In this document: piece after piece, positions 1 to 64,000 of the stretch
Numbering within the stretch: the first letter of the stretch is position 1
Layout of the letters: every line of letters starts with the position of its first letter
Virus record (IMG/VR): IMGVR_UViG_3300028454_000679
Length of the DNA stretch: 64,000 bases
Direction: 5' to 3' (one strand)
DNA from: a virus
Lineage: Duplodnaviria > Heunggongvirae > Uroviricota > Caudoviricetes
Position numbers and translations under genes: made by a program
The notes under the pieces: generated by a model
The model's input: the letters and a program-made list of their open reading frames with translations, nothing else
What the model was told of the DNA's origin: nothing
Databases searched by the model: none

Positions 1-195
1 GTCCTGATCTTCTAACTCTGAAGGGCTATCCACTCCACTAGAGCTAACTGAACTGTTAGTAGTTACTTTGTTATAATCACTAGGCTGATTTTGTGGAGTA
101 TCCAAGCTAGGTACTCTAGAGTTCAATCGCAGTATGAGAATAACTAGAACTATTATGGTTACACTTAAAACACCTATAAGAAATTTCTTCATAAC

Positions 196-804
196 TTAAC
201 CTCGCGGCATTGCAAGCATAAGTATTTCAAAAGCCACTAAAAAGCCCCCTGTGAGTTCCAGAGCCTTATTCACTGGTCCATTAGCTTTACATACCTTTAA
301 GCAGTATCGCTGCGGTAGTGGATAAAGGTACTGGCATCCCTTGGTATTCAGAACATCAAGTCCTAAATGGGCAGCGTATGACACAACGAAACCGAAAGTT
401 GCAAGTGACCCAATAGCTAAACCACGGACTATAAGATAAAACGAAATACTGAAAAGGGCTGTGGCGAGTATAGAGTGTGTGAAACCTCTATGGGGTTGTT
501 TCGCACCAAAAACGGTCATTGCACCAAAAAGTAGCACACCAACAAGTTCCAGCGGTGTCCCGGTAATTCCTGTACTACTCACTCTTGATAAGTAGACAAA
601 ACCAATAACAGAAGCTACAATACCGTAAATAGCATACTTGTAGGTTTGCCTTGCAGCACCAACATCAACATCTGGTAAAGTAGATGCAACTGTTGCTGCT
701 CCTAAAATAGTAGCAATATCCATAGGCTGTATACTAGGCAGAGCTACTGATGCAACACCAAGTGCTGTTGCACAGCCAATCGCTGTATGAGTCTTTCCTG
801 TCAT
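196..804 (-). CDS. membrane-bound metal-dependent hydrolase-like protein (YdjM/DUF457-like)
   Basis: Multi-TM protein with a conserved His (GKTHTAIG). Start refined to the Met at 804, which has a GGAGGA RBS upstream; the upstream part of the ORF overlaps the next gene. Confidence 0.4.
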   Translation of the reverse strand: MTGKTHTAIGCATALGVASVALPSIQPMDIATILGAATVASTLPDVDVGAARQTYKYAIYGIVASVIGFVYLSRVSSTGITGTPLELVGVLLFGAMTVFGAKQPHRGFTHSILATALFSISFYLIVRGLAIGSLATFGFVVSYAAHLGLDVLNTKGCQYLYPLPQRYCLKVCKANGPVNKALELTGGFLVAFEILMLAMPRG

Positions 805-853
805 AATTCCTCCTACAAAAAAGAGACCCTCACGGGTCTCTCCTAATTCTAGT

Positions 854-1432
854 TTACTTTGTAAATACGTCGCTAGTCCCAAGGTTATAAAGTTTTGGCA
901 TATAGTCAGACAACTCAACGACCTGCTGTAGAACCTCTGACGACAATTCAACACTACCACCGCACTTTAAATCAGCTAAATCCTTGTAGAGGATAAAATT
1001 ATTCTTAATATTACATAAATCGCCGATATAGTTTATACGGTCGGAGTGTGTTATAGCATTCTTGATACTCAGAACTGGAGCATTTAAACTCTTATGCAAC
1101 CTTAAAAGCGACGTTATATGTTTCCCGCCTTTTACAAACTCATTAATCTTATTCTCAAGCTCTGTTACCTCAGTATGCTCTGGCTGAGCAAGAACCTTCT
1201 CACAGATTGGAGTAATAACAGTATACTTAAGCTTCTCCGGGAAGTAGCCATAAAACTGCACTAAGTCCAAGTTAATAGGCTCTTCCTCAAAAAGATTAAA
1301 AATAACATCGTCTGACTTGATAACACTAAAATCAATACTATCCGGAGTTACAAAGGACGCTTCCACTCCGAAAGCATCCTTAACCTCCTCTACATACTCA
1401 CTTAAATCTTTGTCTGAAATAATAAATAACAT
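854..1432 (-). CDS. hypothetical protein
   Basis: 192-aa ORF, co-directional and tightly packed, with no recognisable motif. Confidence 0.35.
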   Translation of the reverse strand: MLFIISDKDLSEYVEEVKDAFGVEASFVTPDSIDFSVIKSDDVIFNLFEEEPINLDLVQFYGYFPEKLKYTVITPICEKVLAQPEHTEVTELENKINEFVKGGKHITSLLRLHKSLNAPVLSIKNAITHSDRINYIGDLCNIKNNFILYKDLADLKCGGSVELSSEVLQQVVELSDYMPKLYNLGTSDVFTK

Positions 1433-1434
1433 AG

Positions 1435-2844
1435 TTACCTCTTAAACTTCACGATCTTGCCAAGGGATTCGAGCATATCGCATTCATCCGTATATTTTAA
1501 GACAAACATCGTTTTCTTTCTTATTTTATTTGGTACAGTGAAGTTAGTTCTGAAACACCCATCCGTAAACACAACATAGCATACATCATGCTTGCAATTC
1601 TCTTGAATATACTCTGTGACCCGTTGGTAGTTAGTTCCACCTGACTCAAACTGTATTGTCTTAGCTAAGCGTGGAATATCTGCCTCTGTCAAATCTAGGA
1701 ACTCTTTGTATACCTTAGTATTCCAAAGATACAGAGATACAGTGCACTTGTAAGACACACAGAGGTCTAAAGCTGTTGATAGAAAAAACTCCACATCCTC
1801 CTGAGTCATTGAGCCAGAAGTGTCCAAAAAGAGTCCTACATTATTGAATCTATCAACAGGACATGGACCTGGCATAACCAACTCATACGGTATATAATGC
1901 CTGTCTGGTGTTTGGAAGGAACTATCCTCTAGGGCAGTATGTTGAGAAAGGAACTTACGTAAATACTTATCCCAACGAATCCTCTCAACCTTAAACAGTT
2001 TTGACAACTGATACATGGCACCACCTTGACACAACTCGGAATAGTCCTTAATAAGTGACTCTGTGAAATTGTCCATAGCGAAGGAATTCATACTATCTTC
2101 CCCACACTCGTTTACTGGTGTGAATAAATCATTGAAGCCAAAATCGTCTGGGTTATCATCATCACTATGTTGTCCCTGAGTACTCCCTGCACTACCTTGA
2201 TTGTCTCCATTCTGCTGACTGTTGCCTTGGTTGTCTTCATCCTGCTGACTATTGCCTTGAGAATCACTCTGCTGACCGCCATCACCACCACTAAAAACTG
2301 CACTCTGTGAGAGACCACGTGGCACAGGCTGCTGGTCTGCTTCTGCTAAAAGTTTTGCGTAAAGTTGCTCTAAAGTGACTTCCTCAAGATCCTCTAAATT
2401 ACCATCAGCATCTTTCAGCAAAAGAGCATGGCTAGGGACTGTACAAAGCTTTTCAGCAGCTACCTCAGTTTTTATATCATTCTGAAGATGCCAGTTAACC
2501 ATATAATCAGCAGCTATATTAAATAGTTCATGATTATAGGATGGTATGTCTTTAGCACGTACAAGATGCCTAAACATAATATGGTACACTTCATGCAGAA
2601 CAACAAATGCGAACTCCTCATCAGTGAGTGTGTTCGCAAAGTCAGCATTTATATAAAGGTGCTTAGTGTCAACTGCCATAGTGGGAATTGTAGAATAAAG
2701 CTTATCCCCTTGCTGTAAAACTGTAGGGTCTCCTAACTTCAGTGTAGCGACACCAAACCACTTCGTTTCTAAAAATAGTCTGGTTCGAATATCATGAAAC
2801 CGCTTTTCTATTGATCTAGCGTTTATTTTAGTCACCTCCATCAC
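1435..2844 (-). CDS. VWA-domain protein with N-terminal HExxH metallopeptidase-like domain (DUF2201-type partner of MoxR ATPases)
   Basis: HEVYHIMFRH (HExxH) in the N-terminal half and DTSGSM (DxSxS MIDAS motif) in the C-terminal half. It lies in the same gene array as a MoxR-like AAA+ ATPase. Confidence 0.65.
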   Translation of the reverse strand: MMEVTKINARSIEKRFHDIRTRLFLETKWFGVATLKLGDPTVLQQGDKLYSTIPTMAVDTKHLYINADFANTLTDEEFAFVVLHEVYHIMFRHLVRAKDIPSYNHELFNIAADYMVNWHLQNDIKTEVAAEKLCTVPSHALLLKDADGNLEDLEEVTLEQLYAKLLAEADQQPVPRGLSQSAVFSGGDGGQQSDSQGNSQQDEDNQGNSQQNGDNQGSAGSTQGQHSDDDNPDDFGFNDLFTPVNECGEDSMNSFAMDNFTESLIKDYSELCQGGAMYQLSKLFKVERIRWDKYLRKFLSQHTALEDSSFQTPDRHYIPYELVMPGPCPVDRFNNVGLFLDTSGSMTQEDVEFFLSTALDLCVSYKCTVSLYLWNTKVYKEFLDLTEADIPRLAKTIQFESGGTNYQRVTEYIQENCKHDVCYVVFTDGCFRTNFTVPNKIRKKTMFVLKYTDECDMLESLGKIVKFKR

Positions 2845-2862
2845 TTTACATATTTAGCACAG

Positions 2863-3612
2863 TTACGACTTTTGAAAGCGTTTTTTGCACCATGCTTGTA
2901 GCTCCCCAGAAGCAAGTGAATCTTCAGTGTATGGGTGGAATAAGTTACTACCAAGAAAAATCTTAGTTGTTCTTGCAGGAGGTAGCATAGGAAAAGTACT
3001 GAGGTTAACACTACTGATTTTAGTATTACAAAACATCCACCTTGCTGATTCTATATTACTAAAATCCGCATAATCCCAAGTAATACTTTGCACCCCACTA
3101 TTCTGGAACATACCCTCTACATACTTAATATAGCATCCTCTGAAATCTGTAAAATTAATATCCTCTGCTTTGGCATCCACAAAAAGCCCATTTAGCGAAG
3201 TAATACTGGGCTTGTCAAAAGAGCTAGACAAAATAATATGCTGTGAGAATTCAGATAATCTTTTAATTGACAGAAAATCAGTTGGCCTTATATAAGTCTT
3301 TGAAAAATCAAGTGTTATAAAGTTTAAACACAGAGGTAGCAACCACCAATGACTACCTACAATTGTAGAAGTTCTAGTATTAACATACAATGGAATTGTG
3401 TTGCACACCTCTACTGTACCAGTTTTACCCCAGCTGGCTGGCATTAGACCTATTAAACCATTCTTATAGTCAACAATCTGAATACCCTGCTCTAAAAGCT
3501 TTTCTTGTTTCTCCAGGATTGTAGGTAAGTGGAGAGCGTAATCCTTACCCTCGCACTGCCAGTAAGTTAACCCCTTTAACTCCAATGCTTTTACTTGTTC
3601 TTCTGTTAGCAT
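2863..3612 (-). CDS. DUF285/BspA-like repeat protein, paralog 1 of 4
   Basis: N-terminus MLTEEQVKALELKGLTYWQCEGKDYAL is shared with 3615..4679. Repeats of the FTDFRGCYIKYVEGMF / ITWDYADFS / MFCNTKISSVNLSTF type (MF..C..L..W-D) are present. Confidence 0.45.
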   Translation of the reverse strand: MLTEEQVKALELKGLTYWQCEGKDYALHLPTILEKQEKLLEQGIQIVDYKNGLIGLMPASWGKTGTVEVCNTIPLYVNTRTSTIVGSHWWLLPLCLNFITLDFSKTYIRPTDFLSIKRLSEFSQHIILSSSFDKPSITSLNGLFVDAKAEDINFTDFRGCYIKYVEGMFQNSGVQSITWDYADFSNIESARWMFCNTKISSVNLSTFPMLPPARTTKIFLGSNLFHPYTEDSLASGELQAWCKKRFQKS

Positions 3613-3614
3613 AG

Positions 3615-4679
3615 TTATTCCTTGTCATAAACCTGCATAAGAAGATACACAAACTCATCAGTATACTTCTCTAGGCTTACATCGTCTGGTACAACAACCC
3701 TAGGCTTTATCCAAAAAAGGAAGCGTGCTATAACATCATAGTCAATTTTGAGAAACACTTTAAAAAGGTCATCAACATCAATACCGTCCTTGCTATAAAC
3801 AATTACAGTGTCCTCACTCATCTTAAAGTAAAGGTCGTCCTTTACAACAACACGCAAAAAGTTATCCCAAAAGTCCTCTTTGATAACGTATAGTGAAATG
3901 GAACTGCTTCTCTGCACTGCGGTGTACAAACACCCATAGGTCTTTCTACACATTTTCTGTAATTCCCCAGAAGCAAGTAAGCTTTCGGAGTATGGGTAAG
4001 TTAAGTTACTACTAAGAAAAATACCACTCATTGCTTCAAAAGACATCATAGGGAAAGTACCGAGATTAACATTCTTAATATCAGCTCCCCAAAACATACC
4101 AATTGCTGATTCCACACCACTAAAATCTACATAATCCCACGTAATATTCTGTACCTTACTACGCGCAAACATATGGTCTACATTCTTAACGTAGAGTCCT
4201 CTGAAATCTGTAAAATTGACATCCTCTGCTTCAGAACCTCTGAACAGTCCTGTCAGTGAAGTAATGCCTGGTTTATCTAAAGAGTTGGACAAAATAACAT
4301 GTTGTGAATGTTTGGCTAACCTGTTGATTGTTTTGATATCAGTTTGCCTTATATAGGTTTTTGAAAGATCAAGTGTTATAAAATTTGAGCATAGAGAATT
4401 GCCCCAGCTGTAATTATCTACGATTGTAGAAGTTTGCGTGTCAATATCCAATGGGATTGTATTACACACATCTACTGCAACAGTTCCAGGTTTGCACCAA
4501 CTGGCTGGTACTAAACGGATTACATTACCAGAAGCATTAAGAACCTGAATACCCTGTTCTAAAAGCTTTTCTTTCTTGTCTAAAATAGTCTTTAGGTCCA
4601 GTGCATAATCCTTACCTTCACACTGCCAGTAAGTTAACCCCTTTAATTCCAATGCCCTTACTTGCTCCTCTGTAAACAT
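3615..4679 (-). CDS. DUF285/BspA-like repeat protein, paralog 2 of 4
   Basis: N-terminal ~60 aa nearly identical to paralog 1 (MFTEEQVRALELKGLTYWQCEGKDYAL). Same FTDFRG / ITWDYVDFS repeat pattern, with a longer C-terminal extension. Confidence 0.45.
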   Translation of the reverse strand: MFTEEQVRALELKGLTYWQCEGKDYALDLKTILDKKEKLLEQGIQVLNASGNVIRLVPASWCKPGTVAVDVCNTIPLDIDTQTSTIVDNYSWGNSLCSNFITLDLSKTYIRQTDIKTINRLAKHSQHVILSNSLDKPGITSLTGLFRGSEAEDVNFTDFRGLYVKNVDHMFARSKVQNITWDYVDFSGVESAIGMFWGADIKNVNLGTFPMMSFEAMSGIFLSSNLTYPYSESLLASGELQKMCRKTYGCLYTAVQRSSSISLYVIKEDFWDNFLRVVVKDDLYFKMSEDTVIVYSKDGIDVDDLFKVFLKIDYDVIARFLFWIKPRVVVPDDVSLEKYTDEFVYLLMQVYDKE

Positions 4680-4681
4680 AG

Positions 4682-5461
4682 TTATGCCTCCTGTTTCTTA
4701 CACCACTGTTGTAATGTTCCTGTTGTAACAGCCTCTTCAGTAAATTGATAGGATAGTGAACTATTGTGAAAGATACCCTGACACTGCTCTGCACTCAGAA
4801 GAGGTAGAGAACTTAAATTCACATAGTTACACCCTCTAAAAGACTTGAAGGCATTTTTAGCACTACTGACACTCTGCAGTGAGGCATGCTTCCAAATAAA
4901 GTCACCTGCGTAAACACAATTGAAAGCATCATCTAAAGTCTGCAAGTACTTGCCAGTGAAGTCAGTAAAGTCTAGGGACTCAAAGTATCCACCCTCAAAG
5001 ATAGCCAACTCTGTAATATCAGGTTTATCAAAAGACTTCCCTAGCACAACACCACTCCGAGTATTCTGTGCGAAGAACCGAACGGTCTGCAAATCCTCAG
5101 GATGCACAAAGAATTCCCTAGCGTCGAAAGGTGGCAGAGGTGATGTGAAGCACAGGCAATCATCTGAAAGGTCTAGAGTGTAACTACACTGCTTAAGAGT
5201 CCTTGAATCAATAAACATTGGTAAAGTGGTGACATTGTGTGACTTGTAAGTATAACTAAAAGTTCCCTCATTACCAACAATCATAACCCCTTTTGGTGCT
5301 AACCCTATAACACCATTGCAGTCAGTTAATACTTCCAGACCCTGTAAAGCACTCAAGCATTGCGGTAAGTCGTTAGGATTGATTACAACATCCTTACTCT
5401 CAAATTGCCAGTAAATTCTGCCTGTGGCTTCAAGGGCTTTTACTTGTTCGTAACTAAGCAT
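4682..5461 (-). CDS. DUF285/BspA-like repeat protein, paralog 3 of 4 (divergent)
   Basis: N-terminus MLSYEQVKALEATGRIYWQFESKD. Motifs DFTDFTGKYLQTLDDAF and a C-terminal LQQWCKK tail are shared with paralogs 1 and 2. Confidence 0.4.
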   Translation of the reverse strand: MLSYEQVKALEATGRIYWQFESKDVVINPNDLPQCLSALQGLEVLTDCNGVIGLAPKGVMIVGNEGTFSYTYKSHNVTTLPMFIDSRTLKQCSYTLDLSDDCLCFTSPLPPFDAREFFVHPEDLQTVRFFAQNTRSGVVLGKSFDKPDITELAIFEGGYFESLDFTDFTGKYLQTLDDAFNCVYAGDFIWKHASLQSVSSAKNAFKSFRGCNYVNLSSLPLLSAEQCQGIFHNSSLSYQFTEEAVTTGTLQQWCKKQEA

Positions 5462-5481
5462 CTTGTACCTCCACTGTAATG

Positions 5482-6765
5482 CTAAATAATAGTAAGACCA
5501 CTGAAAATATCATCCACAGATTCAACTGCTTGCTGAGCCACTTGAGGCTGCTGAGCTGGCTGTGGTGCAGTGTTCGACGGTTGTACCAATTGCTGAGTAG
5601 ACTGTTGTGATATACCTGCAAAAACACCTGACTGCTGAACACTCTCTGGCTGTGGTGCTAATACATCAGGCGTAGTGTTGCTGTAAACATCACTAAGTGT
5701 GCTAGCCAAGTCACTAACACTGGAAGCATCAGCCAAAAGTGCTCTTTGAGTCACCTCAGGATCCACAGAAGAAATCGCCTGCACAAGAGATGCTTCAACC
5801 TCAGCTGACAACTGGTGTGCCCACTTTGAGATATTGTTATGTGCTAATACTCTAACATCCATATCAAATTCATCCGACTTACAAACATTAGAGTAAATAG
5901 AGATAATACTCTCAACAACAAACTGTCTAGTAGCTGCGTCAGTAGGTACTGCTGGATTCTCACCTGCTATAACTTCCTCAGCAGTTTGCTCGTTTGCGAA
6001 TAACTTTGCATACTTGTAAAACTCATAACCCAGAGTCTCCCCAACACACGCACAGATTTTATTCATAACGATAGTAGAGTTAATATCCCCTGCAACATTC
6101 AAAGTATCAGAAACACGTTTCCAAGTTCTCGGTGATGCGAATACAATCTCGTCCTCATTCTCCGACTGAGTATGCAGACTTGTAGGATGCGATTCTATAT
6201 AGGACGTCACAAGTGGGTTTACACCTTTACCATCCTTACCGCGGTAAACACGGGCATAATCCTCTACCCAGACTTTAGCATCCATCTGCACATTGTAAAT
6301 CTCAAAACGGTTTGCTAATGGTGCAGCTAACTCTTCATAGACACCACCATCGTCCTCCCCATTTCCTAAAGCAATAATAACAGTGTCATCAGGTAGGAAG
6401 TGTCTTCCAAGGCGTCTGTCCAACACAAGCTGGTAAGCAGCAACCTGTACACGTTTTGTAGCTGAAGTAATTTCATCCAAAAGTAGGATAGTCTTTGGAC
6501 CGCCCTCCTTTGGAAACCAATCCGGAATAAGCCAAGTGGTTTCTGTACGAGTTTCATTGGGGTAAATAAGTCCGCACAACTCAACTTCAGACATCTGTGC
6601 CAAACGTAAATCCTCCACGTGATACCCAAGTTCTCTACCAATCTGTTGAATAATCTCAGACTTTCCGATACCAGGTGCACCTAAACCCAAGATAGGTTGC
6701 TTTAATCCACTCTTGATTGTAAATTCAATAATCGACTTAAATTCCCTTGTGTTAATTGATCGCAT
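5482..6765 (-). CDS. MoxR-like AAA+ ATPase
   Basis: Walker A LGLGAPGIGKSE and Walker B ILLLDEITS. Core of ~300 aa followed by a Q/P-rich C-terminal tail. Adjacent to the VWA partner gene. Confidence 0.75.
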   Translation of the reverse strand: MRSINTREFKSIIEFTIKSGLKQPILGLGAPGIGKSEIIQQIGRELGYHVEDLRLAQMSEVELCGLIYPNETRTETTWLIPDWFPKEGGPKTILLLDEITSATKRVQVAAYQLVLDRRLGRHFLPDDTVIIALGNGEDDGGVYEELAAPLANRFEIYNVQMDAKVWVEDYARVYRGKDGKGVNPLVTSYIESHPTSLHTQSENEDEIVFASPRTWKRVSDTLNVAGDINSTIVMNKICACVGETLGYEFYKYAKLFANEQTAEEVIAGENPAVPTDAATRQFVVESIISIYSNVCKSDEFDMDVRVLAHNNISKWAHQLSAEVEASLVQAISSVDPEVTQRALLADASSVSDLASTLSDVYSNTTPDVLAPQPESVQQSGVFAGISQQSTQQLVQPSNTAPQPAQQPQVAQQAVESVDDIFSGLTII

Positions 6766-7795
6766 TGAAACCTCCTAAACTTAACAACTCTTTTTCTTCC
6801 TCTGTTATTTCATCTTTAAATTTGAAAGCAAACCCACCTGCCGTCTCTTGAAATGGATACTGCTTTAGACCCTGAAAATACACATTTGGTATCTCCTGTG
6901 TAAAAATACCTAAGCTGTCTGAAATATATAAACAACTTCGTTCAAATTCCTTCTCATAATACTTATTGAAAGCATCCATTGACGTAAAACGTGTGAACAG
7001 ATTATCTTTGTGCTTGAAACAATTGCTAAACTTAACAGTCTCTGGGAATGTACTGATATCAGCACCTAATTGACGATGGAAGGAATCCTCAACTACCCTC
7101 AGATTCTTCGGATTAAAATTTCTCCAGACTACACTAGTTCTGTAGGAGCTATTCATAAATCGATAAATCCTCTCCAAACACTCACCAGTGAAATCAGTAA
7201 AATCGATACCATCATAATGACGATTGTTAGCAAATGTTAGCTCCTTAGCGTTATTAAAAGATGCTCCTAATTCAAGATAGCACACGCTATCTGACAAGGT
7301 GCGATAAAGCTCAGGTAGAGCAAATCCCTCATACCACTCTATCTTATTCACATTCAAGTCGATAATAGTTCTATGATGGTTGAGAGTGAGTTGCGGTACA
7401 AATCCAGTAAGGTTAAAATCTGTATCAAGTGCAACAGGAAGCATTGTGATAATCTTGGACCCATTAGATCTTGCCTTCTCCCATTTTTTGTAGGCATTTT
7501 TATCACCATCTAACCAGTCAACAATAACCTGGTCATTGAAACTCTTTGGAGAAAACACACTAAAACTACAGGTGCCAGTTGGAATCATCTCAAAAGGATT
7601 AAAGAAAACAAACTTATCTCTCGTTTTATAAACTGCAAGACTGTAATCCTTAGCGAACTGTACAATGTTCTCTGGCTTAAGATGATGCTTTGACACAAAG
7701 ATACCACCTTTTATTGGTAGATAGATAAAACCACGGAGTCTCATTGCCTGTTTAATTGATTCATCAACCATTAGTAACCTCCACCTCTGAACCAT
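6752..7795 (-). CDS. DUF285/BspA-like repeat protein, paralog 4 of 4 (divergent, no shared N-terminus)
   Basis: DFTDFTGECLERIYRFMNSS and WRNFNPKNL-type repeats resembling paralogs 1-3. Located upstream of the MoxR gene. Confidence 0.35.
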   Translation of the reverse strand: MVQRWRLLMVDESIKQAMRLRGFIYLPIKGGIFVSKHHLKPENIVQFAKDYSLAVYKTRDKFVFFNPFEMIPTGTCSFSVFSPKSFNDQVIVDWLDGDKNAYKKWEKARSNGSKIITMLPVALDTDFNLTGFVPQLTLNHHRTIIDLNVNKIEWYEGFALPELYRTLSDSVCYLELGASFNNAKELTFANNRHYDGIDFTDFTGECLERIYRFMNSSYRTSVVWRNFNPKNLRVVEDSFHRQLGADISTFPETVKFSNCFKHKDNLFTRFTSMDAFNKYYEKEFERSCLYISDSLGIFTQEIPNVYFQGLKQYPFQETAGGFAFKFKDEITEEEKELLSLGGFNAIN

Positions 7796-8747
7796 CCAAT
7801 GCCCGCACTACAGTAAAGACATTAGCACTTTTGATTTCCTTGACATACCCAATAGAGCCATCTTCAAATATATACTCATCACCTGCTGACATGGTAGCCA
7901 GGTTAGAGGCAAATGCCTCTGCAATACCCTTATCAAATAGTGTTCCAGAATTCTCTCTAATATAACTTAAAGCTTGTACACATGTGTCAGCCTTTTTGTA
8001 AATTCTGTCTGAGACAAGTGCGTCATAGCAATCCACAATTCTTAAGATTCTCCCATAAATAGGAATCTTTGTACCTACAAGATTGTATGGGTACCCTGAC
8101 CCATCAAAGTTCTCATGATGAGTAAGGACAGCGTACTTAATCTCCTTAGACAAGTTAGCATTGTCCTTAATCATATTGAATCCAACAACAGGGTGCGATT
8201 GTATGCACTCTCGCTCCTCGTCCGTAAATCTGCCTTTCTTCCACATAACATTAGAAGGAATCATCTGCTTACCCAAATCATGTAAAAGACCGGCAATAGC
8301 AAGATCGTAAACCCTAGGTGTTTCCAGACCCAGTCGTATACCAAGTGCCGCTGCGTAGACTGCTACATTAACAGAGTGATTGAATGTGTATGAATCAAAA
8401 ACACACAAGTTCATAAGATTGCTCGTAATAAAACCTCTATCGTTGATAAGTAGCTCAGATGCTATTCTGTTTGCGTAAACAACACAGGCATCAAAGTTCA
8501 TAGACCTAAGAGCATGAATTGTCTCTGCTCTCGTCTTTACAGATATAGTCCCTTCCGCAACGCTTGTTACATCATCCAAGATACACACTTGACTGAAACC
8601 ACGTTTTTGTAGTAACTCTATGTCAGCATTGGTCAACTCGTCGTCTGCGTTTAAAGCAATACCGCCATTGAGATTATAGATAGGAAGAGCTAATCTGTCC
8701 TTTTCACACAATTCCTCAGTTTGGACAAAATGCATAATAATCTCCAT
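7764..8747 (-). CDS. HD-GYP domain phosphodiesterase (cyclic (di)nucleotide phosphodiesterase)
   Basis: LLHDLGK (HD motif) and HHENFDGSGYP (HD-GYP signature) in the C-terminal half. The N-terminal ~150 aa are of unknown function. Confidence 0.75.
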   Translation of the reverse strand: MEIIMHFVQTEELCEKDRLALPIYNLNGGIALNADDELTNADIELLQKRGFSQVCILDDVTSVAEGTISVKTRAETIHALRSMNFDACVVYANRIASELLINDRGFITSNLMNLCVFDSYTFNHSVNVAVYAAALGIRLGLETPRVYDLAIAGLLHDLGKQMIPSNVMWKKGRFTDEERECIQSHPVVGFNMIKDNANLSKEIKYAVLTHHENFDGSGYPYNLVGTKIPIYGRILRIVDCYDALVSDRIYKKADTCVQALSYIRENSGTLFDKGIAEAFASNLATMSAGDEYIFEDGSIGYVKEIKSANVFTVVRALDGSEVEVTNG

Positions 8748-8790
8748 TCAAGATTTTATAGTAATACTGGTAATGCTTTAAACTAAGTAG

Positions 8791-10044
8791 CTACTTTATA
8801 ACTACTGGAGTTCCGTAAATAATAAAACTTTCTAACCAATCTGCAAACTTCTCTGGCAGATTTATACCTCCATGAGAGCCTGCGGTTTTGTAAATGTTTC
8901 CACCGAAGGAGCCTCGCCAGTCAGCATCATGTAAGCCGACGCCGGAGTTCGTTAGACGATACCAATGATCTACCCAAGTACAATATCCGTCGCCTCTTAG
9001 GTACTTACCTTGCGGACTTATCTCTGTTACAGTGAATACACCTGATGGAGTATCATAAACACCAAGTGTTCCAGTGACACAGTCAGTCTCCTTGACCACT
9101 TTTCCATCTTTATATACATAAACATGCTGTTTCTTTTTGTTCACATAGATAAAGCTGTTTCCTACATCATCTGGAGCTTGTAGTCCAGTAATAGGTTTTT
9201 GGCTGTAGATCGGAGCAAACTGACCCAAGAAACCTTTATCCTTGTGCTGCTGTAGGAAAGCTTCTGCAGTTTTCTCCTCATCAACAACAAAGCCATATGT
9301 TCCTCCACTAACCTCAATATCCTTATCATTCAGATGAACAACATGTTTACTCCCTGCAGTGTTAAACTTTTCAGACAGCATACTTGCATAGGTTTTAGAA
9401 AGTGAGACAGTGTCTAAGGACACAGTACCTTTCTTGCTAATGGAAACAAACTTCTTAATGGTCTCAAAAGTAAGCGGACATTCCTTTTTAACTTCCCAAG
9501 ACTTGTAACTCTTTAGCTTCTTTAGCTGTTTATCTACTTTGCTATTATTATTTTTAGGCTCCTTTAGCCATTGTTCCACATGATAGATGCCTGCACCCTG
9601 CAATGGGATGCTGTCTACATCACACAAATAAGGCTTATTCTTAGAGGACACTGTTAAATCCTGATTTAGGGTCTTAACCGCAAAAAGAAAAGTTTGCTCA
9701 AAATGGCTCTGTAAAACGCCTTTGCTTCCTGGCTTCACAGACGCTTTAACAAACTTTTCGATTTTATCAGTAGCGGAAAAAAGATTGATATGTTCTATAC
9801 TCTCCTTATCCACACTAAATTCAAACAACTCCTCGTTTGGTATAGTACATTCCATACCAAATGCTTTAAATGTTGACTCTCCTGTGCTCAACTCATCTAC
9901 ATAATCATTCACAAGAGTAGCAGTTTCTCTTTGTACCCTTTTATTAAATTGATGGCACCCTAAAGCTGCCCCTAAAACAATAGCTAAAACAATAAGTGCA
10001 ATTCTTCGTTTCATAAATTCTCCTTGATTCCTAAGTATATTCAT
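8791..10044 (-). CDS. secreted L,D-transpeptidase (YkuD)-like protein, probably catalytically altered
   Basis: Signal peptide (MKRRIALIVLAIVLGAALGC). The C-terminal VGLHDADW....AGSHGGINLP....YGTPVVI matches the YkuD fold, but the SHGC catalytic Cys is replaced by Gly. Confidence 0.5.
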   Translation of the reverse strand: MNILRNQGEFMKRRIALIVLAIVLGAALGCHQFNKRVQRETATLVNDYVDELSTGESTFKAFGMECTIPNEELFEFSVDKESIEHINLFSATDKIEKFVKASVKPGSKGVLQSHFEQTFLFAVKTLNQDLTVSSKNKPYLCDVDSIPLQGAGIYHVEQWLKEPKNNNSKVDKQLKKLKSYKSWEVKKECPLTFETIKKFVSISKKGTVSLDTVSLSKTYASMLSEKFNTAGSKHVVHLNDKDIEVSGGTYGFVVDEEKTAEAFLQQHKDKGFLGQFAPIYSQKPITGLQAPDDVGNSFIYVNKKKQHVYVYKDGKVVKETDCVTGTLGVYDTPSGVFTVTEISPQGKYLRGDGYCTWVDHWYRLTNSGVGLHDADWRGSFGGNIYKTAGSHGGINLPEKFADWLESFIIYGTPVVIK

Positions 10045-10633
10045 ACTTGTAAACTACCTTAAAAGTACACTCACGCACCTAAGTGTGCACCAGTATATAA
10101 GTAAACACATAAGTCATTTCATGACTGTAAGTAGAATCATCTATTTCCTTATATGCAATCACTGACACATACTCATTCTCCTAAAGCCACGTAACCTCCT
10201 CTGTAGGCACAGCCTTACACTTACATACATCCTCTTACTCATACCCTAGAGCCACTGACAGGGAATACTCAAACACCAGTGCTAACACATAAGTCAGCTT
10301 ATAAGTCGCCACACATGCAAACACTAGTGTCTAAACATGTTAATACACTATGGTCAAAGTCAATGTATGCTTCAATAGTTGTGTATACTCATCAAACGAA
10401 TTGCACGCATGAGCCTACTTAGGTACAGTAGCATATTTCTAAATTACCTTAACAGACGGAGTCAGTCTATGCTTATATGTAGGCTTAGATACAGACTTGA
10501 CAGTTTGTGTCAGCTTATATATAGGTTTGGAAGTCAATGGCAGAGTAAACTCAAGCAACAGTGGTAGAGTAAACTTCTATACCAGAGTAAGTACAGACTT
10601 ATCATTCGACGGTGAAGTAACCACGGGCTGATT

Positions 10634-10729
10634 GTTGTCTAACGTGTTGATATGGTAAAGTGCCTGCTTTGCTCTCATGTACCCTAAGGTACTGCAGGTA
10701 AAATTACTCATATCAACACGTTAAACAAC
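10634..10729. repeat. inverted repeat carrying CTAACGTGTT motif (centromere/operator-like)
   Basis: gttgtctaacgtgttgatatgg and catatcaacacgttaaacaac form an inverted pair about 55 bp apart. Confidence 0.5.
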
Positions 10730-10732
10730 AAT

Positions 10733-11110
10733 AGGGGAGGTGGGGTAGTAAATGCTACCCCTATAATGGAAAATGCAAGCACAAACTAATGACACCTAAC
10801 GTGTTAGCACACCTAAAATCTTTTCACATATCCATTGTACCCAAAGGTACTAAAAGAGTAAAAGGTTGTGCTAACACGTTAGATGTCACAAAATACAAAT
10901 CCCTTGTAAGTTGTCACGTTAGACAACAAAGAGGAGGTCGGGGTAGCAAACACTACCCCTAAAAATGAAAAACACATCAAACTAATGGCACCTAACGTGT
11001 TAGCACACCTAAAATCTTTTTCACTCAAAAAGAATACCCAAAGGTACTAAAAGAATGAAGGTTATGCTAACACGTTAAGTGTCACAAAAACATAAGTCAA
11101 CTTATAAGTC
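10733..11110. repeat. two tandem ~190-bp repeats upstream of parA, each with a hairpin (GGGGTAG-N6-CTACCCC), a TATAAT-like box and two oppositely oriented CTAACACGTTAG sites; candidate parS/centromere
   Basis: Direct comparison of 10733-10925 with 10930-11110 gives about 85% identity. At least 7 copies of the 10-12 bp CTAACGTGTT motif in both orientations occur across 10636-11075. Confidence 0.55.
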
Positions 11111-11167
11111 AACTCATACATTGACACACCCAGAAAAAATTGCTATACTCTTAGTGGAGGTGTAATA

Positions 11168-11893
11168 ATGAAAACAATAGCAATAGCAAGCCAAAAGGGT
11201 GGTGTAGGTAAAACAACCACAGCCTTGGAACTCTATGACTGCTTAAAAGTTGCTGGTAAGTCTTGTTTATTCATAGACTTAGACCAACAGTGCAATGCAA
11301 CATCAACACTCGCTAACTTTCCTGACAACTGTAATACTATATATGACGTGCTCAAGAAAAACTGTGTAGCCAAACAAGCACTCCAAGGCGATATAATCCC
11401 TGGCAATCCATTACTCGCTTCAATTGAGTATGAACTCTCGTCAGTTATAGGTGGTGCGTTACGTCTAAAGCAGGCCCTTGCTGGATTAGACTACGATTAC
11501 TGCATAATAGACACGCCACCAAACTTAGGCATATACCTAATAAGTGCACTCATAGCTGCTACAGATGTTATAATACCAGTTAAGGCAGATGTATTCTCAA
11601 TCGAAGGGCTCTCAAACATACTAACGACAGTCAATGAAGTTAAAGAGAACTTCAACCAATCACTAAACATAATGGGTATACTTTTAACAAACTATGACCA
11701 GCGAAGGGAACTCGACCGGAAGATATGGAACACACTACACTATACAAAAATAGATTACCCGGTGTTCAATACCAAAGTACGAGTATGCCAAGACATAACA
11801 AAATCATGGAACAGTAAACAATTACTCTCTGAATACAATCCCAAGTGTAAGGCATATGAAGACTACTCAAAACTAGTAAAGGAGATAATTTAA
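11168..11893 (+). CDS. parA: ParA/Soj-family partition ATPase
   Basis: Deviant Walker A KGGVGKTT, then IDLDQQCN...IIDTPPNLG. 241 aa. RBS GGAGG. Located downstream of the repeat array. Confidence 0.85.
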   Translation: MKTIAIASQKGGVGKTTTALELYDCLKVAGKSCLFIDLDQQCNATSTLANFPDNCNTIYDVLKKNCVAKQALQGDIIPGNPLLASIEYELSSVIGGALRLKQALAGLDYDYCIIDTPPNLGIYLISALIAATDVIIPVKADVFSIEGLSNILTTVNEVKENFNQSLNIMGILLTNYDQRRELDRKIWNTLHYTKIDYPVFNTKVRVCQDITKSWNSKQLLSEYNPKCKAYEDYSKLVKEII

Positions 11894-12244
11894 ATGGCAG
11901 GAGATCAAAAAGTAAATGCAGCATCCTTATTGCTCAGCTCATTACAGACTAAAGAGAAGCAAGCACAAGAACCTCTAGCAACTCCAGAGACCTATGAGCA
12001 CGACTTTGGTGATGTAGACATGCAAGACTTGGAGTTTAACAGAGCAAAAGAACGTCAAGCTACACGAAACAAAATCCTACGAGAGGGTGATAACTTCGTA
12101 GTACAATCTGTGGAACGTAGAAGTAAGAAAAAGAACTTCATGTTTCCGGAATCCCTTGCTGAGAAGTTTGTTCAGGAAGCAAAAGCACTAAATGTTTCTC
12201 AAAACGAACTAATAGTCCAAATTCTTGAACAACGTTATAAGTAG
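11894..12244 (+). CDS. ribbon-helix-helix centromere-binding protein (ParG-like partner of ParA)
   Basis: Start codon abuts the parA stop. The C-terminal KKNFMFPESLAEKFVQEAKALNVSQNELIVQILE is RHH/CopG-like. Confidence 0.5.
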   Translation: MAGDQKVNAASLLLSSLQTKEKQAQEPLATPETYEHDFGDVDMQDLEFNRAKERQATRNKILREGDNFVVQSVERRSKKKNFMFPESLAEKFVQEAKALNVSQNELIVQILEQRYK

Positions 12245-12289
12245 CCTTGGTTGTTTAAAAATTATAATAGATAGATACAACTTATTATA

Positions 12290-12480
12290 CTTCTTTAAGA
12301 GAGGTGAAAATCCCCAAGTAACAAGGGTTTGCACAAGTTTACCCTTACCCTAAAGTAGAAACTTCTGTCCTAAAGATAGTAAACTACTGTATCGCTAGAT
12401 ACAAACTTCTTGTAGTGCAGTAGAGTAAAACTACTACATCTGGTGTATAAACTTCTGTATAGAAAGTAGAAAGTAGTGGC
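12290..12480. repeat. AT-rich region with repeated AAACTTCTGT / TAAACTACT motifs (possible origin-associated repeats)
   Basis: gaaacttctgtcc, caaacttcttgtag and taaacttctgtatag are direct repeats roughly 45 bp apart. Confidence 0.35.
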
Positions 12481-12539
12481 AGGAGAGTAGTAAGTTCAGC
12501 TAAATAGTGCCGAAGTGACTTTGTAAACCACAAAATATA

Positions 12540-12730
12540 GCAGTAACTGCCAAAATTCTACAAAAAGTACAGAACTTCAGTCAAAATTCTACACACTGAT
12601 TGGTAAAGCTTAGAGTACTCTACAAAATATACGGAACTTCAAAAAATCTACAAAATGAGCAGAACTTCCAAAAACGGGAAGAACAGTGAAAAATGTAGAG
12701 AAAGTTCTTGACAAAATGTAGAGACTATTG
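12540..12730. promoter_or_regulatory. iteron array plus promoter upstream of rep (putative replication origin)
   Basis: At least 3 direct repeats of ~22 bp, TCTACAAAAnnnnCnGAACTTC (12556, 12618, 12646), plus AAAATGTAGAGA x2. TTGACA (12708-12713), 17-bp spacer, TACACT, then RBS GGAGG. Confidence 0.5.
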
Positions 12731-12753
12731 TACACTCCTATTGGAGGTGTAGT

Positions 12754-13902
12754 ATGAGTAAAGAACCCACAACGTATGAGTATACATCGCTTGCTAAAGA
12801 CAACCTACTAATAAGTGCAAAGTATAGAGCAACACTACTAGAGCTTCGCGTGACCTATGCCTGCTTATTCATGATACAAAACAATAGCTATACAGAGAAA
12901 CCAGACGGCATCTATGTAAGCATGAAAGCAGGTGAACTCCGTGAGCTGATTGGTGCAAACTCGGGCTCTTTCTACAAGAGTCTTCTTCCTGTTGCTCAAA
13001 GTATGACAGCAAGGAGTCTGGGTATGGTAAACCCGGAGAATGAAGAGTTTGACTTTATTAGCCTAATAACTGAAGCCAAGTACAAAGATAGCGTGTTAAC
13101 AGTAGTCTTTAACAATAAGCTAAAGAAACATCTTGTTGCACTAAAGATGGACTATACAACAATACCAAAGCAGTACATAATGAAATTGAACTCAAATTAT
13201 GCTTTTAGGCTTTACGAGATACTGAAGAAGTCATGTTTTTATAGTAAAAGTTACAATGGGGAACGCAATGGCTATTTCCTCATACGACTCTCATTAGCAG
13301 AACTAAAATTGGATTTAGGTGTTGTAAATTCTGCACTAGACTCAGTTCAAAAAGAGCTACGTGGGTCCAAGACACCAAATTATGAAAAAGCTGTACAAGC
13401 CTCATCTGAAAAACTCTATGAGGACTGGTCATCATTCAAACGCTCATGTTTGGACAAGCCAATACGTGAGATAAACCAGAAAACTGACATACACGTTGAG
13501 TATGAAACTCATAGAGCCGGTCTAGGTGGTAAAGTGCATGCAGTGTCATTCACAGTGTATGTAAAAGAACTAGACAAGTCAAATACAACTGAAACCACCG
13601 GACTGACTGATCAAGAGAAGTTTTTATTTCACATGGAAGTTTACAAACTATTTGAGCAATACAAATTATCAATAGACTTCATTCAAAAACTCTCTGAGGC
13701 ATCAGACTACACCCTAGCCACACTCAAGGAAGTTGAAAAGGTTCTTAGAGCCTCTAATGGTGTGGCAAACATAGAGGGATGGCTTCTCAGTGCAGTAAAA
13801 GAGAGGTACTCACTACACCCTGCACAATCCGTAAACTTCAGGCAACGCGAGTATGATTACGATGAACTTGAAAGACGAATGCTTAACCGGAAAAGAACCT
13901 AA
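12754..13902 (+). CDS. replication initiator protein, Rep_3-like (iteron-type plasmid Rep)
   Basis: N-terminus YTSLAKDNLLISAKYRATLLELRVTYACLFMIQNN resembles the Rep_3/RepB motif (ARY.LS..E.RL.L..I..I). Iterons lie immediately upstream. Confidence 0.5.
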   Translation: MSKEPTTYEYTSLAKDNLLISAKYRATLLELRVTYACLFMIQNNSYTEKPDGIYVSMKAGELRELIGANSGSFYKSLLPVAQSMTARSLGMVNPENEEFDFISLITEAKYKDSVLTVVFNNKLKKHLVALKMDYTTIPKQYIMKLNSNYAFRLYEILKKSCFYSKSYNGERNGYFLIRLSLAELKLDLGVVNSALDSVQKELRGSKTPNYEKAVQASSEKLYEDWSSFKRSCLDKPIREINQKTDIHVEYETHRAGLGGKVHAVSFTVYVKELDKSNTTETTGLTDQEKFLFHMEVYKLFEQYKLSIDFIQKLSEASDYTLATLKEVEKVLRASNGVANIEGWLLSAVKERYSLHPAQSVNFRQREYDYDELERRMLNRKRT

Positions 13903-14002
13903 GACTTCGCAAAAGTCTTGTTTAACGAATAGTTAGTTCAAACTGTACACACTTATAAACTATCCTCGTAAGGGTAGCTTGTAAGTGAATACAGAGTGGA
14001 GT

Positions 14003-15076
14003 CTAAAGAGGCTCCACTCGAAGCTTTTTACACCTTGACTTAGAATAGAGTTTTACCTTGTATATGTCTTTTACAGTTGATGGCACTGTCACACTGTAAA
14101 CAGTTTTATTTGGTTTAACGCTCTCACGAGAGAAATGGAAAACATCACCTTGGGGCGTTACAAGTTTAGCAGTTGCAGTGGAATCCTTACACTCAAACCT
14201 AAAAGTGACAGGGTCTTCTGAAGGATGCTTCACACGAAACTTTTTTGTGTGACCATTCCTAAACTGTCCCTTTACAGAGACTTTCTCCACAGTTACACCT
14301 TTAAATGGATAAGTAACTGTTACATCCCCTGGCAAGTAGTTCACGCGGAACACTGCCTTACTCTTTCCCACACACTCAGGGTAAATTGTGTACCCTGAGC
14401 TATCCAAAGTAATACAAGGATATTCTAAATCTGAAACAAATCTTACGGTAACTATGGCACGCTTAACGGCACCGCACTCTTTAACAACTCTAACTCTTTG
14501 CTCCTCACTAGAACACGGAATAAACTCTCCATCCTGGCTGTAATCAAAGTAAGGCTCTGTGCAGTAAACTGGGCTTGAGAGCGTTTCAGTAAAACTAGTA
14601 CCCCTAACAGTCCTAGTGAACTTCTTACCATTCTTACGCTTGAAAACAACAGTGCAGCTTTTACCATCCTTTGCTGGATAAAAGCCATAGGGCACATCCT
14701 GCAAGGTCACCTTACTGCCATTCACACTGTAAAGGTAAGCACTCTTCCCATTGTACTTGCACAGTAATTTACCGCTCGTTGTCAACCTAACTCTAAATGG
14801 TAGGACATCAAAGTACATAAATGCTGGTGTGTAGTTTAGCGGTTCTACAGTATTCGAACACTTCACATCACCTGTTGTCTTTGGACTAGGTTGTGGAGCT
14901 GCTGCAGGAGTGGAGTTTTGAGAAACAGACCCCGAGCACCCTGAGAAAAACATACACACCAACAGAGTTAGAGCTAAAACACGTTTATTTACGACCAAAC
15001 CGATGTTACGGCAACCCAAGATGACCCATTGTAGTATTTTAACACACCTGGTGTGTAAGAAGATGTGTCTACCCAC
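14003..15076 (-). CDS. secreted lipoprotein, beta-rich (Ig-like) hypothetical
   Basis: Lipobox-like LLVCMFFSGC near the N-terminus; rich in T/V/K beta-strand pattern. The true start is probably internal to the listed ORF. Confidence 0.35.
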   Translation of the reverse strand: MGRHIFLHTRCVKILQWVILGCRNIGLVVNKRVLALTLLVCMFFSGCSGSVSQNSTPAAAPQPSPKTTGDVKCSNTVEPLNYTPAFMYFDVLPFRVRLTTSGKLLCKYNGKSAYLYSVNGSKVTLQDVPYGFYPAKDGKSCTVVFKRKNGKKFTRTVRGTSFTETLSSPVYCTEPYFDYSQDGEFIPCSSEEQRVRVVKECGAVKRAIVTVRFVSDLEYPCITLDSSGYTIYPECVGKSKAVFRVNYLPGDVTVTYPFKGVTVEKVSVKGQFRNGHTKKFRVKHPSEDPVTFRFECKDSTATAKLVTPQGDVFHFSRESVKPNKTVYSVTVPSTVKDIYKVKLYSKSRCKKLRVEPL

Positions 15077-15252
15077 AACTGGGATACATTAGTAGGCGCT
15101 GTATTACCAACAACGCAAGGTCCACCCGTTTGGTTCGTTGTAACCTTAGGTGCAGCCTTTACAGAATCAGCCAGGGCTGCTACTGCAAAAAAGGACGCCA
15201 AAAATCCGTAAATGCCTTTTTGAAGAAATTCTTTTCTAGACATACCTGACAT
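14989..15252 (-). CDS. small secreted protein with twin-arginine-like (RK) signal peptide; candidate Tat substrate
   Basis: Start refined to MSGMSRKEFLQKGIYGFLASFFAVAALADSVKA-AP. This gives S-R-K-x-F-L-x-K, a hydrophobic core and an AxA cleavage site. GGAGGAA RBS. Begins 2 nt after the tatC stop. Confidence 0.4.
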   Translation of the reverse strand: MSGMSRKEFLQKGIYGFLASFFAVAALADSVKAAPKVTTNQTGGPCVVGNTAPTNVSQLWVDTSSYTPGVLKYYNGSSWVAVTSVWS

Positions 15253-15253
15253 A

Positions 15254-15991
15254 CTAACATTCCTCCGAACTACGTTTTTCAATAAATGAACAAATAAAAA
15301 TACTAAACTGATACAGGAGTACAATAGGCACTGCAACTGCAATCTGGCTCACAACATCAGGCGGTGTTATAATTGCAGCTAATACAAAAGCAAGTACAAT
15401 TACAACCTTTCGTACCTTTCGTAAAAATGCTGTATGGACAAGACCTATCTTGCACAACACAACATTCACTAAAGGTATCTCACAGATAATACCTATTGCT
15501 AATCCCAATCCCACAAACAATCCCACAAAACTGTCCACACTAACAAGTGGTGTGACACCAAAGGCGGAATACCCCGTACCAAGTAAGAATTGTATGGTAA
15601 ATGGGATGAGCCACCTAAATGATGCATACATACCTGCCACAAAGACTCCATACCCAATGAAGGTGAAAAAGAACACCTTAAGCACTTTTACATTAAAAGC
15701 AGGTAAGACAAAAGCCAATACATTGTAAATGAGCAATGGTAAAGTGAGTAGGAAACTCAGAGTGAGACTGAGCTTTATCTCCTGCATAAATAGTGACTGT
15801 GGTGTTAAATACATAAATCTGAATCCAGCATTGTCCCCCACAAGCAGTATGCTTTGTATAACGGTCTTCCTGAACACGTAGGCTATCATAAACACAGCTA
15901 TAAGGAACACTGCGCAGATAAACAGCCTATGAGTTAGCTCCATCAGATGTTCCTGAGGATTCATCTGATTTACTGGTTTCTTCCTCTTCAT
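15254..15991 (-). CDS. tatC: Sec-independent protein translocase TatC
   Basis: Six predicted TM segments. N-terminal LMELTHRL motif and C-terminal ITPPDVVSQIAVAVPIVLLYQFSIF, which matches the TatC TPPDxxSQ..LA.P...LYE motif. Confidence 0.8.
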   Translation of the reverse strand: MKRKKPVNQMNPQEHLMELTHRLFICAVFLIAVFMIAYVFRKTVIQSILLVGDNAGFRFMYLTPQSLFMQEIKLSLTLSFLLTLPLLIYNVLAFVLPAFNVKVLKVFFFTFIGYGVFVAGMYASFRWLIPFTIQFLLGTGYSAFGVTPLVSVDSFVGLFVGLGLAIGIICEIPLVNVVLCKIGLVHTAFLRKVRKVVIVLAFVLAAIITPPDVVSQIAVAVPIVLLYQFSIFICSFIEKRSSEEC

Positions 15992-16121
15992 TTTCCTTCA
16001 AAGCCTTTCTGAAAATCTTTAAAGAGTCTCCTGCACCCTTTGCTAACTTAGGTAATTGAGTTGCCCCTCCTAAAAAGACTATAATTAACAAAACAATTAA
16101 CAATTCTGTTGTACTAACCAT
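15927..16121 (-). CDS. tatA: TatA/E-family translocase subunit
   Basis: Start refined to MVSTTELLIVLLIIVFLGGATQLPKLAKGAGDSLKIFRKAL: TM helix, Gly hinge and amphipathic helix. Acidic S/T-rich tail. Confidence 0.65.
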   Translation of the reverse strand: MVSTTELLIVLLIIVFLGGATQLPKLAKGAGDSLKIFRKALKENEEEETSKSDESSGTSDGANS

Positions 16122-16359
16122 TACTATCCTCCTTATTTGCAGTGTCCTCAGTGGTGGATACTGCATCTGCTAAATCCTGTTTGACCTCGTTAAGCGTATC
16201 CTTGACTTCATTTATAGGTACAGAGAGGGTCTCTGCACCCTCTCTGTAAGCTTTCATAGCTTTACCCAACTTCTCTGCGAACTGAGCTATCTGCTCTGGA
16301 GAGAAGAATATATGACAGCAAACAAGGATAACTATTAATTCTGGAACTCCAATACTCAT
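16114..16359 (-). CDS. tatB: second TatA/TatB-family subunit
   Basis: MSIGVPELIVILVCCHIFFSPEQIAQFAEKLGKAMKAYREG has TatA/B topology (TM, hinge FSP, amphipathic helix) with a longer charged tail. Confidence 0.55.
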   Translation of the reverse strand: MSIGVPELIVILVCCHIFFSPEQIAQFAEKLGKAMKAYREGAETLSVPINEVKDTLNEVKQDLADAVSTTEDTANKEDSNG

Positions 16360-16368
16360 ATGTCACCT

Positions 16369-19185
16369 CTACTGTCCTTGTGGTTTTTGATCATGTGTAG
16401 GTGTTCCGCCGGAACCAGAGCCAGTACCTGTGCCTGAGCTAGAGCTAGAGCTAGAGCCAGAGTCTGAGCTAGAGCTAGAGCCTCCACCATCATGAACCAC
16501 GCCGTCTTCGTATGTTCCTCCTGTTTCATGACCACCATTAGAGTTGATGCTTGACCATGCAGGGAAAGTTACATCAGATGTACTCGGAGTAGCATCCTGT
16601 AAACTATTAGCACTACCACTTACGGACAGAGTTATTGCATCAAGAATGATTTTTTGACTGTCAAATCGATTCTCAGTAGGCACTAGTGAAACTGTAAGTG
16701 TGGAACCAGAACCTGACACAGTCGCAATAGCTGGGATAGACGCAGCACCAAAAGTGAGGTCCACATTGGTTAAATCATCGTAAGTTATACCATACTGTTT
16801 TAAATCAATAGTAACTTTACTGGGGTTTACGACAGTAGGAGTTAGAGTATGATTGAAGCCACTAGTAACAACTATGGTTTGGGAATACTTATTCAACTGT
16901 GCAATGTAAGTACTGATAGCAGTCCAGATTGCCTTAGAGTCTTCATTCAAAGAAGTTGTAGCATCCATTAAAACATCCTGTGTATCAGTAACATACTTCA
17001 CAAGCTTCTGTGTGGCTTGTGCTAAATTTGTTTCATACTTGCTGGACAACTCTGTGTTTGCTTGATTCAGTTCAGTAACAGCATCAGACAGCTGACTATT
17101 AATTTCCGTAATAGAAGCATTGATGGTATTTAATTCTTCAGTTGTACTCTTGCTAAAGGTATCAAACTCAGAGTAGTTATGTTCAATTTTATTATTAAGT
17201 GCTACATCATCCTCATGACGCTTGGTAGCTTCTGAAGAGATTGATGTATTCAACTCATTCTTCGTCTGCTCCCTCTTTTCCTCTGTATCCTTTGCAAGGT
17301 CCTGTAAAGAGGTGGTAAGCTGTGTCTGAAGTTTCTCACGCTCTTGAGCATTCAGAGTGTCACTGTTTGCTAAAGTAGTAGTTAACTCATTGTAGATACG
17401 CTCACGCTCACTTTGACTTAAGCTGTTGCTCTCATTAATAGTATTTGTTAAAGAATTGAGTAATTCGGTTCTCTCCTGCTCATTAGTCTGTCTATCATCA
17501 GAGAGAGCAGTAATCAGCTCATTGTAGATTCTTTCGCGCTCATCAGCAGATGCTTTATCAAGACTCTGCAACTCATTAGTTAAATCCTGATACTTTGCTG
17601 CCTGCTCCTGTTCCAACTGAGCTACAGACTGGTTCAAAGCTTCCTGCAAATGAGTTTGCTCTTCCTTAGAAGCATTGCTTAAGTTAGAGATAGCTGTAGA
17701 AAGCTCGTCATGCATTTTAGCACGCTCTTCTTTGGAAACGTTACTTAAATTAGTGACAGATTCTGCCAGCTGTGACTGTAACTTCTCACGCTCTGCTTTA
17801 GAAGAGTCACCTAAATTCTCAATGGTCTTGGAAAGGTCGGAGTACATGGACGCTCTTTGGTCAGCCGTCTGTCCATTGAGTTCAGTGATAGATGACATAA
17901 TCTCACGATACATAGCATCCTTTGAAGCCTCAGATGTTTTATCCATACTGTTGACAAGATTCATCATTTCACTGTACTGTGAACTCAACTTGTCAACATC
18001 CTTACTACTTGCTCCATCACCATTGTTGCTATGGCTAACACCATTAATCTGTTCAACAATAGTATTGATTTTTTGAGAGACTTGGGAATCCTCTTTCGCA
18101 ACTTCCTGTTTCAGTCTCTCTAAAGCTGCACTTGTTCCCTTATTCCCTTCCTCAGCCTTAGCTACCTCTGCGTTGAGCTTGTCTGATAACTGATTGATAG
18201 AGTTAGAAACACTCGTCACTGAATTACTTGCGCTATTCAGTGATGTTTTTACGGAGTTGATTTCTTTATTTAGACTCTCATCAACCTGACCTAAAGCGGA
18301 GAGTTTAGCTTCTAAATCCCCAATCTTCTGAGAGTAATCCTTGATCATTGTGGCATAGGATTCCTTAACTTCAGTTACGCTCTTCACGATGTTATTTACT
18401 GTTTCGTTGTATTCGGTCTTTGAAAGATTGTTAGCAGATGACAGTAAACCGTCAAGTCCATTGGAACCATCAGAACCGTTGGAGCCGCTGGAGCCGCTGG
18501 AACCATCAGAACCATTTGAGCCATTGGAACCGTCCTTACCATCTTTACCCTTTACGAAGGAAATGGATTTCAAGATAGTTTCAGAAGACTTAAAGAACTT
18601 CTCTACCTGCTCAGGTGACAACTTTTCTAAATCAGGAGCTACACCATCACTAGTAGTCTTCTCCAACTCTGCAACCTGCTTTGCTAAAGTCACGATAGAA
18701 TCACGATTCTCATTCATTTGTGATTGAATAGCGGAGTAATCGTAAACCTGTGTGTATCCTGCTGCTTTCTCTTCTAGTGCCTCCGGCTTAATATCTGCTA
18801 CAGCATCAGATGCAACATTGGCAAGGTAACCCTTCGCCATTGCGGTAAGCTTACCATTTTCAAATTGAATTAAACCTTGTCTGTTCAATTCATCAACTTT
18901 GCCTTTTATGGCTTGTTTAATGGCTTGCTTATCAGATTCACTCAAAGAAACACCATTAGACTCCATAGTATCAATAGCTTTTTCATAAAGCCAGTCCACA
19001 ATAGAGTTTAAGTCTCCTTCCTTGATTTCATCCAAATTGTTGTAAGCTTCCATCTGCATTGCATCTGACAGATTTAGTGCTGACACAACTTTAGAGTTGT
19101 GGAACATTATAACTGTCATAAGAGCTAATGCACAAACCAAGGCAACACTAATTCCCGCATACAAAATCCTTTGCTTTTTTCGCAT
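16369..19185 (-). CDS. large membrane-anchored coiled-coil protein with collagen-like G-S-N repeats and S/G-rich tail
   Basis: 938 aa. N-terminal TM, extensive heptad-like E/K/L/Q/S segments, GSNGSNGSDGSSGSSGSNGSDGSNGLDG, and a C-terminal GGGSSSSSDSGSSSSSSSGTGTG. Internal and antisense ORFs are artifacts. Confidence 0.5.
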   Translation of the reverse strand: MRKKQRILYAGISVALVCALALMTVIMFHNSKVVSALNLSDAMQMEAYNNLDEIKEGDLNSIVDWLYEKAIDTMESNGVSLSESDKQAIKQAIKGKVDELNRQGLIQFENGKLTAMAKGYLANVASDAVADIKPEALEEKAAGYTQVYDYSAIQSQMNENRDSIVTLAKQVAELEKTTSDGVAPDLEKLSPEQVEKFFKSSETILKSISFVKGKDGKDGSNGSNGSDGSSGSSGSNGSDGSNGLDGLLSSANNLSKTEYNETVNNIVKSVTEVKESYATMIKDYSQKIGDLEAKLSALGQVDESLNKEINSVKTSLNSASNSVTSVSNSINQLSDKLNAEVAKAEEGNKGTSAALERLKQEVAKEDSQVSQKINTIVEQINGVSHSNNGDGASSKDVDKLSSQYSEMMNLVNSMDKTSEASKDAMYREIMSSITELNGQTADQRASMYSDLSKTIENLGDSSKAEREKLQSQLAESVTNLSNVSKEERAKMHDELSTAISNLSNASKEEQTHLQEALNQSVAQLEQEQAAKYQDLTNELQSLDKASADERERIYNELITALSDDRQTNEQERTELLNSLTNTINESNSLSQSERERIYNELTTTLANSDTLNAQEREKLQTQLTTSLQDLAKDTEEKREQTKNELNTSISSEATKRHEDDVALNNKIEHNYSEFDTFSKSTTEELNTINASITEINSQLSDAVTELNQANTELSSKYETNLAQATQKLVKYVTDTQDVLMDATTSLNEDSKAIWTAISTYIAQLNKYSQTIVVTSGFNHTLTPTVVNPSKVTIDLKQYGITYDDLTNVDLTFGAASIPAIATVSGSGSTLTVSLVPTENRFDSQKIILDAITLSVSGSANSLQDATPSTSDVTFPAWSSINSNGGHETGGTYEDGVVHDGGGSSSSSDSGSSSSSSSGTGTGSGSGGTPTHDQKPQGQ

Positions 19186-19232
19186 TCTACCAGCACCTCT
19201 TTAAATTTTATAGTAATTCTAATGCGGTAATT

Positions 19233-20498
19233 CTATTTATCTTCACTTTCTACATATGTGAAAGTTGCAGACTTAGCTATGCTGTCCAGAACCTTTGTTG
19301 ACAAAGCCATACGCTTTACAAAGTCCTCACCCTTCATAAACTCAGAGTCGTAGAGGGAGTAAACATCATCTGTACTAGACTCTTCGTATGATGAACCCTT
19401 TACAAGATCCTTTACGTAATTAGTTATCTCTTTCTTGGAGATAGTAGCATTCTCCTCTTCGGCAATCTTTAAAGAGATTGCTAAGTTTACTAAAGTGGAA
19501 TCCAAACGCTCTCTGGAATCCTGAACAAACTCCTCGTAAGTCTGACCACCGGACTGCTCGAGATACTCCTGTAGGGAGTTATATTGACTAGCATACATCT
19601 TAGTGTACTGATCAAGGTAAATTGCTAACTCCTGGTCTTTGACATCCTGTGAAATCTCAACGTCGGAGTTCTCTACAATCTCTGCAAGTAAAGTGGTACG
19701 TTTTGCCTGCTTCTCGTGGTAAGTATTGTAATCATTAGCAAAATCCTCACAATACTTCATAAACTCGTTAACACTCTTATAAGATGTGTTAGCTATAAGA
19801 ATATCGTCAGAAATAGTCTTATGGTCATACTTGATAGAACGCTCTGCACTTACAAGTGTGATTTTAAAGTCAGCCTTCTTCCCTGCAACATCGGAAGGTA
19901 GTAAGTTCTCATGTTCCTCCTTTTCAGGCGTTTCACCATCAAATGGGTCGAATTCCTCAGGAAGCTTCATACTAAACTTAAGAGGCTCTTTTGTTCCCAC
20001 TTTGTATCCTGTGAGACGTGCATCCACACCATGGCAGTATGCATCCTGTCCTAATTCATAATCAGGCAAAGTCATAGAACTGCCATTAAAAGTCTGACCA
20101 TCCACTGTTACTTCTATGTTGACTTTGAGCAAATCGCCAGTCTCAATCTTCTCACCAGCAGGCAATGTGTAGGTAGTGTCAAGCTGGCTAAGAACATAGT
20201 CGGCGTAATCCTCCTTTGTGAGTGTATCGTCATCCTTGTCAATTGTAACAGTTAAACCCTTATACTTACCAAGCTTTTTAACACAGTCAGCTAAATTGTA
20301 CTCAATAGCTTTCTTCGGTCTTCTGAAAGTACTCGTACTTTCAGATTTTTCCTTAACAACTTTCTTAGTGTCTTTACCATCTTTAAAGTACACGACACAG
20401 TTCATTAAAACTGATAGAATCAGGAAGGTGGCAAGTACTACGTTTGCTACTTTAAGAATTCTCACCTGCTGACTTAATTCTGTAATTCTTTTCTTCAT
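19233..20498 (-). CDS. trigger-factor-like protein (FKBP-type PPIase plus TF C-terminal-like domain), membrane anchored
   Basis: N-terminal TM, then ...GDLLKVNIEVTVDGQTFNGS (FKBP/trigger-factor PPIase pattern GD.V.ID..G..DGE.F.G), then a helical C-terminal region. Confidence 0.4.
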   Translation of the reverse strand: MKKRITELSQQVRILKVANVVLATFLILSVLMNCVVYFKDGKDTKKVVKEKSESTSTFRRPKKAIEYNLADCVKKLGKYKGLTVTIDKDDDTLTKEDYADYVLSQLDTTYTLPAGEKIETGDLLKVNIEVTVDGQTFNGSSMTLPDYELGQDAYCHGVDARLTGYKVGTKEPLKFSMKLPEEFDPFDGETPEKEEHENLLPSDVAGKKADFKITLVSAERSIKYDHKTISDDILIANTSYKSVNEFMKYCEDFANDYNTYHEKQAKRTTLLAEIVENSDVEISQDVKDQELAIYLDQYTKMYASQYNSLQEYLEQSGGQTYEEFVQDSRERLDSTLVNLAISLKIAEEENATISKKEITNYVKDLVKGSSYEESSTDDVYSLYDSEFMKGEDFVKRMALSTKVLDSIAKSATFTYVESEDK

Positions 20499-20509
20499 AA
20501 TTCTCCTCT

Positions 20510-20998
20510 TTACTGTTGCGGTTGTTCTTGCTGTTGTTCAGTAGACTCTGTAGTCTGCTGAGTTTGCTGTTCAGTAGACTGTACTGTCTGTTGTTCAGTA
20601 GATTCTGTTGGCTGCTGTGTCTGCTGTTCAGTAGATTCTGTAGACTGCTGTGTCTGTTGTTCAGTAGATTCTGTCGGCTGCTGTTGCTGTGGTTCAGTCG
20701 GCTGTACTGTTTGCTGTACAGGCTGAGCAGTTTGCTGGTCATGGAACAGTAAGTTACTATGAGTGAAGTAAAGCACTCCAAAAGTAACAGCAGCTGCAAG
20801 AACACCTATTAAAAGTTTTACTACAAGCTTTGGTGCACCCGAAGATTTTGAAGACTGTGTGAAAACTGCTCCACAATTCCAGCATTCCTCTTCACCCTCC
20901 TCAACCTCGGCGTGACACTTAGTGCATTCCCAAAGCTCCTCATCTTTCACCCAACGAATTCTCGCTTTCAAGGTAAGGTACCTCCTTTGTAAATTCAA
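20510..20998 (-). CDS. zinc-ribbon membrane protein with Q/T/E-rich tandem repeats
   Basis: CTKCHAEVEEGEEECWNCGAVF zinc ribbon, a TM segment, then 7 copies of a TESTEQQTQQ-like decapeptide encoded by a 30-bp DNA tandem repeat (20540-20700). Confidence 0.45.
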   Translation of the reverse strand: MNLQRRYLTLKARIRWVKDEELWECTKCHAEVEEGEEECWNCGAVFTQSSKSSGAPKLVVKLLIGVLAAAVTFGVLYFTHSNLLFHDQQTAQPVQQTVQPTEPQQQQPTESTEQQTQQSTESTEQQTQQPTESTEQQTVQSTEQQTQQTTESTEQQQEQPQQ

Positions 20999-21233
20999 TT
21001 TCCAGTAACGGTGTGTTGGGTTTAATGGTAATACTACTTAATCCATCATTATAAAGTGTAGCCTTAATAGCACCTTGCTGTAAGACGTCACTATTATTCT
21101 TAATACCCGTAACACTAATACACTTTACAGAAACAAGACTTTTTGAGATAAATCCAGTTTCGTATTGCACTTCCTCCTTTGGTCTAATTTTTAAAGACTC
21201 TTTGCAGTACAATACTTCAGGCAATAAGCTCAC
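20940..21233 (-). CDS. hypothetical protein
   Basis: 97-aa ORF in the co-directional array. Confidence 0.3.
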   Translation of the reverse strand: MSLLPEVLYCKESLKIRPKEEVQYETGFISKSLVSVKCISVTGIKNNSDVLQQGAIKATLYNDGLSSITIKPNTPLLEIEFTKEVPYLESENSLGER

Positions 21234-21582
21234 CTCCTATTTCTGTATAACCATGGTTCTTCAGATACTCTATCTTCTCTGAAACACTTTTAGAATCGTA
21301 ACGCCAAAACACAAATGCGACAACATCTGTTTGAGTGTTAAACCACCCAAACAAATACTCTTTTGTACCTCTTGTCTTACACTCCACAGCTTTGCTCTGG
21401 AGAGGCTTTGTGAAAAACTGTATCCTACCTAGCGGTATACTATCATAGTAAGTTCTGTAAACAACACAGTCTTTTCTGCTACTAAGCTGATAGGCACTGC
21501 AATCAGGATACTGCTTAAATACTCTGCCACACATAGGAGTTTTGAGATACACAATAACCCTGTCTAGAACACTATCAAGCAT
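21217..21582 (-). CDS. hypothetical protein
   Basis: 121-aa ORF. Confidence 0.3.
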   Translation of the reverse strand: MLDSVLDRVIVYLKTPMCGRVFKQYPDCSAYQLSSRKDCVVYRTYYDSIPLGRIQFFTKPLQSKAVECKTRGTKEYLFGWFNTQTDVVAFVFWRYDSKSVSEKIEYLKNHGYTEIGGELIA

Positions 21583-21594
21583 ACATCCACCTAC

Positions 21595-22053
21595 CTAAGC
21601 TCTGCCGACTTTTTCGATAATATCCATACCGTAGCAGGTAACACGTTTAAGTTGTTTTGTAAAGTCATCGACAGGGTTAATCTCAATTTCTATACCGCCA
21701 TTTCTGGTAGAAACAACACATCCAGAAACAGTGCGAGGCGTTTCCTCACCAGTTTTTTCATTGACAGATTTAAGCTTAACATACACTGACTCACCCTCGT
21801 GGTAAACTGGGACCTCAATAAGATCCTCGTTAATAGAAATACCATCGAAGTACTCAATGTAAAGAGCATTCTCTGGGGTCAATGGCAAACCTTTTCTGTA
21901 AATCAGGACACCAACTTTTCTGTTATCCTTGTAAGTAATCTGCCCAGGGATATCTATACTTCCTGATGCCCCTCTACGGACAACAACATTGTCCCCAATT
22001 TGGTAATTTTTAATTGCCAATCCTTTAAAAACATAACTATTATTTACATTCAT
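21595..22053 (-). CDS. hypothetical protein
   Basis: 152-aa ORF. Confidence 0.3.
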   Translation of the reverse strand: MNVNNSYVFKGLAIKNYQIGDNVVVRRGASGSIDIPGQITYKDNRKVGVLIYRKGLPLTPENALYIEYFDGISINEDLIEVPVYHEGESVYVKLKSVNEKTGEETPRTVSGCVVSTRNGGIEIEINPVDDFTKQLKRVTCYGMDIIEKVGRA

Positions 22054-22062
22054 AATAATACC

Positions 22063-22629
22063 TCACTTTAATATCCTTAAACTTGGAAAATACCGTAACC
22101 AAGCTTTTGCCACAATAGCTTCCCTACTTACAAATGCGTAGGACTCAGGATTCTCTAAACCTTGCTCCTTAGCTGTAATGGGCCAAAATCGTGCATCATT
22201 AGAGTTATCCCTGTTATCACCTAACACCCAATAGCATCCATTTGGAATACTAACCTTTATTCGATTATTAGCCACTGCCCATGGTCTATTCAGGTATGGT
22301 TCTCTAATAGCTTCCTTTGAACCATTCACATAAATTAGCCCGTTCTTCACTGAGATAGTTTCACCTGGTAAGCCAATAACCCGCTTGATATACAACTCTC
22401 CTGTCAGCGGGGCTTTAAATACAACAATGTCCCCACGCTTTATGTCAAAAGTGAATCCTGTGCGAATACACAAGACTCTATCTTTTGGATTTAAGGTTTT
22501 CTGCATTGAACCAGATGGGATTTTTGCATTTAGAAATACCAGATTAAAACACATGATAAAAGCTAGAATGGAAATTTGGTAAACCAAAACTTCTCGGAGC
22601 TTTTTCTTTTTGTCATAATTCATTCTCAC
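22063..22629 (-). CDS. lepB: signal peptidase I (S26 family)
   Basis: N-terminal TM. GSMQKTL (Ser box), YIKRVIGLPGE (Lys box), VLGDNRDNSNDARFW (box E). Confidence 0.85.
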   Translation of the reverse strand: MRMNYDKKKKLREVLVYQISILAFIMCFNLVFLNAKIPSGSMQKTLNPKDRVLCIRTGFTFDIKRGDIVVFKAPLTGELYIKRVIGLPGETISVKNGLIYVNGSKEAIREPYLNRPWAVANNRIKVSIPNGCYWVLGDNRDNSNDARFWPITAKEQGLENPESYAFVSREAIVAKAWLRYFPSLRILK

Positions 22630-22632
22630 GTC

Positions 22633-23247
22633 CTATTTGCTACAGTAACGCTTAGCCACATAGCCTTTAAAGTTACCATAGCGTACTTTATTCCAATCAC
22701 CAGTTGTATTCAGTACATGGATAGATGTGCCTCTAGGAATGAGAGTTAACACGTGTGAAGAAGTGCTTGCTCGTGCACGTAAGTACACATTTGCAGTAAC
22801 AACACTCGCCCCTGCACACTTGGACACTTCAGTGTCACCCGAATCATTCTTAGAAGTACTAGAAGCTTTCGCATCAGTCTCTTTTTCCTTAAAGGAGTCT
22901 TTTTTCTTAGTAGAATCTTTAGACTTAGTAGTTATGGTAGGCTCTCCAATAGACTCCTGTAAGTTCTGTAAACTCTTCTCCATGCTCTCAACCTTTACCT
23001 GTAAGGTGGCTATCTGCTTAGATAGTATTTCAACCTCGCCCCCTGCACTACTCTTAGAGTCTGCAGCAACTGGCTGTGCTAAGTTAAGTACAGAAGTAAC
23101 TGCCCCACAACTGATAGCACCTACAAGACACATAAAGAATGCGATTTTCAAAGGTTTACCAAGACGCACAAATACCTCGTCAGGGACATTCTCGTAAGCA
23201 TACTTTGCTAAAATACCAAGACCCAATAATACAACTGCGTAATTCAT
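22633..23247 (-). CDS. membrane-anchored coiled-coil protein with C-terminal bacterial SH3 (SH3b) domain
   Basis: TM segments, a coiled coil, then VVTANVYLRARASTSSHVLTLIPRGTSIHVLNTTGDWNKVRYGNFKGYV (SH3_3 pattern). Confidence 0.5.
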   Translation of the reverse strand: MNYAVVLLGLGILAKYAYENVPDEVFVRLGKPLKIAFFMCLVGAISCGAVTSVLNLAQPVAADSKSSAGGEVEILSKQIATLQVKVESMEKSLQNLQESIGEPTITTKSKDSTKKKDSFKEKETDAKASSTSKNDSGDTEVSKCAGASVVTANVYLRARASTSSHVLTLIPRGTSIHVLNTTGDWNKVRYGNFKGYVAKRYCSK

Positions 23248-23291
23248 AATAATTCCTCCTAACTGATAGTCAAAGACTATGGTAAATACAA

Positions 23292-23543
23292 CTAATCCCA
23301 GAAAATATGTGAACTTTGCACACCAACTTTTCCAGATTCACAATCGAGAATAAACTCATAACACTCTGCACTGTTCGATTTAGACCACTCCTTAAACTTC
23401 TCGTAGTAGTCCTTATTCAAATTCTGCAAACTCTTATGTGCTCTTGCCAGTGAGATAGCTGCAAGACACTCAAGATTGTCCAGAGTTTTTGTAAATTCTT
23501 TTGTACTGTAATTTGGCATTGTCATACCCTTCCTTTCTTTCAT
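23292..23543 (-). CDS. hypothetical protein
   Basis: 83-aa ORF. Confidence 0.3.
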   Translation of the reverse strand: MKERKGMTMPNYSTKEFTKTLDNLECLAAISLARAHKSLQNLNKDYYEKFKEWSKSNSAECYEFILDCESGKVGVQSSHIFWD

Positions 23544-23895
23544 TTTGTTATAATCTGTAAAAACCGGTATCTACTTTGTTAAATTGTCTGTGTTCAATCC
23601 AACACGCTTGTAACACCTTATTTCGTGCTAGGTTTTCCCAGTTTATAAAGCTTTACACACCTTCGTACAAGCTCATCTTGTAAAAATGCATCAAATTGAT
23701 CATGCTTATTAGCTCCATGGTAAGACCTATCCCTACTGTTGTTATCATTTACCACAGAGCTTTTCTGAACTTTTGTAACTTTCACACAATCACCCCGCTT
23801 ACTATCATTCTTGTGTATGTTGCAAGGTATTATATGACACTGTTCAAAAATCCACTGTAGCCACTTAGGCAGGCTAAAACCTTCCTACAACGTGA

Positions 23896-23927
23896 AAAAG
23901 GTCACTACAGTATGTAGTGACCTTTTA
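23896..23927. terminator. bidirectional intrinsic terminator
   Basis: AAAA-GGTCACTAC-agtat-GTAGTGACC-TTTT: a perfect 9-bp stem flanked by A and T runs, lying directly 3' of tRNA-Ser on the minus strand. Confidence 0.55.
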
Positions 23928-23939
23928 AACTAAAGGAAA

Positions 23940-24025
23940 CGGTTGGGGTGGGATTCGAACCCACGGACCCTTTCAAGTCGCTGATTTTCAAGACCAGTGC
24001 ACTAAGCCATCTATGCGACCCAACC
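23940..24025 (-). tRNA. tRNA-Ser (anticodon TGA)
   Basis: Manual fold: acceptor GGTTGGG/CCCAACC, D arm GCAT..GTGC, anticodon arm CTGGT-CTTGAAA-ATCAG, 16-nt variable arm, T arm GTGGG-TTCGAAT-CCCAC. 86 nt. Confidence 0.8.
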
Positions 24026-24027
24026 AT

Positions 24028-24053
24028 AGTGTCCACAGAACAGTGGACACTGA
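24028..24053. other. perfect hairpin immediately 5' of tRNA-Ser (minus strand)
   Basis: GTGTCCAC-agaaca-GTGGACAC, a perfect 8-bp stem abutting the tRNA 5' end. Coordinates approximate. Confidence 0.5.
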
Positions 24054-24183
24054 CATATTCAATTTTCATGCACTCTACGGTGCTACTATCTTTTGTTTGG
24101 TTGTGAGGCCGAACAAACGACAGTTACCTGTTAGCTCTACACTGTGTATGCGCAATGCCTAAACCGGCTAAAGTTATGTATTG

Positions 24184-24729
24184 CTAACGAAAGAAGCCGT
24201 AGGATTTGAACCTACTATAACTCTCCACTATAGAGTTAAGCTTCTTGTAAAATTGTATGGCAGTGTACAAGACTGCATCAAGTATACTGCTCACAAGACT
24301 CCTATTCGCCACAGTTGGATTCATGCACAACCACATCTGTAGCTTTCTTGCCACCTCTGACAAAACCTGTGCGGAAAACAACTTTTGGTGTAGTTCTACC
24401 TTTCCCTGTCCAATAAAGCTGATAGTGTCCCGAAACAAAGTGTGGCTTAGGGCTCTTATGAGTACCCGTAGCATCACTTCTCGTGGAGAGATAAAGGAAT
24501 TGTTAACTGTTCCGTGAGACAACTCAAATACACCATTAATTTTGCATTTATTGTCCAAACTTATCACAAAAACTTTTTCTTCTGGTAAATCTTGTACATG
24601 GAACACATTATTCATTATCTCTGCAATTTTCTTCGGTGAATCTGCCAAATTGGAATCCATACAGCTTCTCTCTTTTACAAGGTAAGGAGCTCTCTCTTCG
24701 TTTAGCAGTACACTATATACTGTGATCAT
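24184..24729 (-). CDS. hypothetical protein (weak RadC/JAB-like resemblance, no HNHPSG motif)
   Basis: 181-aa ORF. The last ~18 codons overlap tRNA-like element A, so the true stop or extent is uncertain. Confidence 0.3.
   Translation of the reverse strand: MITVYSVLLNEERAPYLVKERSCMDSNLADSPKKIAEIMNNVFHVQDLPEEKVFVISLDNKCKINGVFELSHGTVNNSFISPREVMLRVLIRALSHTLFRDTISFIGQGKVELHQKLFSAQVLSEVARKLQMWLCMNPTVANRSLVSSILDAVLYTAIQFYKKLNSIVESYSRFKSYGFFR
24191..24245 (-). ncRNA. tRNA-like element A lacking an anticodon arm (55 nt)
   Basis: Manual fold of the reverse complement: acceptor AGAAGCT/GGCTTCT (7 bp, one GU pair), D arm ACTC-TATAGTGGA-GAGT, a 4-nt linker, T arm GTAGG-TTCAAAT-CCTAC, discriminator T. 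No anticodon stem-loop is present. Confidence 0.35.
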
Positions 24730-24825
24730 CTTTTCCCTCCTTTTTGAGGTTCCCGTAAGAGAACCTCATGTGTTCACCTTCGGGGTTGAATGAGTTTCCC
24801 TTTCGTTGACAAAATCACATTTCAG

Positions 24826-25362
24826 TTACTCCCATTTTTCTATATCATTATTCTTTGCAGCTTTTCTGGTCGTTTTCTTCATGCTTGTTTTTAAAGCAGC
24901 TTTAGGTGAAGTAGTGGCTTCTGTTAGTTCACTTGCTCCCTCTTCGTCCTGTCCTCCTTCGCCACCTATTTGTCTGCTTATTTTTTGAAACATCTCCTGC
25001 TCATCCTTTACTTCATCCATAAGCTCCGGATGTGCTTCAAGGAAAGCCTGTCTTTTTTCAAAAGTATTCACCATCTCCTGTGACATCAGCTGATACTGAT
25101 GACGAACCACGTTGCAGATTTTGCAAGGTTCTGCTCCCTGCTCCATTCTGTCATTTACGCATATAGACTGCCTTGGACAGTCCGTCTGCCTTCTGTTGTA
25201 TCTGATGGTAACAATATCTGAATTGATAGGGCTGTCTATTTCTGTGACTGCAACTTCAGGAATAACATATGTTTTATTCCCGCAATCGTTACAGATAATA
25301 AGCATAGCTCCTTCTGAATGTAGATTTTCGCCTCCGCATTTTTGACATCTGATTTTCGTCAT
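24826..25362 (-). CDS. zinc-ribbon protein, paralog of 40623..41069
   Basis: MTKIRCQKCGGENLHSEGAMLIICNDCGNKTYVIPE has CxxC...CxxC, followed by EPCKICNVV. About 55% identical to the second copy 15 kb away. Confidence 0.45.
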   Translation of the reverse strand: MTKIRCQKCGGENLHSEGAMLIICNDCGNKTYVIPEVAVTEIDSPINSDIVTIRYNRRQTDCPRQSICVNDRMEQGAEPCKICNVVRHQYQLMSQEMVNTFEKRQAFLEAHPELMDEVKDEQEMFQKISRQIGGEGGQDEEGASELTEATTSPKAALKTSMKKTTRKAAKNNDIEKWE

Positions 25363-25444
25363 ATGTTCCTCCTCCTATACTTAGTTCTTGCCTTAAGCAG
25401 CTCTAGTAATCTTGTTTCTCTAAACAGCAATATTCTTCATCACC

Positions 25445-25666
25445 TCACATTAAAAATTGCTTTATCATGGATTGAACATCGTCCTTATCCAATCCATACT
25501 TTTCTGCGGTCTCCTCAAGCCATTTATTAAAGTCTTCAGCTATGTGTATTAACTCTTCTCTTGTCATTACCCACTCCTCACCTTTCCTGTACTTGTCAAT
25601 AACTTTGCACACCCTTTCTATAATCTCAGCTGTGTGGTCGTGTTGATCGCCATAATCAAAGTCCAT
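25445..25666 (-). CDS. hypothetical protein
   Basis: 73-aa acidic ORF. Confidence 0.3.
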   Translation of the reverse strand: MDFDYGDQHDHTAEIIERVCKVIDKYRKGEEWVMTREELIHIAEDFNKWLEETAEKYGLDKDDVQSMIKQFLM

Positions 25667-25784
25667 AAACTTAATCTCGGCTTTTATCCTGTCAAGCGTT
25701 TTTGCTTATGACTGCACAAACACTTCTTTTGTCTCTAAACTGGGGGTATACTACTCCATTTTCCCAAGTTTCAGTATTTAGCAC

Positions 25785-25820
25785 AAAAGGGGTAAGTACA
25801 ACATACTTACCCCCTTTAAA
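25785..25820. terminator. bidirectional intrinsic terminator
   Basis: AAAA-GGGGTAAGTA-caaca-TACTTACCCC-TTTAAAA: a 10-bp perfect stem. Confidence 0.55.
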
Positions 25821-26616
25821 ATGCCTAAATACCAAATGTCTAAACCTCTGCCACACTCAAACTTCATAGTGAATCCTCCTCTAGTTCTTCAGAGGTGTCA
25901 TTTGACACCTCTGACTGAAATCAGATTCTTGCACTTTTATCAGTTACTACCTGCATGGTCACTGTGGTCAACATTGTAATATAACACGAAGATAACCTTA
26001 AGCCAAACCTATGTAAACTTCGCCTTCCTGTAATCGTTTTGCTCTTCCGAAACAGGTTTCATGGGTTTTTATACAGACCAGAGCAATTAGGTATCTATAA
26101 AGCTGTTAGGCTTCCCACTTTTTACTTTTCTAATTCTTGCCTTGAAACGCCCCAGTCCGCCCAGCAGACACCCTGAATTTCGCACTCCGGCAAGCGAATC
26201 ATCGTACTCTCCTACTTGTTCACCTTTCCTTTTCGGCTTTCTTTGAATGATTCAGTTTTTTAAAAGGCTTATAGGTGCTTTAAGGTGAAATTAAAACACA
26301 ATGCTTTCTTTCGGGACGATAGTCACACAACTAATGCTTTCTTTTCTTTTTTGTAGCTTTTGAACGCTTTATGCCTTCGTTATGCTTGGTGGTGACTAAA
26401 TGTCTGTTCCTATTCATTAAAACACCTCCTAAACTAATAAGTTTATTAAAACAAAACCAACTAATAGGGATACACCCACAAAGCAAAGTGGCGATTGTGC
26501 ACACTTCTTGTACTCTGTTATACAATGTTGTTTCCCTTCACTAAGTCCTGTCAACACCATGTTTCCTCCTTGCAAACGTATTTCCTGTAGAGGGCAATAC
26601 CGTAGCATTAGTGAGT

Positions 26617-27387
26617 CTACTTCTCAACCCAGTATGCTGATTGCTCCGCAACTGCCATATCAATTAACCAATAATCATCAGACTCTTCGTCGTACATTAC
26701 GTCTATTGACCATTTCCCAGTCATTTCCACGTTTTTCGTGGCATTTCCTACCATTTCTGCCACTTGCTCTTTGTGCTTCTCGTAGAATTCTTCGATTTTC
26801 GGATATACAGTGTTATATACAATCTTATCTGTGGCGTTTTTACTAATAGCGTCCTGGCAGTATTCTTTATCCCAATAATTTACTGTGTACAGCACCTTTC
26901 CTTCATCAAAATCGTAAAACACTCTGAATTCCGGGCGCAAAGGCATACCATTGTAGATACACGGGATATTATCTTGGATATACTTCCATGACCCAACAAA
27001 TTCTCTCAATGCAACTTCCGAAATTCCACCGGCTCCAAGATACAAACTGGTGTATCCAATCTCAATTAGATGCAACGCAATTTCTTCTGCGCTTGCACGA
27101 CATTTGCAACTTTCGCCAAAATTGAACTTGTTGGAAAATGTACCGTTTTTCATAAAAACAAAAAACATGTTGTTTTCTTTTAGTACCGGCATAATCTTAT
27201 CCATCACAAAATGATAGATAATATTGTAATTGTCGACTCTGTTATCCATAAAAAGAGCCTTCATCACTTCTTCGCCCGTTGGAACAATAATCGTCTTCGG
27301 CACTCTCATACCGCAGTTTTCAATCTTGGAAAACCAACTCGAAATATTATTTGGATTTTGGGCGATATATTTAAACATTTTTAACAT
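26617..27387 (-). CDS. hypothetical protein, possible ATP-grasp-like fold
   Basis: 256 aa. The C-terminal WSIDVMYDEESDDYWLIDMAVAEQS resembles the ATP-grasp Mg-binding region. This is weak. Confidence 0.3.
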   Translation of the reverse strand: MLKMFKYIAQNPNNISSWFSKIENCGMRVPKTIIVPTGEEVMKALFMDNRVDNYNIIYHFVMDKIMPVLKENNMFFVFMKNGTFSNKFNFGESCKCRASAEEIALHLIEIGYTSLYLGAGGISEVALREFVGSWKYIQDNIPCIYNGMPLRPEFRVFYDFDEGKVLYTVNYWDKEYCQDAISKNATDKIVYNTVYPKIEEFYEKHKEQVAEMVGNATKNVEMTGKWSIDVMYDEESDDYWLIDMAVAEQSAYWVEK

Positions 27388-27478
27388 AACTTATTACTTC
27401 CTCTTCAGATTTTTAAATGATACAGTTTTCGGAAAATTTGCCCATAAAGGGAGCAATGACTCACACCATCTTGGGTGC

Positions 27479-28015
27479 TTAATTCTTATCTTGAAATGCC
27501 TCTAAATCCTTTTCAGAAACCTTGCCACCTTTTGGATTGTTGTATTTACCATACTGATTACAGGTGGTACAAGTCTTATTATCTTTGTATCGTTTTATAT
27601 CTGAAACTGCCGCAAGTATAATAGGTATGCTATTTAAAGCTAGTCCTATTATGAACGATACCAAAAGCATCATAGTCAAAACTCTCATAAAAGTATTGCT
27701 AGCTGGCTCATGCTCGATATCATACATCGTTATTGTATCTTCGTATGTTTCATAGCCATATTTCCCGTCTTTAAATTCTTTCAATAGTTGCTTCGTGGGT
27801 TTTACTTGCTCTCCATTTAATTCCCACTTGTATTTTTGTGCATTTTTAATACGATAGCTTTTCATACTCTCTATTGTATTATCCAACCCCTTGATAGAAT
27901 TCCTTGAAACCATTGGTAGCACTACAATAAGCACTGTACTCAGTATCAGAAGCGCTGTCCATAATTTTGGGTGTTCTTCCACACTCTTTGCTAATGAGTG
28001 ATTCTTTTCTTTCAT
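27479..28015 (-). CDS. membrane protein, hypothetical
   Basis: Three predicted TM segments and a C-terminal CTTC motif. Confidence 0.3.
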   Translation of the reverse strand: MKEKNHSLAKSVEEHPKLWTALLILSTVLIVVLPMVSRNSIKGLDNTIESMKSYRIKNAQKYKWELNGEQVKPTKQLLKEFKDGKYGYETYEDTITMYDIEHEPASNTFMRVLTMMLLVSFIIGLALNSIPIILAAVSDIKRYKDNKTCTTCNQYGKYNNPKGGKVSEKDLEAFQDKN

Positions 28016-28032
28016 AATACTCTCCTTTAATT

Positions 28033-28614
28033 CTAATAGGTGAATGCATTTTCAACTAATTCGAGCACTCGCTCTAATTCATGCGAATCATGCGGTACTA
28101 CTGGTTGAAGATAGTTCATGATGCTGTGCATCAACTGCTCATACTCAAACTCTCCCACTTTGTCAAGCAATGTATCTATATCATCTGGTGATGCTGTTAA
28201 CCACCTTTTCCCAGAAACACTTTCTAACTCCGGAAACTTTGTATCAAAAAAGGCATCTTGTACACTATCAGGATTCTCAGACTCAGAGATAATCTGGTAA
28301 TTTGTAAGCCACTCAGGTCTTATCTCTGACAACAGATAATCAGAGTAACCACAATTAAGTTGTTTACTACTACCAAAGAATGATTTATTAATGGAAGTAG
28401 TGTTATCTATTGCTCTGCAGCACTCGTCAGGCACATCCAAGTATAGTAGAACCTGTGGCATTGAAAGATCGAGTACAAATGCACGTTTGCGTGCATTCTC
28501 ATCAAAAGGAATAGTAAAGATCTTATCAAAAAGATCATCCTCTTTCTGCCTATAGGTTTTGCCACCCTCCAATGCTCTCAGAACTTTTAATGGTTGAAAC
28601 GTGCATAATTTCAT
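28033..28614 (-). CDS. hypothetical protein
   Basis: 193-aa ORF. Confidence 0.3.
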   Translation of the reverse strand: MKLCTFQPLKVLRALEGGKTYRQKEDDLFDKIFTIPFDENARKRAFVLDLSMPQVLLYLDVPDECCRAIDNTTSINKSFFGSSKQLNCGYSDYLLSEIRPEWLTNYQIISESENPDSVQDAFFDTKFPELESVSGKRWLTASPDDIDTLLDKVGEFEYEQLMHSIMNYLQPVVPHDSHELERVLELVENAFTY

Positions 28615-28617
28615 ACA

Positions 28618-28863
28618 TTACCTCCTTGCGTAATACTCCTTTAATTCTATTTTGACCTTAGAGTCTTCGCGCATTCGTTTTACAGTTGGTAAACCATACT
28701 TTCTGCCAAACTTGCACAGACCACACCCACAGTAAATCTTACCCTTCGAGTACTTCCCATCAGTACCCCTGTACCAGTCAAAACCATAAACTGAGCATGA
28801 GATATGTTTCTTACGTTGTATAACTTTTGCACGCTGATATCTAAAGTACGCTCTATCTCTCAT
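28618..28863 (-). CDS. hypothetical basic Cys-containing small protein
   Basis: 81 aa, with CSVYG....CGCGLC. Confidence 0.3.
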   Translation of the reverse strand: MRDRAYFRYQRAKVIQRKKHISCSVYGFDWYRGTDGKYSKGKIYCGCGLCKFGRKYGLPTVKRMREDSKVKIELKEYYARR

Positions 28864-29114
28864 AGGCCCTCCTTATAACTAGTTTTAATGGTTTGGTTTG
28901 TGTTACTATTATTGCGAGCAATTTCCATTTCCCAATCCAAGTATCTCTGAAATGTAGTATCAGTAGGATTGCGTTGTTGAATAGTCAGTTCATTTGAGGT
29001 ATTACTATTTTGTAACACCTCAGACTCCTGAATTTGTACCTTACGGTTATGTCTAAGTATAGCTGTCTCTTGATTCATAAACCAGGCAGCTTTTAATTCA
29101 AGAACATTCATCAC
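28860..29114 (-). CDS. hypothetical protein
   Basis: 84-aa ORF. Confidence 0.3.
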   Translation of the reverse strand: MMNVLELKAAWFMNQETAILRHNRKVQIQESEVLQNSNTSNELTIQQRNPTDTTFQRYLDWEMEIARNNSNTNQTIKTSYKEGL

Positions 29115-29314
29115 TTACACCCCCATTTAAAGGTGCTAAACAAAGGTTACCTATTAAGTGATAGAAGCTGCCTATCTTATTGTAAATACTATTTCTATCT
29201 TAAAACTTGATATATTGCATATCATGTTAATTGTGGTTTGTCACGATAACACTATCAAAGCCACTATGAGGACATTATGTTATTTGTTAGTGGTTCACCA
29301 CATGATAGCTTTAA

Positions 29315-29388
29315 TGGACCCCCTGAGACTCGAACTCAGGACCGACCGGTTATGAGCCGGTTGCTCTAACCAACTGAGCTAGAGGTCC
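29315..29388 (-). tRNA. tRNA-Met (anticodon CAT; elongator-type or tRNA-Ile lysidine type)
   Basis: Manual fold: acceptor GGACCTC/GGGGTCC (G1-C72), D arm GCTC-AGTTGGTTA-GAGC, anticodon arm ACCGG-CTCATAA-CCGGT, T arm CTGAG-TTCGAGT-CTCAG. Confidence 0.85.
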
Positions 29389-29572
29389 AAACTGTGGGCA
29401 AACCCTACAGTTTCTTATCCTTTGGGCGTTTCCGCTTCTTAAGGATAAATGCACCTGCGATAGGAGTTGCACCTAAAGCAAGGGCAGCTGCTGTACGTTG
29501 ATTATGTGACACAAAGTTCATCATAGTCTTAATCGTATCAGTTCTCTTCATAAAATCACTTCCTTTCCAAGT

Positions 29573-29680
29573 GTTAGATATGCGGTGAGATTGAGTGTTT
29601 ACTAAAAATGGTAATCGCGTGGTTTATAGTTAAAATGAGAAAACAAAAGAAAGAAAGGTTTACCTCACCACATATCTAAC
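29573..29680. repeat. long inverted repeat (17-bp arms, ~74-nt spacer) between tRNA-Met and tRNA-Gln
   Basis: gttagatatgCGgtgag ... ctcaccACatatctaac, with one mismatch pair. Confidence 0.4.
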
Positions 29681-29883
29681 ACCCCACCGAAGTGGAAAGT
29701 TAGCTACAGCATTAGTGGGTGCAGAAGTAACTGTACTGCACCCAAAACTACGCTGAAAGGATAGCCCACCCACTTTCTAACAATACCTATGAGCTATTCT
29801 CTACCCAACTCAGGTATTCGTGGTTTCCTATAGGTAGAGAGGCTTCTATAAAAACAGAAAACCGGGCAGTACTGACCGCCCTA

Positions 29884-29956
29884 CTGGACTACCGGGATTC
29901 GAATCCGGGGAATGCAGGAGTCAAAGTCCTGTGCCTTACCACTTGGCGATAGCCCA
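29884..29956 (-). tRNA. tRNA-Gln (anticodon TTG), slightly non-canonical
   Basis: Manual fold: acceptor TGGGCTA/TAGTCCA (U1-A72, one GU pair), 3-bp D stem, anticodon arm CAGGA-CTTTGAC-TCCTG, T arm CCGGA-TTCGAAT-CCCGG with an A53/C61 mismatch. Preceded on the minus strand by hairpin GGGGCGG-TTCCA-CCGCCCC (29961-29982) and a T run. Confidence 0.6.
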
Positions 29957-30015
29957 AAAACGGGGCGGTGGAACCGCCCCGTAAAAGAGGGAGAAAAATA
30001 CCCCGTGATAGGGGA

Positions 30016-30067
30016 AGCATCTTCCAGGATTCGAACCTGTCTTGTTAGCCACTCTAACTGAAGATGC
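30016..30067 (-). ncRNA. tRNA-like element B lacking an anticodon arm (52 nt)
   Basis: Manual fold: acceptor GCATCTT/AAGATGC, D arm GTTA-GAGTGGC-TAAC, a 3-nt linker, T arm ACAGG-TTCGAAT-CCTGG, discriminator T. Preceded on the minus strand by hairpin GGGTGG-TTCG-CCACCC (30071-30086). Confidence 0.35.
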
Positions 30068-30413
30068 ATAAGGGTGGCGAACCACCCTCAAGGGAAACGT
30101 TCAATTGGTGCCTCTTAACGAAGCAAGTAATTATATAAGAAGATTTTTCATAACTCAGTATCCAGACTAGGCTATTTAGCAGTCCTCATGCTCCCAAAAC
30201 TCCTCTGAAGATTCATTTGGGTGCATATCATACTCTGCAGCCTCATACTGTAGCTGACGCTCATTTTCCAAACTAGCCTTGAGTTTTAAAAGGCTTCTAT
30301 CCGACTCTTTTCGTAAATCTTCATGACTGTACTCTATATCACCAAACTCTTAGGAGAGATGAACCACTTCGCTAATAAGTCTGTTTCTCTCAGATTCTTT
30401 CATTTTGCTCAAA

Positions 30414-31034
30414 CTACTGTACCTCCTGCAAAATACACCAATCACCTTTAGCGGAGTGTTTACTGCCCTTAGTGTAAGCGTAAATACCCTCTACAGCTTT
30501 CTTGCACTTAGAAAGTTTCCAGATAGCTGTCTTCTTATCCTTAGACAGTGTCACATACTTACTCTTATGTGCAATTGCTTTCTTAAACTTAATCTTTATA
30601 GTATAGTCAATTTTGGCTTCTTTGAATGCTGATGTAATTGCTCCCCACTCAGCACTGTCAGATTCATCAGTTGATGCTATCATAAATCCATCCTTGTGAA
30701 CAATCATGTTATCAGACGGCGTATTGTATGCTACACGCTGAGTGGTCTTATGATAGTAGCACTTCTTACCATTGTGAGTCCTTACTGGTAACTTGGCTAC
30801 TTCCGAAATATCCATACCATCAAGTTTTACTGAACTGTTGGAGTTCTGCACTTCTGCCAACTGCTTATCAATCTCTGCCTTGTCATAAAATGCCTGCGTT
30901 ATAACCTTTGCACTTTTTGCTTTCGTAGCATCAACTGTCTGTACAGTATCCGCACACCCTACAACCGAGAACGCTACAGCTAATGCTGCAGCTAACGCTA
31001 AAACTTTCTTAAACATCTCACACCTCCTTAACAC
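30414..31034 (-). CDS. secreted lipoprotein, hypothetical
   Basis: Signal peptide with lipobox (LAVAFSVVGCADT). Confidence 0.4.
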   Translation of the reverse strand: MLRRCEMFKKVLALAAALAVAFSVVGCADTVQTVDATKAKSAKVITQAFYDKAEIDKQLAEVQNSNSSVKLDGMDISEVAKLPVRTHNGKKCYYHKTTQRVAYNTPSDNMIVHKDGFMIASTDESDSAEWGAITSAFKEAKIDYTIKIKFKKAIAHKSKYVTLSKDKKTAIWKLSKCKKAVEGIYAYTKGSKHSAKGDWCILQEVQ

Positions 31035-31215
31035 ATTTAGGACTAATTACTGCAGTTGTGCTGTCACTGTAAGTAATATGGACTCTAGCGTAAGTTGGAT
31101 CGTAGAGCCCTGCCCTACGATCCCTGTCATGTCTCTCACGCTCCTTACGAATACACTCATCGAAGTAAAGTCGCTCCTCTGGTGTCATCTTATGTTTACT
31201 AAGTAAAATACTCAT
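31018..31215 (-). CDS. hypothetical small protein
   Basis: 65-aa ORF. Confidence 0.25.
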   Translation of the reverse strand: MSILLSKHKMTPEERLYFDECIRKERERHDRDRRAGLYDPTYARVHITYSDSTTAVISPKCVKEV

Positions 31216-31217
31216 TG

Positions 31218-32744
31218 TTACTCCTCTGTAAAATCCTGTGGGTTACACTCCTGCTGTTTAGTTTCCTGAGTCTCAGACTCCTGCTGAACAGTTGTTACAC
31301 TTAACCCATTCACATTAACGTTTTTATTTACCTTAGCATCATAGGTACTTGCCTTCAAAATTTCTCTCATGTCTACACCTGTCGCCTCTGTCATGGTGTC
31401 AAATACCTGATGCATAATTTGTGGTGCAATACCGGAAATCTGGGATGCACCTCCATCAGAGGACGAACCGCCATAAATGTTGATCTTGTCAATCTGAGAA
31501 ATCGGCTGTGCAATTTCTTTTGCCATATCTGGTAAAATACGAATCATCATTTCCGCTACTGCTGCTCCATTGTACTTTTTGTAAGCTTCTGCCTTCTTAT
31601 CCATTGCTTCGGCTTCCGCAATACCTTTGGCACGGATGGCATTTGCTTCTGCTTCACCTTTCGCCTTGATGGCTTCGGCTTCAGCAAGACCTTTAGTACG
31701 AATTGCTTCGGCTTCTTGTTTCTGCCGGTAAAGAACAGCTTCTGCTTCTTTCTGCTCCTGAACAAGCTTTGCTTCTGCTTCTTTTTCTGCTTTATACTTT
31801 TCAGCATCTGCAGTACGTTCAATCTGTGCAGCCAGTTCCTGCTGACGTACAAGCACTTCCTTCTGTTTTAACTCTGCTTCACGTTCTGCCTTGGCAATCT
31901 GAGCATTGACGGTTTCGGCTTCAATTGCCTTGTTTTGAATCTGCTCCTGAATACGGAATGCTGCTTCAGCCTCTGCACGCTTGGTATCCTCTATAACCTT
32001 TAATTCCGACTGCTTGATTGAAAGTTCATTCTGTTTTTCAGCGATCTGCTTATCAGCTTCCACTCTGGCATCATTCGCTTCCCGCTCTGCCTGTGCTTTT
32101 GCAACTTCTACATCACGGTCTGCATTTGCTTTAGCAATAGATGCATCTTTCTGAATTTGTGCCATGTTATCCATACCTAAAGCGTTAATTAAATCCTGCT
32201 CGTCGGTGATAGTCTGGATATTACAAGAGATAATCTGGATACCAAGATTATCCATATCCATTTGAGCCTTAGACTGAACCTCATCACCAAACTTTTTACG
32301 GTCATTACACAGCTCTCTTAACTTAATTGTTCCAACGATTTCTCTCATATTACCCTGAAGAGAATCTGTAATCGTTCTCACAATCTGCTCTTCCCCCATG
32401 TTGAGGAAGTTCTTCATAGCAACCTGAATACCTTCAGGGTCATTCTTAATGCGGATTTTTGCAACGGCATCAATATTGACACCTATAAAATCTTCCGTAG
32501 GGATAAAACCATTTGTTTTAATATCAACGGAAATCTGTCTTAATAGCAATTTGTCAATTCTTTCTAAAAATGGAATGCGAATACCTGCACGACCAACGAG
32601 AATCTTTGGATTCTTGCGGAAACCAGAGATTATGTACGCAATATCTGGTGGTGCCTTTACATACCCCATTGCACAAATAAGCAAAACTACAACTACGACT
32701 ACCGCTGTTGCAATAAACTGCGGTGTAAGAATTGTTTCTAACAT
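31218..32744 (-). CDS. flotillin-like SPFH/band-7 protein (FloA/YqiK type)
   Basis: N-terminal TM, an SPFH core (IISGFRKNPKILVGRAGIRIPFLERI...DAVAKIRIKND), then a ~200-aa Ala/Glu/Lys-rich coiled coil (AEAEAIRAKG repeats). Confidence 0.8.
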   Translation of the reverse strand: MLETILTPQFIATAVVVVVVLLICAMGYVKAPPDIAYIISGFRKNPKILVGRAGIRIPFLERIDKLLLRQISVDIKTNGFIPTEDFIGVNIDAVAKIRIKNDPEGIQVAMKNFLNMGEEQIVRTITDSLQGNMREIVGTIKLRELCNDRKKFGDEVQSKAQMDMDNLGIQIISCNIQTITDEQDLINALGMDNMAQIQKDASIAKANADRDVEVAKAQAEREANDARVEADKQIAEKQNELSIKQSELKVIEDTKRAEAEAAFRIQEQIQNKAIEAETVNAQIAKAEREAELKQKEVLVRQQELAAQIERTADAEKYKAEKEAEAKLVQEQKEAEAVLYRQKQEAEAIRTKGLAEAEAIKAKGEAEANAIRAKGIAEAEAMDKKAEAYKKYNGAAVAEMMIRILPDMAKEIAQPISQIDKINIYGGSSSDGGASQISGIAPQIMHQVFDTMTEATGVDMREILKASTYDAKVNKNVNVNGLSVTTVQQESETQETKQQECNPQDFTEE

Positions 32745-32796
32745 AATACTAAGTCCTCCTAATTCTTTAAAACTAATAGCTTATGCTATAATGAAC

Positions 32797-33375
32797 CTAA
32801 CAATTTCCTGAACAACCTTTTGCTTTTCTCAAACGACCAGTTGTACCGTATGCCACACGCCATTCCATAATTGCAAGAAGTAAAAAGACTAATGCTCCTA
32901 CAAATGCACCCACTGCTGCATATTTGTTACCCAAAGATACGGCTGCACTGGACTTATGCACAGCCTTCTTAAAGCCATTATCCTTAGCAAGGTTATACTT
33001 CTTTATAATCTTTGAAGCCTTATAGTATTTCGAAATAAGCTGAACAGAGTTTTTCTTCTGCTGAACTAAATAGTACTTATCCAAAAGTTTATCTGTCATT
33101 ACTTCAGAAGAAGTCTTCCCGTGCTTTAAAAATACTGTATCCTCATCCGTGTTGTCTGCAACATACTTTGAGTATGCATCTAATTTCTCTCCTGCTGTGG
33201 GAGTGGAAGTTGACCGTATACCGAAATATGATCCCAAGAGAAAACATACAATACACGTGAGAATACAACAACTTAAAATTATCTCTATCGGTTCATCTAT
33301 AAGTGCAACCGCGACAACAAAATACACAAGAATCATAAATAGTCCAATAGCAGCGAAAATATTCGTCATAACCAA
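32797..33375 (-). CDS. membrane protein upstream of flotillin (possible NfeD-like partner; unsupported)
   Basis: Two N-terminal TM segments and one C-terminal; no clear OB-fold motif. The call rests on position only. Confidence 0.3.
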   Translation of the reverse strand: MVMTNIFAAIGLFMILVYFVVAVALIDEPIEIILSCCILTCIVCFLLGSYFGIRSTSTPTAGEKLDAYSKYVADNTDEDTVFLKHGKTSSEVMTDKLLDKYYLVQQKKNSVQLISKYYKASKIIKKYNLAKDNGFKKAVHKSSAAVSLGNKYAAVGAFVGALVFLLLAIMEWRVAYGTTGRLRKAKGCSGNC

Positions 33376-33419
33376 GACCTCCTAATACTTTAAATCTGAT
33401 AGCTTATGCTATAGAAAAA

Positions 33420-34214
33420 CTAATTGAATACACAGCTGGTCATACTGAACACACGTTGGAATGCCTCCCAGTTCTCATCATGTATACCAGGCTTAATAGC
33501 GTAAACACATGTTATACCACTGTGTCTAAATGTATCCTTAAAAATCTGTGCAACAGTTGTAGGGTCTTGCTTAAACACGCCACACCCAAATGCACCTAGA
33601 ACAGCATACTGTACACCCTCTGTAAGTAAAACGTCCCGAATAAACTCCACACGCTTAACAAGCACCTCTTTGTTCCTACGTACAAGTGCATCCATAGGTT
33701 GCCCTAACTTATCCGCACACTTCGTGATGGCGTAAAAGTTAGGAGATGCACAGGTGAGTACATCAACACGTGCCATTTCTGAACCCCGCTTAAAGGTGAC
33801 ACCTTTAGAGTAAATGCACCTATCCTCATAGAATCCGTAGTGCCTATGAGTTTTATTGTATTCATAAAACTCTGACATATCAGTAAGGTAATGGTACAAA
33901 TTGCTCTCGTGGCACAGCGACTCCTCTTGTGCACAACTTCCCTCCAAAAACTTACCACCAGGGTTAGTAAAGGAAGCAAAGTTAAGTGCACAGACTTTTG
34001 CCCCTGTTGCTGCCGCCTTCATAATACAAGATACAGTGTCCTCGTGAACAACAGTCTGTGACGTGCTGATAAAAGAAGTCTGTCTAGTTGGTGGATACAA
34101 CTTACGGTCGTAGACCACACTAGAGCCTCTCGGCCATTCTTTCGTTTCCTGTATCCACAACTTTGCATGTGCTGCCCGCTCCTTACGGTCTCCCCAATAA
34201 ACTTGATTTGACAT
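33420..34214 (-). CDS. bacterial-type poly(ADP-ribose) glycohydrolase-like macrodomain protein (DUF2263/TIGR02452-like)
   Basis: NPGGKFLEGSCAQEESL matches the bacterial PARG signature GGG-X6-8-QEE. VLGAFGCGVFKQDP matches the macrodomain diphosphate-binding loop. Confidence 0.6.
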   Translation of the reverse strand: MSNQVYWGDRKERAAHAKLWIQETKEWPRGSSVVYDRKLYPPTRQTSFISTSQTVVHEDTVSCIMKAAATGAKVCALNFASFTNPGGKFLEGSCAQEESLCHESNLYHYLTDMSEFYEYNKTHRHYGFYEDRCIYSKGVTFKRGSEMARVDVLTCASPNFYAITKCADKLGQPMDALVRRNKEVLVKRVEFIRDVLLTEGVQYAVLGAFGCGVFKQDPTTVAQIFKDTFRHSGITCVYAIKPGIHDENWEAFQRVFSMTSCVFN

Positions 34215-34229
34215 ACCTTATCCTCCTCC

Positions 34230-34547
34230 TTAAATCCTCTCCTCTGACAGTGTTAATACTGACATACCGTCATTATGCTGAACAAGTCGGGAAACATGAT
34301 GCTTCTCTGCGTAACTGTACAGTGACCTGCAGTATTTGGATTTCTCCCAACCTTTCGTAAACACAACGAGGTCTGAGATCATCACTGCTTTAGTTGCCTC
34401 TTCCAAAGCTTGTGAGCTAAACTTAGACTTCGGTGTTATAAACTCAACATTCCTTGGGTCGTAATCAAACGTACTTAGCTCTTTGATAATTGCATTACAC
34501 TCTTTCTGACGCAGTCCCCATGCAGGATGACTAACAAATACTTTCAT
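34230..34547 (-). CDS. hypothetical protein (Rossmann-like, TIR/nucleoside-deoxyribosyltransferase-like start MKVFVSHP; weak)
   Basis: Start refined to MKVFVSHPAWG, with an AAAGGAGAG RBS. Confidence 0.3.
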   Translation of the reverse strand: MKVFVSHPAWGLRQKECNAIIKELSTFDYDPRNVEFITPKSKFSSQALEEATKAVMISDLVVFTKGWEKSKYCRSLYSYAEKHHVSRLVQHNDGMSVLTLSEERI

Positions 34548-34573
34548 AAACTCTCCTTTCTTTGCTTTATGAA

Positions 34574-34642
34574 AAGACACTGCAGGAATTGAACCTGCGC
34601 CACACGACACAGTCGTTGCTCTACCAACTGAGCTAAGTGTCT
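34574..34642 (-). ncRNA. tRNA-like element C with a 3-nt anticodon loop (TGT) instead of a 7-nt loop (69 nt)
   Basis: Manual fold: canonical acceptor AGACACT/AGTGTCT, D arm GCTC-AGTTGGTA-GAGC, T arm GCAGG-TTCAATT-CCTGC. The anticodon arm is ACGAC-TGT-GTCGT, a 5-bp stem with a 3-nt loop. Confidence 0.4.
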
Positions 34643-34648
34643 TAATAC

Positions 34649-34849
34649 CTAAAACACAGATGACTTACGTATCAATGTTGCGTTGATTGAGTCATCGTAC
34701 TTGTCTACTGTTGCATAATCTGGTGTAGCATTTTCAATTCTTGCATGGTCAGCTGCATAAGTAGACGACATACCATCTGTTCGGAAACAGTCGTCCATCC
34801 CAGAAAATCCTTCGAGCTGTCCAAGCTCTCTTACAATATCCTCAGGCAT
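34649..34849 (-). CDS. hypothetical small protein
   Basis: 66-aa ORF. Confidence 0.25.
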   Translation of the reverse strand: MPEDIVRELGQLEGFSGMDDCFRTDGMSSTYAADHARIENATPDYATVDKYDDSINATLIRKSSVF

Positions 34850-34884
34850 CGCTCTGTCCTCCTAATTTTTATAGTAATGCTGTT

Positions 34885-35658
34885 TTAAGGTATTCGACCG
34901 ATTGTATCAACACACACTGCAGTTACAGTAAAGCGTTGGTTGCCACCATAACACGTTGACAAGGTTACCCATTGCTCAAATGGTGTCTCTGGAACCTTAA
35001 CACCTTCTGGAGCTAAGAACTCGTCTCGAAAGTTGTTAAAGTCTACTGAATCCTCGAATTGAGTTTGGTAGAGTTTAGAATTCTTAGTGGTTTCCTCAAA
35101 TTTCACGATTTGAAATCTATAAATTTGAGTATTGGTGAATACCTGAAAAAACTTATGCTTTTTTAGATACCCTTTCTTCTGCTGATAAAACTTTAGTTTG
35201 CCAAACATAGACAAATCCTTCATATTGTGGCCATAAAGGATAGAATGCTTGTCAGTGAAGAATGGGGAATTGGTTGACTCCAGAATAATAGACCCTGAGT
35301 TGTTCTCTGTACCATTGTAAAGCTTGTACAGATACTTTGTATTACTTCTTGAATGTACAACAGGATAACTAATATCAATGTCCTCAAAGAATACCCAACC
35401 AACGACATCTGGATTAGTCTCCTGTAATGATTCAAGGTCCACAGTAATAAGCTTATTCCAGGGGGTGTAAACTTTTGGCTGTTCAGTGGATTCTAAAGCC
35501 CTCTGAGGTGCAACTGGTGTTACAACCTCTTTTACAAGCGTGTCATAAAACTTGGCACTTTCTTGATACTGAACAAACCCTAAAAACACTTTGAACCCTG
35601 TCAACCCTACGAGAATGCCTAAAACGGCGCACAGAAGATAACTTACTGTTTTTCGCAT
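34885..35658 (-). CDS. membrane-anchored hypothetical protein
   Basis: N-terminal TM; 257 aa. Confidence 0.35.
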   Translation of the reverse strand: MRKTVSYLLCAVLGILVGLTGFKVFLGFVQYQESAKFYDTLVKEVVTPVAPQRALESTEQPKVYTPWNKLITVDLESLQETNPDVVGWVFFEDIDISYPVVHSRSNTKYLYKLYNGTENNSGSIILESTNSPFFTDKHSILYGHNMKDLSMFGKLKFYQQKKGYLKKHKFFQVFTNTQIYRFQIVKFEETTKNSKLYQTQFEDSVDFNNFRDEFLAPEGVKVPETPFEQWVTLSTCYGGNQRFTVTAVCVDTIGRIP

Positions 35659-36144
35659 TCCTTATCGACCTTAATTATCTCTCCATTCTTGATTGTAAAT
35701 ACATACCCTTCTGATGCCAATCTCTCAATCTCCTCCATAGGTAACTTGTTAAGATCAGCAAGACCACCTGGTGTATTAAACACTGATGACTTATTCAATG
35801 ACATACTTCTGCCTCCTAAACAAATTTAAAACGCTTGTTAGCTTTCTTTACTTCGTCAACTTTCTCACCATGTGCACGAAGAAAAGAAAACGTTATTACT
35901 CCGACAAGGAGTCCTAAAACTCCTAAAACAATCTTCTTCATTACTAAGCTCCTTAAATTAAGAGAGCAGGGAAATTAGTCTCCCTGCTCTCTACTTATAA
36001 CATTTGATCTCTTTACCGTAGACTTCTCCATACACTGCATAGGATGCGAGTCTGAAACACCCTCCTCACCATACATGCATGCGTTTGTACCGTAGTTATA
36101 GTAGCACCCACTACATTCTTCTCTATCCATTGTAAATACCTCCG

Positions 36145-36831
36145 CTAATTAAAGACACTGGACTTTTTGATATCCTCATACTCCCACTGGCTAATCTTAA
36201 GAAAGGAGCTGTACGCATGATTAAGAGCCTCAACAGGGTCTTCCACTTCTTCAGTTAATAGTGTAGATGCTAAAGTAGCCACACTGTCCATATCATCAAC
36301 CACATACCAGCCAGCATTCTCTAGCCACTGCAACTCCTCTCGCAATTCATGCTCAGACAGTCCAGAATACTTTGAAGCTAATTCCCAGAACTCTGACTCC
36401 TCATGACCCCAGACATCAATAACGACATTATCCATAATACTCGCATCATTGGTGAGCAGAAATTCATTACTCTCATGTACTGCAGAGTAGAGAACAGTTA
36501 CTGAAGGGAATACATGATTGATGGAATCCGCGATGGTCTCCTCCGTACTTGCGTACTTCCACTCTGTGTGAAAGACAACACGATTCTCAGAAACTTCTGG
36601 CATCTTCACAACTTCTCCGGCGCACTTGTATTCCGGTGTAAAACCCTCGCCGTTCCAAGTAGCTACACCACTTCCCAGAGGAAACAGACCAACCCAAGGT
36701 GCTATAAAGTTAATACCATTTGGGGGTGAGATGCTCAACCATTTAGTAATAGTTTGGCACACTTTCGTAGCCTCTGCTTCATCCTCACACAGCAGAGTGT
36801 ATTCTGTAAAACAACTCTCTGACATACCCAT
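36145..36831 (-). CDS. acidic hypothetical protein
   Basis: 228-aa, E/D-rich. Confidence 0.35.
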   Translation of the reverse strand: MGMSESCFTEYTLLCEDEAEATKVCQTITKWLSISPPNGINFIAPWVGLFPLGSGVATWNGEGFTPEYKCAGEVVKMPEVSENRVVFHTEWKYASTEETIADSINHVFPSVTVLYSAVHESNEFLLTNDASIMDNVVIDVWGHEESEFWELASKYSGLSEHELREELQWLENAGWYVVDDMDSVATLASTLLTEEVEDPVEALNHAYSSFLKISQWEYEDIKKSSVFN

Positions 36832-36836
36832 ACCTC

Positions 36837-37346
36837 CTAAAAAATTTCCATAGCTTCAGTAGTGTGTATAGCAAAGATGCCAGCATCAGCAGCTTCCATA
36901 ACCTCAAAGTAAGAATCATCTACAAAGAAAACTTGGTCAAGCGGAACACCCTCACGCTCAGCAATAATCTTCATAACTAAAACTTTCTTTGAACGGCTAT
37001 CCACAGAAATAAGATCACCATGATTCGTAAAGATACCATCGTAACACTCTCTTAGACGATTATACTTTGCATTGTACTCGAAGCTATTTGAGCATTCTGT
37101 CAGACCGTAAATCTTTGAACCTGTGGTATGTAGTCGAGTAAGCAGCCGATGCATAGGTTTTGGAGCTTTACAATGAATGTAAGCATTATTACAGATATTG
37201 TATTTCAACCAGTCCTCATACTCTCTAACTCCAACAATACGTTTACCATTGTCCTTGTCATTGACACCGTTGTTGTTGTACATATGTAAAGACAGTAGAG
37301 TGTTATCCACATCTGCAAAAGCTAATCTAAATTTTTCTAAATTCAC
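36837..37346 (-). CDS. HAD-superfamily phosphatase
   Basis: Motif I FADVDNTL (DxDxT) and motif IV FFVDDS. Confidence 0.6.
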   Translation of the reverse strand: MNLEKFRLAFADVDNTLLSLHMYNNNGVNDKDNGKRIVGVREYEDWLKYNICNNAYIHCKAPKPMHRLLTRLHTTGSKIYGLTECSNSFEYNAKYNRLRECYDGIFTNHGDLISVDSRSKKVLVMKIIAEREGVPLDQVFFVDDSYFEVMEAADAGIFAIHTTEAMEIF

Positions 37347-37360
37347 TTCGATTCTCCTAA

Positions 37361-37876
37361 CTAATTCTTAACAACTCTGAAGTTCTTACCCAGTGCATTA
37401 CGCACACGTTCAACCTCACTCGGGCTAAAATCAATCTCGTCCTGTGCAAAACGTCTTTCTAACTCTTCTAGTTTCGCCTTAGAGTCTCTAGACACATACC
37501 GACTACGTCTAACATTCTCAGGAGCTTCAACAAATACTGCCTCAACATTCTCCGCACCAAAGTGTTCAATAGCAGCTAAAACGCCGTTAATATCTAATAC
37601 ACCTACGTAATCAGCTTGACTAACCTTCTGGCTGCAAGACCCATAGAACCATTCACCCTCTGTAGTGCTATGCTTGCGATACTCAAAGATATCACCAGTC
37701 TCAACACGCTTCAAAAACTCTTTCTCTGAAAGAAACCAGTAATCAACACCATCAACTTCTCCAGGTCTTGGAGGACGTGTTGTGCAAGTAACAAAATTTC
37801 TCCAACCTTTAGCAACATCTTGCTTAGTGAGATAGTCCTTGCCTGAAGCAGATTTACCGAAATAAATTCTAAGCAT
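37361..37876 (-). CDS. gmk: guanylate kinase-like nucleoside monophosphate kinase
   Basis: P-loop GKSASGKD, plus TTRPPRPGEVDGVDYWFLSEKEF (the guanylate kinase signature TTR.PR.GE.dG.dY.F). Confidence 0.7.
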   Translation of the reverse strand: MLRIYFGKSASGKDYLTKQDVAKGWRNFVTCTTRPPRPGEVDGVDYWFLSEKEFLKRVETGDIFEYRKHSTTEGEWFYGSCSQKVSQADYVGVLDINGVLAAIEHFGAENVEAVFVEAPENVRRSRYVSRDSKAKLEELERRFAQDEIDFSPSEVERVRNALGKNFRVVKN

Positions 37877-38205
37877 TAAACACCTCCGAAATTAACTGCT
37901 GTTGAACCAAACTGTGGTTGTGCCTGTGGTGTTGTAAACTGTTCCTCACTATCAACATCACCAAAGTCGTACTCCTCTAAACCCTCATCAGGTGCCGGAA
38001 CAGACTCTTGGGCAGTCTCACTATAGTATGGCTGCGCATTGGTTGTAAGTGATGTCTGGGAAGGAGTGGATTCAATAAAAGCTTCGAGAATACTCTTTCC
38101 TGCTGATGCTGTAAAAGTGACACCACAACCATTACACGTAGCTGCTTCATTACCATTAAAAGTAATTACATGTGACCCACAAAATGGGCAATTTTTAATC
38201 CTCAT
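37876..38205 (-). CDS. zinc-ribbon hypothetical protein
   Basis: CPFCGSHV...CNGCG. Confidence 0.35.
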   Translation of the reverse strand: MRIKNCPFCGSHVITFNGNEAATCNGCGVTFTASAGKSILEAFIESTPSQTSLTTNAQPYYSETAQESVPAPDEGLEEYDFGDVDSEEQFTTPQAQPQFGSTAVNFGGV

Positions 38206-38262
38206 ACTTAATTCCTCCTAAACTGAACTCTAGACTCCTAGAGTTATTAACTACACACTTAA

Positions 38263-38985
38263 CTAGTTAGCAACTCTACACTTGTTCTTCAATGCATATA
38301 ATTGTTTTTGATTCACATACTTATTTACAATATCCTCATCAAACTCTGCTAATGTGCACCCATAGTGAACAGTACCAGATGGACTCTCAGACACACGTAC
38401 AATTTTAGCAACCAGTTTGAAAGTAACCTGCTTGCTTAAAAACTCACCACTCAATTGAAGAGTGTCCGTAAACTGCACACCAACATAATCCCCTTCACTC
38501 AGTAGGCTAGAACTCTTTACAACTTCTAAAAGAATTCCTCTTGTTGATACATTCACAATGGTGCCATCTAAAGTACCCCTATGCTCACCTAGTGAGATAG
38601 TACAATTCCTGTATACTGGCACTCTGTACGCATTCCTTCTGTCAATTCTATGACCACTACCTCTAGCATCATAAATCATAAACGATTCTGTGCCTACAGT
38701 TCGACGGGAAACGGTTACATGATTCCACTTAAACGTATAACCTGAAACAGAGTCATTGGCTACTAAGGTGTACTCTAAATCCTCGGCATCAAATGCAATA
38801 ACTCTCCCAGAGTAACGAAGCAGGTCAGATACAACAAAGTGCTCACCTTCCCTAAGCGTAGGACGAACAACTTCAGCTTCATGCTCCTGCAGTGTCTTTG
38901 TAGTACCCTCTAAGACAGCTACAAGGTTTCCTCTTCTTGCATAAAGCGTAAAATGGGTATTACTGCGTAATTCATCTAGCTCCAT
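38263..38985 (-). CDS. YcgR-like PilZ-domain protein (c-di-GMP receptor)
   Basis: RIDRRNAYRV (RxxxR) and IVNVSTRGILL (D/NxSxxG) in the C-terminal half; the N-terminal beta-rich domain is PilZN-like. Confidence 0.5.
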   Translation of the reverse strand: MELDELRSNTHFTLYARRGNLVAVLEGTTKTLQEHEAEVVRPTLREGEHFVVSDLLRYSGRVIAFDAEDLEYTLVANDSVSGYTFKWNHVTVSRRTVGTESFMIYDARGSGHRIDRRNAYRVPVYRNCTISLGEHRGTLDGTIVNVSTRGILLEVVKSSSLLSEGDYVGVQFTDTLQLSGEFLSKQVTFKLVAKIVRVSESPSGTVHYGCTLAEFDEDIVNKYVNQKQLYALKNKCRVAN

Positions 38986-39231
38986 AAATCACCAACCTAA
39001 AACAATATAGTAATTCTAATAACTGCTACAGTTAGGTGAAAAGCTTAAGGGCAGAATTCCATTACTTACTCTGTCTAGAGTGTTTTTCTTCCCAAAGGAG
39101 TTTTGCCTTATGTAAAGCTTCTTCGCAATCACGAGCGAAAACGACAAACGTCTCACCTTTAATAGCTGTAACATACTTATGTTCAAACACTTTTCCCACC
39201 TCCGTAAATTTTATATGCACAAATGCATTAA

Positions 39232-39292
39232 TACAGCTTACGGGACTTGAACCCATACTCTACACCGTAGTGTGCACTTACACCAAAGCTGT
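39232..39292 (-). ncRNA. tRNA-like element D with 4-bp stem / 3-nt loop (GGT) in place of the anticodon arm (61 nt)
   Basis: Manual fold: acceptor ACAGCTT/AAGCTGT, D arm GTGT-AAGTGC-ACAC, mini-hairpin CTAC-GGT-GTAG, T arm ATGGG-TTCAAGT-CCCGT. Preceded on the minus strand by a terminator hairpin and T12. Confidence 0.35.
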
Positions 39293-39318
39293 ACTGCGGA
39301 CTACCGCAATTCGTGAAC

Positions 39319-39348
39319 GAAAAAAAAAAAACCCTCTCAGCGAGAGGG
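39319..39348 (-). terminator. intrinsic terminator (minus strand)
   Basis: CCCTCTC-agc-GAGAGGG followed, on the minus strand, by a run of 12 T. Confidence 0.6.
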
Positions 39349-39474
39349 TGCAGAAAAACTTGGAACAGGGATGAAAGGAGAACACGGGATGTCAAGCCCA
39401 TTAGAAACACCCTGCTTCCAAGTCAATAGGTTATAATCAATTTAAGAGTAAAAAGTAGTAGCGAAAAGTGCTAC

Positions 39475-39831
39475 CTAAGACTTCTCTACTTCCTCTATAA
39501 CATAGAAAAGTTCAGGACACAAATGAATTTCGCAAGAGTGCTTGTGGTTATACTCATCCAAGTAAAGTATGAGTAAGAGTTGTTCATCTTTTATAATATT
39601 AGTTGTGAAGTAACCCTCTATCTCAAAGACGGGTCTAGAACCCCTAACATTCACAACAGAGAGTTTTCGGTTCGTGTTGAGCTGTAATAGTAATTCATCT
39701 GTCTTCTCTATCCTCTCCATATACCAACAGTACAGTAAGTAAATACACAATGCAATGGTTGCAAGTGTAATACAAAGTACTACGATTTGCATGACAATTC
39801 CTCCTAAACAACCAGTAATACTTAAACCCAT
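39475..39831 (-). CDS. membrane hypothetical protein
   Basis: N-terminal TM. Confidence 0.3.
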   Translation of the reverse strand: MGLSITGCLGGIVMQIVVLCITLATIALCIYLLYCWYMERIEKTDELLLQLNTNRKLSVVNVRGSRPVFEIEGYFTTNIIKDEQLLLILYLDEYNHKHSCEIHLCPELFYVIEEVEKS

Positions 39832-39980
39832 ACACTACTAAGTAATGTATGGGTTCTATCATGGTTGTCAGTAAGCTTTGCTTACTTCTTTAATTCAATA
39901 ATGGCTTCTTGTCCAGTCTTTATATCCTTAGGGATAACATGAACAGAGCGTATAGGCTGTGACACCTATACGCTCTGTGT

Positions 39981-40616
39981 TTATTTATCTAATTCTATTG
40001 TAGTCTCCTTGCCTGTCTTGATACTCTTTAAGATGTAGGAGCTATCATTCTCTGATTTAATTGGCTGTATCTCGTAAACATCTGTTGGGTCTAGTTTACC
40101 ATCAACCTTCTTATACAGTTCTTTCATTCTTGGCACAGCAAAGTTACTATGAACAAGTACGGGTGCTTTATCAGAAAACGTATTTCTAATTCCAATCACC
40201 TTACCATTTTGTACTTCCACAAAGCTGTCACTTCCTTGAAGATGGTAGGTGTAAACATTACTGTCATGAAAACCGCCATACCTAAACCTAAACTTTGTTT
40301 CAGCACCTAAGTACTCCCCTACAAGTTCATTAACTTTTGGTAAAAGGTTTTCACCATTCTTGTGGTTACCGTCAGATGTATCAATAGAAATAAAATTATC
40401 TCCAAGTACCCCACTAGTTTCTAGATACTTGAAAGGGTGCTCTTGATTTTGGTATGATGTAACAACACCTTCTAAATGTTCAGTCTGCTTAGCTATTTCA
40501 CCAAAATGCTTCTCAAGACTAACCACTTTATTATATGTTAAATAATTAAAAGCAGTATTACCGATCGCAAACAAAAGAACCAAGACTAAGAGAACTTTAT
40601 CAAATACTTTACTCAT
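39981..40616 (-). CDS. membrane-anchored hypothetical protein
   Basis: N-terminal TM; 211 aa. Confidence 0.35.
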   Translation of the reverse strand: MSKVFDKVLLVLVLLFAIGNTAFNYLTYNKVVSLEKHFGEIAKQTEHLEGVVTSYQNQEHPFKYLETSGVLGDNFISIDTSDGNHKNGENLLPKVNELVGEYLGAETKFRFRYGGFHDSNVYTYHLQGSDSFVEVQNGKVIGIRNTFSDKAPVLVHSNFAVPRMKELYKKVDGKLDPTDVYEIQPIKSENDSSYILKSIKTGKETTIELDK

Positions 40617-40622
40617 AAATTA

Positions 40623-41069
40623 TCACTCCCAGTTTCCCTGATCTTCTTTTTGCTGTGTTTTCTTTGAACAACGTTTTGTTTTCTTAGGACATTCCTGTTG
40701 CTCCTGCTGAGCCTCTTCTAATTCCTGTAACTCAGGATGCTGTGCCAAGTACAGCTCACGACGTTCATTTACATTGATAAGTTCTCTATTGAGAACATCA
40801 AGCTTATGTTGAACAACCTTGCACACTTTGCATGGTTCTGCATCTGGGAACATCTTGTCATTCAGACACAAACCCTTACGAGGTTGCTCTGTTAAACTGC
40901 GATCATACTCAATTGTTACAAGATTCCCAGAGATTGGATTATTCACCCGTACTATTGAGCACTCTGGAATCATAAAAGTTTTAGCACCGCAGCAGTCACA
41001 GACTACTAGGGTGGCTCCTTCAGTATGCAACTCTTCTCCGCCACACACTTGACATCTAATTTTTGTCAT
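40623..41069 (-). CDS. zinc-ribbon protein, paralog of 24826..25362
   Basis: Start refined to MTKIRCQVCGGEELHTEGATLVVCDCCGAKTFMIPE, with a GGAGGT RBS. Located directly downstream of the Cys-rich peptide genes. Confidence 0.45.
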   Translation of the reverse strand: MTKIRCQVCGGEELHTEGATLVVCDCCGAKTFMIPECSIVRVNNPISGNLVTIEYDRSLTEQPRKGLCLNDKMFPDAEPCKVCKVVQHKLDVLNRELINVNERRELYLAQHPELQELEEAQQEQQECPKKTKRCSKKTQQKEDQGNWE

Positions 41070-41092
41070 AAGATTACCTCCATTAAAAATTA

Positions 41093-41530
41093 TTATGCAG
41101 TTGTTGCTTGTACAGATGATGCTAAGCAACCAGATTTGCAACCTGAGCTGCAGCTAGAGTTGCAACCACCACAAGAGGAACACCCTGAGCAAGAGGTGCA
41201 GCCACCGGTGCAACCTGAACAACCACCAGTGCAATCAGCTCTACAAGAAGCAGTGCAATATGTGCAACCGTTTTCGCAACCGCCTGTGCACTGCCAGTCA
41301 CACCTGCCTCCACAGCCACCACAGCGTACATCACAGGCAGCACAATCAAACCAGCAGCGATTTCCACAACCATCGCATTCTGCATGAACATCCGTACTTA
41401 TATTAACTAATGCTGCTAGTCCTGCTGCAGTTGCTACCACTTCCTTCAGTTTGCTCTTTCTACTTGTGTCGTTCTGCTCACTAAAGTTATCATTAGAGGG
41501 AGTCTTATCTTTTTCTTCCATATAAAACAC
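41093..41530 (-). CDS. Cys-rich secreted precursor-like protein 1 (CxxC/CxC repeats)
   Basis: Signal-like KLKEVVATAAGLAALVNISTDVHA-E, then 42 Cys in ~95 aa. C-terminal [29 protein letters not shown]. Confidence 0.5.
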   Translation of the reverse strand: MFYMEEKDKTPSNDNFSEQNDTSRKSKLKEVVATAAGLAALVNISTDVHAECDGCGNRCWFDCAACDVRCGGCGGRCDWQCTGGCENGCTYCTASCRADCTGGCSGCTGGCTSCSGCSSCGGCNSSCSSGCKSGCLASSVQATTA

Positions 41531-41581
41531 CTTCCTATTTTTATTATAGTAATACCTGATATAATAGGTTTGATACTGTAA

Positions 41582-42214
41582 CTATGCAGCCGTTATAGAT
41601 ACAGAGGAGGCTAAGCAACCAGATTTGCAACCACTTCCACAGCTAGTATTACATCCACCGCAAGAGGAGCAACCTGTGCAACCGGTACAACCTGAACAAG
41701 AAGTGCAACCTGAGCAAGAGGTACAGTCACCAGTGCAACTACCAGTACAATCATCTCTACACCTACCATTGCAACTGTAATCGCAACCACCACAACTCCT
41801 GCCGCACCCATCAGAACATACAGACCCACAGCCACTGCATCCATCACAGCTGGTACATCCACTATCACAACCACCGCAGCCACCGCAGCCACCACAGCCG
41901 CCGCATCCGCCGCAGCTACCACCACAGCCACTGCAACCGTCACAGCTGGTACATCCACTGGCACATACAGAGCAGCCTCCGCAGCCATCGCAACCACCAC
42001 AGCCTACTCCGCAGCTACCACCACAGTTAGAGCCACAACCTACTGCACATGCTTGATTACATGCTGCATTTACTTTTGTATCAACTGACACAACAGCCGC
42101 TATGCCTGCCGCTATCAGTGCTGCTTTTTTTAGTTTATTTTCACCACTCAGTTTAAAATTCTCTTGTTGGTCAGTTTGTAAATCGAATTGGGATTCCTTT
42201 GACATAATAATCAC
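41582..42214 (-). CDS. Cys-rich secreted precursor-like protein 2
   Basis: Signal-like [25 protein letters not shown], long (CGG)n / CxxC repeats, and the same C-terminal motif ...[23 protein letters not shown]. Confidence 0.5.
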
Positions 42215-42235
42215 CCTTTCTAACTTTTGATTTCT

Positions 42236-43612
42236 TTAGTGTGATTTAATGCATATTTCCCCTTCATTAACTTTTCCGCCCATAGAAAGTGTAAGCTCCC
42301 TCAGTGCTTCGTAATCCTTCTCACCAATAAGTGGTACAGCCCATTCTCTCGGACACCAGAGGTCAAGCACTTCTGTACGACCTGTTTCTTTGTAATAATG
42401 GTTCCAATAGTAAACTATGGCAAGTGAGCGCACCTTTTGAACATCACAGATAAATGTGCACCGTTTGTCAACAGTTCCGTTAATCTGATAATTGTAAGCA
42501 GAACACCAAGAGCATCCTTTTGCTACGGGGCAGTAAAAGCATTCATCTGTTGATTGAGATCTCCTCGTAATGGCACTCATACATGTGATACAGTCCTGTT
42601 CACATTTCTTCTGCGCAATTCCTGTCCAAACATCACCAATTATAATAGGTGGTTGGTCCAAACCGAGCGATGATTCCATATACCGTAAACATGGAAACAG
42701 CTTACCATCAGGATCGCACGCCAACATCCTCGCATTACCGCCGCACCAATTATCATTGTCTGTTTCCTCCATAGGCATACCCCAAGTGTTATCCAAGAAA
42801 GAAATTGCATAATCCTCTTGGTCAAATTCGCTTTTACGAATCCAATCTGAAAACTCCTTACACTGCTCCCAGACTACCCTAGCATGCTCTGGTTTCCAAA
42901 CATCCTCGAAAACCTCATTGGCATTTATATCTTCATACCCATCGTAAATCATCTGTTTGAGACAATCTGCAAAGTACTTAATATTTTCCGGTGCCATAGT
43001 GATTTTGGAACCCATATAGTATCCTCTAGCCATCCAATCCTGTGCTGCATCATGAGCCAAATCGTATGATGGTCGACCGTCAGGGAACCTTCGACAAGCA
43101 TCATGGAGTTCTTTTGTTCCATCCACCGTGACGGAAAAAGAAATATTACGGAAGTTCTTTTGTAAAAATGCCTGAACCTTGGGGTCTCTGTATGCAACAC
43201 CATTGGAGCAGATAGAAATAGAAAACTTTTCTGCCCAAGGATGATTCATCTCAATGGCTCTTTTCCTAAAATAGTCCACTGTTTTATCAATAAGAGCTAT
43301 CTCAAGGAAAGGCTCCCCTCCAATAAACTCCAGAATAATTGCTGGTGCATCTCCAAGATACTCCCTAAAACCATTTTGACCAGTCAAAACATCATCAACT
43401 AATCTAAATGCAACCTCTTCCGACATTCGTCTTGTACCCTTATTTGTTTGGTAACAATATGAGCATGCAAGTGAACAAGCATCTGTAACTTGCCAGGTTA
43501 CAGATCTTGCCATATTTGCTATACCTCTTTCTGTATCGCCACCCAACTCTGGGTACATTCTTGCAATCCAATCCTGAAATTGAATCAATTGTTTCCTTTT
43601 CTTTGTTGCCAT
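42236..43612 (-). CDS. radical SAM / SPASM-domain peptide-modifying enzyme
   Basis: CSLACSYC (Cx3Cx2C). C-terminal auxiliary cluster motifs CGGNARMLACDPDGKLFPC and CFYCPVAKGCSWC. Start refined to MATKKRKQ. Confidence 0.8.
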   Translation of the reverse strand: MATKKRKQLIQFQDWIARMYPELGGDTERGIANMARSVTWQVTDACSLACSYCYQTNKGTRRMSEEVAFRLVDDVLTGQNGFREYLGDAPAIILEFIGGEPFLEIALIDKTVDYFRKRAIEMNHPWAEKFSISICSNGVAYRDPKVQAFLQKNFRNISFSVTVDGTKELHDACRRFPDGRPSYDLAHDAAQDWMARGYYMGSKITMAPENIKYFADCLKQMIYDGYEDINANEVFEDVWKPEHARVVWEQCKEFSDWIRKSEFDQEDYAISFLDNTWGMPMEETDNDNWCGGNARMLACDPDGKLFPCLRYMESSLGLDQPPIIIGDVWTGIAQKKCEQDCITCMSAITRRSQSTDECFYCPVAKGCSWCSAYNYQINGTVDKRCTFICDVQKVRSLAIVYYWNHYYKETGRTEVLDLWCPREWAVPLIGEKDYEALRELTLSMGGKVNEGEICIKSH

Positions 43613-43623
43613 AATTTTTCCTT

Positions 43624-44028
43624 TCAGTTTACTGCATAAGAAGATGCCATACATCCTGTCTTGCATCCCCCACCACAGCTAGTATTACATCCACCACAGG
43701 AAGAACATCCGGAGCAACCTGTGCAGCCACCAGTACAGCCACTACCGCATCCGCCTCCACATCCTGTGCAGTCACCGCAGCCAGTTCCACAGTTGTCCCA
43801 GCAACCCAGACTACAGTTTTCCATACAGCGGTGGCCACAGCCATCACAGCCTGGGTAATGAATGGTACCACCACCTGAGTTTCCTCCACCACCAGTACCA
43901 CCACCGGATTCACCAGTACCAGGGCTACTACGACCACCGGCACACAGCTGTGTGCACCCACTACCGCACCCACAACCTCCAGGACCGACGACAGTTCCAG
44001 CCTGTGTATCAAACTTTAGCTGATACAA
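43624..44028 (-). CDS. Cys-rich precursor-like protein 3 (no obvious signal peptide)
   Basis: G/S-rich N-terminal half, then CxxC repeats and the shared C-terminus [26 protein letters not shown]. Confidence 0.45.
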
Positions 44029-44214
44029 TGATGCTAAAGCTGCTGCGGAAAAGACTATATTCTCTAACTTATCATTAAATTTCTTACCACCACCATCATC
44101 TTTTAACGTATACCCTCCAGATTATTCCACAATCATCTTGACTAGTTACAAACTCAACCCAAATTCATAAATTATAATTTAAATGAGGATGTCACACATC
44201 CTGCTGAGCACCCT

Positions 44215-44790
44215 CTAATTCTTTGCGCCGCTGTTACACCCTGTACCACAGGAAGCAGAACACCCAGTGCAGCCATTACACTGCCCTATACATGAACCCA
44301 CGCACAAACCTGTGCAAGCTCCGCCGCAATGTGTTACTTCTGTTTTATTGTTATTATTAACCTTACCTCCAGAACCGCCTGGTAAATCGTAGGCTACACC
44401 GTTGTAAGTTCCCTTAAATCCACCTCTGTTAGAAGCAGTATCAGCATCAGCATCCAACTGACTGCAAATACTGTTGATATCAGCAGCGTTAAATCCAGGT
44501 GGGATCTTTCCGCCTTGATGTGTATAGTTAGAACCTAACTTATTCTCAAAGGCAAACCCGGTGTTATTGTCAGCACCTTTTACAATCTGTAAAAGGCAGT
44601 CAATGGTTGCTTTACCTACCTGTGCAGTAATGGGCTGTCCTTTCTGAGGAGTAGGTGATGGTAATGCATACGCTGAATTAGTTGCATACTGATTGACCTT
44701 ACCAGGACCGGCTCCTCTTTTGTTTAAGGTTGTTGTAATTCTCGCTTTCATGGCAGCTAACTCCCCAGGTGTCATTGCCATATAAATCAC
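44215..44790 (-). CDS. hypothetical protein with Cys-rich C-terminal tail (related to the precursor family)
   Basis: The C-terminal HCGGACTGLCVGSCIGQCNGCTGCSASCGTGCNSG follows an unrelated ~150-aa domain. Confidence 0.4.
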   Translation of the reverse strand: MIYMAMTPGELAAMKARITTTLNKRGAGPGKVNQYATNSAYALPSPTPQKGQPITAQVGKATIDCLLQIVKGADNNTGFAFENKLGSNYTHQGGKIPPGFNAADINSICSQLDADADTASNRGGFKGTYNGVAYDLPGGSGGKVNNNNKTEVTHCGGACTGLCVGSCIGQCNGCTGCSASCGTGCNSGAKN

Positions 44791-44796
44791 CCCTTC

Positions 44797-45126
44797 CTAA
44801 ACTTCGGTTTGTTGTAAGTATTGATAGACACAGATTTGATTGTCATCTGTAAATTCATACTTTTCTGGAACTCTCAGTTCGCCAGAATCTAAATTCTCAG
44901 TGAACAAGTTAACAGCAACACCTAATTGAAAAATATTATTTTGTACACATGCATCTACAGCCCTATCCATTAGTCGCCTGAAAATATCACTGTCTAATGC
45001 ATCTGCACTATCAAGATGCTTTGATAGGAAAAAAGAAACATTTGAGCATGCTTTCGTGAACTCAAAAAATCCTCTATCAAGCACATATTTGTAACTCTCT
45101 GGAACATCTATTACATTCTCAACCAT
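44797..45126 (-). CDS. hypothetical protein
   Basis: 109-aa ORF. Confidence 0.3.
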   Translation of the reverse strand: MVENVIDVPESYKYVLDRGFFEFTKACSNVSFFLSKHLDSADALDSDIFRRLMDRAVDACVQNNIFQLGVAVNLFTENLDSGELRVPEKYEFTDDNQICVYQYLQQTEV

Positions 45127-45142
45127 ACTATCACCTTTACAC

Positions 45143-45445
45143 TTAGTAAGTAACAGTTAACTCGTTGGTACCATAACTCAGATTCCAACCTTTAACCTTG
45201 CTCTGTTTGTCCTCCGGAATATACTGCATAACCATTGCATCCTTTGCCTGTTCCCAAGCAAGCTTATCTGCAAACATGCTCTCCTGGAATGTTGCAAAAA
45301 TTGGGCTTGACAATGCTTTGTCATCTCTATCAAGCTGATGCTCAGTTAAAAACTCTTTTACTATCTGTCGTTTGGTTTCGTACTTCATCTGCTTGAGCTG
45401 AATGTCTGCCACTATCTCTTCATTAACCTTAATTACTTCGTTCAT
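45143..45445 (-). CDS. hypothetical protein
   Basis: 100-aa ORF. Confidence 0.3.
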   Translation of the reverse strand: MNEVIKVNEEIVADIQLKQMKYETKRQIVKEFLTEHQLDRDDKALSSPIFATFQESMFADKLAWEQAKDAMVMQYIPEDKQSKVKGWNLSYGTNELTVTY

Positions 45446-45542
45446 TCTTTAATACCTTGCAGCTGTACACTGCATTCCTTTCTACAATTTGATATTGGAG
45501 TTGATAACTCCTTGTAAATGGTGATAGCGCAAAACTACCACC

Positions 45543-45573
45543 AAAGTAAAACAGCAGGGATTTAACCCTGCTG
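45543..45573 (-). terminator. intrinsic terminator (minus strand) after the MCP gene
   Basis: CAGCAGGG-atttaa-CCCTGCTG followed by TTTTACTTT on the minus strand. Confidence 0.5.
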
Positions 45574-45586
45574 TCGCTTTATCGCA

Positions 45587-47605
45587 CTAAATTTTGTAGT
45601 GTGATAACGCCTGTGCAATAGACTCTGAGTTTTCAGAAAGATCGTCACTAATAGTACTAATCCTGCTGGATTCCTCTTTAACAGTTTGCGCCTCTTTCAG
45701 CAACTTTTGTGTTGTCTCCAGAACAAGTTGTGTACTTGCAGACTGCTCCTCTGTAACAGCTGCCATAGATGTAGCAACGTCATCCACTTCCTTAATACTC
45801 TCAACAACATCAGTAATAGCAGATTCTGTTGTTTCAACCTTGCTGTAAATCTCCTCGAAGGCACTGTCTGTCTCTGCAACAAGATTCATAGAGACTTCCA
45901 TATCAGCTGCTGATTGATTAGCCTGCTCAGATGCACTTTCAATAGATTGAGTGATTCCAAGAACAAGCTCATTAATATTCTGAACAGCCTCCGCAGACTG
46001 ATTAGCTAAAGAGCCTATTTCAGTGGCTACAACTGAGAATCCTCTACCTGCATCACCAGCTCTGGCAGCTTCAATAGAAGCATTAAGAGCAAGCAAGTTA
46101 GTCTGAGAGGCAATCTCTGAAATAGCTTGCGTAATCTCATCAATTTTCTTGGTACTTGCTTTCATCTCAATCATAGAATCGTTAAGATTCTTAACTGTGC
46201 TTTCCAAAGCTTGCATATTGGTGGTTACACTGGACATAGCTTGTTTACCAGTGGTTGTAATTCCAACAACCTCTTGCATCAACTCACCTGCCATACGCCC
46301 CTTGCTAAACAACTCCTGAGAAGATTGTGCCAAGTTTGTAGCACCATTTGCAATATCTTCAGTAGTTGTAGAGAAGTCATTCATGGTTGTATTCATAGAA
46401 TCCATACTACCAGCTTGTACATCTGAGGATTGCGATAGTAAATTGGAGGCTTCTGAAGACTGCTCACTATTACTCTGTAAAGTCGCTGAAATACTGGTAA
46501 GATTCCGCATCATATCTCGGGTAGACCCAATATAGTCATTCAACTTCTCACACAACGTAGTAATCTCATTATTACCGCTCACAACTACTTCTGTTGAAAA
46601 ATCACCATCGTAGATTTGTTCAATGGCACCGTTAATATCCTTCAGTGGTTTAGTGTACTTGCGAATAAGATAATACAAGAAAATGGCAAATAAAGTCGCT
46701 GCTGCAAATCCAACAACAATTGCAACTGTTACTGCCTTATTTACAGTTTTAGCAACAACAGACTTCGGTGTTAAGGAAAGTACAACCCAATTCGTATCAG
46801 CCACAGGTTCACTTGCTAAAACCCAAGAACTTCCATCAGCCTTAAATTCGTACACAGTACCCTTGGTGACACCATCACTTAACTTCACCTCTTTTAACAC
46901 ACTATCGTCTGTAGAGGTAAGTTTCTGGCTGATAAGTTTCATATTCTTTGCAGCAAGAATCTCAGTAGTGTTTGAGTCCACAAGGTATGTGCTACTACCC
47001 TCAGTACCCGCTCTAGCATTTAATTTATCAGAAAGCACAGAGAGGAAGATATCAATGGCTAAAACTTCATTGTCTTTTGTGTTCATAGATGCTGAAATAA
47101 CAAATGAGCCAGATTCATCATCCAAGTACGGAGCACCTGTTACAAGTTCCCCCTTAGCAGCCATAGCATCCTTAAACCATGGACGTTCTGATGGAACCCA
47201 ATCCTTCTCAGGAGCCCAACCAGAGCAGTCAATATAACGATATGGCATACCATTCTCGTTTGGCTCTTTTGCAAGTTTTGTGTCACCTAAATAGTAACCT
47301 GCAGGTGTTGATTCATCTACGTCCTTTGAGCCCATAAGAATATCATGAACATCATCGTCAGTTAAATCAGCAGACCGGAGTGCTAAACCAGTACTCTCTA
47401 CCTTGCCAAGCACGGAACCCCACCATGCAGAAATCTCTTCAGCAAAAGCCTCTGAATTCGATTTTAAATTGGTTTTTGTTAAGCGATTCATTTCGTACGA
47501 AAGTAGTGCTCCTGCTGCTGCAACAAGTGCAAGAACAACCGCAAAGACAAGTGGAATCGCTCTAAGTGTAATTGACATTCTTATAGTTTTTCTTTTCTTT
47601 GTCAT
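45587..47605 (-). CDS. methyl-accepting chemotaxis protein (Cache-like sensor + HAMP + MCP signalling domain)
   Basis: [37 protein letters not shown] is the highly conserved MCP signalling motif. Two TM segments flank a ~280-aa extracytoplasmic domain. Start refined to MTKKRK, with an AAGGAG RBS. Confidence 0.8.
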
Positions 47606-47736
47606 AGTAACTCCTTTTATTCGAGTATTTTTTAATTGTACAGGAATTACCTCCATACTCCCTAAATTGTCGATTACCCTCAACGCCGTCATGCAAGTAT
47701 CTGTGAATAAACACCCTCAAGTAATTCCTAACTGTA

Positions 47737-47919
47737 TTACGCTACCTTGTAGTCCATACTGCCCTGGCATTCCTCTACAAGTCCCAATGACAGTAAATGG
47801 TCTAAGTGCGTCTGGACAACATCCAAGTTAATACCAGTTTGAGCTGCTAACTCCTCTGCAGAGGCCTCTGGTATTTTATTCAATGTACAATAAATTAAAA
47901 CAGATAAAGTGTCTAGCAT
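47737..47919 (-). CDS. small winged-helix/HTH-like protein
   Basis: IPEASAEELAAQTGINLDVVQTHLDHLLSLGLVE is an HTH-like pattern. 60 aa. Confidence 0.3.
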   Translation of the reverse strand: MLDTLSVLIYCTLNKIPEASAEELAAQTGINLDVVQTHLDHLLSLGLVEECQGSMDYKVA

Positions 47920-47928
47920 TCTTAACCC

Positions 47929-48396
47929 CTAATCAAAAACTTTTACCTTCAATGCATCCGGATTAGCTTCTGCATTGTGTATACTTACCTTAAGGAATTC
48001 TGAAATCATGGAATCCACACGATTTACAACTTCTGGACTGTATTGTATTGGATGACTGAACAATATGTTCAAATCAATATAGCATCGCGTTGAATCCTTT
48101 AGCAATTCAGAAAGATCTCTTTCCTTACAAATAGCTTCTGACTTCAAAACTGCAATGGCTTTAAAGTCATTAACGTCCAAATCAAGCCCCTGATACTCAA
48201 TAGTACTTAGGTCGATTGACATAATAAGAGGAGTCTGTTCACACTTCTCAAAGATTACCCTCTTCCAATATCTTTCAAATGCGAGCCAAAAAGCATGCTG
48301 AATAATACTTACATACTCCTCATGTGTTGTAATTGGAACTGCTATATCTCTCGGGTCTATTGTAAGTGTATCAGGGAAGTCATAATTTAAAGTCAT
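47929..48396 (-). CDS. hypothetical protein
   Basis: 155-aa ORF. Confidence 0.3.
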   Translation of the reverse strand: MTLNYDFPDTLTIDPRDIAVPITTHEEYVSIIQHAFWLAFERYWKRVIFEKCEQTPLIMSIDLSTIEYQGLDLDVNDFKAIAVLKSEAICKERDLSELLKDSTRCYIDLNILFSHPIQYSPEVVNRVDSMISEFLKVSIHNAEANPDALKVKVFD

Positions 48397-48398
48397 AC

Positions 48399-48884
48399 CT
48401 AACGCTCCTTACGAAAAATAGCGTACCCTGCAGCTGCCAAAGCACTTACAAGTCCAAGAATATAAACTGGCATGCTGTCAGCTGTCTTAGGCGTTTTAAC
48501 CTTTTTCTTAGTAGCTTCTACATCGACCTCAGTATCCTCGGTGTCTTCAGTGTCCTCTGTGGAAGAATCGTCATTCCACGGATCGTAACCTGTGTCTTCA
48601 TCCTCTGTAGGTGTGGTAGTGGTTGAGCCATCCTCAGTGGTACCATTCTCAGTAAGACCTGGGTTTGTGTCCCCATCAGAACGGGTTTTTGGTTTACCGT
48701 AGTCATTGACATCATGCTCATCCTCAACAGTGTCTAAACTGTCAATCTCACTTCCGGTAAGCTCATCGTTAGAACCATCCTCAGTGTACTCTGTGTCAAT
48801 ACCCGTCGCGAATACAGCTGATGGATTTAAAAGAAGAACACCTGTAGCTACCGACATAATAAATAACGCTTTTCTTAACTTCAT
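48399..48884 (-). CDS. acidic T/D/E-rich secreted protein with C-terminal sorting-signal-like anchor
   Basis: Signal peptide. C-terminal KTPKTADS + hydrophobic stretch + RKER tail, arranged like a sortase substrate. Confidence 0.35.
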   Translation of the reverse strand: MKLRKALFIMSVATGVLLLNPSAVFATGIDTEYTEDGSNDELTGSEIDSLDTVEDEHDVNDYGKPKTRSDGDTNPGLTENGTTEDGSTTTTPTEDEDTGYDPWNDDSSTEDTEDTEDTEVDVEATKKKVKTPKTADSMPVYILGLVSALAAAGYAIFRKER

Positions 48885-48986
48885 TGATTTCACTCCTTTT
48901 AAATACAAAGTTAATTCTGTAAGCACTATGCTTACTAAAGGCAAGACTGGTATCGAAACCAGTCACTCCGAAAAGTCACCTGTTGC

Positions 48987-49317
48987 CTATTCGCTCTCAA
49001 AACTCCTGCTATGTTTGAATAAAGAATGATACTCCTTGAGGCGCTTTATCTCCTCAAACAATTCCTTAAGATCCCTCTGCACTGCAGCATTGGTCTCAAT
49101 CTGCACAGAGTTAATCTCTGTCTGCAATGCTATAATCCTTTGGAATTCTTCCATACCGCTATAATCACTCTTAGCACTAACTTCTTTATACTCAGCATTC
49201 CAGGCAAATTTGCAACCGTTACGATTGTATTTGCACTCGCGACATGGTACTTCAAATACACATTGTGCTGCTGGCTTGTACCCAAAAATCTCTTCAAACT
49301 TCTGTGCTAATGTCATA
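48987..49317 (-). CDS. hypothetical protein
   Basis: Start refined to MTLAQKF, giving a tight junction with the upstream gene. Confidence 0.3.
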
Positions 49318-49320
49318 GTT

Positions 49321-49707
49321 CTAATCCCTCCTAAAGTAATGCAAATCACTACACTGCGGTACCTCCACAAGAAGTGCCCCATCTGACGCTTGAATGCACT
49401 CAACTGCACAATGGCACCTAACTGCACTCTCAGAATCAACAACGTCATAAAATACAACACCAAGATTACCCAAGTATTCTTTAAATTCCCTGACACTGTG
49501 AACTCCTCTTGGTGCAGGTAGTCCACTACTCCAACAATACTCAAAAATACTTAAACCATTATCTGATGCAATAAGATATCTGTTCTTCATGCAAAAAGAC
49601 TCTAAGGATTTTCCCAGAGTCTTTTTATACCTTGATGGAAGCGAGTTAAATGCTTTTGCCACAGCTTCGAACTCACATGGTACCCCATCTATAAATACAA
49701 CCTTCAT
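49321..49707 (-). CDS. hypothetical protein
   Basis: 128-aa ORF. Confidence 0.3.
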   Translation of the reverse strand: MKVVFIDGVPCEFEAVAKAFNSLPSRYKKTLGKSLESFCMKNRYLIASDNGLSIFEYCWSSGLPAPRGVHSVREFKEYLGNLGVVFYDVVDSESAVRCHCAVECIQASDGALLVEVPQCSDLHYFRRD

Positions 49708-49861
49708 TCAAACACCCCTAACTCTGTTTGGGTACAACCTAACCGCTTAAGACCACTTCTCAGCCAGCTTGATACACAAACTTCTAACTACACTCATTGT
49801 GTTCTGCCTTACGGCTAGAAGTTTATAAAGTTCGGTACTTTAGAACTGTATCAAGGTGTAA

Positions 49862-49910
49862 ACCAAAACAGTAGGTACTGTACACACTGCCACAGTACCT
49901 ACCAACTTTT
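49862..49910 (-). terminator. intrinsic terminator (minus strand)
   Basis: GTAGGTACTGT-loop-ACAGTACCTAC (11-bp stem), followed by a T-rich tract on both strands. Confidence 0.45.
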
Positions 49911-49927
49911 CTTACTATACAGAGCTA

Positions 49928-50758
49928 TCACCAAATAACAGCTACGTCTACCTTTACACCTGACCCATTTGTTGTAAATGAACCGGTGTCACATACAATA
50001 GCTTTTCCCCTGGATGTTCTTATAATAGAACCACGAGGATGTTCATTAAGATTGCAAGCCACCATAACATACTGACCTAGCATCTTGCACCCATCTGCAC
50101 GTACCCAGTATCGATCATTATTGCCCATGTTGCGCATAATCTGAACAACACCCTCCATAGGTAAGTTGTAATAAGTCTCCTTGCCAGATGGACCATAGTA
50201 TGTCCCACCTCGTTTAGTTAAACAGTCGCCACTTTGGATTCGTTCCTGTAATGCACTGTCTTCCTTTGCATCCTGCGTTACTTTGTCAACTATCTCAACA
50301 GGCATAGTTTTAGAAACGTAATTAAGACTTACCCAACCTTTATTGGTTAGACCCCAATCACCTAGCTTGGCGACAAGTTTAATCTTATCCCGGTAAACAT
50401 ACTGTCCAATAATGTCCGAAACTGTGTCGGGTGCTACACGAATATTCAGCTTATTCACACTACAGTAAACTGTGGACTTCTTAGCTTTCTTAGAAACACA
50501 GACACCCTGTTCATTGACACTAAAATCCTTAGACTTGCTTAAATCCTTGAGTGCAAAGAACATTGGTGTAAAGTTAGCTGATGACTCTAAAGTTAGGCTA
50601 CGCCCGACCTGGTCAGTACTAATCATTGGATACCTAATACCACTACGCAGTGCTTCTGCACTACCACTACCCACTCGTGGGTCTGCTTTAACTGTTGATG
50701 CTACTAATAAAAAAGACAGCATCGCAATGGATGCTGTCGCTTTAATACTACATTTCAT
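49928..50758 (-). CDS. secreted cell-wall-binding/hydrolase-like protein (SH3b + 3D domain)
   Basis: Signal peptide. SH3_3-like VYCSVNKLNIRVAPDTVSDIIGQYVYRDKIKLVAKLGDWGLTNKGWVSLNYV. C-terminal 3D-domain-like GSIIRTSRGKAIVCDTGSF...VDVAV. Confidence 0.5.
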   Translation of the reverse strand: MKCSIKATASIAMLSFLLVASTVKADPRVGSGSAEALRSGIRYPMISTDQVGRSLTLESSANFTPMFFALKDLSKSKDFSVNEQGVCVSKKAKKSTVYCSVNKLNIRVAPDTVSDIIGQYVYRDKIKLVAKLGDWGLTNKGWVSLNYVSKTMPVEIVDKVTQDAKEDSALQERIQSGDCLTKRGGTYYGPSGKETYYNLPMEGVVQIMRNMGNNDRYWVRADGCKMLGQYVMVACNLNEHPRGSIIRTSRGKAIVCDTGSFTTNGSGVKVDVAVIW

Positions 50759-50761
50759 TAA

Positions 50762-51154
50762 CTAATCCTCCGAGTATACAAAAATAACTGAATTTCCTTC
50801 TACTGTTGCTGCATAATTGTAATCAGCAAGTTGTGCTAAGAGTTCCGGTTGAATATCGGTTGATGACTTAACATCAATACGAACTCCTTGATTGGTAACA
50901 ACAGTTACAGCTGCTTTACCACTATCAATGCACTTTACAACATCCTGCCCTTGAACAACCTTACCATTGTAAAGTTCCTCAAGTGTAGGCTCTTTCGGTT
51001 GCTGTTCTTCTACCTGCTCTTCGACTGGATTTACAGCCTCCTCATACCTCTCAACAGCTTGACTCATCACAACCTGTGAGTAGGTAAAGAGAATACAGAC
51101 AAAAGTAAACACATATGCAACTAGCATTGGAACCACTGTCTTTATTACTTTCAT
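50762..51154 (-). CDS. membrane-anchored hypothetical protein
   Basis: Start refined to MKVIKTVVPML, with a GGAGG RBS. Confidence 0.3.
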   Translation of the reverse strand: MKVIKTVVPMLVAYVFTFVCILFTYSQVVMSQAVERYEEAVNPVEEQVEEQQPKEPTLEELYNGKVVQGQDVVKCIDSGKAAVTVVTNQGVRIDVKSSTDIQPELLAQLADYNYAATVEGNSVIFVYSED

Positions 51155-51222
51155 ATTACCTCCTTTGAAACTTATTGAGAAGTTATCTATACTTCTCTGA
51201 AGCACTATACTGCATACACACC

Positions 51223-51633
51223 TTACTTGCGATTTAAGTATGCTCGTAGAGATGCTTGTGCTTTTGATAATGCTGGTGGTATTTGCTCTGCTTGAGTTGG
51301 TACTGACGATGGGACTGACTCTGCGGACTGAGACAAATCACTTACGCAATCGGAAAAGATACTACTAGCATGCAATGCTAAATCCTGTTCAGTTGCACTT
51401 ACTTCCTGTTGCGTGCTAGACTGCTTAATTTGTACACTTTGCGGCTGGGAAGCCTCATTATTAAGAAACTCTCTTAAAAGGGACTTGCCCTCCGTAGACA
51501 AATTTATACCTCTGCCCATTTCATCATTAGGTCCCCATTCCCGAATACTAAAAGTACCACCATCCAGAATACACACTTCTGTCCGCCAATTATTTTTCTT
51601 CTGTTCCAGAACTAGAAGTGTCTCCCGCTTCAT
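51223..51633 (-). CDS. hypothetical protein
   Basis: ORF trimmed to avoid overlap with the upstream gene. Confidence 0.3.
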   Translation of the reverse strand: MKRETLLVLEQKKNNWRTEVCILDGGTFSIREWGPNDEMGRGINLSTEGKSLLREFLNNEASQPQSVQIKQSSTQQEVSATEQDLALHASSIFSDCVSDLSQSAESVPSSVPTQAEQIPPALSKAQASLRAYLNRK

Positions 51634-52300
51634 CGTGTAACCCATACTTTGCATTCATCTCCTTAAATAAATCGAAATAAACTCGTGGAGTGTAAACCCG
51701 TGAGTTAATGCTTCTAAGTGCTTCAACACACTCAGACTTTGAAGTTCGCTTCTGGAACAATGCGTCAAGCTCCCGTGCAATGTCTACCTGCACCTGTGAC
51801 TTCCTACGAATCTGTCTGACCTCATGCAACCTTTTTGCTATTGCCACATAATCCTCATCTGACAGGTCATAAAACTCCAGAATATGCAACAAGTCCTGCT
51901 GCTGCAGGTTTGCAAGGTCTAAAAGACTCTGACTTTCATTACGCGCAGATGATACCTGTGTACACACTTCAAGAACATCAGTAATAGCATTTACATCGGC
52001 AATGTCACTCACACTGAAAACCGCTGATGTAAATCCTCTTGTGTTATTGAAATGACTAAATGCTTCCGAAATACCAGAGTATCCTTCTTGCTCTAACTCC
52101 TCTTCTGAAACAATTCGGACCGATTCAAATACACCCTGTTCCTTGATAGCCTTCTTAGCCTGCGTCTTGGATGTTGCAGTTCCAACATCCTTGATAGTGC
52201 TTGCGAAGTTATTCAAGGACTTATTTAAGAACTGTCCGGTTGCTTCATCCTTGTAATAATAAATCATAAACTCTTGAGTGCAACACTTTTCTAAATGCAC
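51590..52300 (-). CDS. hypothetical protein
   Basis: 236-aa ORF. Confidence 0.3.
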   Translation of the reverse strand: MHLEKCCTQEFMIYYYKDEATGQFLNKSLNNFASTIKDVGTATSKTQAKKAIKEQGVFESVRIVSEEELEQEGYSGISEAFSHFNNTRGFTSAVFSVSDIADVNAITDVLEVCTQVSSARNESQSLLDLANLQQQDLLHILEFYDLSDEDYVAIAKRLHEVRQIRRKSQVQVDIARELDALFQKRTSKSECVEALRSINSRVYTPRVYFDLFKEMNAKYGLHDEAGDTSSSGTEEK

Positions 52301-52605
52301 TCTCCTCCTTGAAATACTAAATGTGAAGCTACCTCACGGTGCTACACTTATTGACAAATTATTATATTGTCGAAATTTCGTAATCTCGGTAATCAAATTA
52401 TTCATGTACTACCAAGATTTAAAGAAAGTATGGTATTTACATACTTGTACATGGCAAAAGTTACTGACACCATAAACTGGAAAGGGACAGAACCCTAAAG
52501 TCCTGCCCTTGAAATTAAGCTAATGCTTGGAAGCAAAGTCATCTTCATTAGTTCCAATTCTTTTGCAGCTATTATGACTATCATTGGCTTTCATAGTAAT
52601 CCTTA

Positions 52606-53448
52606 TCATCTTGTCCGGTATCTATTTATAAAATCATCAACACTTATTATATCTCCTGTTCTAACACTTTTCTGATTGAATACTTTTGGCTCAAGGCTTT
52701 CCATTTTATATTCAATATTTTCATCCTCATTTCCGCCATTAGAATAAATCCATACATTTCCAGTTTTCTTTATCACCGACTTGTAGTCTCTTCTCTTACC
52801 ATTTTCAAAATTCGATTCATGAATTCCTTGCAGTATTCCATTACTATCGAATTCATTTGTTATGCAATAACCATACCATTGATACTTCTTGTTATATTGT
52901 CCTAAAAAATACACCTCGCTACTTCCTTGTTTAAAAGAAAGTAATATAGGTCTACCTATTAGCTCTCTTGCTGTATATTTTCTTCCATTGAAGTCTTCTC
53001 CCAAAACAGTGTCACTATTTAATGAGACCACTGATTCAGAATCATGGTTTGACAAAACTGTCGCAGTATCTTTCTCCTTTGTTGATATCAGTGTATTACT
53101 ATTTTCCAATTCCTTAATCCTCACAACCAAAGAATCTTCTCCATAGTTGATTTGACGATCTAATTCCTTAATTTGATTATTTAACTCATTATTTACCCCA
53201 TCAATTTTAGTGATTATATCTTTATCAGCAGTACTTAACCCTTCGATTTTGCCATCAATCATGCTATCTATATTTTTCATTGCATGCATATTTCCCATAT
53301 ACCATGCAGGAACAGCCACAACTAATCCACTAATAATTGCTACAGTAATAGATGTAATAGCCATTACAATAATGGGATACTCCTTCCGCCATTTGTGTAA
53401 AGCTACTTTTTCGCTTGTTGATATCTTCTCTTGTTTTCCCATAATCAT
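52606..53448 (-). CDS. membrane-anchored coiled-coil hypothetical protein
   Basis: TM segment near the N-terminus and a coiled coil. Confidence 0.35.
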   Translation of the reverse strand: MIMGKQEKISTSEKVALHKWRKEYPIIVMAITSITVAIISGLVVAVPAWYMGNMHAMKNIDSMIDGKIEGLSTADKDIITKIDGVNNELNNQIKELDRQINYGEDSLVVRIKELENSNTLISTKEKDTATVLSNHDSESVVSLNSDTVLGEDFNGRKYTARELIGRPILLSFKQGSSEVYFLGQYNKKYQWYGYCITNEFDSNGILQGIHESNFENGKRRDYKSVIKKTGNVWIYSNGGNEDENIEYKMESLEPKVFNQKSVRTGDIISVDDFINRYRTR

Positions 53449-53530
53449 AACCTTCTTTCCCTCTGTACTATTACATCACCTGCTGTTATTACCCTCTATA
53501 GCTTACAGCACAGTGTGATACCATAAATTA

Positions 53531-53566
53531 GAAAAGGACAAGGTCATAAAATAACCTTGTCCTTTC
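53531..53566. terminator. bidirectional intrinsic terminator
   Basis: AAAA-GGACAAGGT-cataaaata-ACCTTGTCC-TTTC. Confidence 0.5.
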
Positions 53567-53630
53567 TGTGCAGTTACAACTCGCTTCTCTATCCCTATTC
53601 CTGACGTAACTGTTATAATGAATAATATTT
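53567..53630. repeat. intergenic repeat copy 1 (CAGTTACAACTC...ATTCCTGA(C/T)GTAACTGTTAT)
   Basis: About 85% identical over ~65 bp to 55972-56035. Contains the inverted pair CAGTTAC/GTAACTG with a ~32-bp spacer. Confidence 0.45.
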
Positions 53631-53803
53631 TCTAGTTCCTTGACAGTTAATGATTTTTTTTCACTTCTTTGTTTCGATTAAATAAAGTGCTTTTCTGTAA
53701 CATATAAAACTCCCGTTTACTATGATTTCAATGCGTTGAATTAAATAACTAACAATACAAAATGAGACCTAATGGTCTCCTTTACCTGATGAATATCACA
53801 ATC

Positions 53804-54391
53804 TCACCTTTCTGAATTCTTGACATCACATATTTGATTAGACTTACTTATAACAATCTTTTTCTGTGACTTTGAATCCCTGTTAGATTCATCTGTTGTC
53901 GCTGAATCATTTGTGCATGACTGATTTTCATTGAAAGATGTACACAATATATGCAGCTTTCCATCTTTATCCTCAATCTTGAGATTTCGCACATTTGACT
54001 CTTTGTCTGGAATGGTAACATTAAAAGCGTGATTGTAGTCATCTATTTCATAAATCAGATGCTTGAACATCGTAGCACTCAGAATCATTTGACAGGGTAA
54101 ATCTAACTCACATGCAATAATTGACATGTTGGAAAATACCAAGTCACCAACTATAAGATTAGGCAATCTGTATATGTTACCTTTAGCTTTACCTCCAAAC
54201 CCTCCAAATTCTACATTTCGTGATGCAAGAGTTGCACCAAATATAGACAATATCTCTTCTTTTTCTACCCAGATTGGGAATAAAGCTCCTGTATCAAGCA
54301 TAGCAAAAATATTAGTTGATTTTCCAAGATATACAATGGGCCTTTGTGAATGTTCATCTAGAGGTAGTGTAAATTGTTTCATTTTAAACAC
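53804..54391 (-). CDS. retropepsin-like aspartyl protease (putative)
   Basis: FAMLDTGALFPI gives a DTG(A) active-site motif in the correct N-terminal position. Confidence 0.35.
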   Translation of the reverse strand: MFKMKQFTLPLDEHSQRPIVYLGKSTNIFAMLDTGALFPIWVEKEEILSIFGATLASRNVEFGGFGGKAKGNIYRLPNLIVGDLVFSNMSIIACELDLPCQMILSATMFKHLIYEIDDYNHAFNVTIPDKESNVRNLKIEDKDGKLHILCTSFNENQSCTNDSATTDESNRDSKSQKKIVISKSNQICDVKNSER

Positions 54392-54618
54392 CCCGCTATC
54401 CCTAAAGGATTGAGATGATCCGGAGAGGTGTAAACACTCATTATTTCTCCTGTAGTGAATTGAATCATCGCAAGTTCTCCCCTGTCCATCCCAGTATATC
54501 TTACAACTCCAGATAAAATTGTTGAGCCATCTAATTCTGCCTCAGCTATACCAACCCACTGGTCAGGATACTTTTCTACTATTTCCTCCCACGTCATTCT
54601 CTTATTAACTTCTTCCAT
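54379..54618 (-). CDS. hypothetical protein
   Basis: 79-aa ORF. Confidence 0.25.
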   Translation of the reverse strand: MEEVNKRMTWEEIVEKYPDQWVGIAEAELDGSTILSGVVRYTGMDRGELAMIQFTTGEIMSVYTSPDHLNPLGIAGCLK

Positions 54619-54895
54619 AGGAACTCCTCCTTATAAGGCTAACAATTTACTCCTATCTTTACTATAGCACTGATTATGCACATAAACAAGAAAAGAGACC
54701 TAGTGGTCTCCTCGATTTTACTGTTGTTATTTTGCGTTTAGTCTGAGAATAACTTTAAACTGTCATATGGCGGGTTTAATGGATAAATGAACAAGGCTTT
54801 GAAGTCTGTTAAGTAAGAAAAAGAACCACCTTTTCTCAGCTGTGAGAATTGGATGGTTCCTATTTTTCTGATATAGATTTTTCAGTACAGCCATT

Positions 54896-55860
54896 TTAAA
54901 TGGCAATTGGTATATCCTTAATTTGCTCTCCGAACTGGTAATCTTCTACAATTAAATCTTCAGTTGTAAAATCATAAAAATCCTTAATTGCTGGATTTAA
55001 TCTTACCTTTGGAGCTGGATACCCTTCTCTTTTTAATAATTCCTCTATCATTGGGACATGCCGGTCGTAAATATGACAATCTGCAATTACATGAACCAAT
55101 TCCCCTGGAACCATATTACATACCTGTGCAATCATCATAAGAAGGATTGCATACTGAGCTACATTCCATCCGTTTGCTGCAAGCATATCCTGCGAACGCT
55201 GGTTTAAAATACCATTAAGAACCAATTGTCCATCTTCTTCTGTAACATTAAATGTCATAGAATACGCACATGGTTCTAACGCCATTTCATGTAATTCCGC
55301 AGGATTCCACATTGTTGTCATGATACGACGTGAAAATGGATCGTTTTTCAGATCATAAATCACTTTATCGATCTGTGTCATCAGCCAGTGTTCCCCATAT
55401 CGCAACGCGACCTCATGCGCAGGGTGATTTTCTTTGCATGCATGCTCAACTGTGGCTCCTCTTGTAATCTTTACATCTGGAAAGGCTTTTTGCAAACCTT
55501 CTTCCGTCACATCTTTGTACTGATTTCTAATGCCCATTTGATATCCGTAAGCATTTCCAATAAAGCCGTCTTCATCTGCCCATTCGTCCCAAATGTGAGA
55601 TTTTAAATCGTGTACATTGTTAGATTGTTTCTGGTAAATCCATAGGATTTCGTCCATTGCACTTTTTAAATAAATCTTACGAAGTGTAACAGCTGGGAAT
55701 TCCTTTCTAAGGTCGTACCGATTTACAACTCCAAATTTTTCAGGGTGTATGCTGTCTCTCCGTCTGCCCAGTGCGGTCTGACAGCCTGACCTTTTGTGTT
55801 TGTTCCGTTTGTTAAGATGTCTTGGCAGGTTTCTTTAAATAATTCATCTGCTCTACTCAT
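54896..55860 (-). pseudogene. thyA: thymidylate synthase ThyA (B. subtilis ThyA-type) interrupted by a 1-nt frameshift in a homopolymer
   Basis: The C-terminal frame SRRIMTTMWNPAELHEMALEPC...QRSQDMLAANGWNVAQYAILLMMIAQ...ADCHIY is diagnostic. The N-terminal 42 codons (MSRADELFKETCQDILTNGTNTKGQAVRPHWADGETAYTLKN) are in another frame and join at the aaaaattt run (+ strand 55733-55740). Confidence 0.6.
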
Positions 55861-55971
55861 TACAGTCCTCCTCTTTTAAATCATTTACACCATTCACAAT
55901 TATCATGATTGCGACAACTACCTTCAAAACTTTTGCTACCATAATAAGATTTTCTGTGTTCTTTGTGGTGT

Positions 55972-56035
55972 TCTATGCAGTTACAACTCACTTCTCCATT
56001 CCTATTCCTGATGTAACTGTTATGGTGACTAATGT
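55972..56035. repeat. intergenic repeat copy 2 (see 53567..53630)
   Basis: Lies ~115 bp upstream (minus strand) of the thyA start, as copy 1 lies ~120 bp upstream of gene 52606..53448. Confidence 0.45.
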
Positions 56036-56188
56036 TTTTCTTGTTTCTTCATCCTCTATTGCCAATTGATTACAATTACACTCAATATTATAGTCACTGC
56101 CATACTTCTTGACTATAGCATCGGTGATGACATCTCTTACGTCTGTTGCATTCATATTATTTACTCTCTCCTTTCTGCATCTGAACAA
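55988..56188 (-). CDS. hypothetical small protein (3' end overlaps repeat copy 2; doubtful)
   Basis: 66-aa ORF. Confidence 0.2.
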   Translation of the reverse strand: MFRCRKERVNNMNATDVRDVITDAIVKKYGSDYNIECNCNQLAIEDEETRKTLVTITVTSGIGMEK

Positions 56189-56481
56189 TAGTCATTTTCG
56201 TTTGTCATATGACCACAATGGCAAGGATGCACACAAACAGGTGTTTCAGTCTCCTCTGTAAAATAATGTTTGCAATCCTTGCAAAAGACGATTTCAGCTA
56301 TTGGACAATTTTTCATATCCATGTCTGTAAATGAATCTTTACAGGCACTCATTTTAAAACAATTCCACCTTTCATCCTTTTGCAGTCGACACGTACACGC
56401 TGTACGGTTGGGGTCTGGTACTGCAAACACTTTACATGTGAAGCATGATGTTGGCATTTCCATGCCCTTAATCGCTATCAT
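56161..56481 (-). CDS. Cys/His-rich zinc-finger-like hypothetical protein
   Basis: Multiple CxxC / HxC pairs (CFTCKV, CTC, CKDC, CHCGH). Confidence 0.3.
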   Translation of the reverse strand: MIAIKGMEMPTSCFTCKVFAVPDPNRTACTCRLQKDERWNCFKMSACKDSFTDMDMKNCPIAEIVFCKDCKHYFTEETETPVCVHPCHCGHMTNENDYCSDAERRE

Positions 56482-56502
56482 TTTCCAATCTCACTTTCTT
56501 CC

Positions 56503-56763
56503 TTATTTGTTATACCAAGCCACATAAGGGTATTTCTCTATAAAACCTTCAATACCCATGATTTTTACTTTATCTTTAATAAACGTGAATATACTTTCTT
56601 CAAATCCGTCTATCATGAAATCAGTTCCATCATGAATATATCCAACTCCATCATATGGCGTAATGCATCCAGACTCTACATAATCTAAAAACTCTGATGT
56701 GGGCAGTAAGCACTCTTTTTCCCAATCACTTATTCCATCTTGTACTTCTTCAAAAGTTTTCAT
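56503..56763 (-). CDS. hypothetical protein
   Basis: 86-aa ORF. Confidence 0.3.
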   Translation of the reverse strand: MKTFEEVQDGISDWEKECLLPTSEFLDYVESGCITPYDGVGYIHDGTDFMIDGFEESIFTFIKDKVKIMGIEGFIEKYPYVAWYNK

Positions 56764-57305
56764 TCCTTATCACGCCTTTCCACACTGTACTGGTCAAGAA
56801 TATGAAACAACTCTTCCCTTCCGCTCTCAATCTTTAGCGTACCATTCTGAATTGATTGAATTAACTCTTCTCTTATCTTGTTGAGAACAGGATCTTTCCT
56901 AATATTACTTGTTACCCTGTCGAAGCTGTCAATAATTCCATCTGCTTCTTCATTTGTTGGGAGAAAATCAAGCGTGGTATAAACATCGTGCATAAAATCT
57001 TCTCGTGCGTCATCTAAACTCCATGTTTCAGATTCCTGCTCCAATGCTTTAATTGCCTCACACATATTCTCTCCGACTATATGATTGTGGGACTTCTCAC
57101 CTTTATAGCCTAAATATGCGGCAATTGAATAAAGATATGACTTTGCTTCGTCTTTTGACATCCCCTCTTTGACTCTATCCTTACTTTCTACTTTACACCT
57201 ATCAGACACTGTTGTGCCTTCTGTTAATGCAGTGATGATGTAATTAGCAAAAGCAGGCTCGAACGCCTTATTTACTTCTTGCATTGCTTCCTCTTTTGTC
57301 ACCAT
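56760..57305 (-). CDS. hypothetical protein
   Basis: 181-aa ORF. Confidence 0.3.
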   Translation of the reverse strand: MVTKEEAMQEVNKAFEPAFANYIITALTEGTTVSDRCKVESKDRVKEGMSKDEAKSYLYSIAAYLGYKGEKSHNHIVGENMCEAIKALEQESETWSLDDAREDFMHDVYTTLDFLPTNEEADGIIDSFDRVTSNIRKDPVLNKIREELIQSIQNGTLKIESGREELFHILDQYSVERRDKE

Positions 57306-57654
57306 CTATCCCTCCTTCTGCTGCTTCAACAAGTTCGACGTAATCCTCAACCATATCCAGGATTTTATCGGCACATTCGATAGAGATGTCGCCGTACACT
57401 CTATCGATACCACCATAATGTAACGGTATCATTACTTACCCTCACGTTCTACTTCTGCCAATGCGCTTAAAATCCACTGTTGCTTAAACTTGGCTTTTAT
57501 CTGTTCTGCTGTCCTATTATGTCCGTCTACCCATAGAGGGCAATGGCGCATTAAGAGACACATTTCCATTGACGTACTGTCGCACTTGGCGCACACTTCG
57601 TTTCTTGTCATTCCGTTTTATTCTCCCCTCCTGTCATATACTTATCAATAATAG

Positions 57655-57924
57655 TTAATACCTCTTTTTAATTTCCCCAGGCGTTTTTAGCCATACATCA
57701 TTGCTATCATTCGTGCCATAACTGTTTACTGATTCTATCTCGGCTCTTACTTTGCTAAGAATAGGCTCTTTCTCATAATCCTCCTCATCATCTTTATAAA
57801 TCAGTACCCAGCCCTCTGATTCTTTGCTGGCATTTGTGATACTGACAATCTGGTCTGGTCTAATTCCTTCGTTAAGATATTTGACCAGCCCTCCGTACGT
57901 GTAAAATGTTTCACTTTTATACAT
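57655..57924 (-). CDS. hypothetical protein
   Basis: 89-aa ORF. Confidence 0.3.
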   Translation of the reverse strand: MYKSETFYTYGGLVKYLNEGIRPDQIVSITNASKESEGWVLIYKDDEEDYEKEPILSKVRAEIESVNSYGTNDSNDVWLKTPGEIKKRY

Positions 57925-57993
57925 TATAATTCTTTCACCTCGCTTGCTCTAGCGTCAATAATCTAATCAAGTACGGATTTGTCTTCGTTAACA

Positions 57994-58443
57994 TTAAGTG
58001 TATAGTACTTTACGAACTTTCCCGCACTTCTTGCAATATTTGAATGTGTCGGGGGTGTCAAAAACAGACCCATACTTTCCTGAAACTGTTTCGGTGCGAA
58101 CTGTAAACTGTTGCCATTCATGATTACATGGTAGCGATTCCTCAACAGCTTCTGGCTTGTACTTGTCAATAACGCCGAGACAGTAGTTTATACCTTTAAG
58201 ATACTCTGTTTTTCCACTAATTTCTTGCTCATATGCTCCTGTGTTCTCTATCTCGGCTCTTATTTTGCCAAGAATATCCTCTTGCTCTAACGCTTTGACT
58301 GCCGCCTTTAAAGACTTTATTGTATTTTGGTATTCATCACACAGTCCTGGATGTGCTGTTGCATTTATATTCTCTGCTTGCCATTCATACAATTCTATTT
58401 GATATCTTAAAGATTCAATTGCTTCTTCTCTTTCTTCTGTCAT
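57994..58443 (-). CDS. hypothetical protein with C-terminal zinc ribbon
   Basis: CNHEW...CKKCGKV. Confidence 0.3.
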   Translation of the reverse strand: MTEEREEAIESLRYQIELYEWQAENINATAHPGLCDEYQNTIKSLKAAVKALEQEDILGKIRAEIENTGAYEQEISGKTEYLKGINYCLGVIDKYKPEAVEESLPCNHEWQQFTVRTETVSGKYGSVFDTPDTFKYCKKCGKVRKVLYT

Positions 58444-58724
58444 ATGCTACTCTCCTAAATTATTTTCCTTTGGTTCCGAAAGTGTTTGAGGTCTTTATAA
58501 ACACACCACTCTTTGTATCTGGTTCTAGGATTATTGGTGTATCTATACAAACCTTAACTTCATCACCCTTTACATGCCGAACAAAAAGGCAGACTTACCA
58601 GTTTCACGTAATTCTCCATCATGTGCCATTATTTCTTCATACACAGCCTTTGGCATATTAAGTACTATCTGCATATTTTACCTCCGTTCCGACATGTATC
58701 TCTTCACTCCTGTATTTGCCTAAA

Positions 58725-59033
58725 TTATTCTCCTATCTGTTTCTTTATATCAGTCTTCAAATACTTTTTAGCGTCCTTAAAATCATCAAGGCGGTGCAAC
58801 CTTACACTAACAATATAGATAGCCTTTTTGTTAAATGGGTCTCCAATCTTTTCTATTATGGTGTTCGCAAGAAAGTTATCTCCGTCTTTTCGATATTTTT
58901 CTTCAATATCTATGGGCTTATCCCCGCCATTATAATAAATTTTATATCCATCTAATTTTGCCAATTGTGAGTATAGTTCGCTATTGTACTCTAGGAGTTT
59001 ACTCTGCATTTTGAATATTTTTTTCACGTTCAT
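58725..59033 (-). CDS. hypothetical protein
   Basis: 102-aa ORF. Confidence 0.3.
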   Translation of the reverse strand: MNVKKIFKMQSKLLEYNSELYSQLAKLDGYKIYYNGGDKPIDIEEKYRKDGDNFLANTIIEKIGDPFNKKAIYIVSVRLHRLDDFKDAKKYLKTDIKKQIGE

Positions 59034-59229
59034 CCTGACACTCTTTATTTACTTTTGGAACAGTGAATAAGAGAAATACAAATCCTATTAGCACCATCAG
59101 CAGCGTCACAACTATAGGCTTCCAGCATTTCTCTCCTTTGGTATACCCTAGAGCCATCATCACCAACATAAAGAATGCTGCGAGCGTGAAGGAAACACCG
59201 ACAATTACTAACATGTCTAATATGCTCAT
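58999..59229 (-). CDS. small membrane protein
   Basis: Two TM segments. Confidence 0.3.
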   Translation of the reverse strand: MSILDMLVIVGVSFTLAAFFMLVMMALGYTKGEKCWKPIVVTLLMVLIGFVFLLFTVPKVNKECQDEREKNIQNAE

Positions 59230-59476
59230 TACTTTACACTCCTTTAATTCTGAAAACTGTTTGAGGTCTTTACAAGCTCCTCACTCTCACCATCATCAGC
59301 TTTAACGTCTGCCATTAAATCTGACACATCCGCTATCCACACCCATTCTCCATCAGGGCACGCTTCACAAGTGTAACCGACCATACCACACACATGCTTA
59401 CTATTCCCAAGTGCACAAACTCATTTGCCTTTGAGATTCTTCTTGTCCATCATATCTATATCTCCTCTCTTAGTTA

Positions 59477-59761
59477 CTACTCATGTATTCCAAACTTCGC
59501 TCTCACATTTTTATCACCAGAGTAGAGTAACTTCCACCCATCCTTGTTAAAGTAGTGCTCATCATACTTATCACCTCCCTGAGTAAATACAAGGGTACAT
59601 TTGGTTTCATTATAGAATACACCATCCATATGAGATGCGTCCATTTCCCAGCCACTATCACTCATCATAGTAACATCAGCTGGAATATTATTTTCCTCTA
59701 AAATCTTAATAAACTTTCCTGTAGTCATTTTAACCTCTTCCTTTCCTATACTAATTGACAT
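59477..59761 (-). CDS. hypothetical protein
   Basis: 94-aa ORF. Confidence 0.3.
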   Translation of the reverse strand: MSISIGKEEVKMTTGKFIKILEENNIPADVTMMSDSGWEMDASHMDGVFYNETKCTLVFTQGGDKYDEHYFNKDGWKLLYSGDKNVRAKFGIHE

Positions 59762-60446
59762 ACTCCCAACTACCTGTAGTTAGGTCAATGCTAACAAAAC
59801 GTTGCTCACCCACTGGAGTACCATCGCGATGTGTAGAAAATGTATCAAGTGACAGTACAGAACCAAACTGTGTTGCTTTTGGTAAAGGAGAATGTCCAAC
59901 AACCTGAAGCAACCCTGGATACCAAGAACCTCGACCGTATTGTGGACGTGCCCAGATAGGTGAATCATCATTCCATAGCTCTGACACACTCATAGAGTTT
60001 ATACTATCAATTGCATCATCCAAACTAAAGTTACTTGGGTCAAAATACTTTCGAACAAACGACTCTGTTAGACCAGCGTGACTAAAAACAACCTCACCTA
60101 AACGTAGAACAAAGCCTTGATGGTCTGACGGTAAGAGTCTACGTAATTGCAATGACCTCTCCCTAACAGTGTCCTCTGCAGCTTTAGAATACCCCGATTC
60201 TAAGCATTTCCAAAGGTAACTCACATCATGATTACCATAGCACCAGTATACCTCAAATTGTCTAGCAAGTTTCTCAACTGCGTCAAAGGTCTCATTGTAT
60301 AACTGGACATTATATTGTTGATTAAAGTCATCAACAAGATCACCCAGAAGAACTACAACGTCGCAATCTGACCGTTCAAGTATCTTTGTAGCCTCTGTAA
60401 ACATCCATGGTTTTAAATGGACATCCGGGACAACTAATGCCTTCAT
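59751..60446 (-). CDS. calcineurin-like metallophosphoesterase
   Basis: VVPDVH, LLGDLVD and YGNHD are metallophosphoesterase motifs I-III. Confidence 0.65.
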   Translation of the reverse strand: MKALVVPDVHLKPWMFTEATKILERSDCDVVVLLGDLVDDFNQQYNVQLYNETFDAVEKLARQFEVYWCYGNHDVSYLWKCLESGYSKAAEDTVRERSLQLRRLLPSDHQGFVLRLGEVVFSHAGLTESFVRKYFDPSNFSLDDAIDSINSMSVSELWNDDSPIWARPQYGRGSWYPGLLQVVGHSPLPKATQFGSVLSLDTFSTHRDGTPVGEQRFVSIDLTTGSWEYVN

Positions 60447-60457
60447 ATCCGACCTCC

Positions 60458-60856
60458 TTAATACTTAAATTTTCTGTGATCTTTCCTACGCTGCTTTTGC
60501 ATCTCCAACCATACCTTACCATCTTCCAATCCACTTTGAGAAGGTATAACTTTACCATAGTAAGATAGTGGCGGTTTGAATAGTTTGTTTTGGATAAATT
60601 TCTTTGCTTGTAGATTGGATACACAAAAGTAAAAGATTTCACCCCTTTTGAACTCTATCTCAGTAAAGAGCTTAGTGTATGGGAGAAACTGTTCATGCTC
60701 ATTAAGTTTAACCACATAACCTTTAGGTTGTTTGTCAATTACATGGATTTCGTTAATACTAAATGTCTTATCTGTTTTAAATGTTGCTAAGTATAATGTC
60801 TTATGCATAAAGCGGTTCCTCACTTTTAGTAATATATTAATGTCATTAGAGATCAC
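60458..60856 (-). CDS. hypothetical protein
   Basis: 132-aa ORF. Confidence 0.3.
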   Translation of the reverse strand: MISNDINILLKVRNRFMHKTLYLATFKTDKTFSINEIHVIDKQPKGYVVKLNEHEQFLPYTKLFTEIEFKRGEIFYFCVSNLQAKKFIQNKLFKPPLSYYGKVIPSQSGLEDGKVWLEMQKQRRKDHRKFKY

Positions 60857-60966
60857 TGAGCACCAGTAGGCTCCCTAGGGAGCCTACTTGATCATCTGTA
60901 AAGTAATTAACAAGCTGCAACGCGCAAGCCACCAGTAGTGAAGTCAAAATCTACACACTGTAGATT

Positions 60967-61566
60967 TTACATAAAGTAACCTAATGTCGAGTCATAAAAG
61001 TATGGTATGTCAGACAGCACATCAGCTTGATTTAGCACAGTATGATTTACACTTTTAATCATACTTCCAAGCTGCTCTCTATCCTCATACTGATTGCCTA
61101 ACAGAACAATGCACTCATGTATAGAGCACGGTATAATAGTAATTGCACTATCGGTTATCTGTCTAGCAACTTCTGGGATAAACACAGTTGAGGCACCAAA
61201 ACGACCAGAAGCATTTGAGACCACTAAAGATGTCCTGTCATAGGAATTAACACAATCACTTCTTTCGAAGTCTTCAGGATTCATAAACTTTTCTAAAACA
61301 CGCCACATTGGCATACACTTGAATCCTTGCATTGTATTTCTCTTTGCAATCTCATAGAGTTCCTCTTCTGTTTTACCCCATTCTACAACTGGTTTCTTTA
61401 AATTGAATATCATATTGTGGCTATCACTTTCAAAAGTGACATAAAGTCCAAAGGCGAGGTTAGTGCCTTCAACTCTTTTACAGGAGTAACCATGCCCTTC
61501 TCGTCGCACTAGTAGATACAAGTTATCCCTTACAAAATTAAAATCAAACAGTAATTCTTTACCCAT
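60967..61566 (-). CDS. hypothetical protein
   Basis: 199-aa ORF. Confidence 0.3.
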   Translation of the reverse strand: MGKELLFDFNFVRDNLYLLVRREGHGYSCKRVEGTNLAFGLYVTFESDSHNMIFNLKKPVVEWGKTEEELYEIAKRNTMQGFKCMPMWRVLEKFMNPEDFERSDCVNSYDRTSLVVSNASGRFGASTVFIPEVARQITDSAITIIPCSIHECIVLLGNQYEDREQLGSMIKSVNHTVLNQADVLSDIPYFYDSTLGYFM

Positions 61567-61669
61567 CCAAATCCTCCTTTCGTTGACTCTCAGTATGATT
61601 CATTGGGATAAGAATTCTATACCACTCTACGTAGTATACATAAACTGTTATTACGCTGCTCACCACCTT

Positions 61670-61864
61670 TCATTTTAGATTACATTTGAAGTAAGCTTCT
61701 GCTGTTCTGTCTTGCATACTGCTTAGCAGTGAATTTATCTCGTCTAAGCATTTTGTTGCTGGTATAGTGGTATCAGCACATTGCTCAGAATCGAGGCTAT
61801 CAATATAGAACAGAACTGCTGTGTTGAGATTTCTTAATTCCTCAGCTAGCTGTTTACTTCCCAA
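61670..61864 (-). CDS. hypothetical small protein
   Basis: 64-aa ORF. Confidence 0.25.
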   Translation of the reverse strand: MGSKQLAEELRNLNTAVLFYIDSLDSEQCADTTIPATKCLDEINSLLSSMQDRTAEAYFKCNLK

Positions 61865-62035
61865 GTTCCTTACCTCCTTTCTGCATTTTGTTATAATAGG
61901 CTATTTTAAATAAACCTGTAGCCAAAGTTGGTAAAAGATGTATAAACGCAAAAAGGCTATGGGAGAAAATCCCATAGCCTTTACTAAACTCTGTAATTCT
62001 AAAACCATTGCACTCCAGTGCACTACTAAAGTGGC

Positions 62036-62419
62036 TTACTCAAGTCTAGTGTATGCAAGGTAATGCCCCTTTCCTACGGATACAGATAAACCACCTTTGG
62101 ACACTATAGCAAATCTATACAATCCACTATCATCACTCAAGGGATCCCCAAGAGCCTCTACACTTATCACTTTTCCACCTATACGTACAGTTGGGTCAGG
62201 ATTATCTGTAATAAACACAACTGTGCCAGGCTTTCCTGTGCTAAATGAAGTAAAGCCCTTATGGTTGGAGGCACCCTCTTTAGGTATTCCAACAACACTA
62301 GATGCTTTTGAACTATTGGCAGGCTCATATCTTATTGCCATTGCAGCAATGCAAATAAGGAAAGCCACAGCCACCATATAAATAGGATACTTCTTCATAA
62401 ACCCTCCTAAAATACACAT
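62036..62419 (-). CDS. small membrane-anchored secreted protein, tandem paralog a
   Basis: N-terminal TM, then FITDNPDP...SVEAL, which is shared with the adjacent gene. Confidence 0.35.
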   Translation of the reverse strand: MCILGGFMKKYPIYMVAVAFLICIAAMAIRYEPANSSKASSVVGIPKEGASNHKGFTSFSTGKPGTVVFITDNPDPTVRIGGKVISVEALGDPLSDDSGLYRFAIVSKGGLSVSVGKGHYLAYTRLE

Positions 62420-62793
62420 GTATATGAAAACTTTTTACCCATTCCAACGTAGATATCCAACCAGAACGTAAACTGTATAGTGTACCGATACAGCTTGTCC
62501 TTCCCTTTCAGAGAGTCCTTCAAGGCTTCTACACTTACAACATAGGGATTGCTGTCCAAGCTGTCTTGAAATAAGACGTATGGGTCAGGGTTACTGGTAA
62601 TAAAGGTTACGGTGTAAAGACCTTTAACTAATGGTCTGAATCTAACACCTGTACCTGCATTAGAAACACCTGCGTACGGCATACACACTAAACTCTCAGC
62701 TTTAGTTGTCTTAGGCTCTTGTAAATCTGCTATAAAATATGCAGCTGTAATAACAAAAGCAACTGTAACAATAAATCCTATGACTTTCTTCAT
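62407..62793 (-). CDS. small membrane-anchored secreted protein, tandem paralog b
   Basis: N-terminal TM, then FITSNPDP...SVEAL. Confidence 0.35.
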   Translation of the reverse strand: MKKVIGFIVTVAFVITAAYFIADLQEPKTTKAESLVCMPYAGVSNAGTGVRFRPLVKGLYTVTFITSNPDPYVLFQDSLDSNPYVVSVEALKDSLKGKDKLYRYTIQFTFWLDIYVGMGKKFSYTCVF

Positions 62794-63083
62794 TGTGAGT
62801 TCCTCTGTGACATAACTTCTTCAACACACTTAGCAGCTATACGTAAATGATAAACAAATTGCTGCGCCTGCTCACTTCGTGTTACATCCTTTAGAAACTT
62901 CTTCTCGTGCTGCTTAATAACCCGAAGTGTCTTTTGCATATCATCAACCGAGACAGCATTGAGAGAACAATCTAATGCTTTTGTACCTTCAACAAAATCG
63001 CTGGTATTGATCTTCTCGCACATAGGTGGTTCTTGGTTGAACTCCTTAGCGAGGTCCTTTATAATCTCCTCTTTATTTCTCAT
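62790..63083 (-). CDS. hypothetical protein
   Basis: 97-aa ORF. Confidence 0.3.
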   Translation of the reverse strand: MRNKEEIIKDLAKEFNQEPPMCEKINTSDFVEGTKALDCSLNAVSVDDMQKTLRVIKQHEKKFLKDVTRSEQAQQFVYHLRIAAKCVEEVMSQRNSQ

Positions 63084-63147
63084 TGCAATTCTCCTAATTC
63101 ATAAATTATATACAATACGAAACATTCTTCGCCTTAAAGCAAATCCG

Positions 63148-63411
63148 TCACACCTCCCGAAACGAAGCATCGAATACAACTGACTTCTCTGCAGAATCCA
63201 ATTTAGACTTCTCGGCATATTCTAAATCACAAAAGGTCTCCTCTTTCATAAACTGCTTGATAAATCCAACAGGGTTGATTGGCATCTGTGACTCTTTGAT
63301 ATACCCTTTCTGATTCAACTGTTCCCAGTACCCCTGCAGTAGGAAGTAAAGATTTTGTTCAATAACCCACTGTTCAGAACCATACTCTTTGAATACGTCT
63401 TTATTTAACAT
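63148..63411 (-). CDS. hypothetical protein (first gene of the minus-strand array)
   Basis: 87-aa ORF. Confidence 0.3.
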   Translation of the reverse strand: MLNKDVFKEYGSEQWVIEQNLYFLLQGYWEQLNQKGYIKESQMPINPVGFIKQFMKEETFCDLEYAEKSKLDSAEKSVVFDASFREV

Positions 63412-63516
63412 AATACATTCTCCTTTCGAAGTTTAATAAAGTTGTATCCTTGACAAGCCCGACGTAGCCCAGTTGTTCATGCTAACCCTATACAGTGATT
63501 CAAATTTGCTGAAGTA

Positions 63517-63545
63517 TTGACAAATTACTCCAATTGTATTATAAT
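63517..63545 (+). promoter_or_regulatory. consensus sigma70/sigmaA-type promoter at the strand switch
   Basis: TTGACA (63517-63522), 17-bp spacer, TATAAT (63540-63545), and a second TATAAT at 63564-63569. Followed by RBS GGAGGA and an ATG. Confidence 0.55.
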
Positions 63546-63584
63546 ACATGGTGGGTTAAATAATATAATGTATTGGAGGAACAA

Positions 63585-64000
63585 ATGATGGGAACCTATA
63601 GTTACAATGATGCAAAATGCAAAACATTAAATGCGAAAGAACTATTTAAAGGTCTGAATGAGAGTGTTACTCAATTATGTCGGTTCATCAATGCATGCAA
63701 GGAAGACGAAAGAACTGCGAAGGATATGGCAGCTAATATCCCCCTGCATGAAGAACTATTAGAACTCTATTCAGAGAAAGAAATCAGTAATTTAGATAAA
63801 CTAAATAATGCAGTTAAAGAGGAAATGAGCACAATAGAGGAGTCTGCAGAATTGCTAAAATCTCCTAATTTAACTGATGATTTAGAAAATCTCAAAGAAC
63901 GTGCTGAGATTGTATGTGGTGTTTATTCAACCATAGTGTTTTATGATTTTAAACTTGCCGCACTTCTTAATGGTGAACTTGTGACCTTACCGGGCAATCC
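63585..64000 (+). CDS. hypothetical protein (5' part; continues beyond the window)
   Basis: Open frame from ATG 63585/63588 to the window end, with an RBS and promoter upstream. Confidence 0.4.
   Translation, partial: MMGTYSYNDAKCKTLNAKELFKGLNESVTQLCRFINACKEDERTAKDMAANIPLHEELLELYSEKEISNLDKLNNAVKEEMSTIEESAELLKSPNLTDDLENLKERAEIVCGVYSTIVFYDFKLAALLNGELVTLPGN

Follow-up and report, generated by a model that had tools for sequence, protein, structure and literature searches.

In the window, that is, the whole stretch of 64,000 nucleotides analyzed here, a gene for a radical SAM (rSAM)/SPASM maturase (42236..43612, 458 aa) lies among four ORFs for Cys-repeat proteins (A, B, C, and D), all on the minus strand. 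The enzyme ATG at 43612 is served by an AAGGA ribosome-binding site, and an exact copy of the enzyme is found in public data (P0001). Its Cx3Cx2C motif is CSLACSYC, and an alignment of 17 sequences revealed the invariant residues C46/C50/C53, C290, C308, C358, C361, C367, C370, and C389, with a spacing (C290..G303x4C308, C358x2C361x5C367x3C370, C389) that comprises the full set of SPASM Cys. The SCIFF maturase CteB (5wgg), the sole solved relative, aligned with the enzyme from CteB residue 95 onward, through the SPASM region. Both alignments confirmed the rSAM and SPASM assignment of an earlier reading made from the letters alone (the sequence-only reading). Only ~33 residues precede the rSAM core, compared with 94 in CteB, and therefore the enzyme lacks an N-terminal RRE domain.

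In an NCBIfam profile search, the enzyme matched TIGR04115 ("radical SAM peptide maturase, CXXX-repeat target family") with 419.8 bits (E=1e-125; curated cutoff, 350 bits) over profile positions 1-359 of 359. The next-best scores were those of thioether-forming maturases, namely PapB (151.7 bits; cutoff, 340), SCIFF (102.1 bits; cutoff, 425), and QhpD (76 bits; cutoff, 453), and the HxsB profile gave 66.5 bits (cutoff, 370). Thus, the proposed HMM check of the enzyme succeeded for TIGR04115 but not for the ranthipeptide PapB and SCIFF families. The sequence-only reading had also allowed for a non-peptide rSAM enzyme such as an anaerobic sulfatase maturase; this was ruled out, as anSME reached only 49.8 bits, and the profile scores support a peptide- or protein-modifying rSAM-SPASM maturase rather than a sulfatase or cofactor enzyme. 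The window resembles the NCBIfam CXXX-repeat system (TIGR04115 with TIGR04114/TIGR04117 targets) in the full-length enzyme match above the cutoff and in the adjacent CxxxC-type repeats of the targets, and JGI names the homologs accordingly. That system is defined in databases only, and a literature search found no experimental paper on the TIGR04115 CXXX-repeat family. The enzyme family is already catalogued yet unstudied, and its pairing with CXXX-repeat targets is not new.

Protein A (41093..41521, 142 aa) consists of a leader (..SRKSKLKEVVATAAGLAALV..VHA, ending before E), 77 aa of CxxC/CxxxC repeats, and a conserved tail. Protein B (41582..42205, 207 aa) has the same order of parts, with a leader predicted to end before A and 141 aa of repeats with 44 Cys, and its gene contains a 96-nt duplication. 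Protein C (43624..44028, 134 aa from a weak TTG start) comprises Cys repeats, a Gly-rich linker, and the conserved tail, and its stop codon lies 9 nt ahead of the rSAM start. The tail CSSCGGCN[ST]SC..GCK[ST]GC[LM]ASS closes A, B, and C, as had been noticed for three Cys-rich ORFs. In protein D (44215..44781, 188 aa), the helical N-domain that is conserved in canonical targets is followed by the junction HCGGACTGLCVGSCIGQCNGCTGC and a short Cys tail; of the four precursor-like proteins originally proposed, D is of a different kind. The full ORFs span 41093-41530 (A), 41582-42214 (B), 43624-44028 (C), and 44215-44790 (D), with better start positions at 41521 (A), 42205 (B), and 44781 (D).

A conserved N-terminal leader is common to A and B. 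Its n-region is long, a basic segment and a hydrophobic, Ala-rich stretch are present, and it ends in VxA; the leader of A contains SRKSKLK (no twin arginine), and that of B has no Arg at all. Upstream of C lies a putative frameshift leader (44064..44118, minus strand) with a GGAGGG Shine-Dalgarno sequence, ATG-ATG, and an 11-codon ORF in the +1 frame, inside which the slippery heptamer A_AAT_TTA is located at 44082-44076. A -1 slip at this heptamer would enter the C frame and possibly add an A/B-like leader ending before G. This arrangement is identical in four independent contigs.

The repeat segments contain 29-30% Cys, with a maximum of 7 Cys per 20 residues, well below the ~45% first estimated. 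Rather than CxC/(CGG)n repeats, the spacing in A to D is CxxC or CxxxC, with a single CxC; the numbers of CxxxC spacings are 14 (A), 19 (B), 13 (C), and 6 (D), and the terminal repeats are strictly CxxxC-spaced. Over the related targets, consecutive Cys are 3 residues apart in 2584 and 4 apart in 6062 of ~8900 cases, with almost no other distances, G, S, T, N, and D being abundant in the spacers. Many target Cys are without a nearby Asp or Glu, and PapB-type links therefore cannot involve all Cys. Neither A to D nor the small partner proteins described below matched Pfam, NCBIfam, or PHROGs; A to D gave no match at E<=0.01 to the 18-aa repeat model TIGR04114 (cutoff, 20) and did not reach the paralog model TIGR04117 (cutoff, 50), for which D gave only E=0.07. 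A protein of the related locus L080 passes TIGR04114 with 37 bits; this model describes the target repeat and was rejected as a partner-protein family. The Cys-free part of D matched at E=2e-13, and D matched the A2 profile at E=8.8e-27; many N-domain homologs carry the precomputed assignment PF27846, on which a literature search found nothing. The AlphaFold model of D predicts helices at 5-21, 53-67, and 99-110, with pLDDT 73-87 over the first 60 residues and a mean of only 61, the Cys tail being of low confidence and unmodelled. A fold search with this model retrieved uncharacterised viral homologs only.

The GC content is 0.46-0.48 at the module versus ~0.40 in the rest of the window, consistent with the GC-rich island noted before, but the island is not a simple tgc/ggc repeat, because Cys, Gly, and Ser codons are mixed: TGC and TGT are used about equally, together with all four Gly codons and both AGY and TCN for Ser. 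TRF detected short, imperfect arrays only, every period being a multiple of 3. Because public gene callers chose an alternate frame for A, B, and C, one might take the Cys-rich ORFs for accidental reading frames in a DNA repeat, with the called Ala/Val-rich frames, or none, as the real genes. Differences between paralog tails fell on the three Cys-frame codon positions as 83/56/175 and 88/65/244. Counts for synonymous changes were 99:113 and 207:85 in the Cys frame, compared with 18:189, 24:185, 30:273, and 42:251 in the other frames, so that frequent synonymous changes are confined to the Cys frame. In 143 ORFs elsewhere, the repeats are joined in frame to the conserved N-domain. The codon-usage and codon-position evidence refutes the chance-frame explanation, whose probability we regard as negligible, and indicates that the Cys frame is under purifying selection and genuinely coding. 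The alternate-frame ORFs are artifacts, as the sequence-only reading had held. Gene callers systematically pick the wrong frame, and targets are consequently absent from many annotations.

We compared 170 related loci, with cassette counts over 164; the window element is one variant. The conserved cassette consists of a protein with the N-domain and CxxC/CxxxC repeats, a helical-hairpin protein of ~100 aa, and the rSAM enzyme. A Cys-dense ORF lies on the rSAM strand in 156/164 loci, and the 120-aa N-domain of D is present in 141/164. The helical-hairpin partner of the window, small protein 1 (45143..45445, minus strand, 100 aa), consists of a beta strand, a long helical hairpin, and a beta hairpin in the predicted structure (pLDDT 97.9). 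Its family comprises 96 representative clusters and is found at 140/164 loci, including 80/80 viral loci, and in ~44 of the top 120 homologs it is fused to the rSAM N-terminus. A fold search retrieved generic helical hairpins only, and the fold is not a winged helix. Small protein 2 (44797..45126, minus strand, 109 aa) is a paralog of the same family, with 43% identity (E=2e-29) to its L001 ortholog and E=7e-14 to L002; the position is also filled in L172 and L173. The sequence-only reading had placed the conserved element at the C-terminus only; the tail of A to C bears this out, but the A/B leader and the D N-domain are also conserved, and the helical-hairpin partner had been missed. The fusion with the enzyme, the co-occurrence of the maturase family at 156/164 loci in conserved gene order, and the conserved junction motif argue against the idea that the Cys-rich proteins are metal or Fe-S binders like metallothioneins and not rSAM substrates. 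Repeat segments with 30% Cys and dense CxxC motifs would suit such a role, which we nevertheless consider highly improbable.

The module is larger than first delimited: it reaches upstream to 45445, taking in both small proteins, and has a second part at 14989-19185. The transcription unit is probably bounded on its upstream side by a terminator-like hairpin with a 10-bp stem and 6 GC pairs (45550..45575, minus strand), which separates the module from the MCP gene; promoter and terminator scans of the region gave site numbers not above chance. The cassette has MCP, PilZ, and zinc-ribbon proteins as neighbors in the window, but the related loci revealed no conserved link of the MCP or zinc-ribbon genes, which the sequence-only reading had mentioned, to the cassette.

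The second part of the module encodes a Tat translocase. TatC (15254..15991, minus strand, 245 aa) matched Aquifex TatC (4b4a) over its full length (E=6.6e-27) and is homologous to cassette-adjacent TatC genes in L002, L010, and L040. Two TatA-like genes (16114-16359 and 15927-16166, minus strand) were identified by eye; in each product, an N-terminal TM helix is joined through a Gly hinge to an amphipathic helix (..LLIIVFLGGATQLPKLAKGAGDSLKIFRKAL..). Starting 1 nt after the TatC stop, a small Tat-signal protein (14989..15252, minus strand) carries the signal MSGMSRKEFLQKG..AAL..VKA, ending before AP, and the C-terminal motif LWVDT..KYYNGSSW..VWS. Its equivalents adjoin Cys-rich genes in L002, L003, L010, L040, and L172, and at 51 loci the ORF that precedes the Cys gene terminates in the LWVDT-type motif. 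The signal motif is SRKEFLQK in this protein and TRKEFLK, SRLDFLK, and TRADFLK in relatives, where the Tat consensus used for comparison is S/T-R-R-x-F-L-K before a weakly hydrophobic h-region. Next to these genes, a coiled-coil and collagen-like protein (16369..19185, minus strand, 938 aa) with an N-terminal TM or signal segment is 23% identical over 424 aa to the protein encoded ahead of the Cys genes in L003/L004, with a further match in L010; its relatives adjoin the cassette elsewhere.

The distance of 26 kb between the Tat genes and the cassette in the window counts against export of the Cys-rich proteins by this route. TatC lies within 4-8 kb of the rSAM gene in L002, L010, L040, L171, L172, and L173, and targets with leaders are confined to the window's own clade, made up of plasmid-like or otherwise large elements, whether or not a Tat gene is visible. 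In L172, the leader-bearing Cys-rich protein faintly matches the surface-protein repeat Flg_new, which neighboring proteins match clearly. The Sec-type signal peptides originally proposed for two ORFs hold as leader-like N-termini of A and B, but Sec itself is uncertain: given the n- and h-regions of the leaders and the element's own TatAC, Tat is at least as likely. Judged by their residues, these leaders may also serve Sec export or a role other than export. In Firmicutes, dedicated TatAC pairs such as TatAdCd-PhoD of B. subtilis place a minimal TatA/TatC beside the presumed substrate. The window clade likewise encodes TatA/TatC beside the presumed substrate, whereas its signal is the single-Arg [ST]R[KLA][DE]F[LV]K and the proposed cargo is an rSAM-modified protein.

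The enzyme family has >3000 homologs, with members across many gut Clostridia, and 502 confirmed matches lie on viral contigs, some of 180-254 kb. Neither a phage megablast search with 24 kb of the window nor a single-protein scan of GTDB genomes gave a match, an alignment query being needed for the latter. In 7/7 viral loci tested, the cassette is inside a tail or baseplate module, and most targets of the family lie in predicted phage tail-fiber modules. The ~234-kb circular element of the window could accordingly be a jumbo phage, with A to D as virion proteins (tail fibers or decoration) matured by the rSAM enzyme. It assembles as a circularly permuted sequence, the window holds 3 tRNAs and a thymidylate synthase, its MoxR-type ATPase shares ~34% identity with the phage G and PA5oct counterparts, and some rSAM homologs contain inteins. 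However, the window cassette is not among tail or baseplate genes, no virion hallmark was found among the ORFs of at least 300 aa in the 64-kb window, the Rep3 initiator is closest to those of Butyrivibrio and Roseburia megaplasmids (186-243 kb), the contig is missing from IMG/VR (best match, 55%) even though JGI is the origin of its source metagenomes, and the relative L171 carries TraC/TraG-like conjugation genes. Moreover, signal-like leaders and a dedicated Tat system indicate export rather than virion assembly. We therefore consider a jumbo phage unlikely, though it is the alternative that we weigh most seriously.

Across the loci, the targets measure 134-550 aa, include globular domains, and contain as many as 105 Cys. 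They greatly exceed in size the precursors of classical RiPPs, which are short and have a leader bound by a PqqD-like RRE domain; the sequence-only reading had likewise called its precursors atypical. The ranthipeptide thioether maturases PapB (freyrasin) and CteB (SCIFF) are the best-scoring characterised relatives, yet far below the family cutoffs; they too are rSAM-SPASM enzymes acting on Cys-rich repeats, but their substrates are peptides of ~45 aa, and the window enzyme differs in having no N-terminal RRE. A classical RiPP or bacteriocin pathway, with Cys-rich precursors cleaved into small cross-linked antimicrobial peptides, would agree with the name "peptide maturase" and with a 33%-identical member on Anaerococcus pAPRE01 that adjoins a gene for a 56-aa Cys-containing peptide, ABC transporters, and LanKC. 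The size and domains of the targets, the scanned neighbors, which include no protease or ABC exporter, the helical-hairpin partner with an enzyme devoid of RRE, and the relatives in phage tail modules all make this quite improbable.

We favor, as somewhat more probable than all other readings together, a CXXX-repeat-target rSAM system in a plasmid-like-element variant, whose targets are cross-linked in the cytoplasm and then exported. The cross-linked secreted-protein system first proposed fits the linked Tat genes, although the pairing itself was already in NCBIfam. Leader-bearing paralogs, a pair of partner proteins, and the Tat link set the window apart from the NCBIfam system; the wider cassette, the predicted leaders, and the Tat link in a variant on a plasmid-like element are what is new here. 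In this system, the rSAM/SPASM enzyme would work with one or two helical-hairpin partners in place of an RRE domain and modify, in the cytoplasm, the CxxC/CxxxC repeats of all four Cys-repeat proteins. Most likely, Cys would become thioether-linked to side chains of the repeat itself, which may yield a stapled, rod-like, protease-resistant segment. After modification the proteins would be exported, with signal-like leaders of their own in A, B, and possibly C. Protein D, which has no leader, may exit bound to the small Tat-signal protein that bears the 'LWxDT...YYNG..W' motif; the route would be the TatA/TatC translocase that the element itself encodes, a type able to move folded proteins. Outside the cell, the proteins would probably form or decorate a surface fiber.

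Modification of a structural polypeptide before export is known from QhpD/QhpC: a SPASM rSAM enzyme forms Cys-Asp/Glu thioethers while the polypeptide is still in the cytoplasm, and export follows. This system (quinohemoprotein amine dehydrogenase gamma subunit) differs in its single short four-Cys substrate, its other exporter, and the absence of repeats. In HXS (HxsA to HxsD), rSAM enzymes mature a periplasmic HxS-repeat effector, which is processed and exported (PMC13128918). In outline, HXS and the window agree: both have an rSAM component, a small accessory protein, and a protein with repeats that is processed and exported in HXS. However, HXS has His-x-Ser repeats and two rSAM enzymes, occurs in Proteobacteria, and is only weakly matched through HxsB. 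By this analogy, and given the location on a mobile element, the exported repeat proteins might conceivably act as an anti-phage or superinfection-exclusion barrier. PADLOC matched only pVip models over the generic rSAM core (best E=6e-10), the HxsB score is far from its cutoff, and most relatives are phage-encoded inside tail modules, so that we give a barrier very little credence.

For the proposed cross-linking and export system on a plasmid-like element, a more specific history can be offered tentatively, and we hold it to be possible rather than probable. A phage tail-fiber module would have been captured by Lachnospiraceae megaplasmids and would now serve as an exported surface fiber, in which an rSAM enzyme with a helical-hairpin adaptor in place of RRE makes rigid rods of whole CxxC/CxxxC-repeat proteins by stapling them in the cytoplasm. 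Their export in the folded state would run through a private TatAC that recognizes a single-arginine signal, partly via the small 'LWxDT' docking protein, and the same chemistry would harden phage tail fibers for the anaerobic, protease-rich gut.

Radical SAM peptide maturases have been studied almost entirely on short peptides, and this large family appears to act on whole structural proteins. If this is true, it would provide protein-scale cross-linking for virions and cell surfaces in anaerobes, where disulfides are unavailable, with an adaptor protein that replaces RRE and a new type of cargo for Tat export.

The enzyme gene, like every gene in the cassette region of the window, lies on the minus strand. 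Its ORF (42236-43666) starts at the ATG at 43612, which has a ribosome-binding site, and the 458-aa product is identical to the public protein P0001. The radical SAM motif CSLACSYC (Cx3Cx2C) and the SPASM-type Cys clusters pointed out in the sequence-only reading were invariant across 17 aligned homologs (C46/C50/C53, C290, C308, C358, C361, C367, C370, and C389), and judged from the alignment this set is the full SPASM pattern. That reading had asked for an HMM search, which gave 419.8 bits (cutoff 350) with the whole model covered for NCBIfam TIGR04115 ("radical SAM peptide maturase, CXXX-repeat target family"), versus 49.8 bits for the anaerobic sulfatase maturase model. The next-best models, the thioether-forming maturases PapB (151.7 bits), SCIFF maturase (102 bits), and QhpD (76 bits), were each far under their own cutoffs. 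CteB (E=7.5e-16) is the only relative with a solved structure, and the alignment begins at CteB residue 95; the window enzyme therefore lacks the N-terminal substrate-recognition domain that is present in CteB.

More than 3000 homologs were found. Species-representative genomes gave 177 matches, nearly all in Clostridia with a few in Treponemataceae, Slackia, Brevibacillus, and Desulfosporosinus, and IMG/VR viral contigs gave 502. Some homologs of 600-811 aa (P0012, P0047, P0103) contain intein domains (PF14528, PF13403). A second, different radical SAM gene occurs near the cassette in the 230-kb viral contig L124, which also encodes a Cys/Asp-rich 'CDCD' repeat protein, and in L001, the closest relative of the window (L124 11522-12739 and 12764-13366; L001 4240-4917). 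Anaerococcus prevotii pAPRE01 (L170, 44-8361) carries a 728-aa enzyme, annotated to the same family, whose surroundings are those of a classical RiPP locus: a gene for a 56-aa peptide, ABC transporters, and LanKC. The family thus spans peptide and protein targets.

Four Cys-rich ORFs, A (41093-41530), B (41582-42214), C (43624-44028), and D (44215-44790), all on the minus strand, lie on both sides of the enzyme gene, and A, B, and C share one C-terminal tail, as had been noticed. Their repeat segments contain 29-30% Cys, with a maximum of 7 in any 20 residues, instead of the 45% first estimated. The spacings are CxxC or CxxxC, apart from a single CxC. NCBIfam also holds two target models, TIGR04114 (18-residue Cys-rich repeat) and TIGR04117; none of A-D reaches either model, and a related protein in locus L080 does reach TIGR04114.

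Public gene calls (ENA and JGI, with identical contigs) place A, B, and C in an Ala/Val-rich alternate frame (41122-41385, 41611-41988, and 43629-43973, respectively). In the conserved tails, differences at the three codon positions of the Cys frame numbered 83/56/175 among the window and L001 paralogs and 88/65/244 among five paralogs of L003, another related locus. Synonymous to non-synonymous codon differences were 99:113 and 207:85 in the Cys frame versus 18:189, 24:185, 30:273, and 42:251 in the two other frames. Cys is encoded by TGC and TGT about equally, Gly by all four codons, and Ser by both AGY and TCN; Tandem Repeats Finder (TRF) detected only short and imperfect arrays, every period of which is a multiple of three. 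These results indicate that the Cys frame is the frame under selection. On this codon-level evidence, A, B, and C have been miscalled in the public annotations, and because these use the Ala/Val-rich frame, protein databases lack the real Cys-repeat proteins. The suspicion that the alternate-frame ORFs are artifacts was thus borne out, whereas the mixed codons and imperfect arrays show that the DNA is not the simple tgc/ggc repeat that had been proposed.

The only start for C is a weak TTG. Upstream (44064-44118, minus strand), a Shine-Dalgarno site is followed by a +1-frame ORF that opens with ATG-ATG and contains the slippery heptamer A_AAT_TTA, at which a candidate -1 programmed slip would add an A/B-like leader to C. 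The layout is identical in four independent contigs and could reflect either programmed frameshifting or a decayed start.

Of 164 loci taken from the homolog searches, 156 have a Cys-dense ORF on the enzyme's strand. The canonical target consists of a helical N-terminal domain of ~120 aa (N-domain; 141/164 loci), the junction SSCRGAC[TS]GLCxGxC, CxxC/CxxxC repeats of 100-400 aa, and a terminal cap that is strictly CxxxC-spaced. A, B, and C are of a different type, and D is of the canonical type (E=2e-13 with zero bias for its Cys-free part; 8.8e-27 for the whole protein). In several phages (L007, L028, L146), two proteins make up the target, one a short N-domain protein and the other Cys-only, and D and C of the window look like such a pair. 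Pfam PF27846, for which we found no mention in the literature, is precomputed on P0141 and ~60 other N-domain homologs. Seven loci (L062, L067, L069, L073, L074, L080, L084; Desulfosporosinus, Brevibacillus, and Vallitalea) have a reversed layout, in which the target gene follows that of the enzyme and the Cys repeats precede a ~115-aa C-terminal domain resembling the N-domain.

The sequence-only reading was right to group the enzyme with the Cys-rich ORFs and overlooked a partner protein. Two small ORFs upstream of D (45143-45445 and 44797-45126, minus strand) are members of a family that neighbors the enzyme in 140/164 loci, including 80/80 viral loci, and comprising 96 representative clusters at 50% identity, with some tandem fusions of ~215 aa. 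In the AlphaFold model of the 100-aa protein (45143-45445; pLDDT 97.9), the fold combines a long helical hairpin with a beta strand and a beta hairpin, and it is not a PqqD-like winged helix. The same domain is fused to the N-terminus of the enzyme in ~44 of the top 120 homologs (571-594 aa), and we infer that the partner protein is the enzyme's substrate-handling adaptor.

In phages, the cassette lies among tail genes in 7/7 viral loci tested, with matches to minor tail (E=6e-80), baseplate wedge (7e-67), tail-fibre, and tail proteins. One group of 30-60-kb phages (~20 loci within L091-L130, e.g. L100 3996-5645) carries on the Cys-repeat protein an extra C-terminal domain of ~190 aa, which matches no family and is a possible receptor-binding domain. 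The motif [ST]AP.[ND]T..LWIDT..G..KYYNG[ST].W......VWG closes the ORF directly upstream of the Cys gene in 51 loci. In 45/51 of them it is the C-terminus of a long protein, and the long proteins in the loci checked (e.g. L085, L100) match tail or virion-structural families. No TatC was found in the viral loci.

The window encodes TatC (E=6.6e-27 versus solved TatC) and two TatA-like proteins. Directly after TatC is the gene for a small protein (14989-15252, minus strand) that has a Tat-type signal (SRKEFLQK) and, as its mature part, the LWxDT motif alone. A 357-aa ORF just downstream (14003-15076) has a lipobox-like N-terminus (..FFSGC) and no family match. In the window, 26 kb separates the cassette from the Tat genes and from the gene for a 938-aa coiled-coil protein; relatives of this protein adjoin the cassette elsewhere, TatC is within 4-8 kb of the enzyme in L002, L010, L040, L171, L172, and L173, and the small LWxDT protein neighbors the Cys genes in L002, L003, L010, L040, and L172. 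Leaders like those of A and B, which combine a basic KLKK-type motif with a hydrophobic, Ala-rich stretch and end in VxA, are confined to one clade (window, L001, L003/L004, L010, L172, L173).

The element carrying the window (~234.3 kb) was assembled three times with differing start points, which makes it circular or terminally redundant. We favor a megaplasmid: the Rep3 initiator (12754-13902) is closest to those of Butyrivibrio and Roseburia megaplasmids of 186-243 kb, the relative L171 has TraC/TraG-like genes, window ORFs of at least 300 aa match no virion hallmark, and the contig is absent from IMG/VR. A jumbo phage is still conceivable, given a MoxR-type ATPase resembling jumbo-phage counterparts, three tRNAs, and thymidylate synthase. 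Besides a PARG-like protein (33420-34214), guanylate kinase (37361-37876), and flotillin (31218-32744), the window encodes a sortase (34885-35658) that may be relevant to surface display, although A-D lack an LPXTG motif. Of its repeated zinc-ribbon proteins (40623-41141, 24826-25362, 37876-38205), the first two match one L001 ORF (50% and 75% identity); no conserved link with the cassette was seen in other loci.

Taken together, the enzyme would act in the cytoplasm and cross-link the repeats through thioethers, although many Cys have no acidic acceptor nearby. The rigid cross-linked proteins would then be moved by Tat, since Tat handles folded cargo; the absence of a twin arginine from the A and B leaders weakens the case for this route. 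D, which has no signal, may hitchhike on the LWxDT protein, the motif of which is its genomic neighbor in 51 loci. That this enzyme family goes with CXXX-repeat proteins is already catalogued by TIGR04115 together with TIGR04114/TIGR04117, and we found no paper or experimental study on it. We conclude that the system was correctly spotted and is genuine, and that the window represents a new Tat-linked, multi-paralog variant of this catalogued family.
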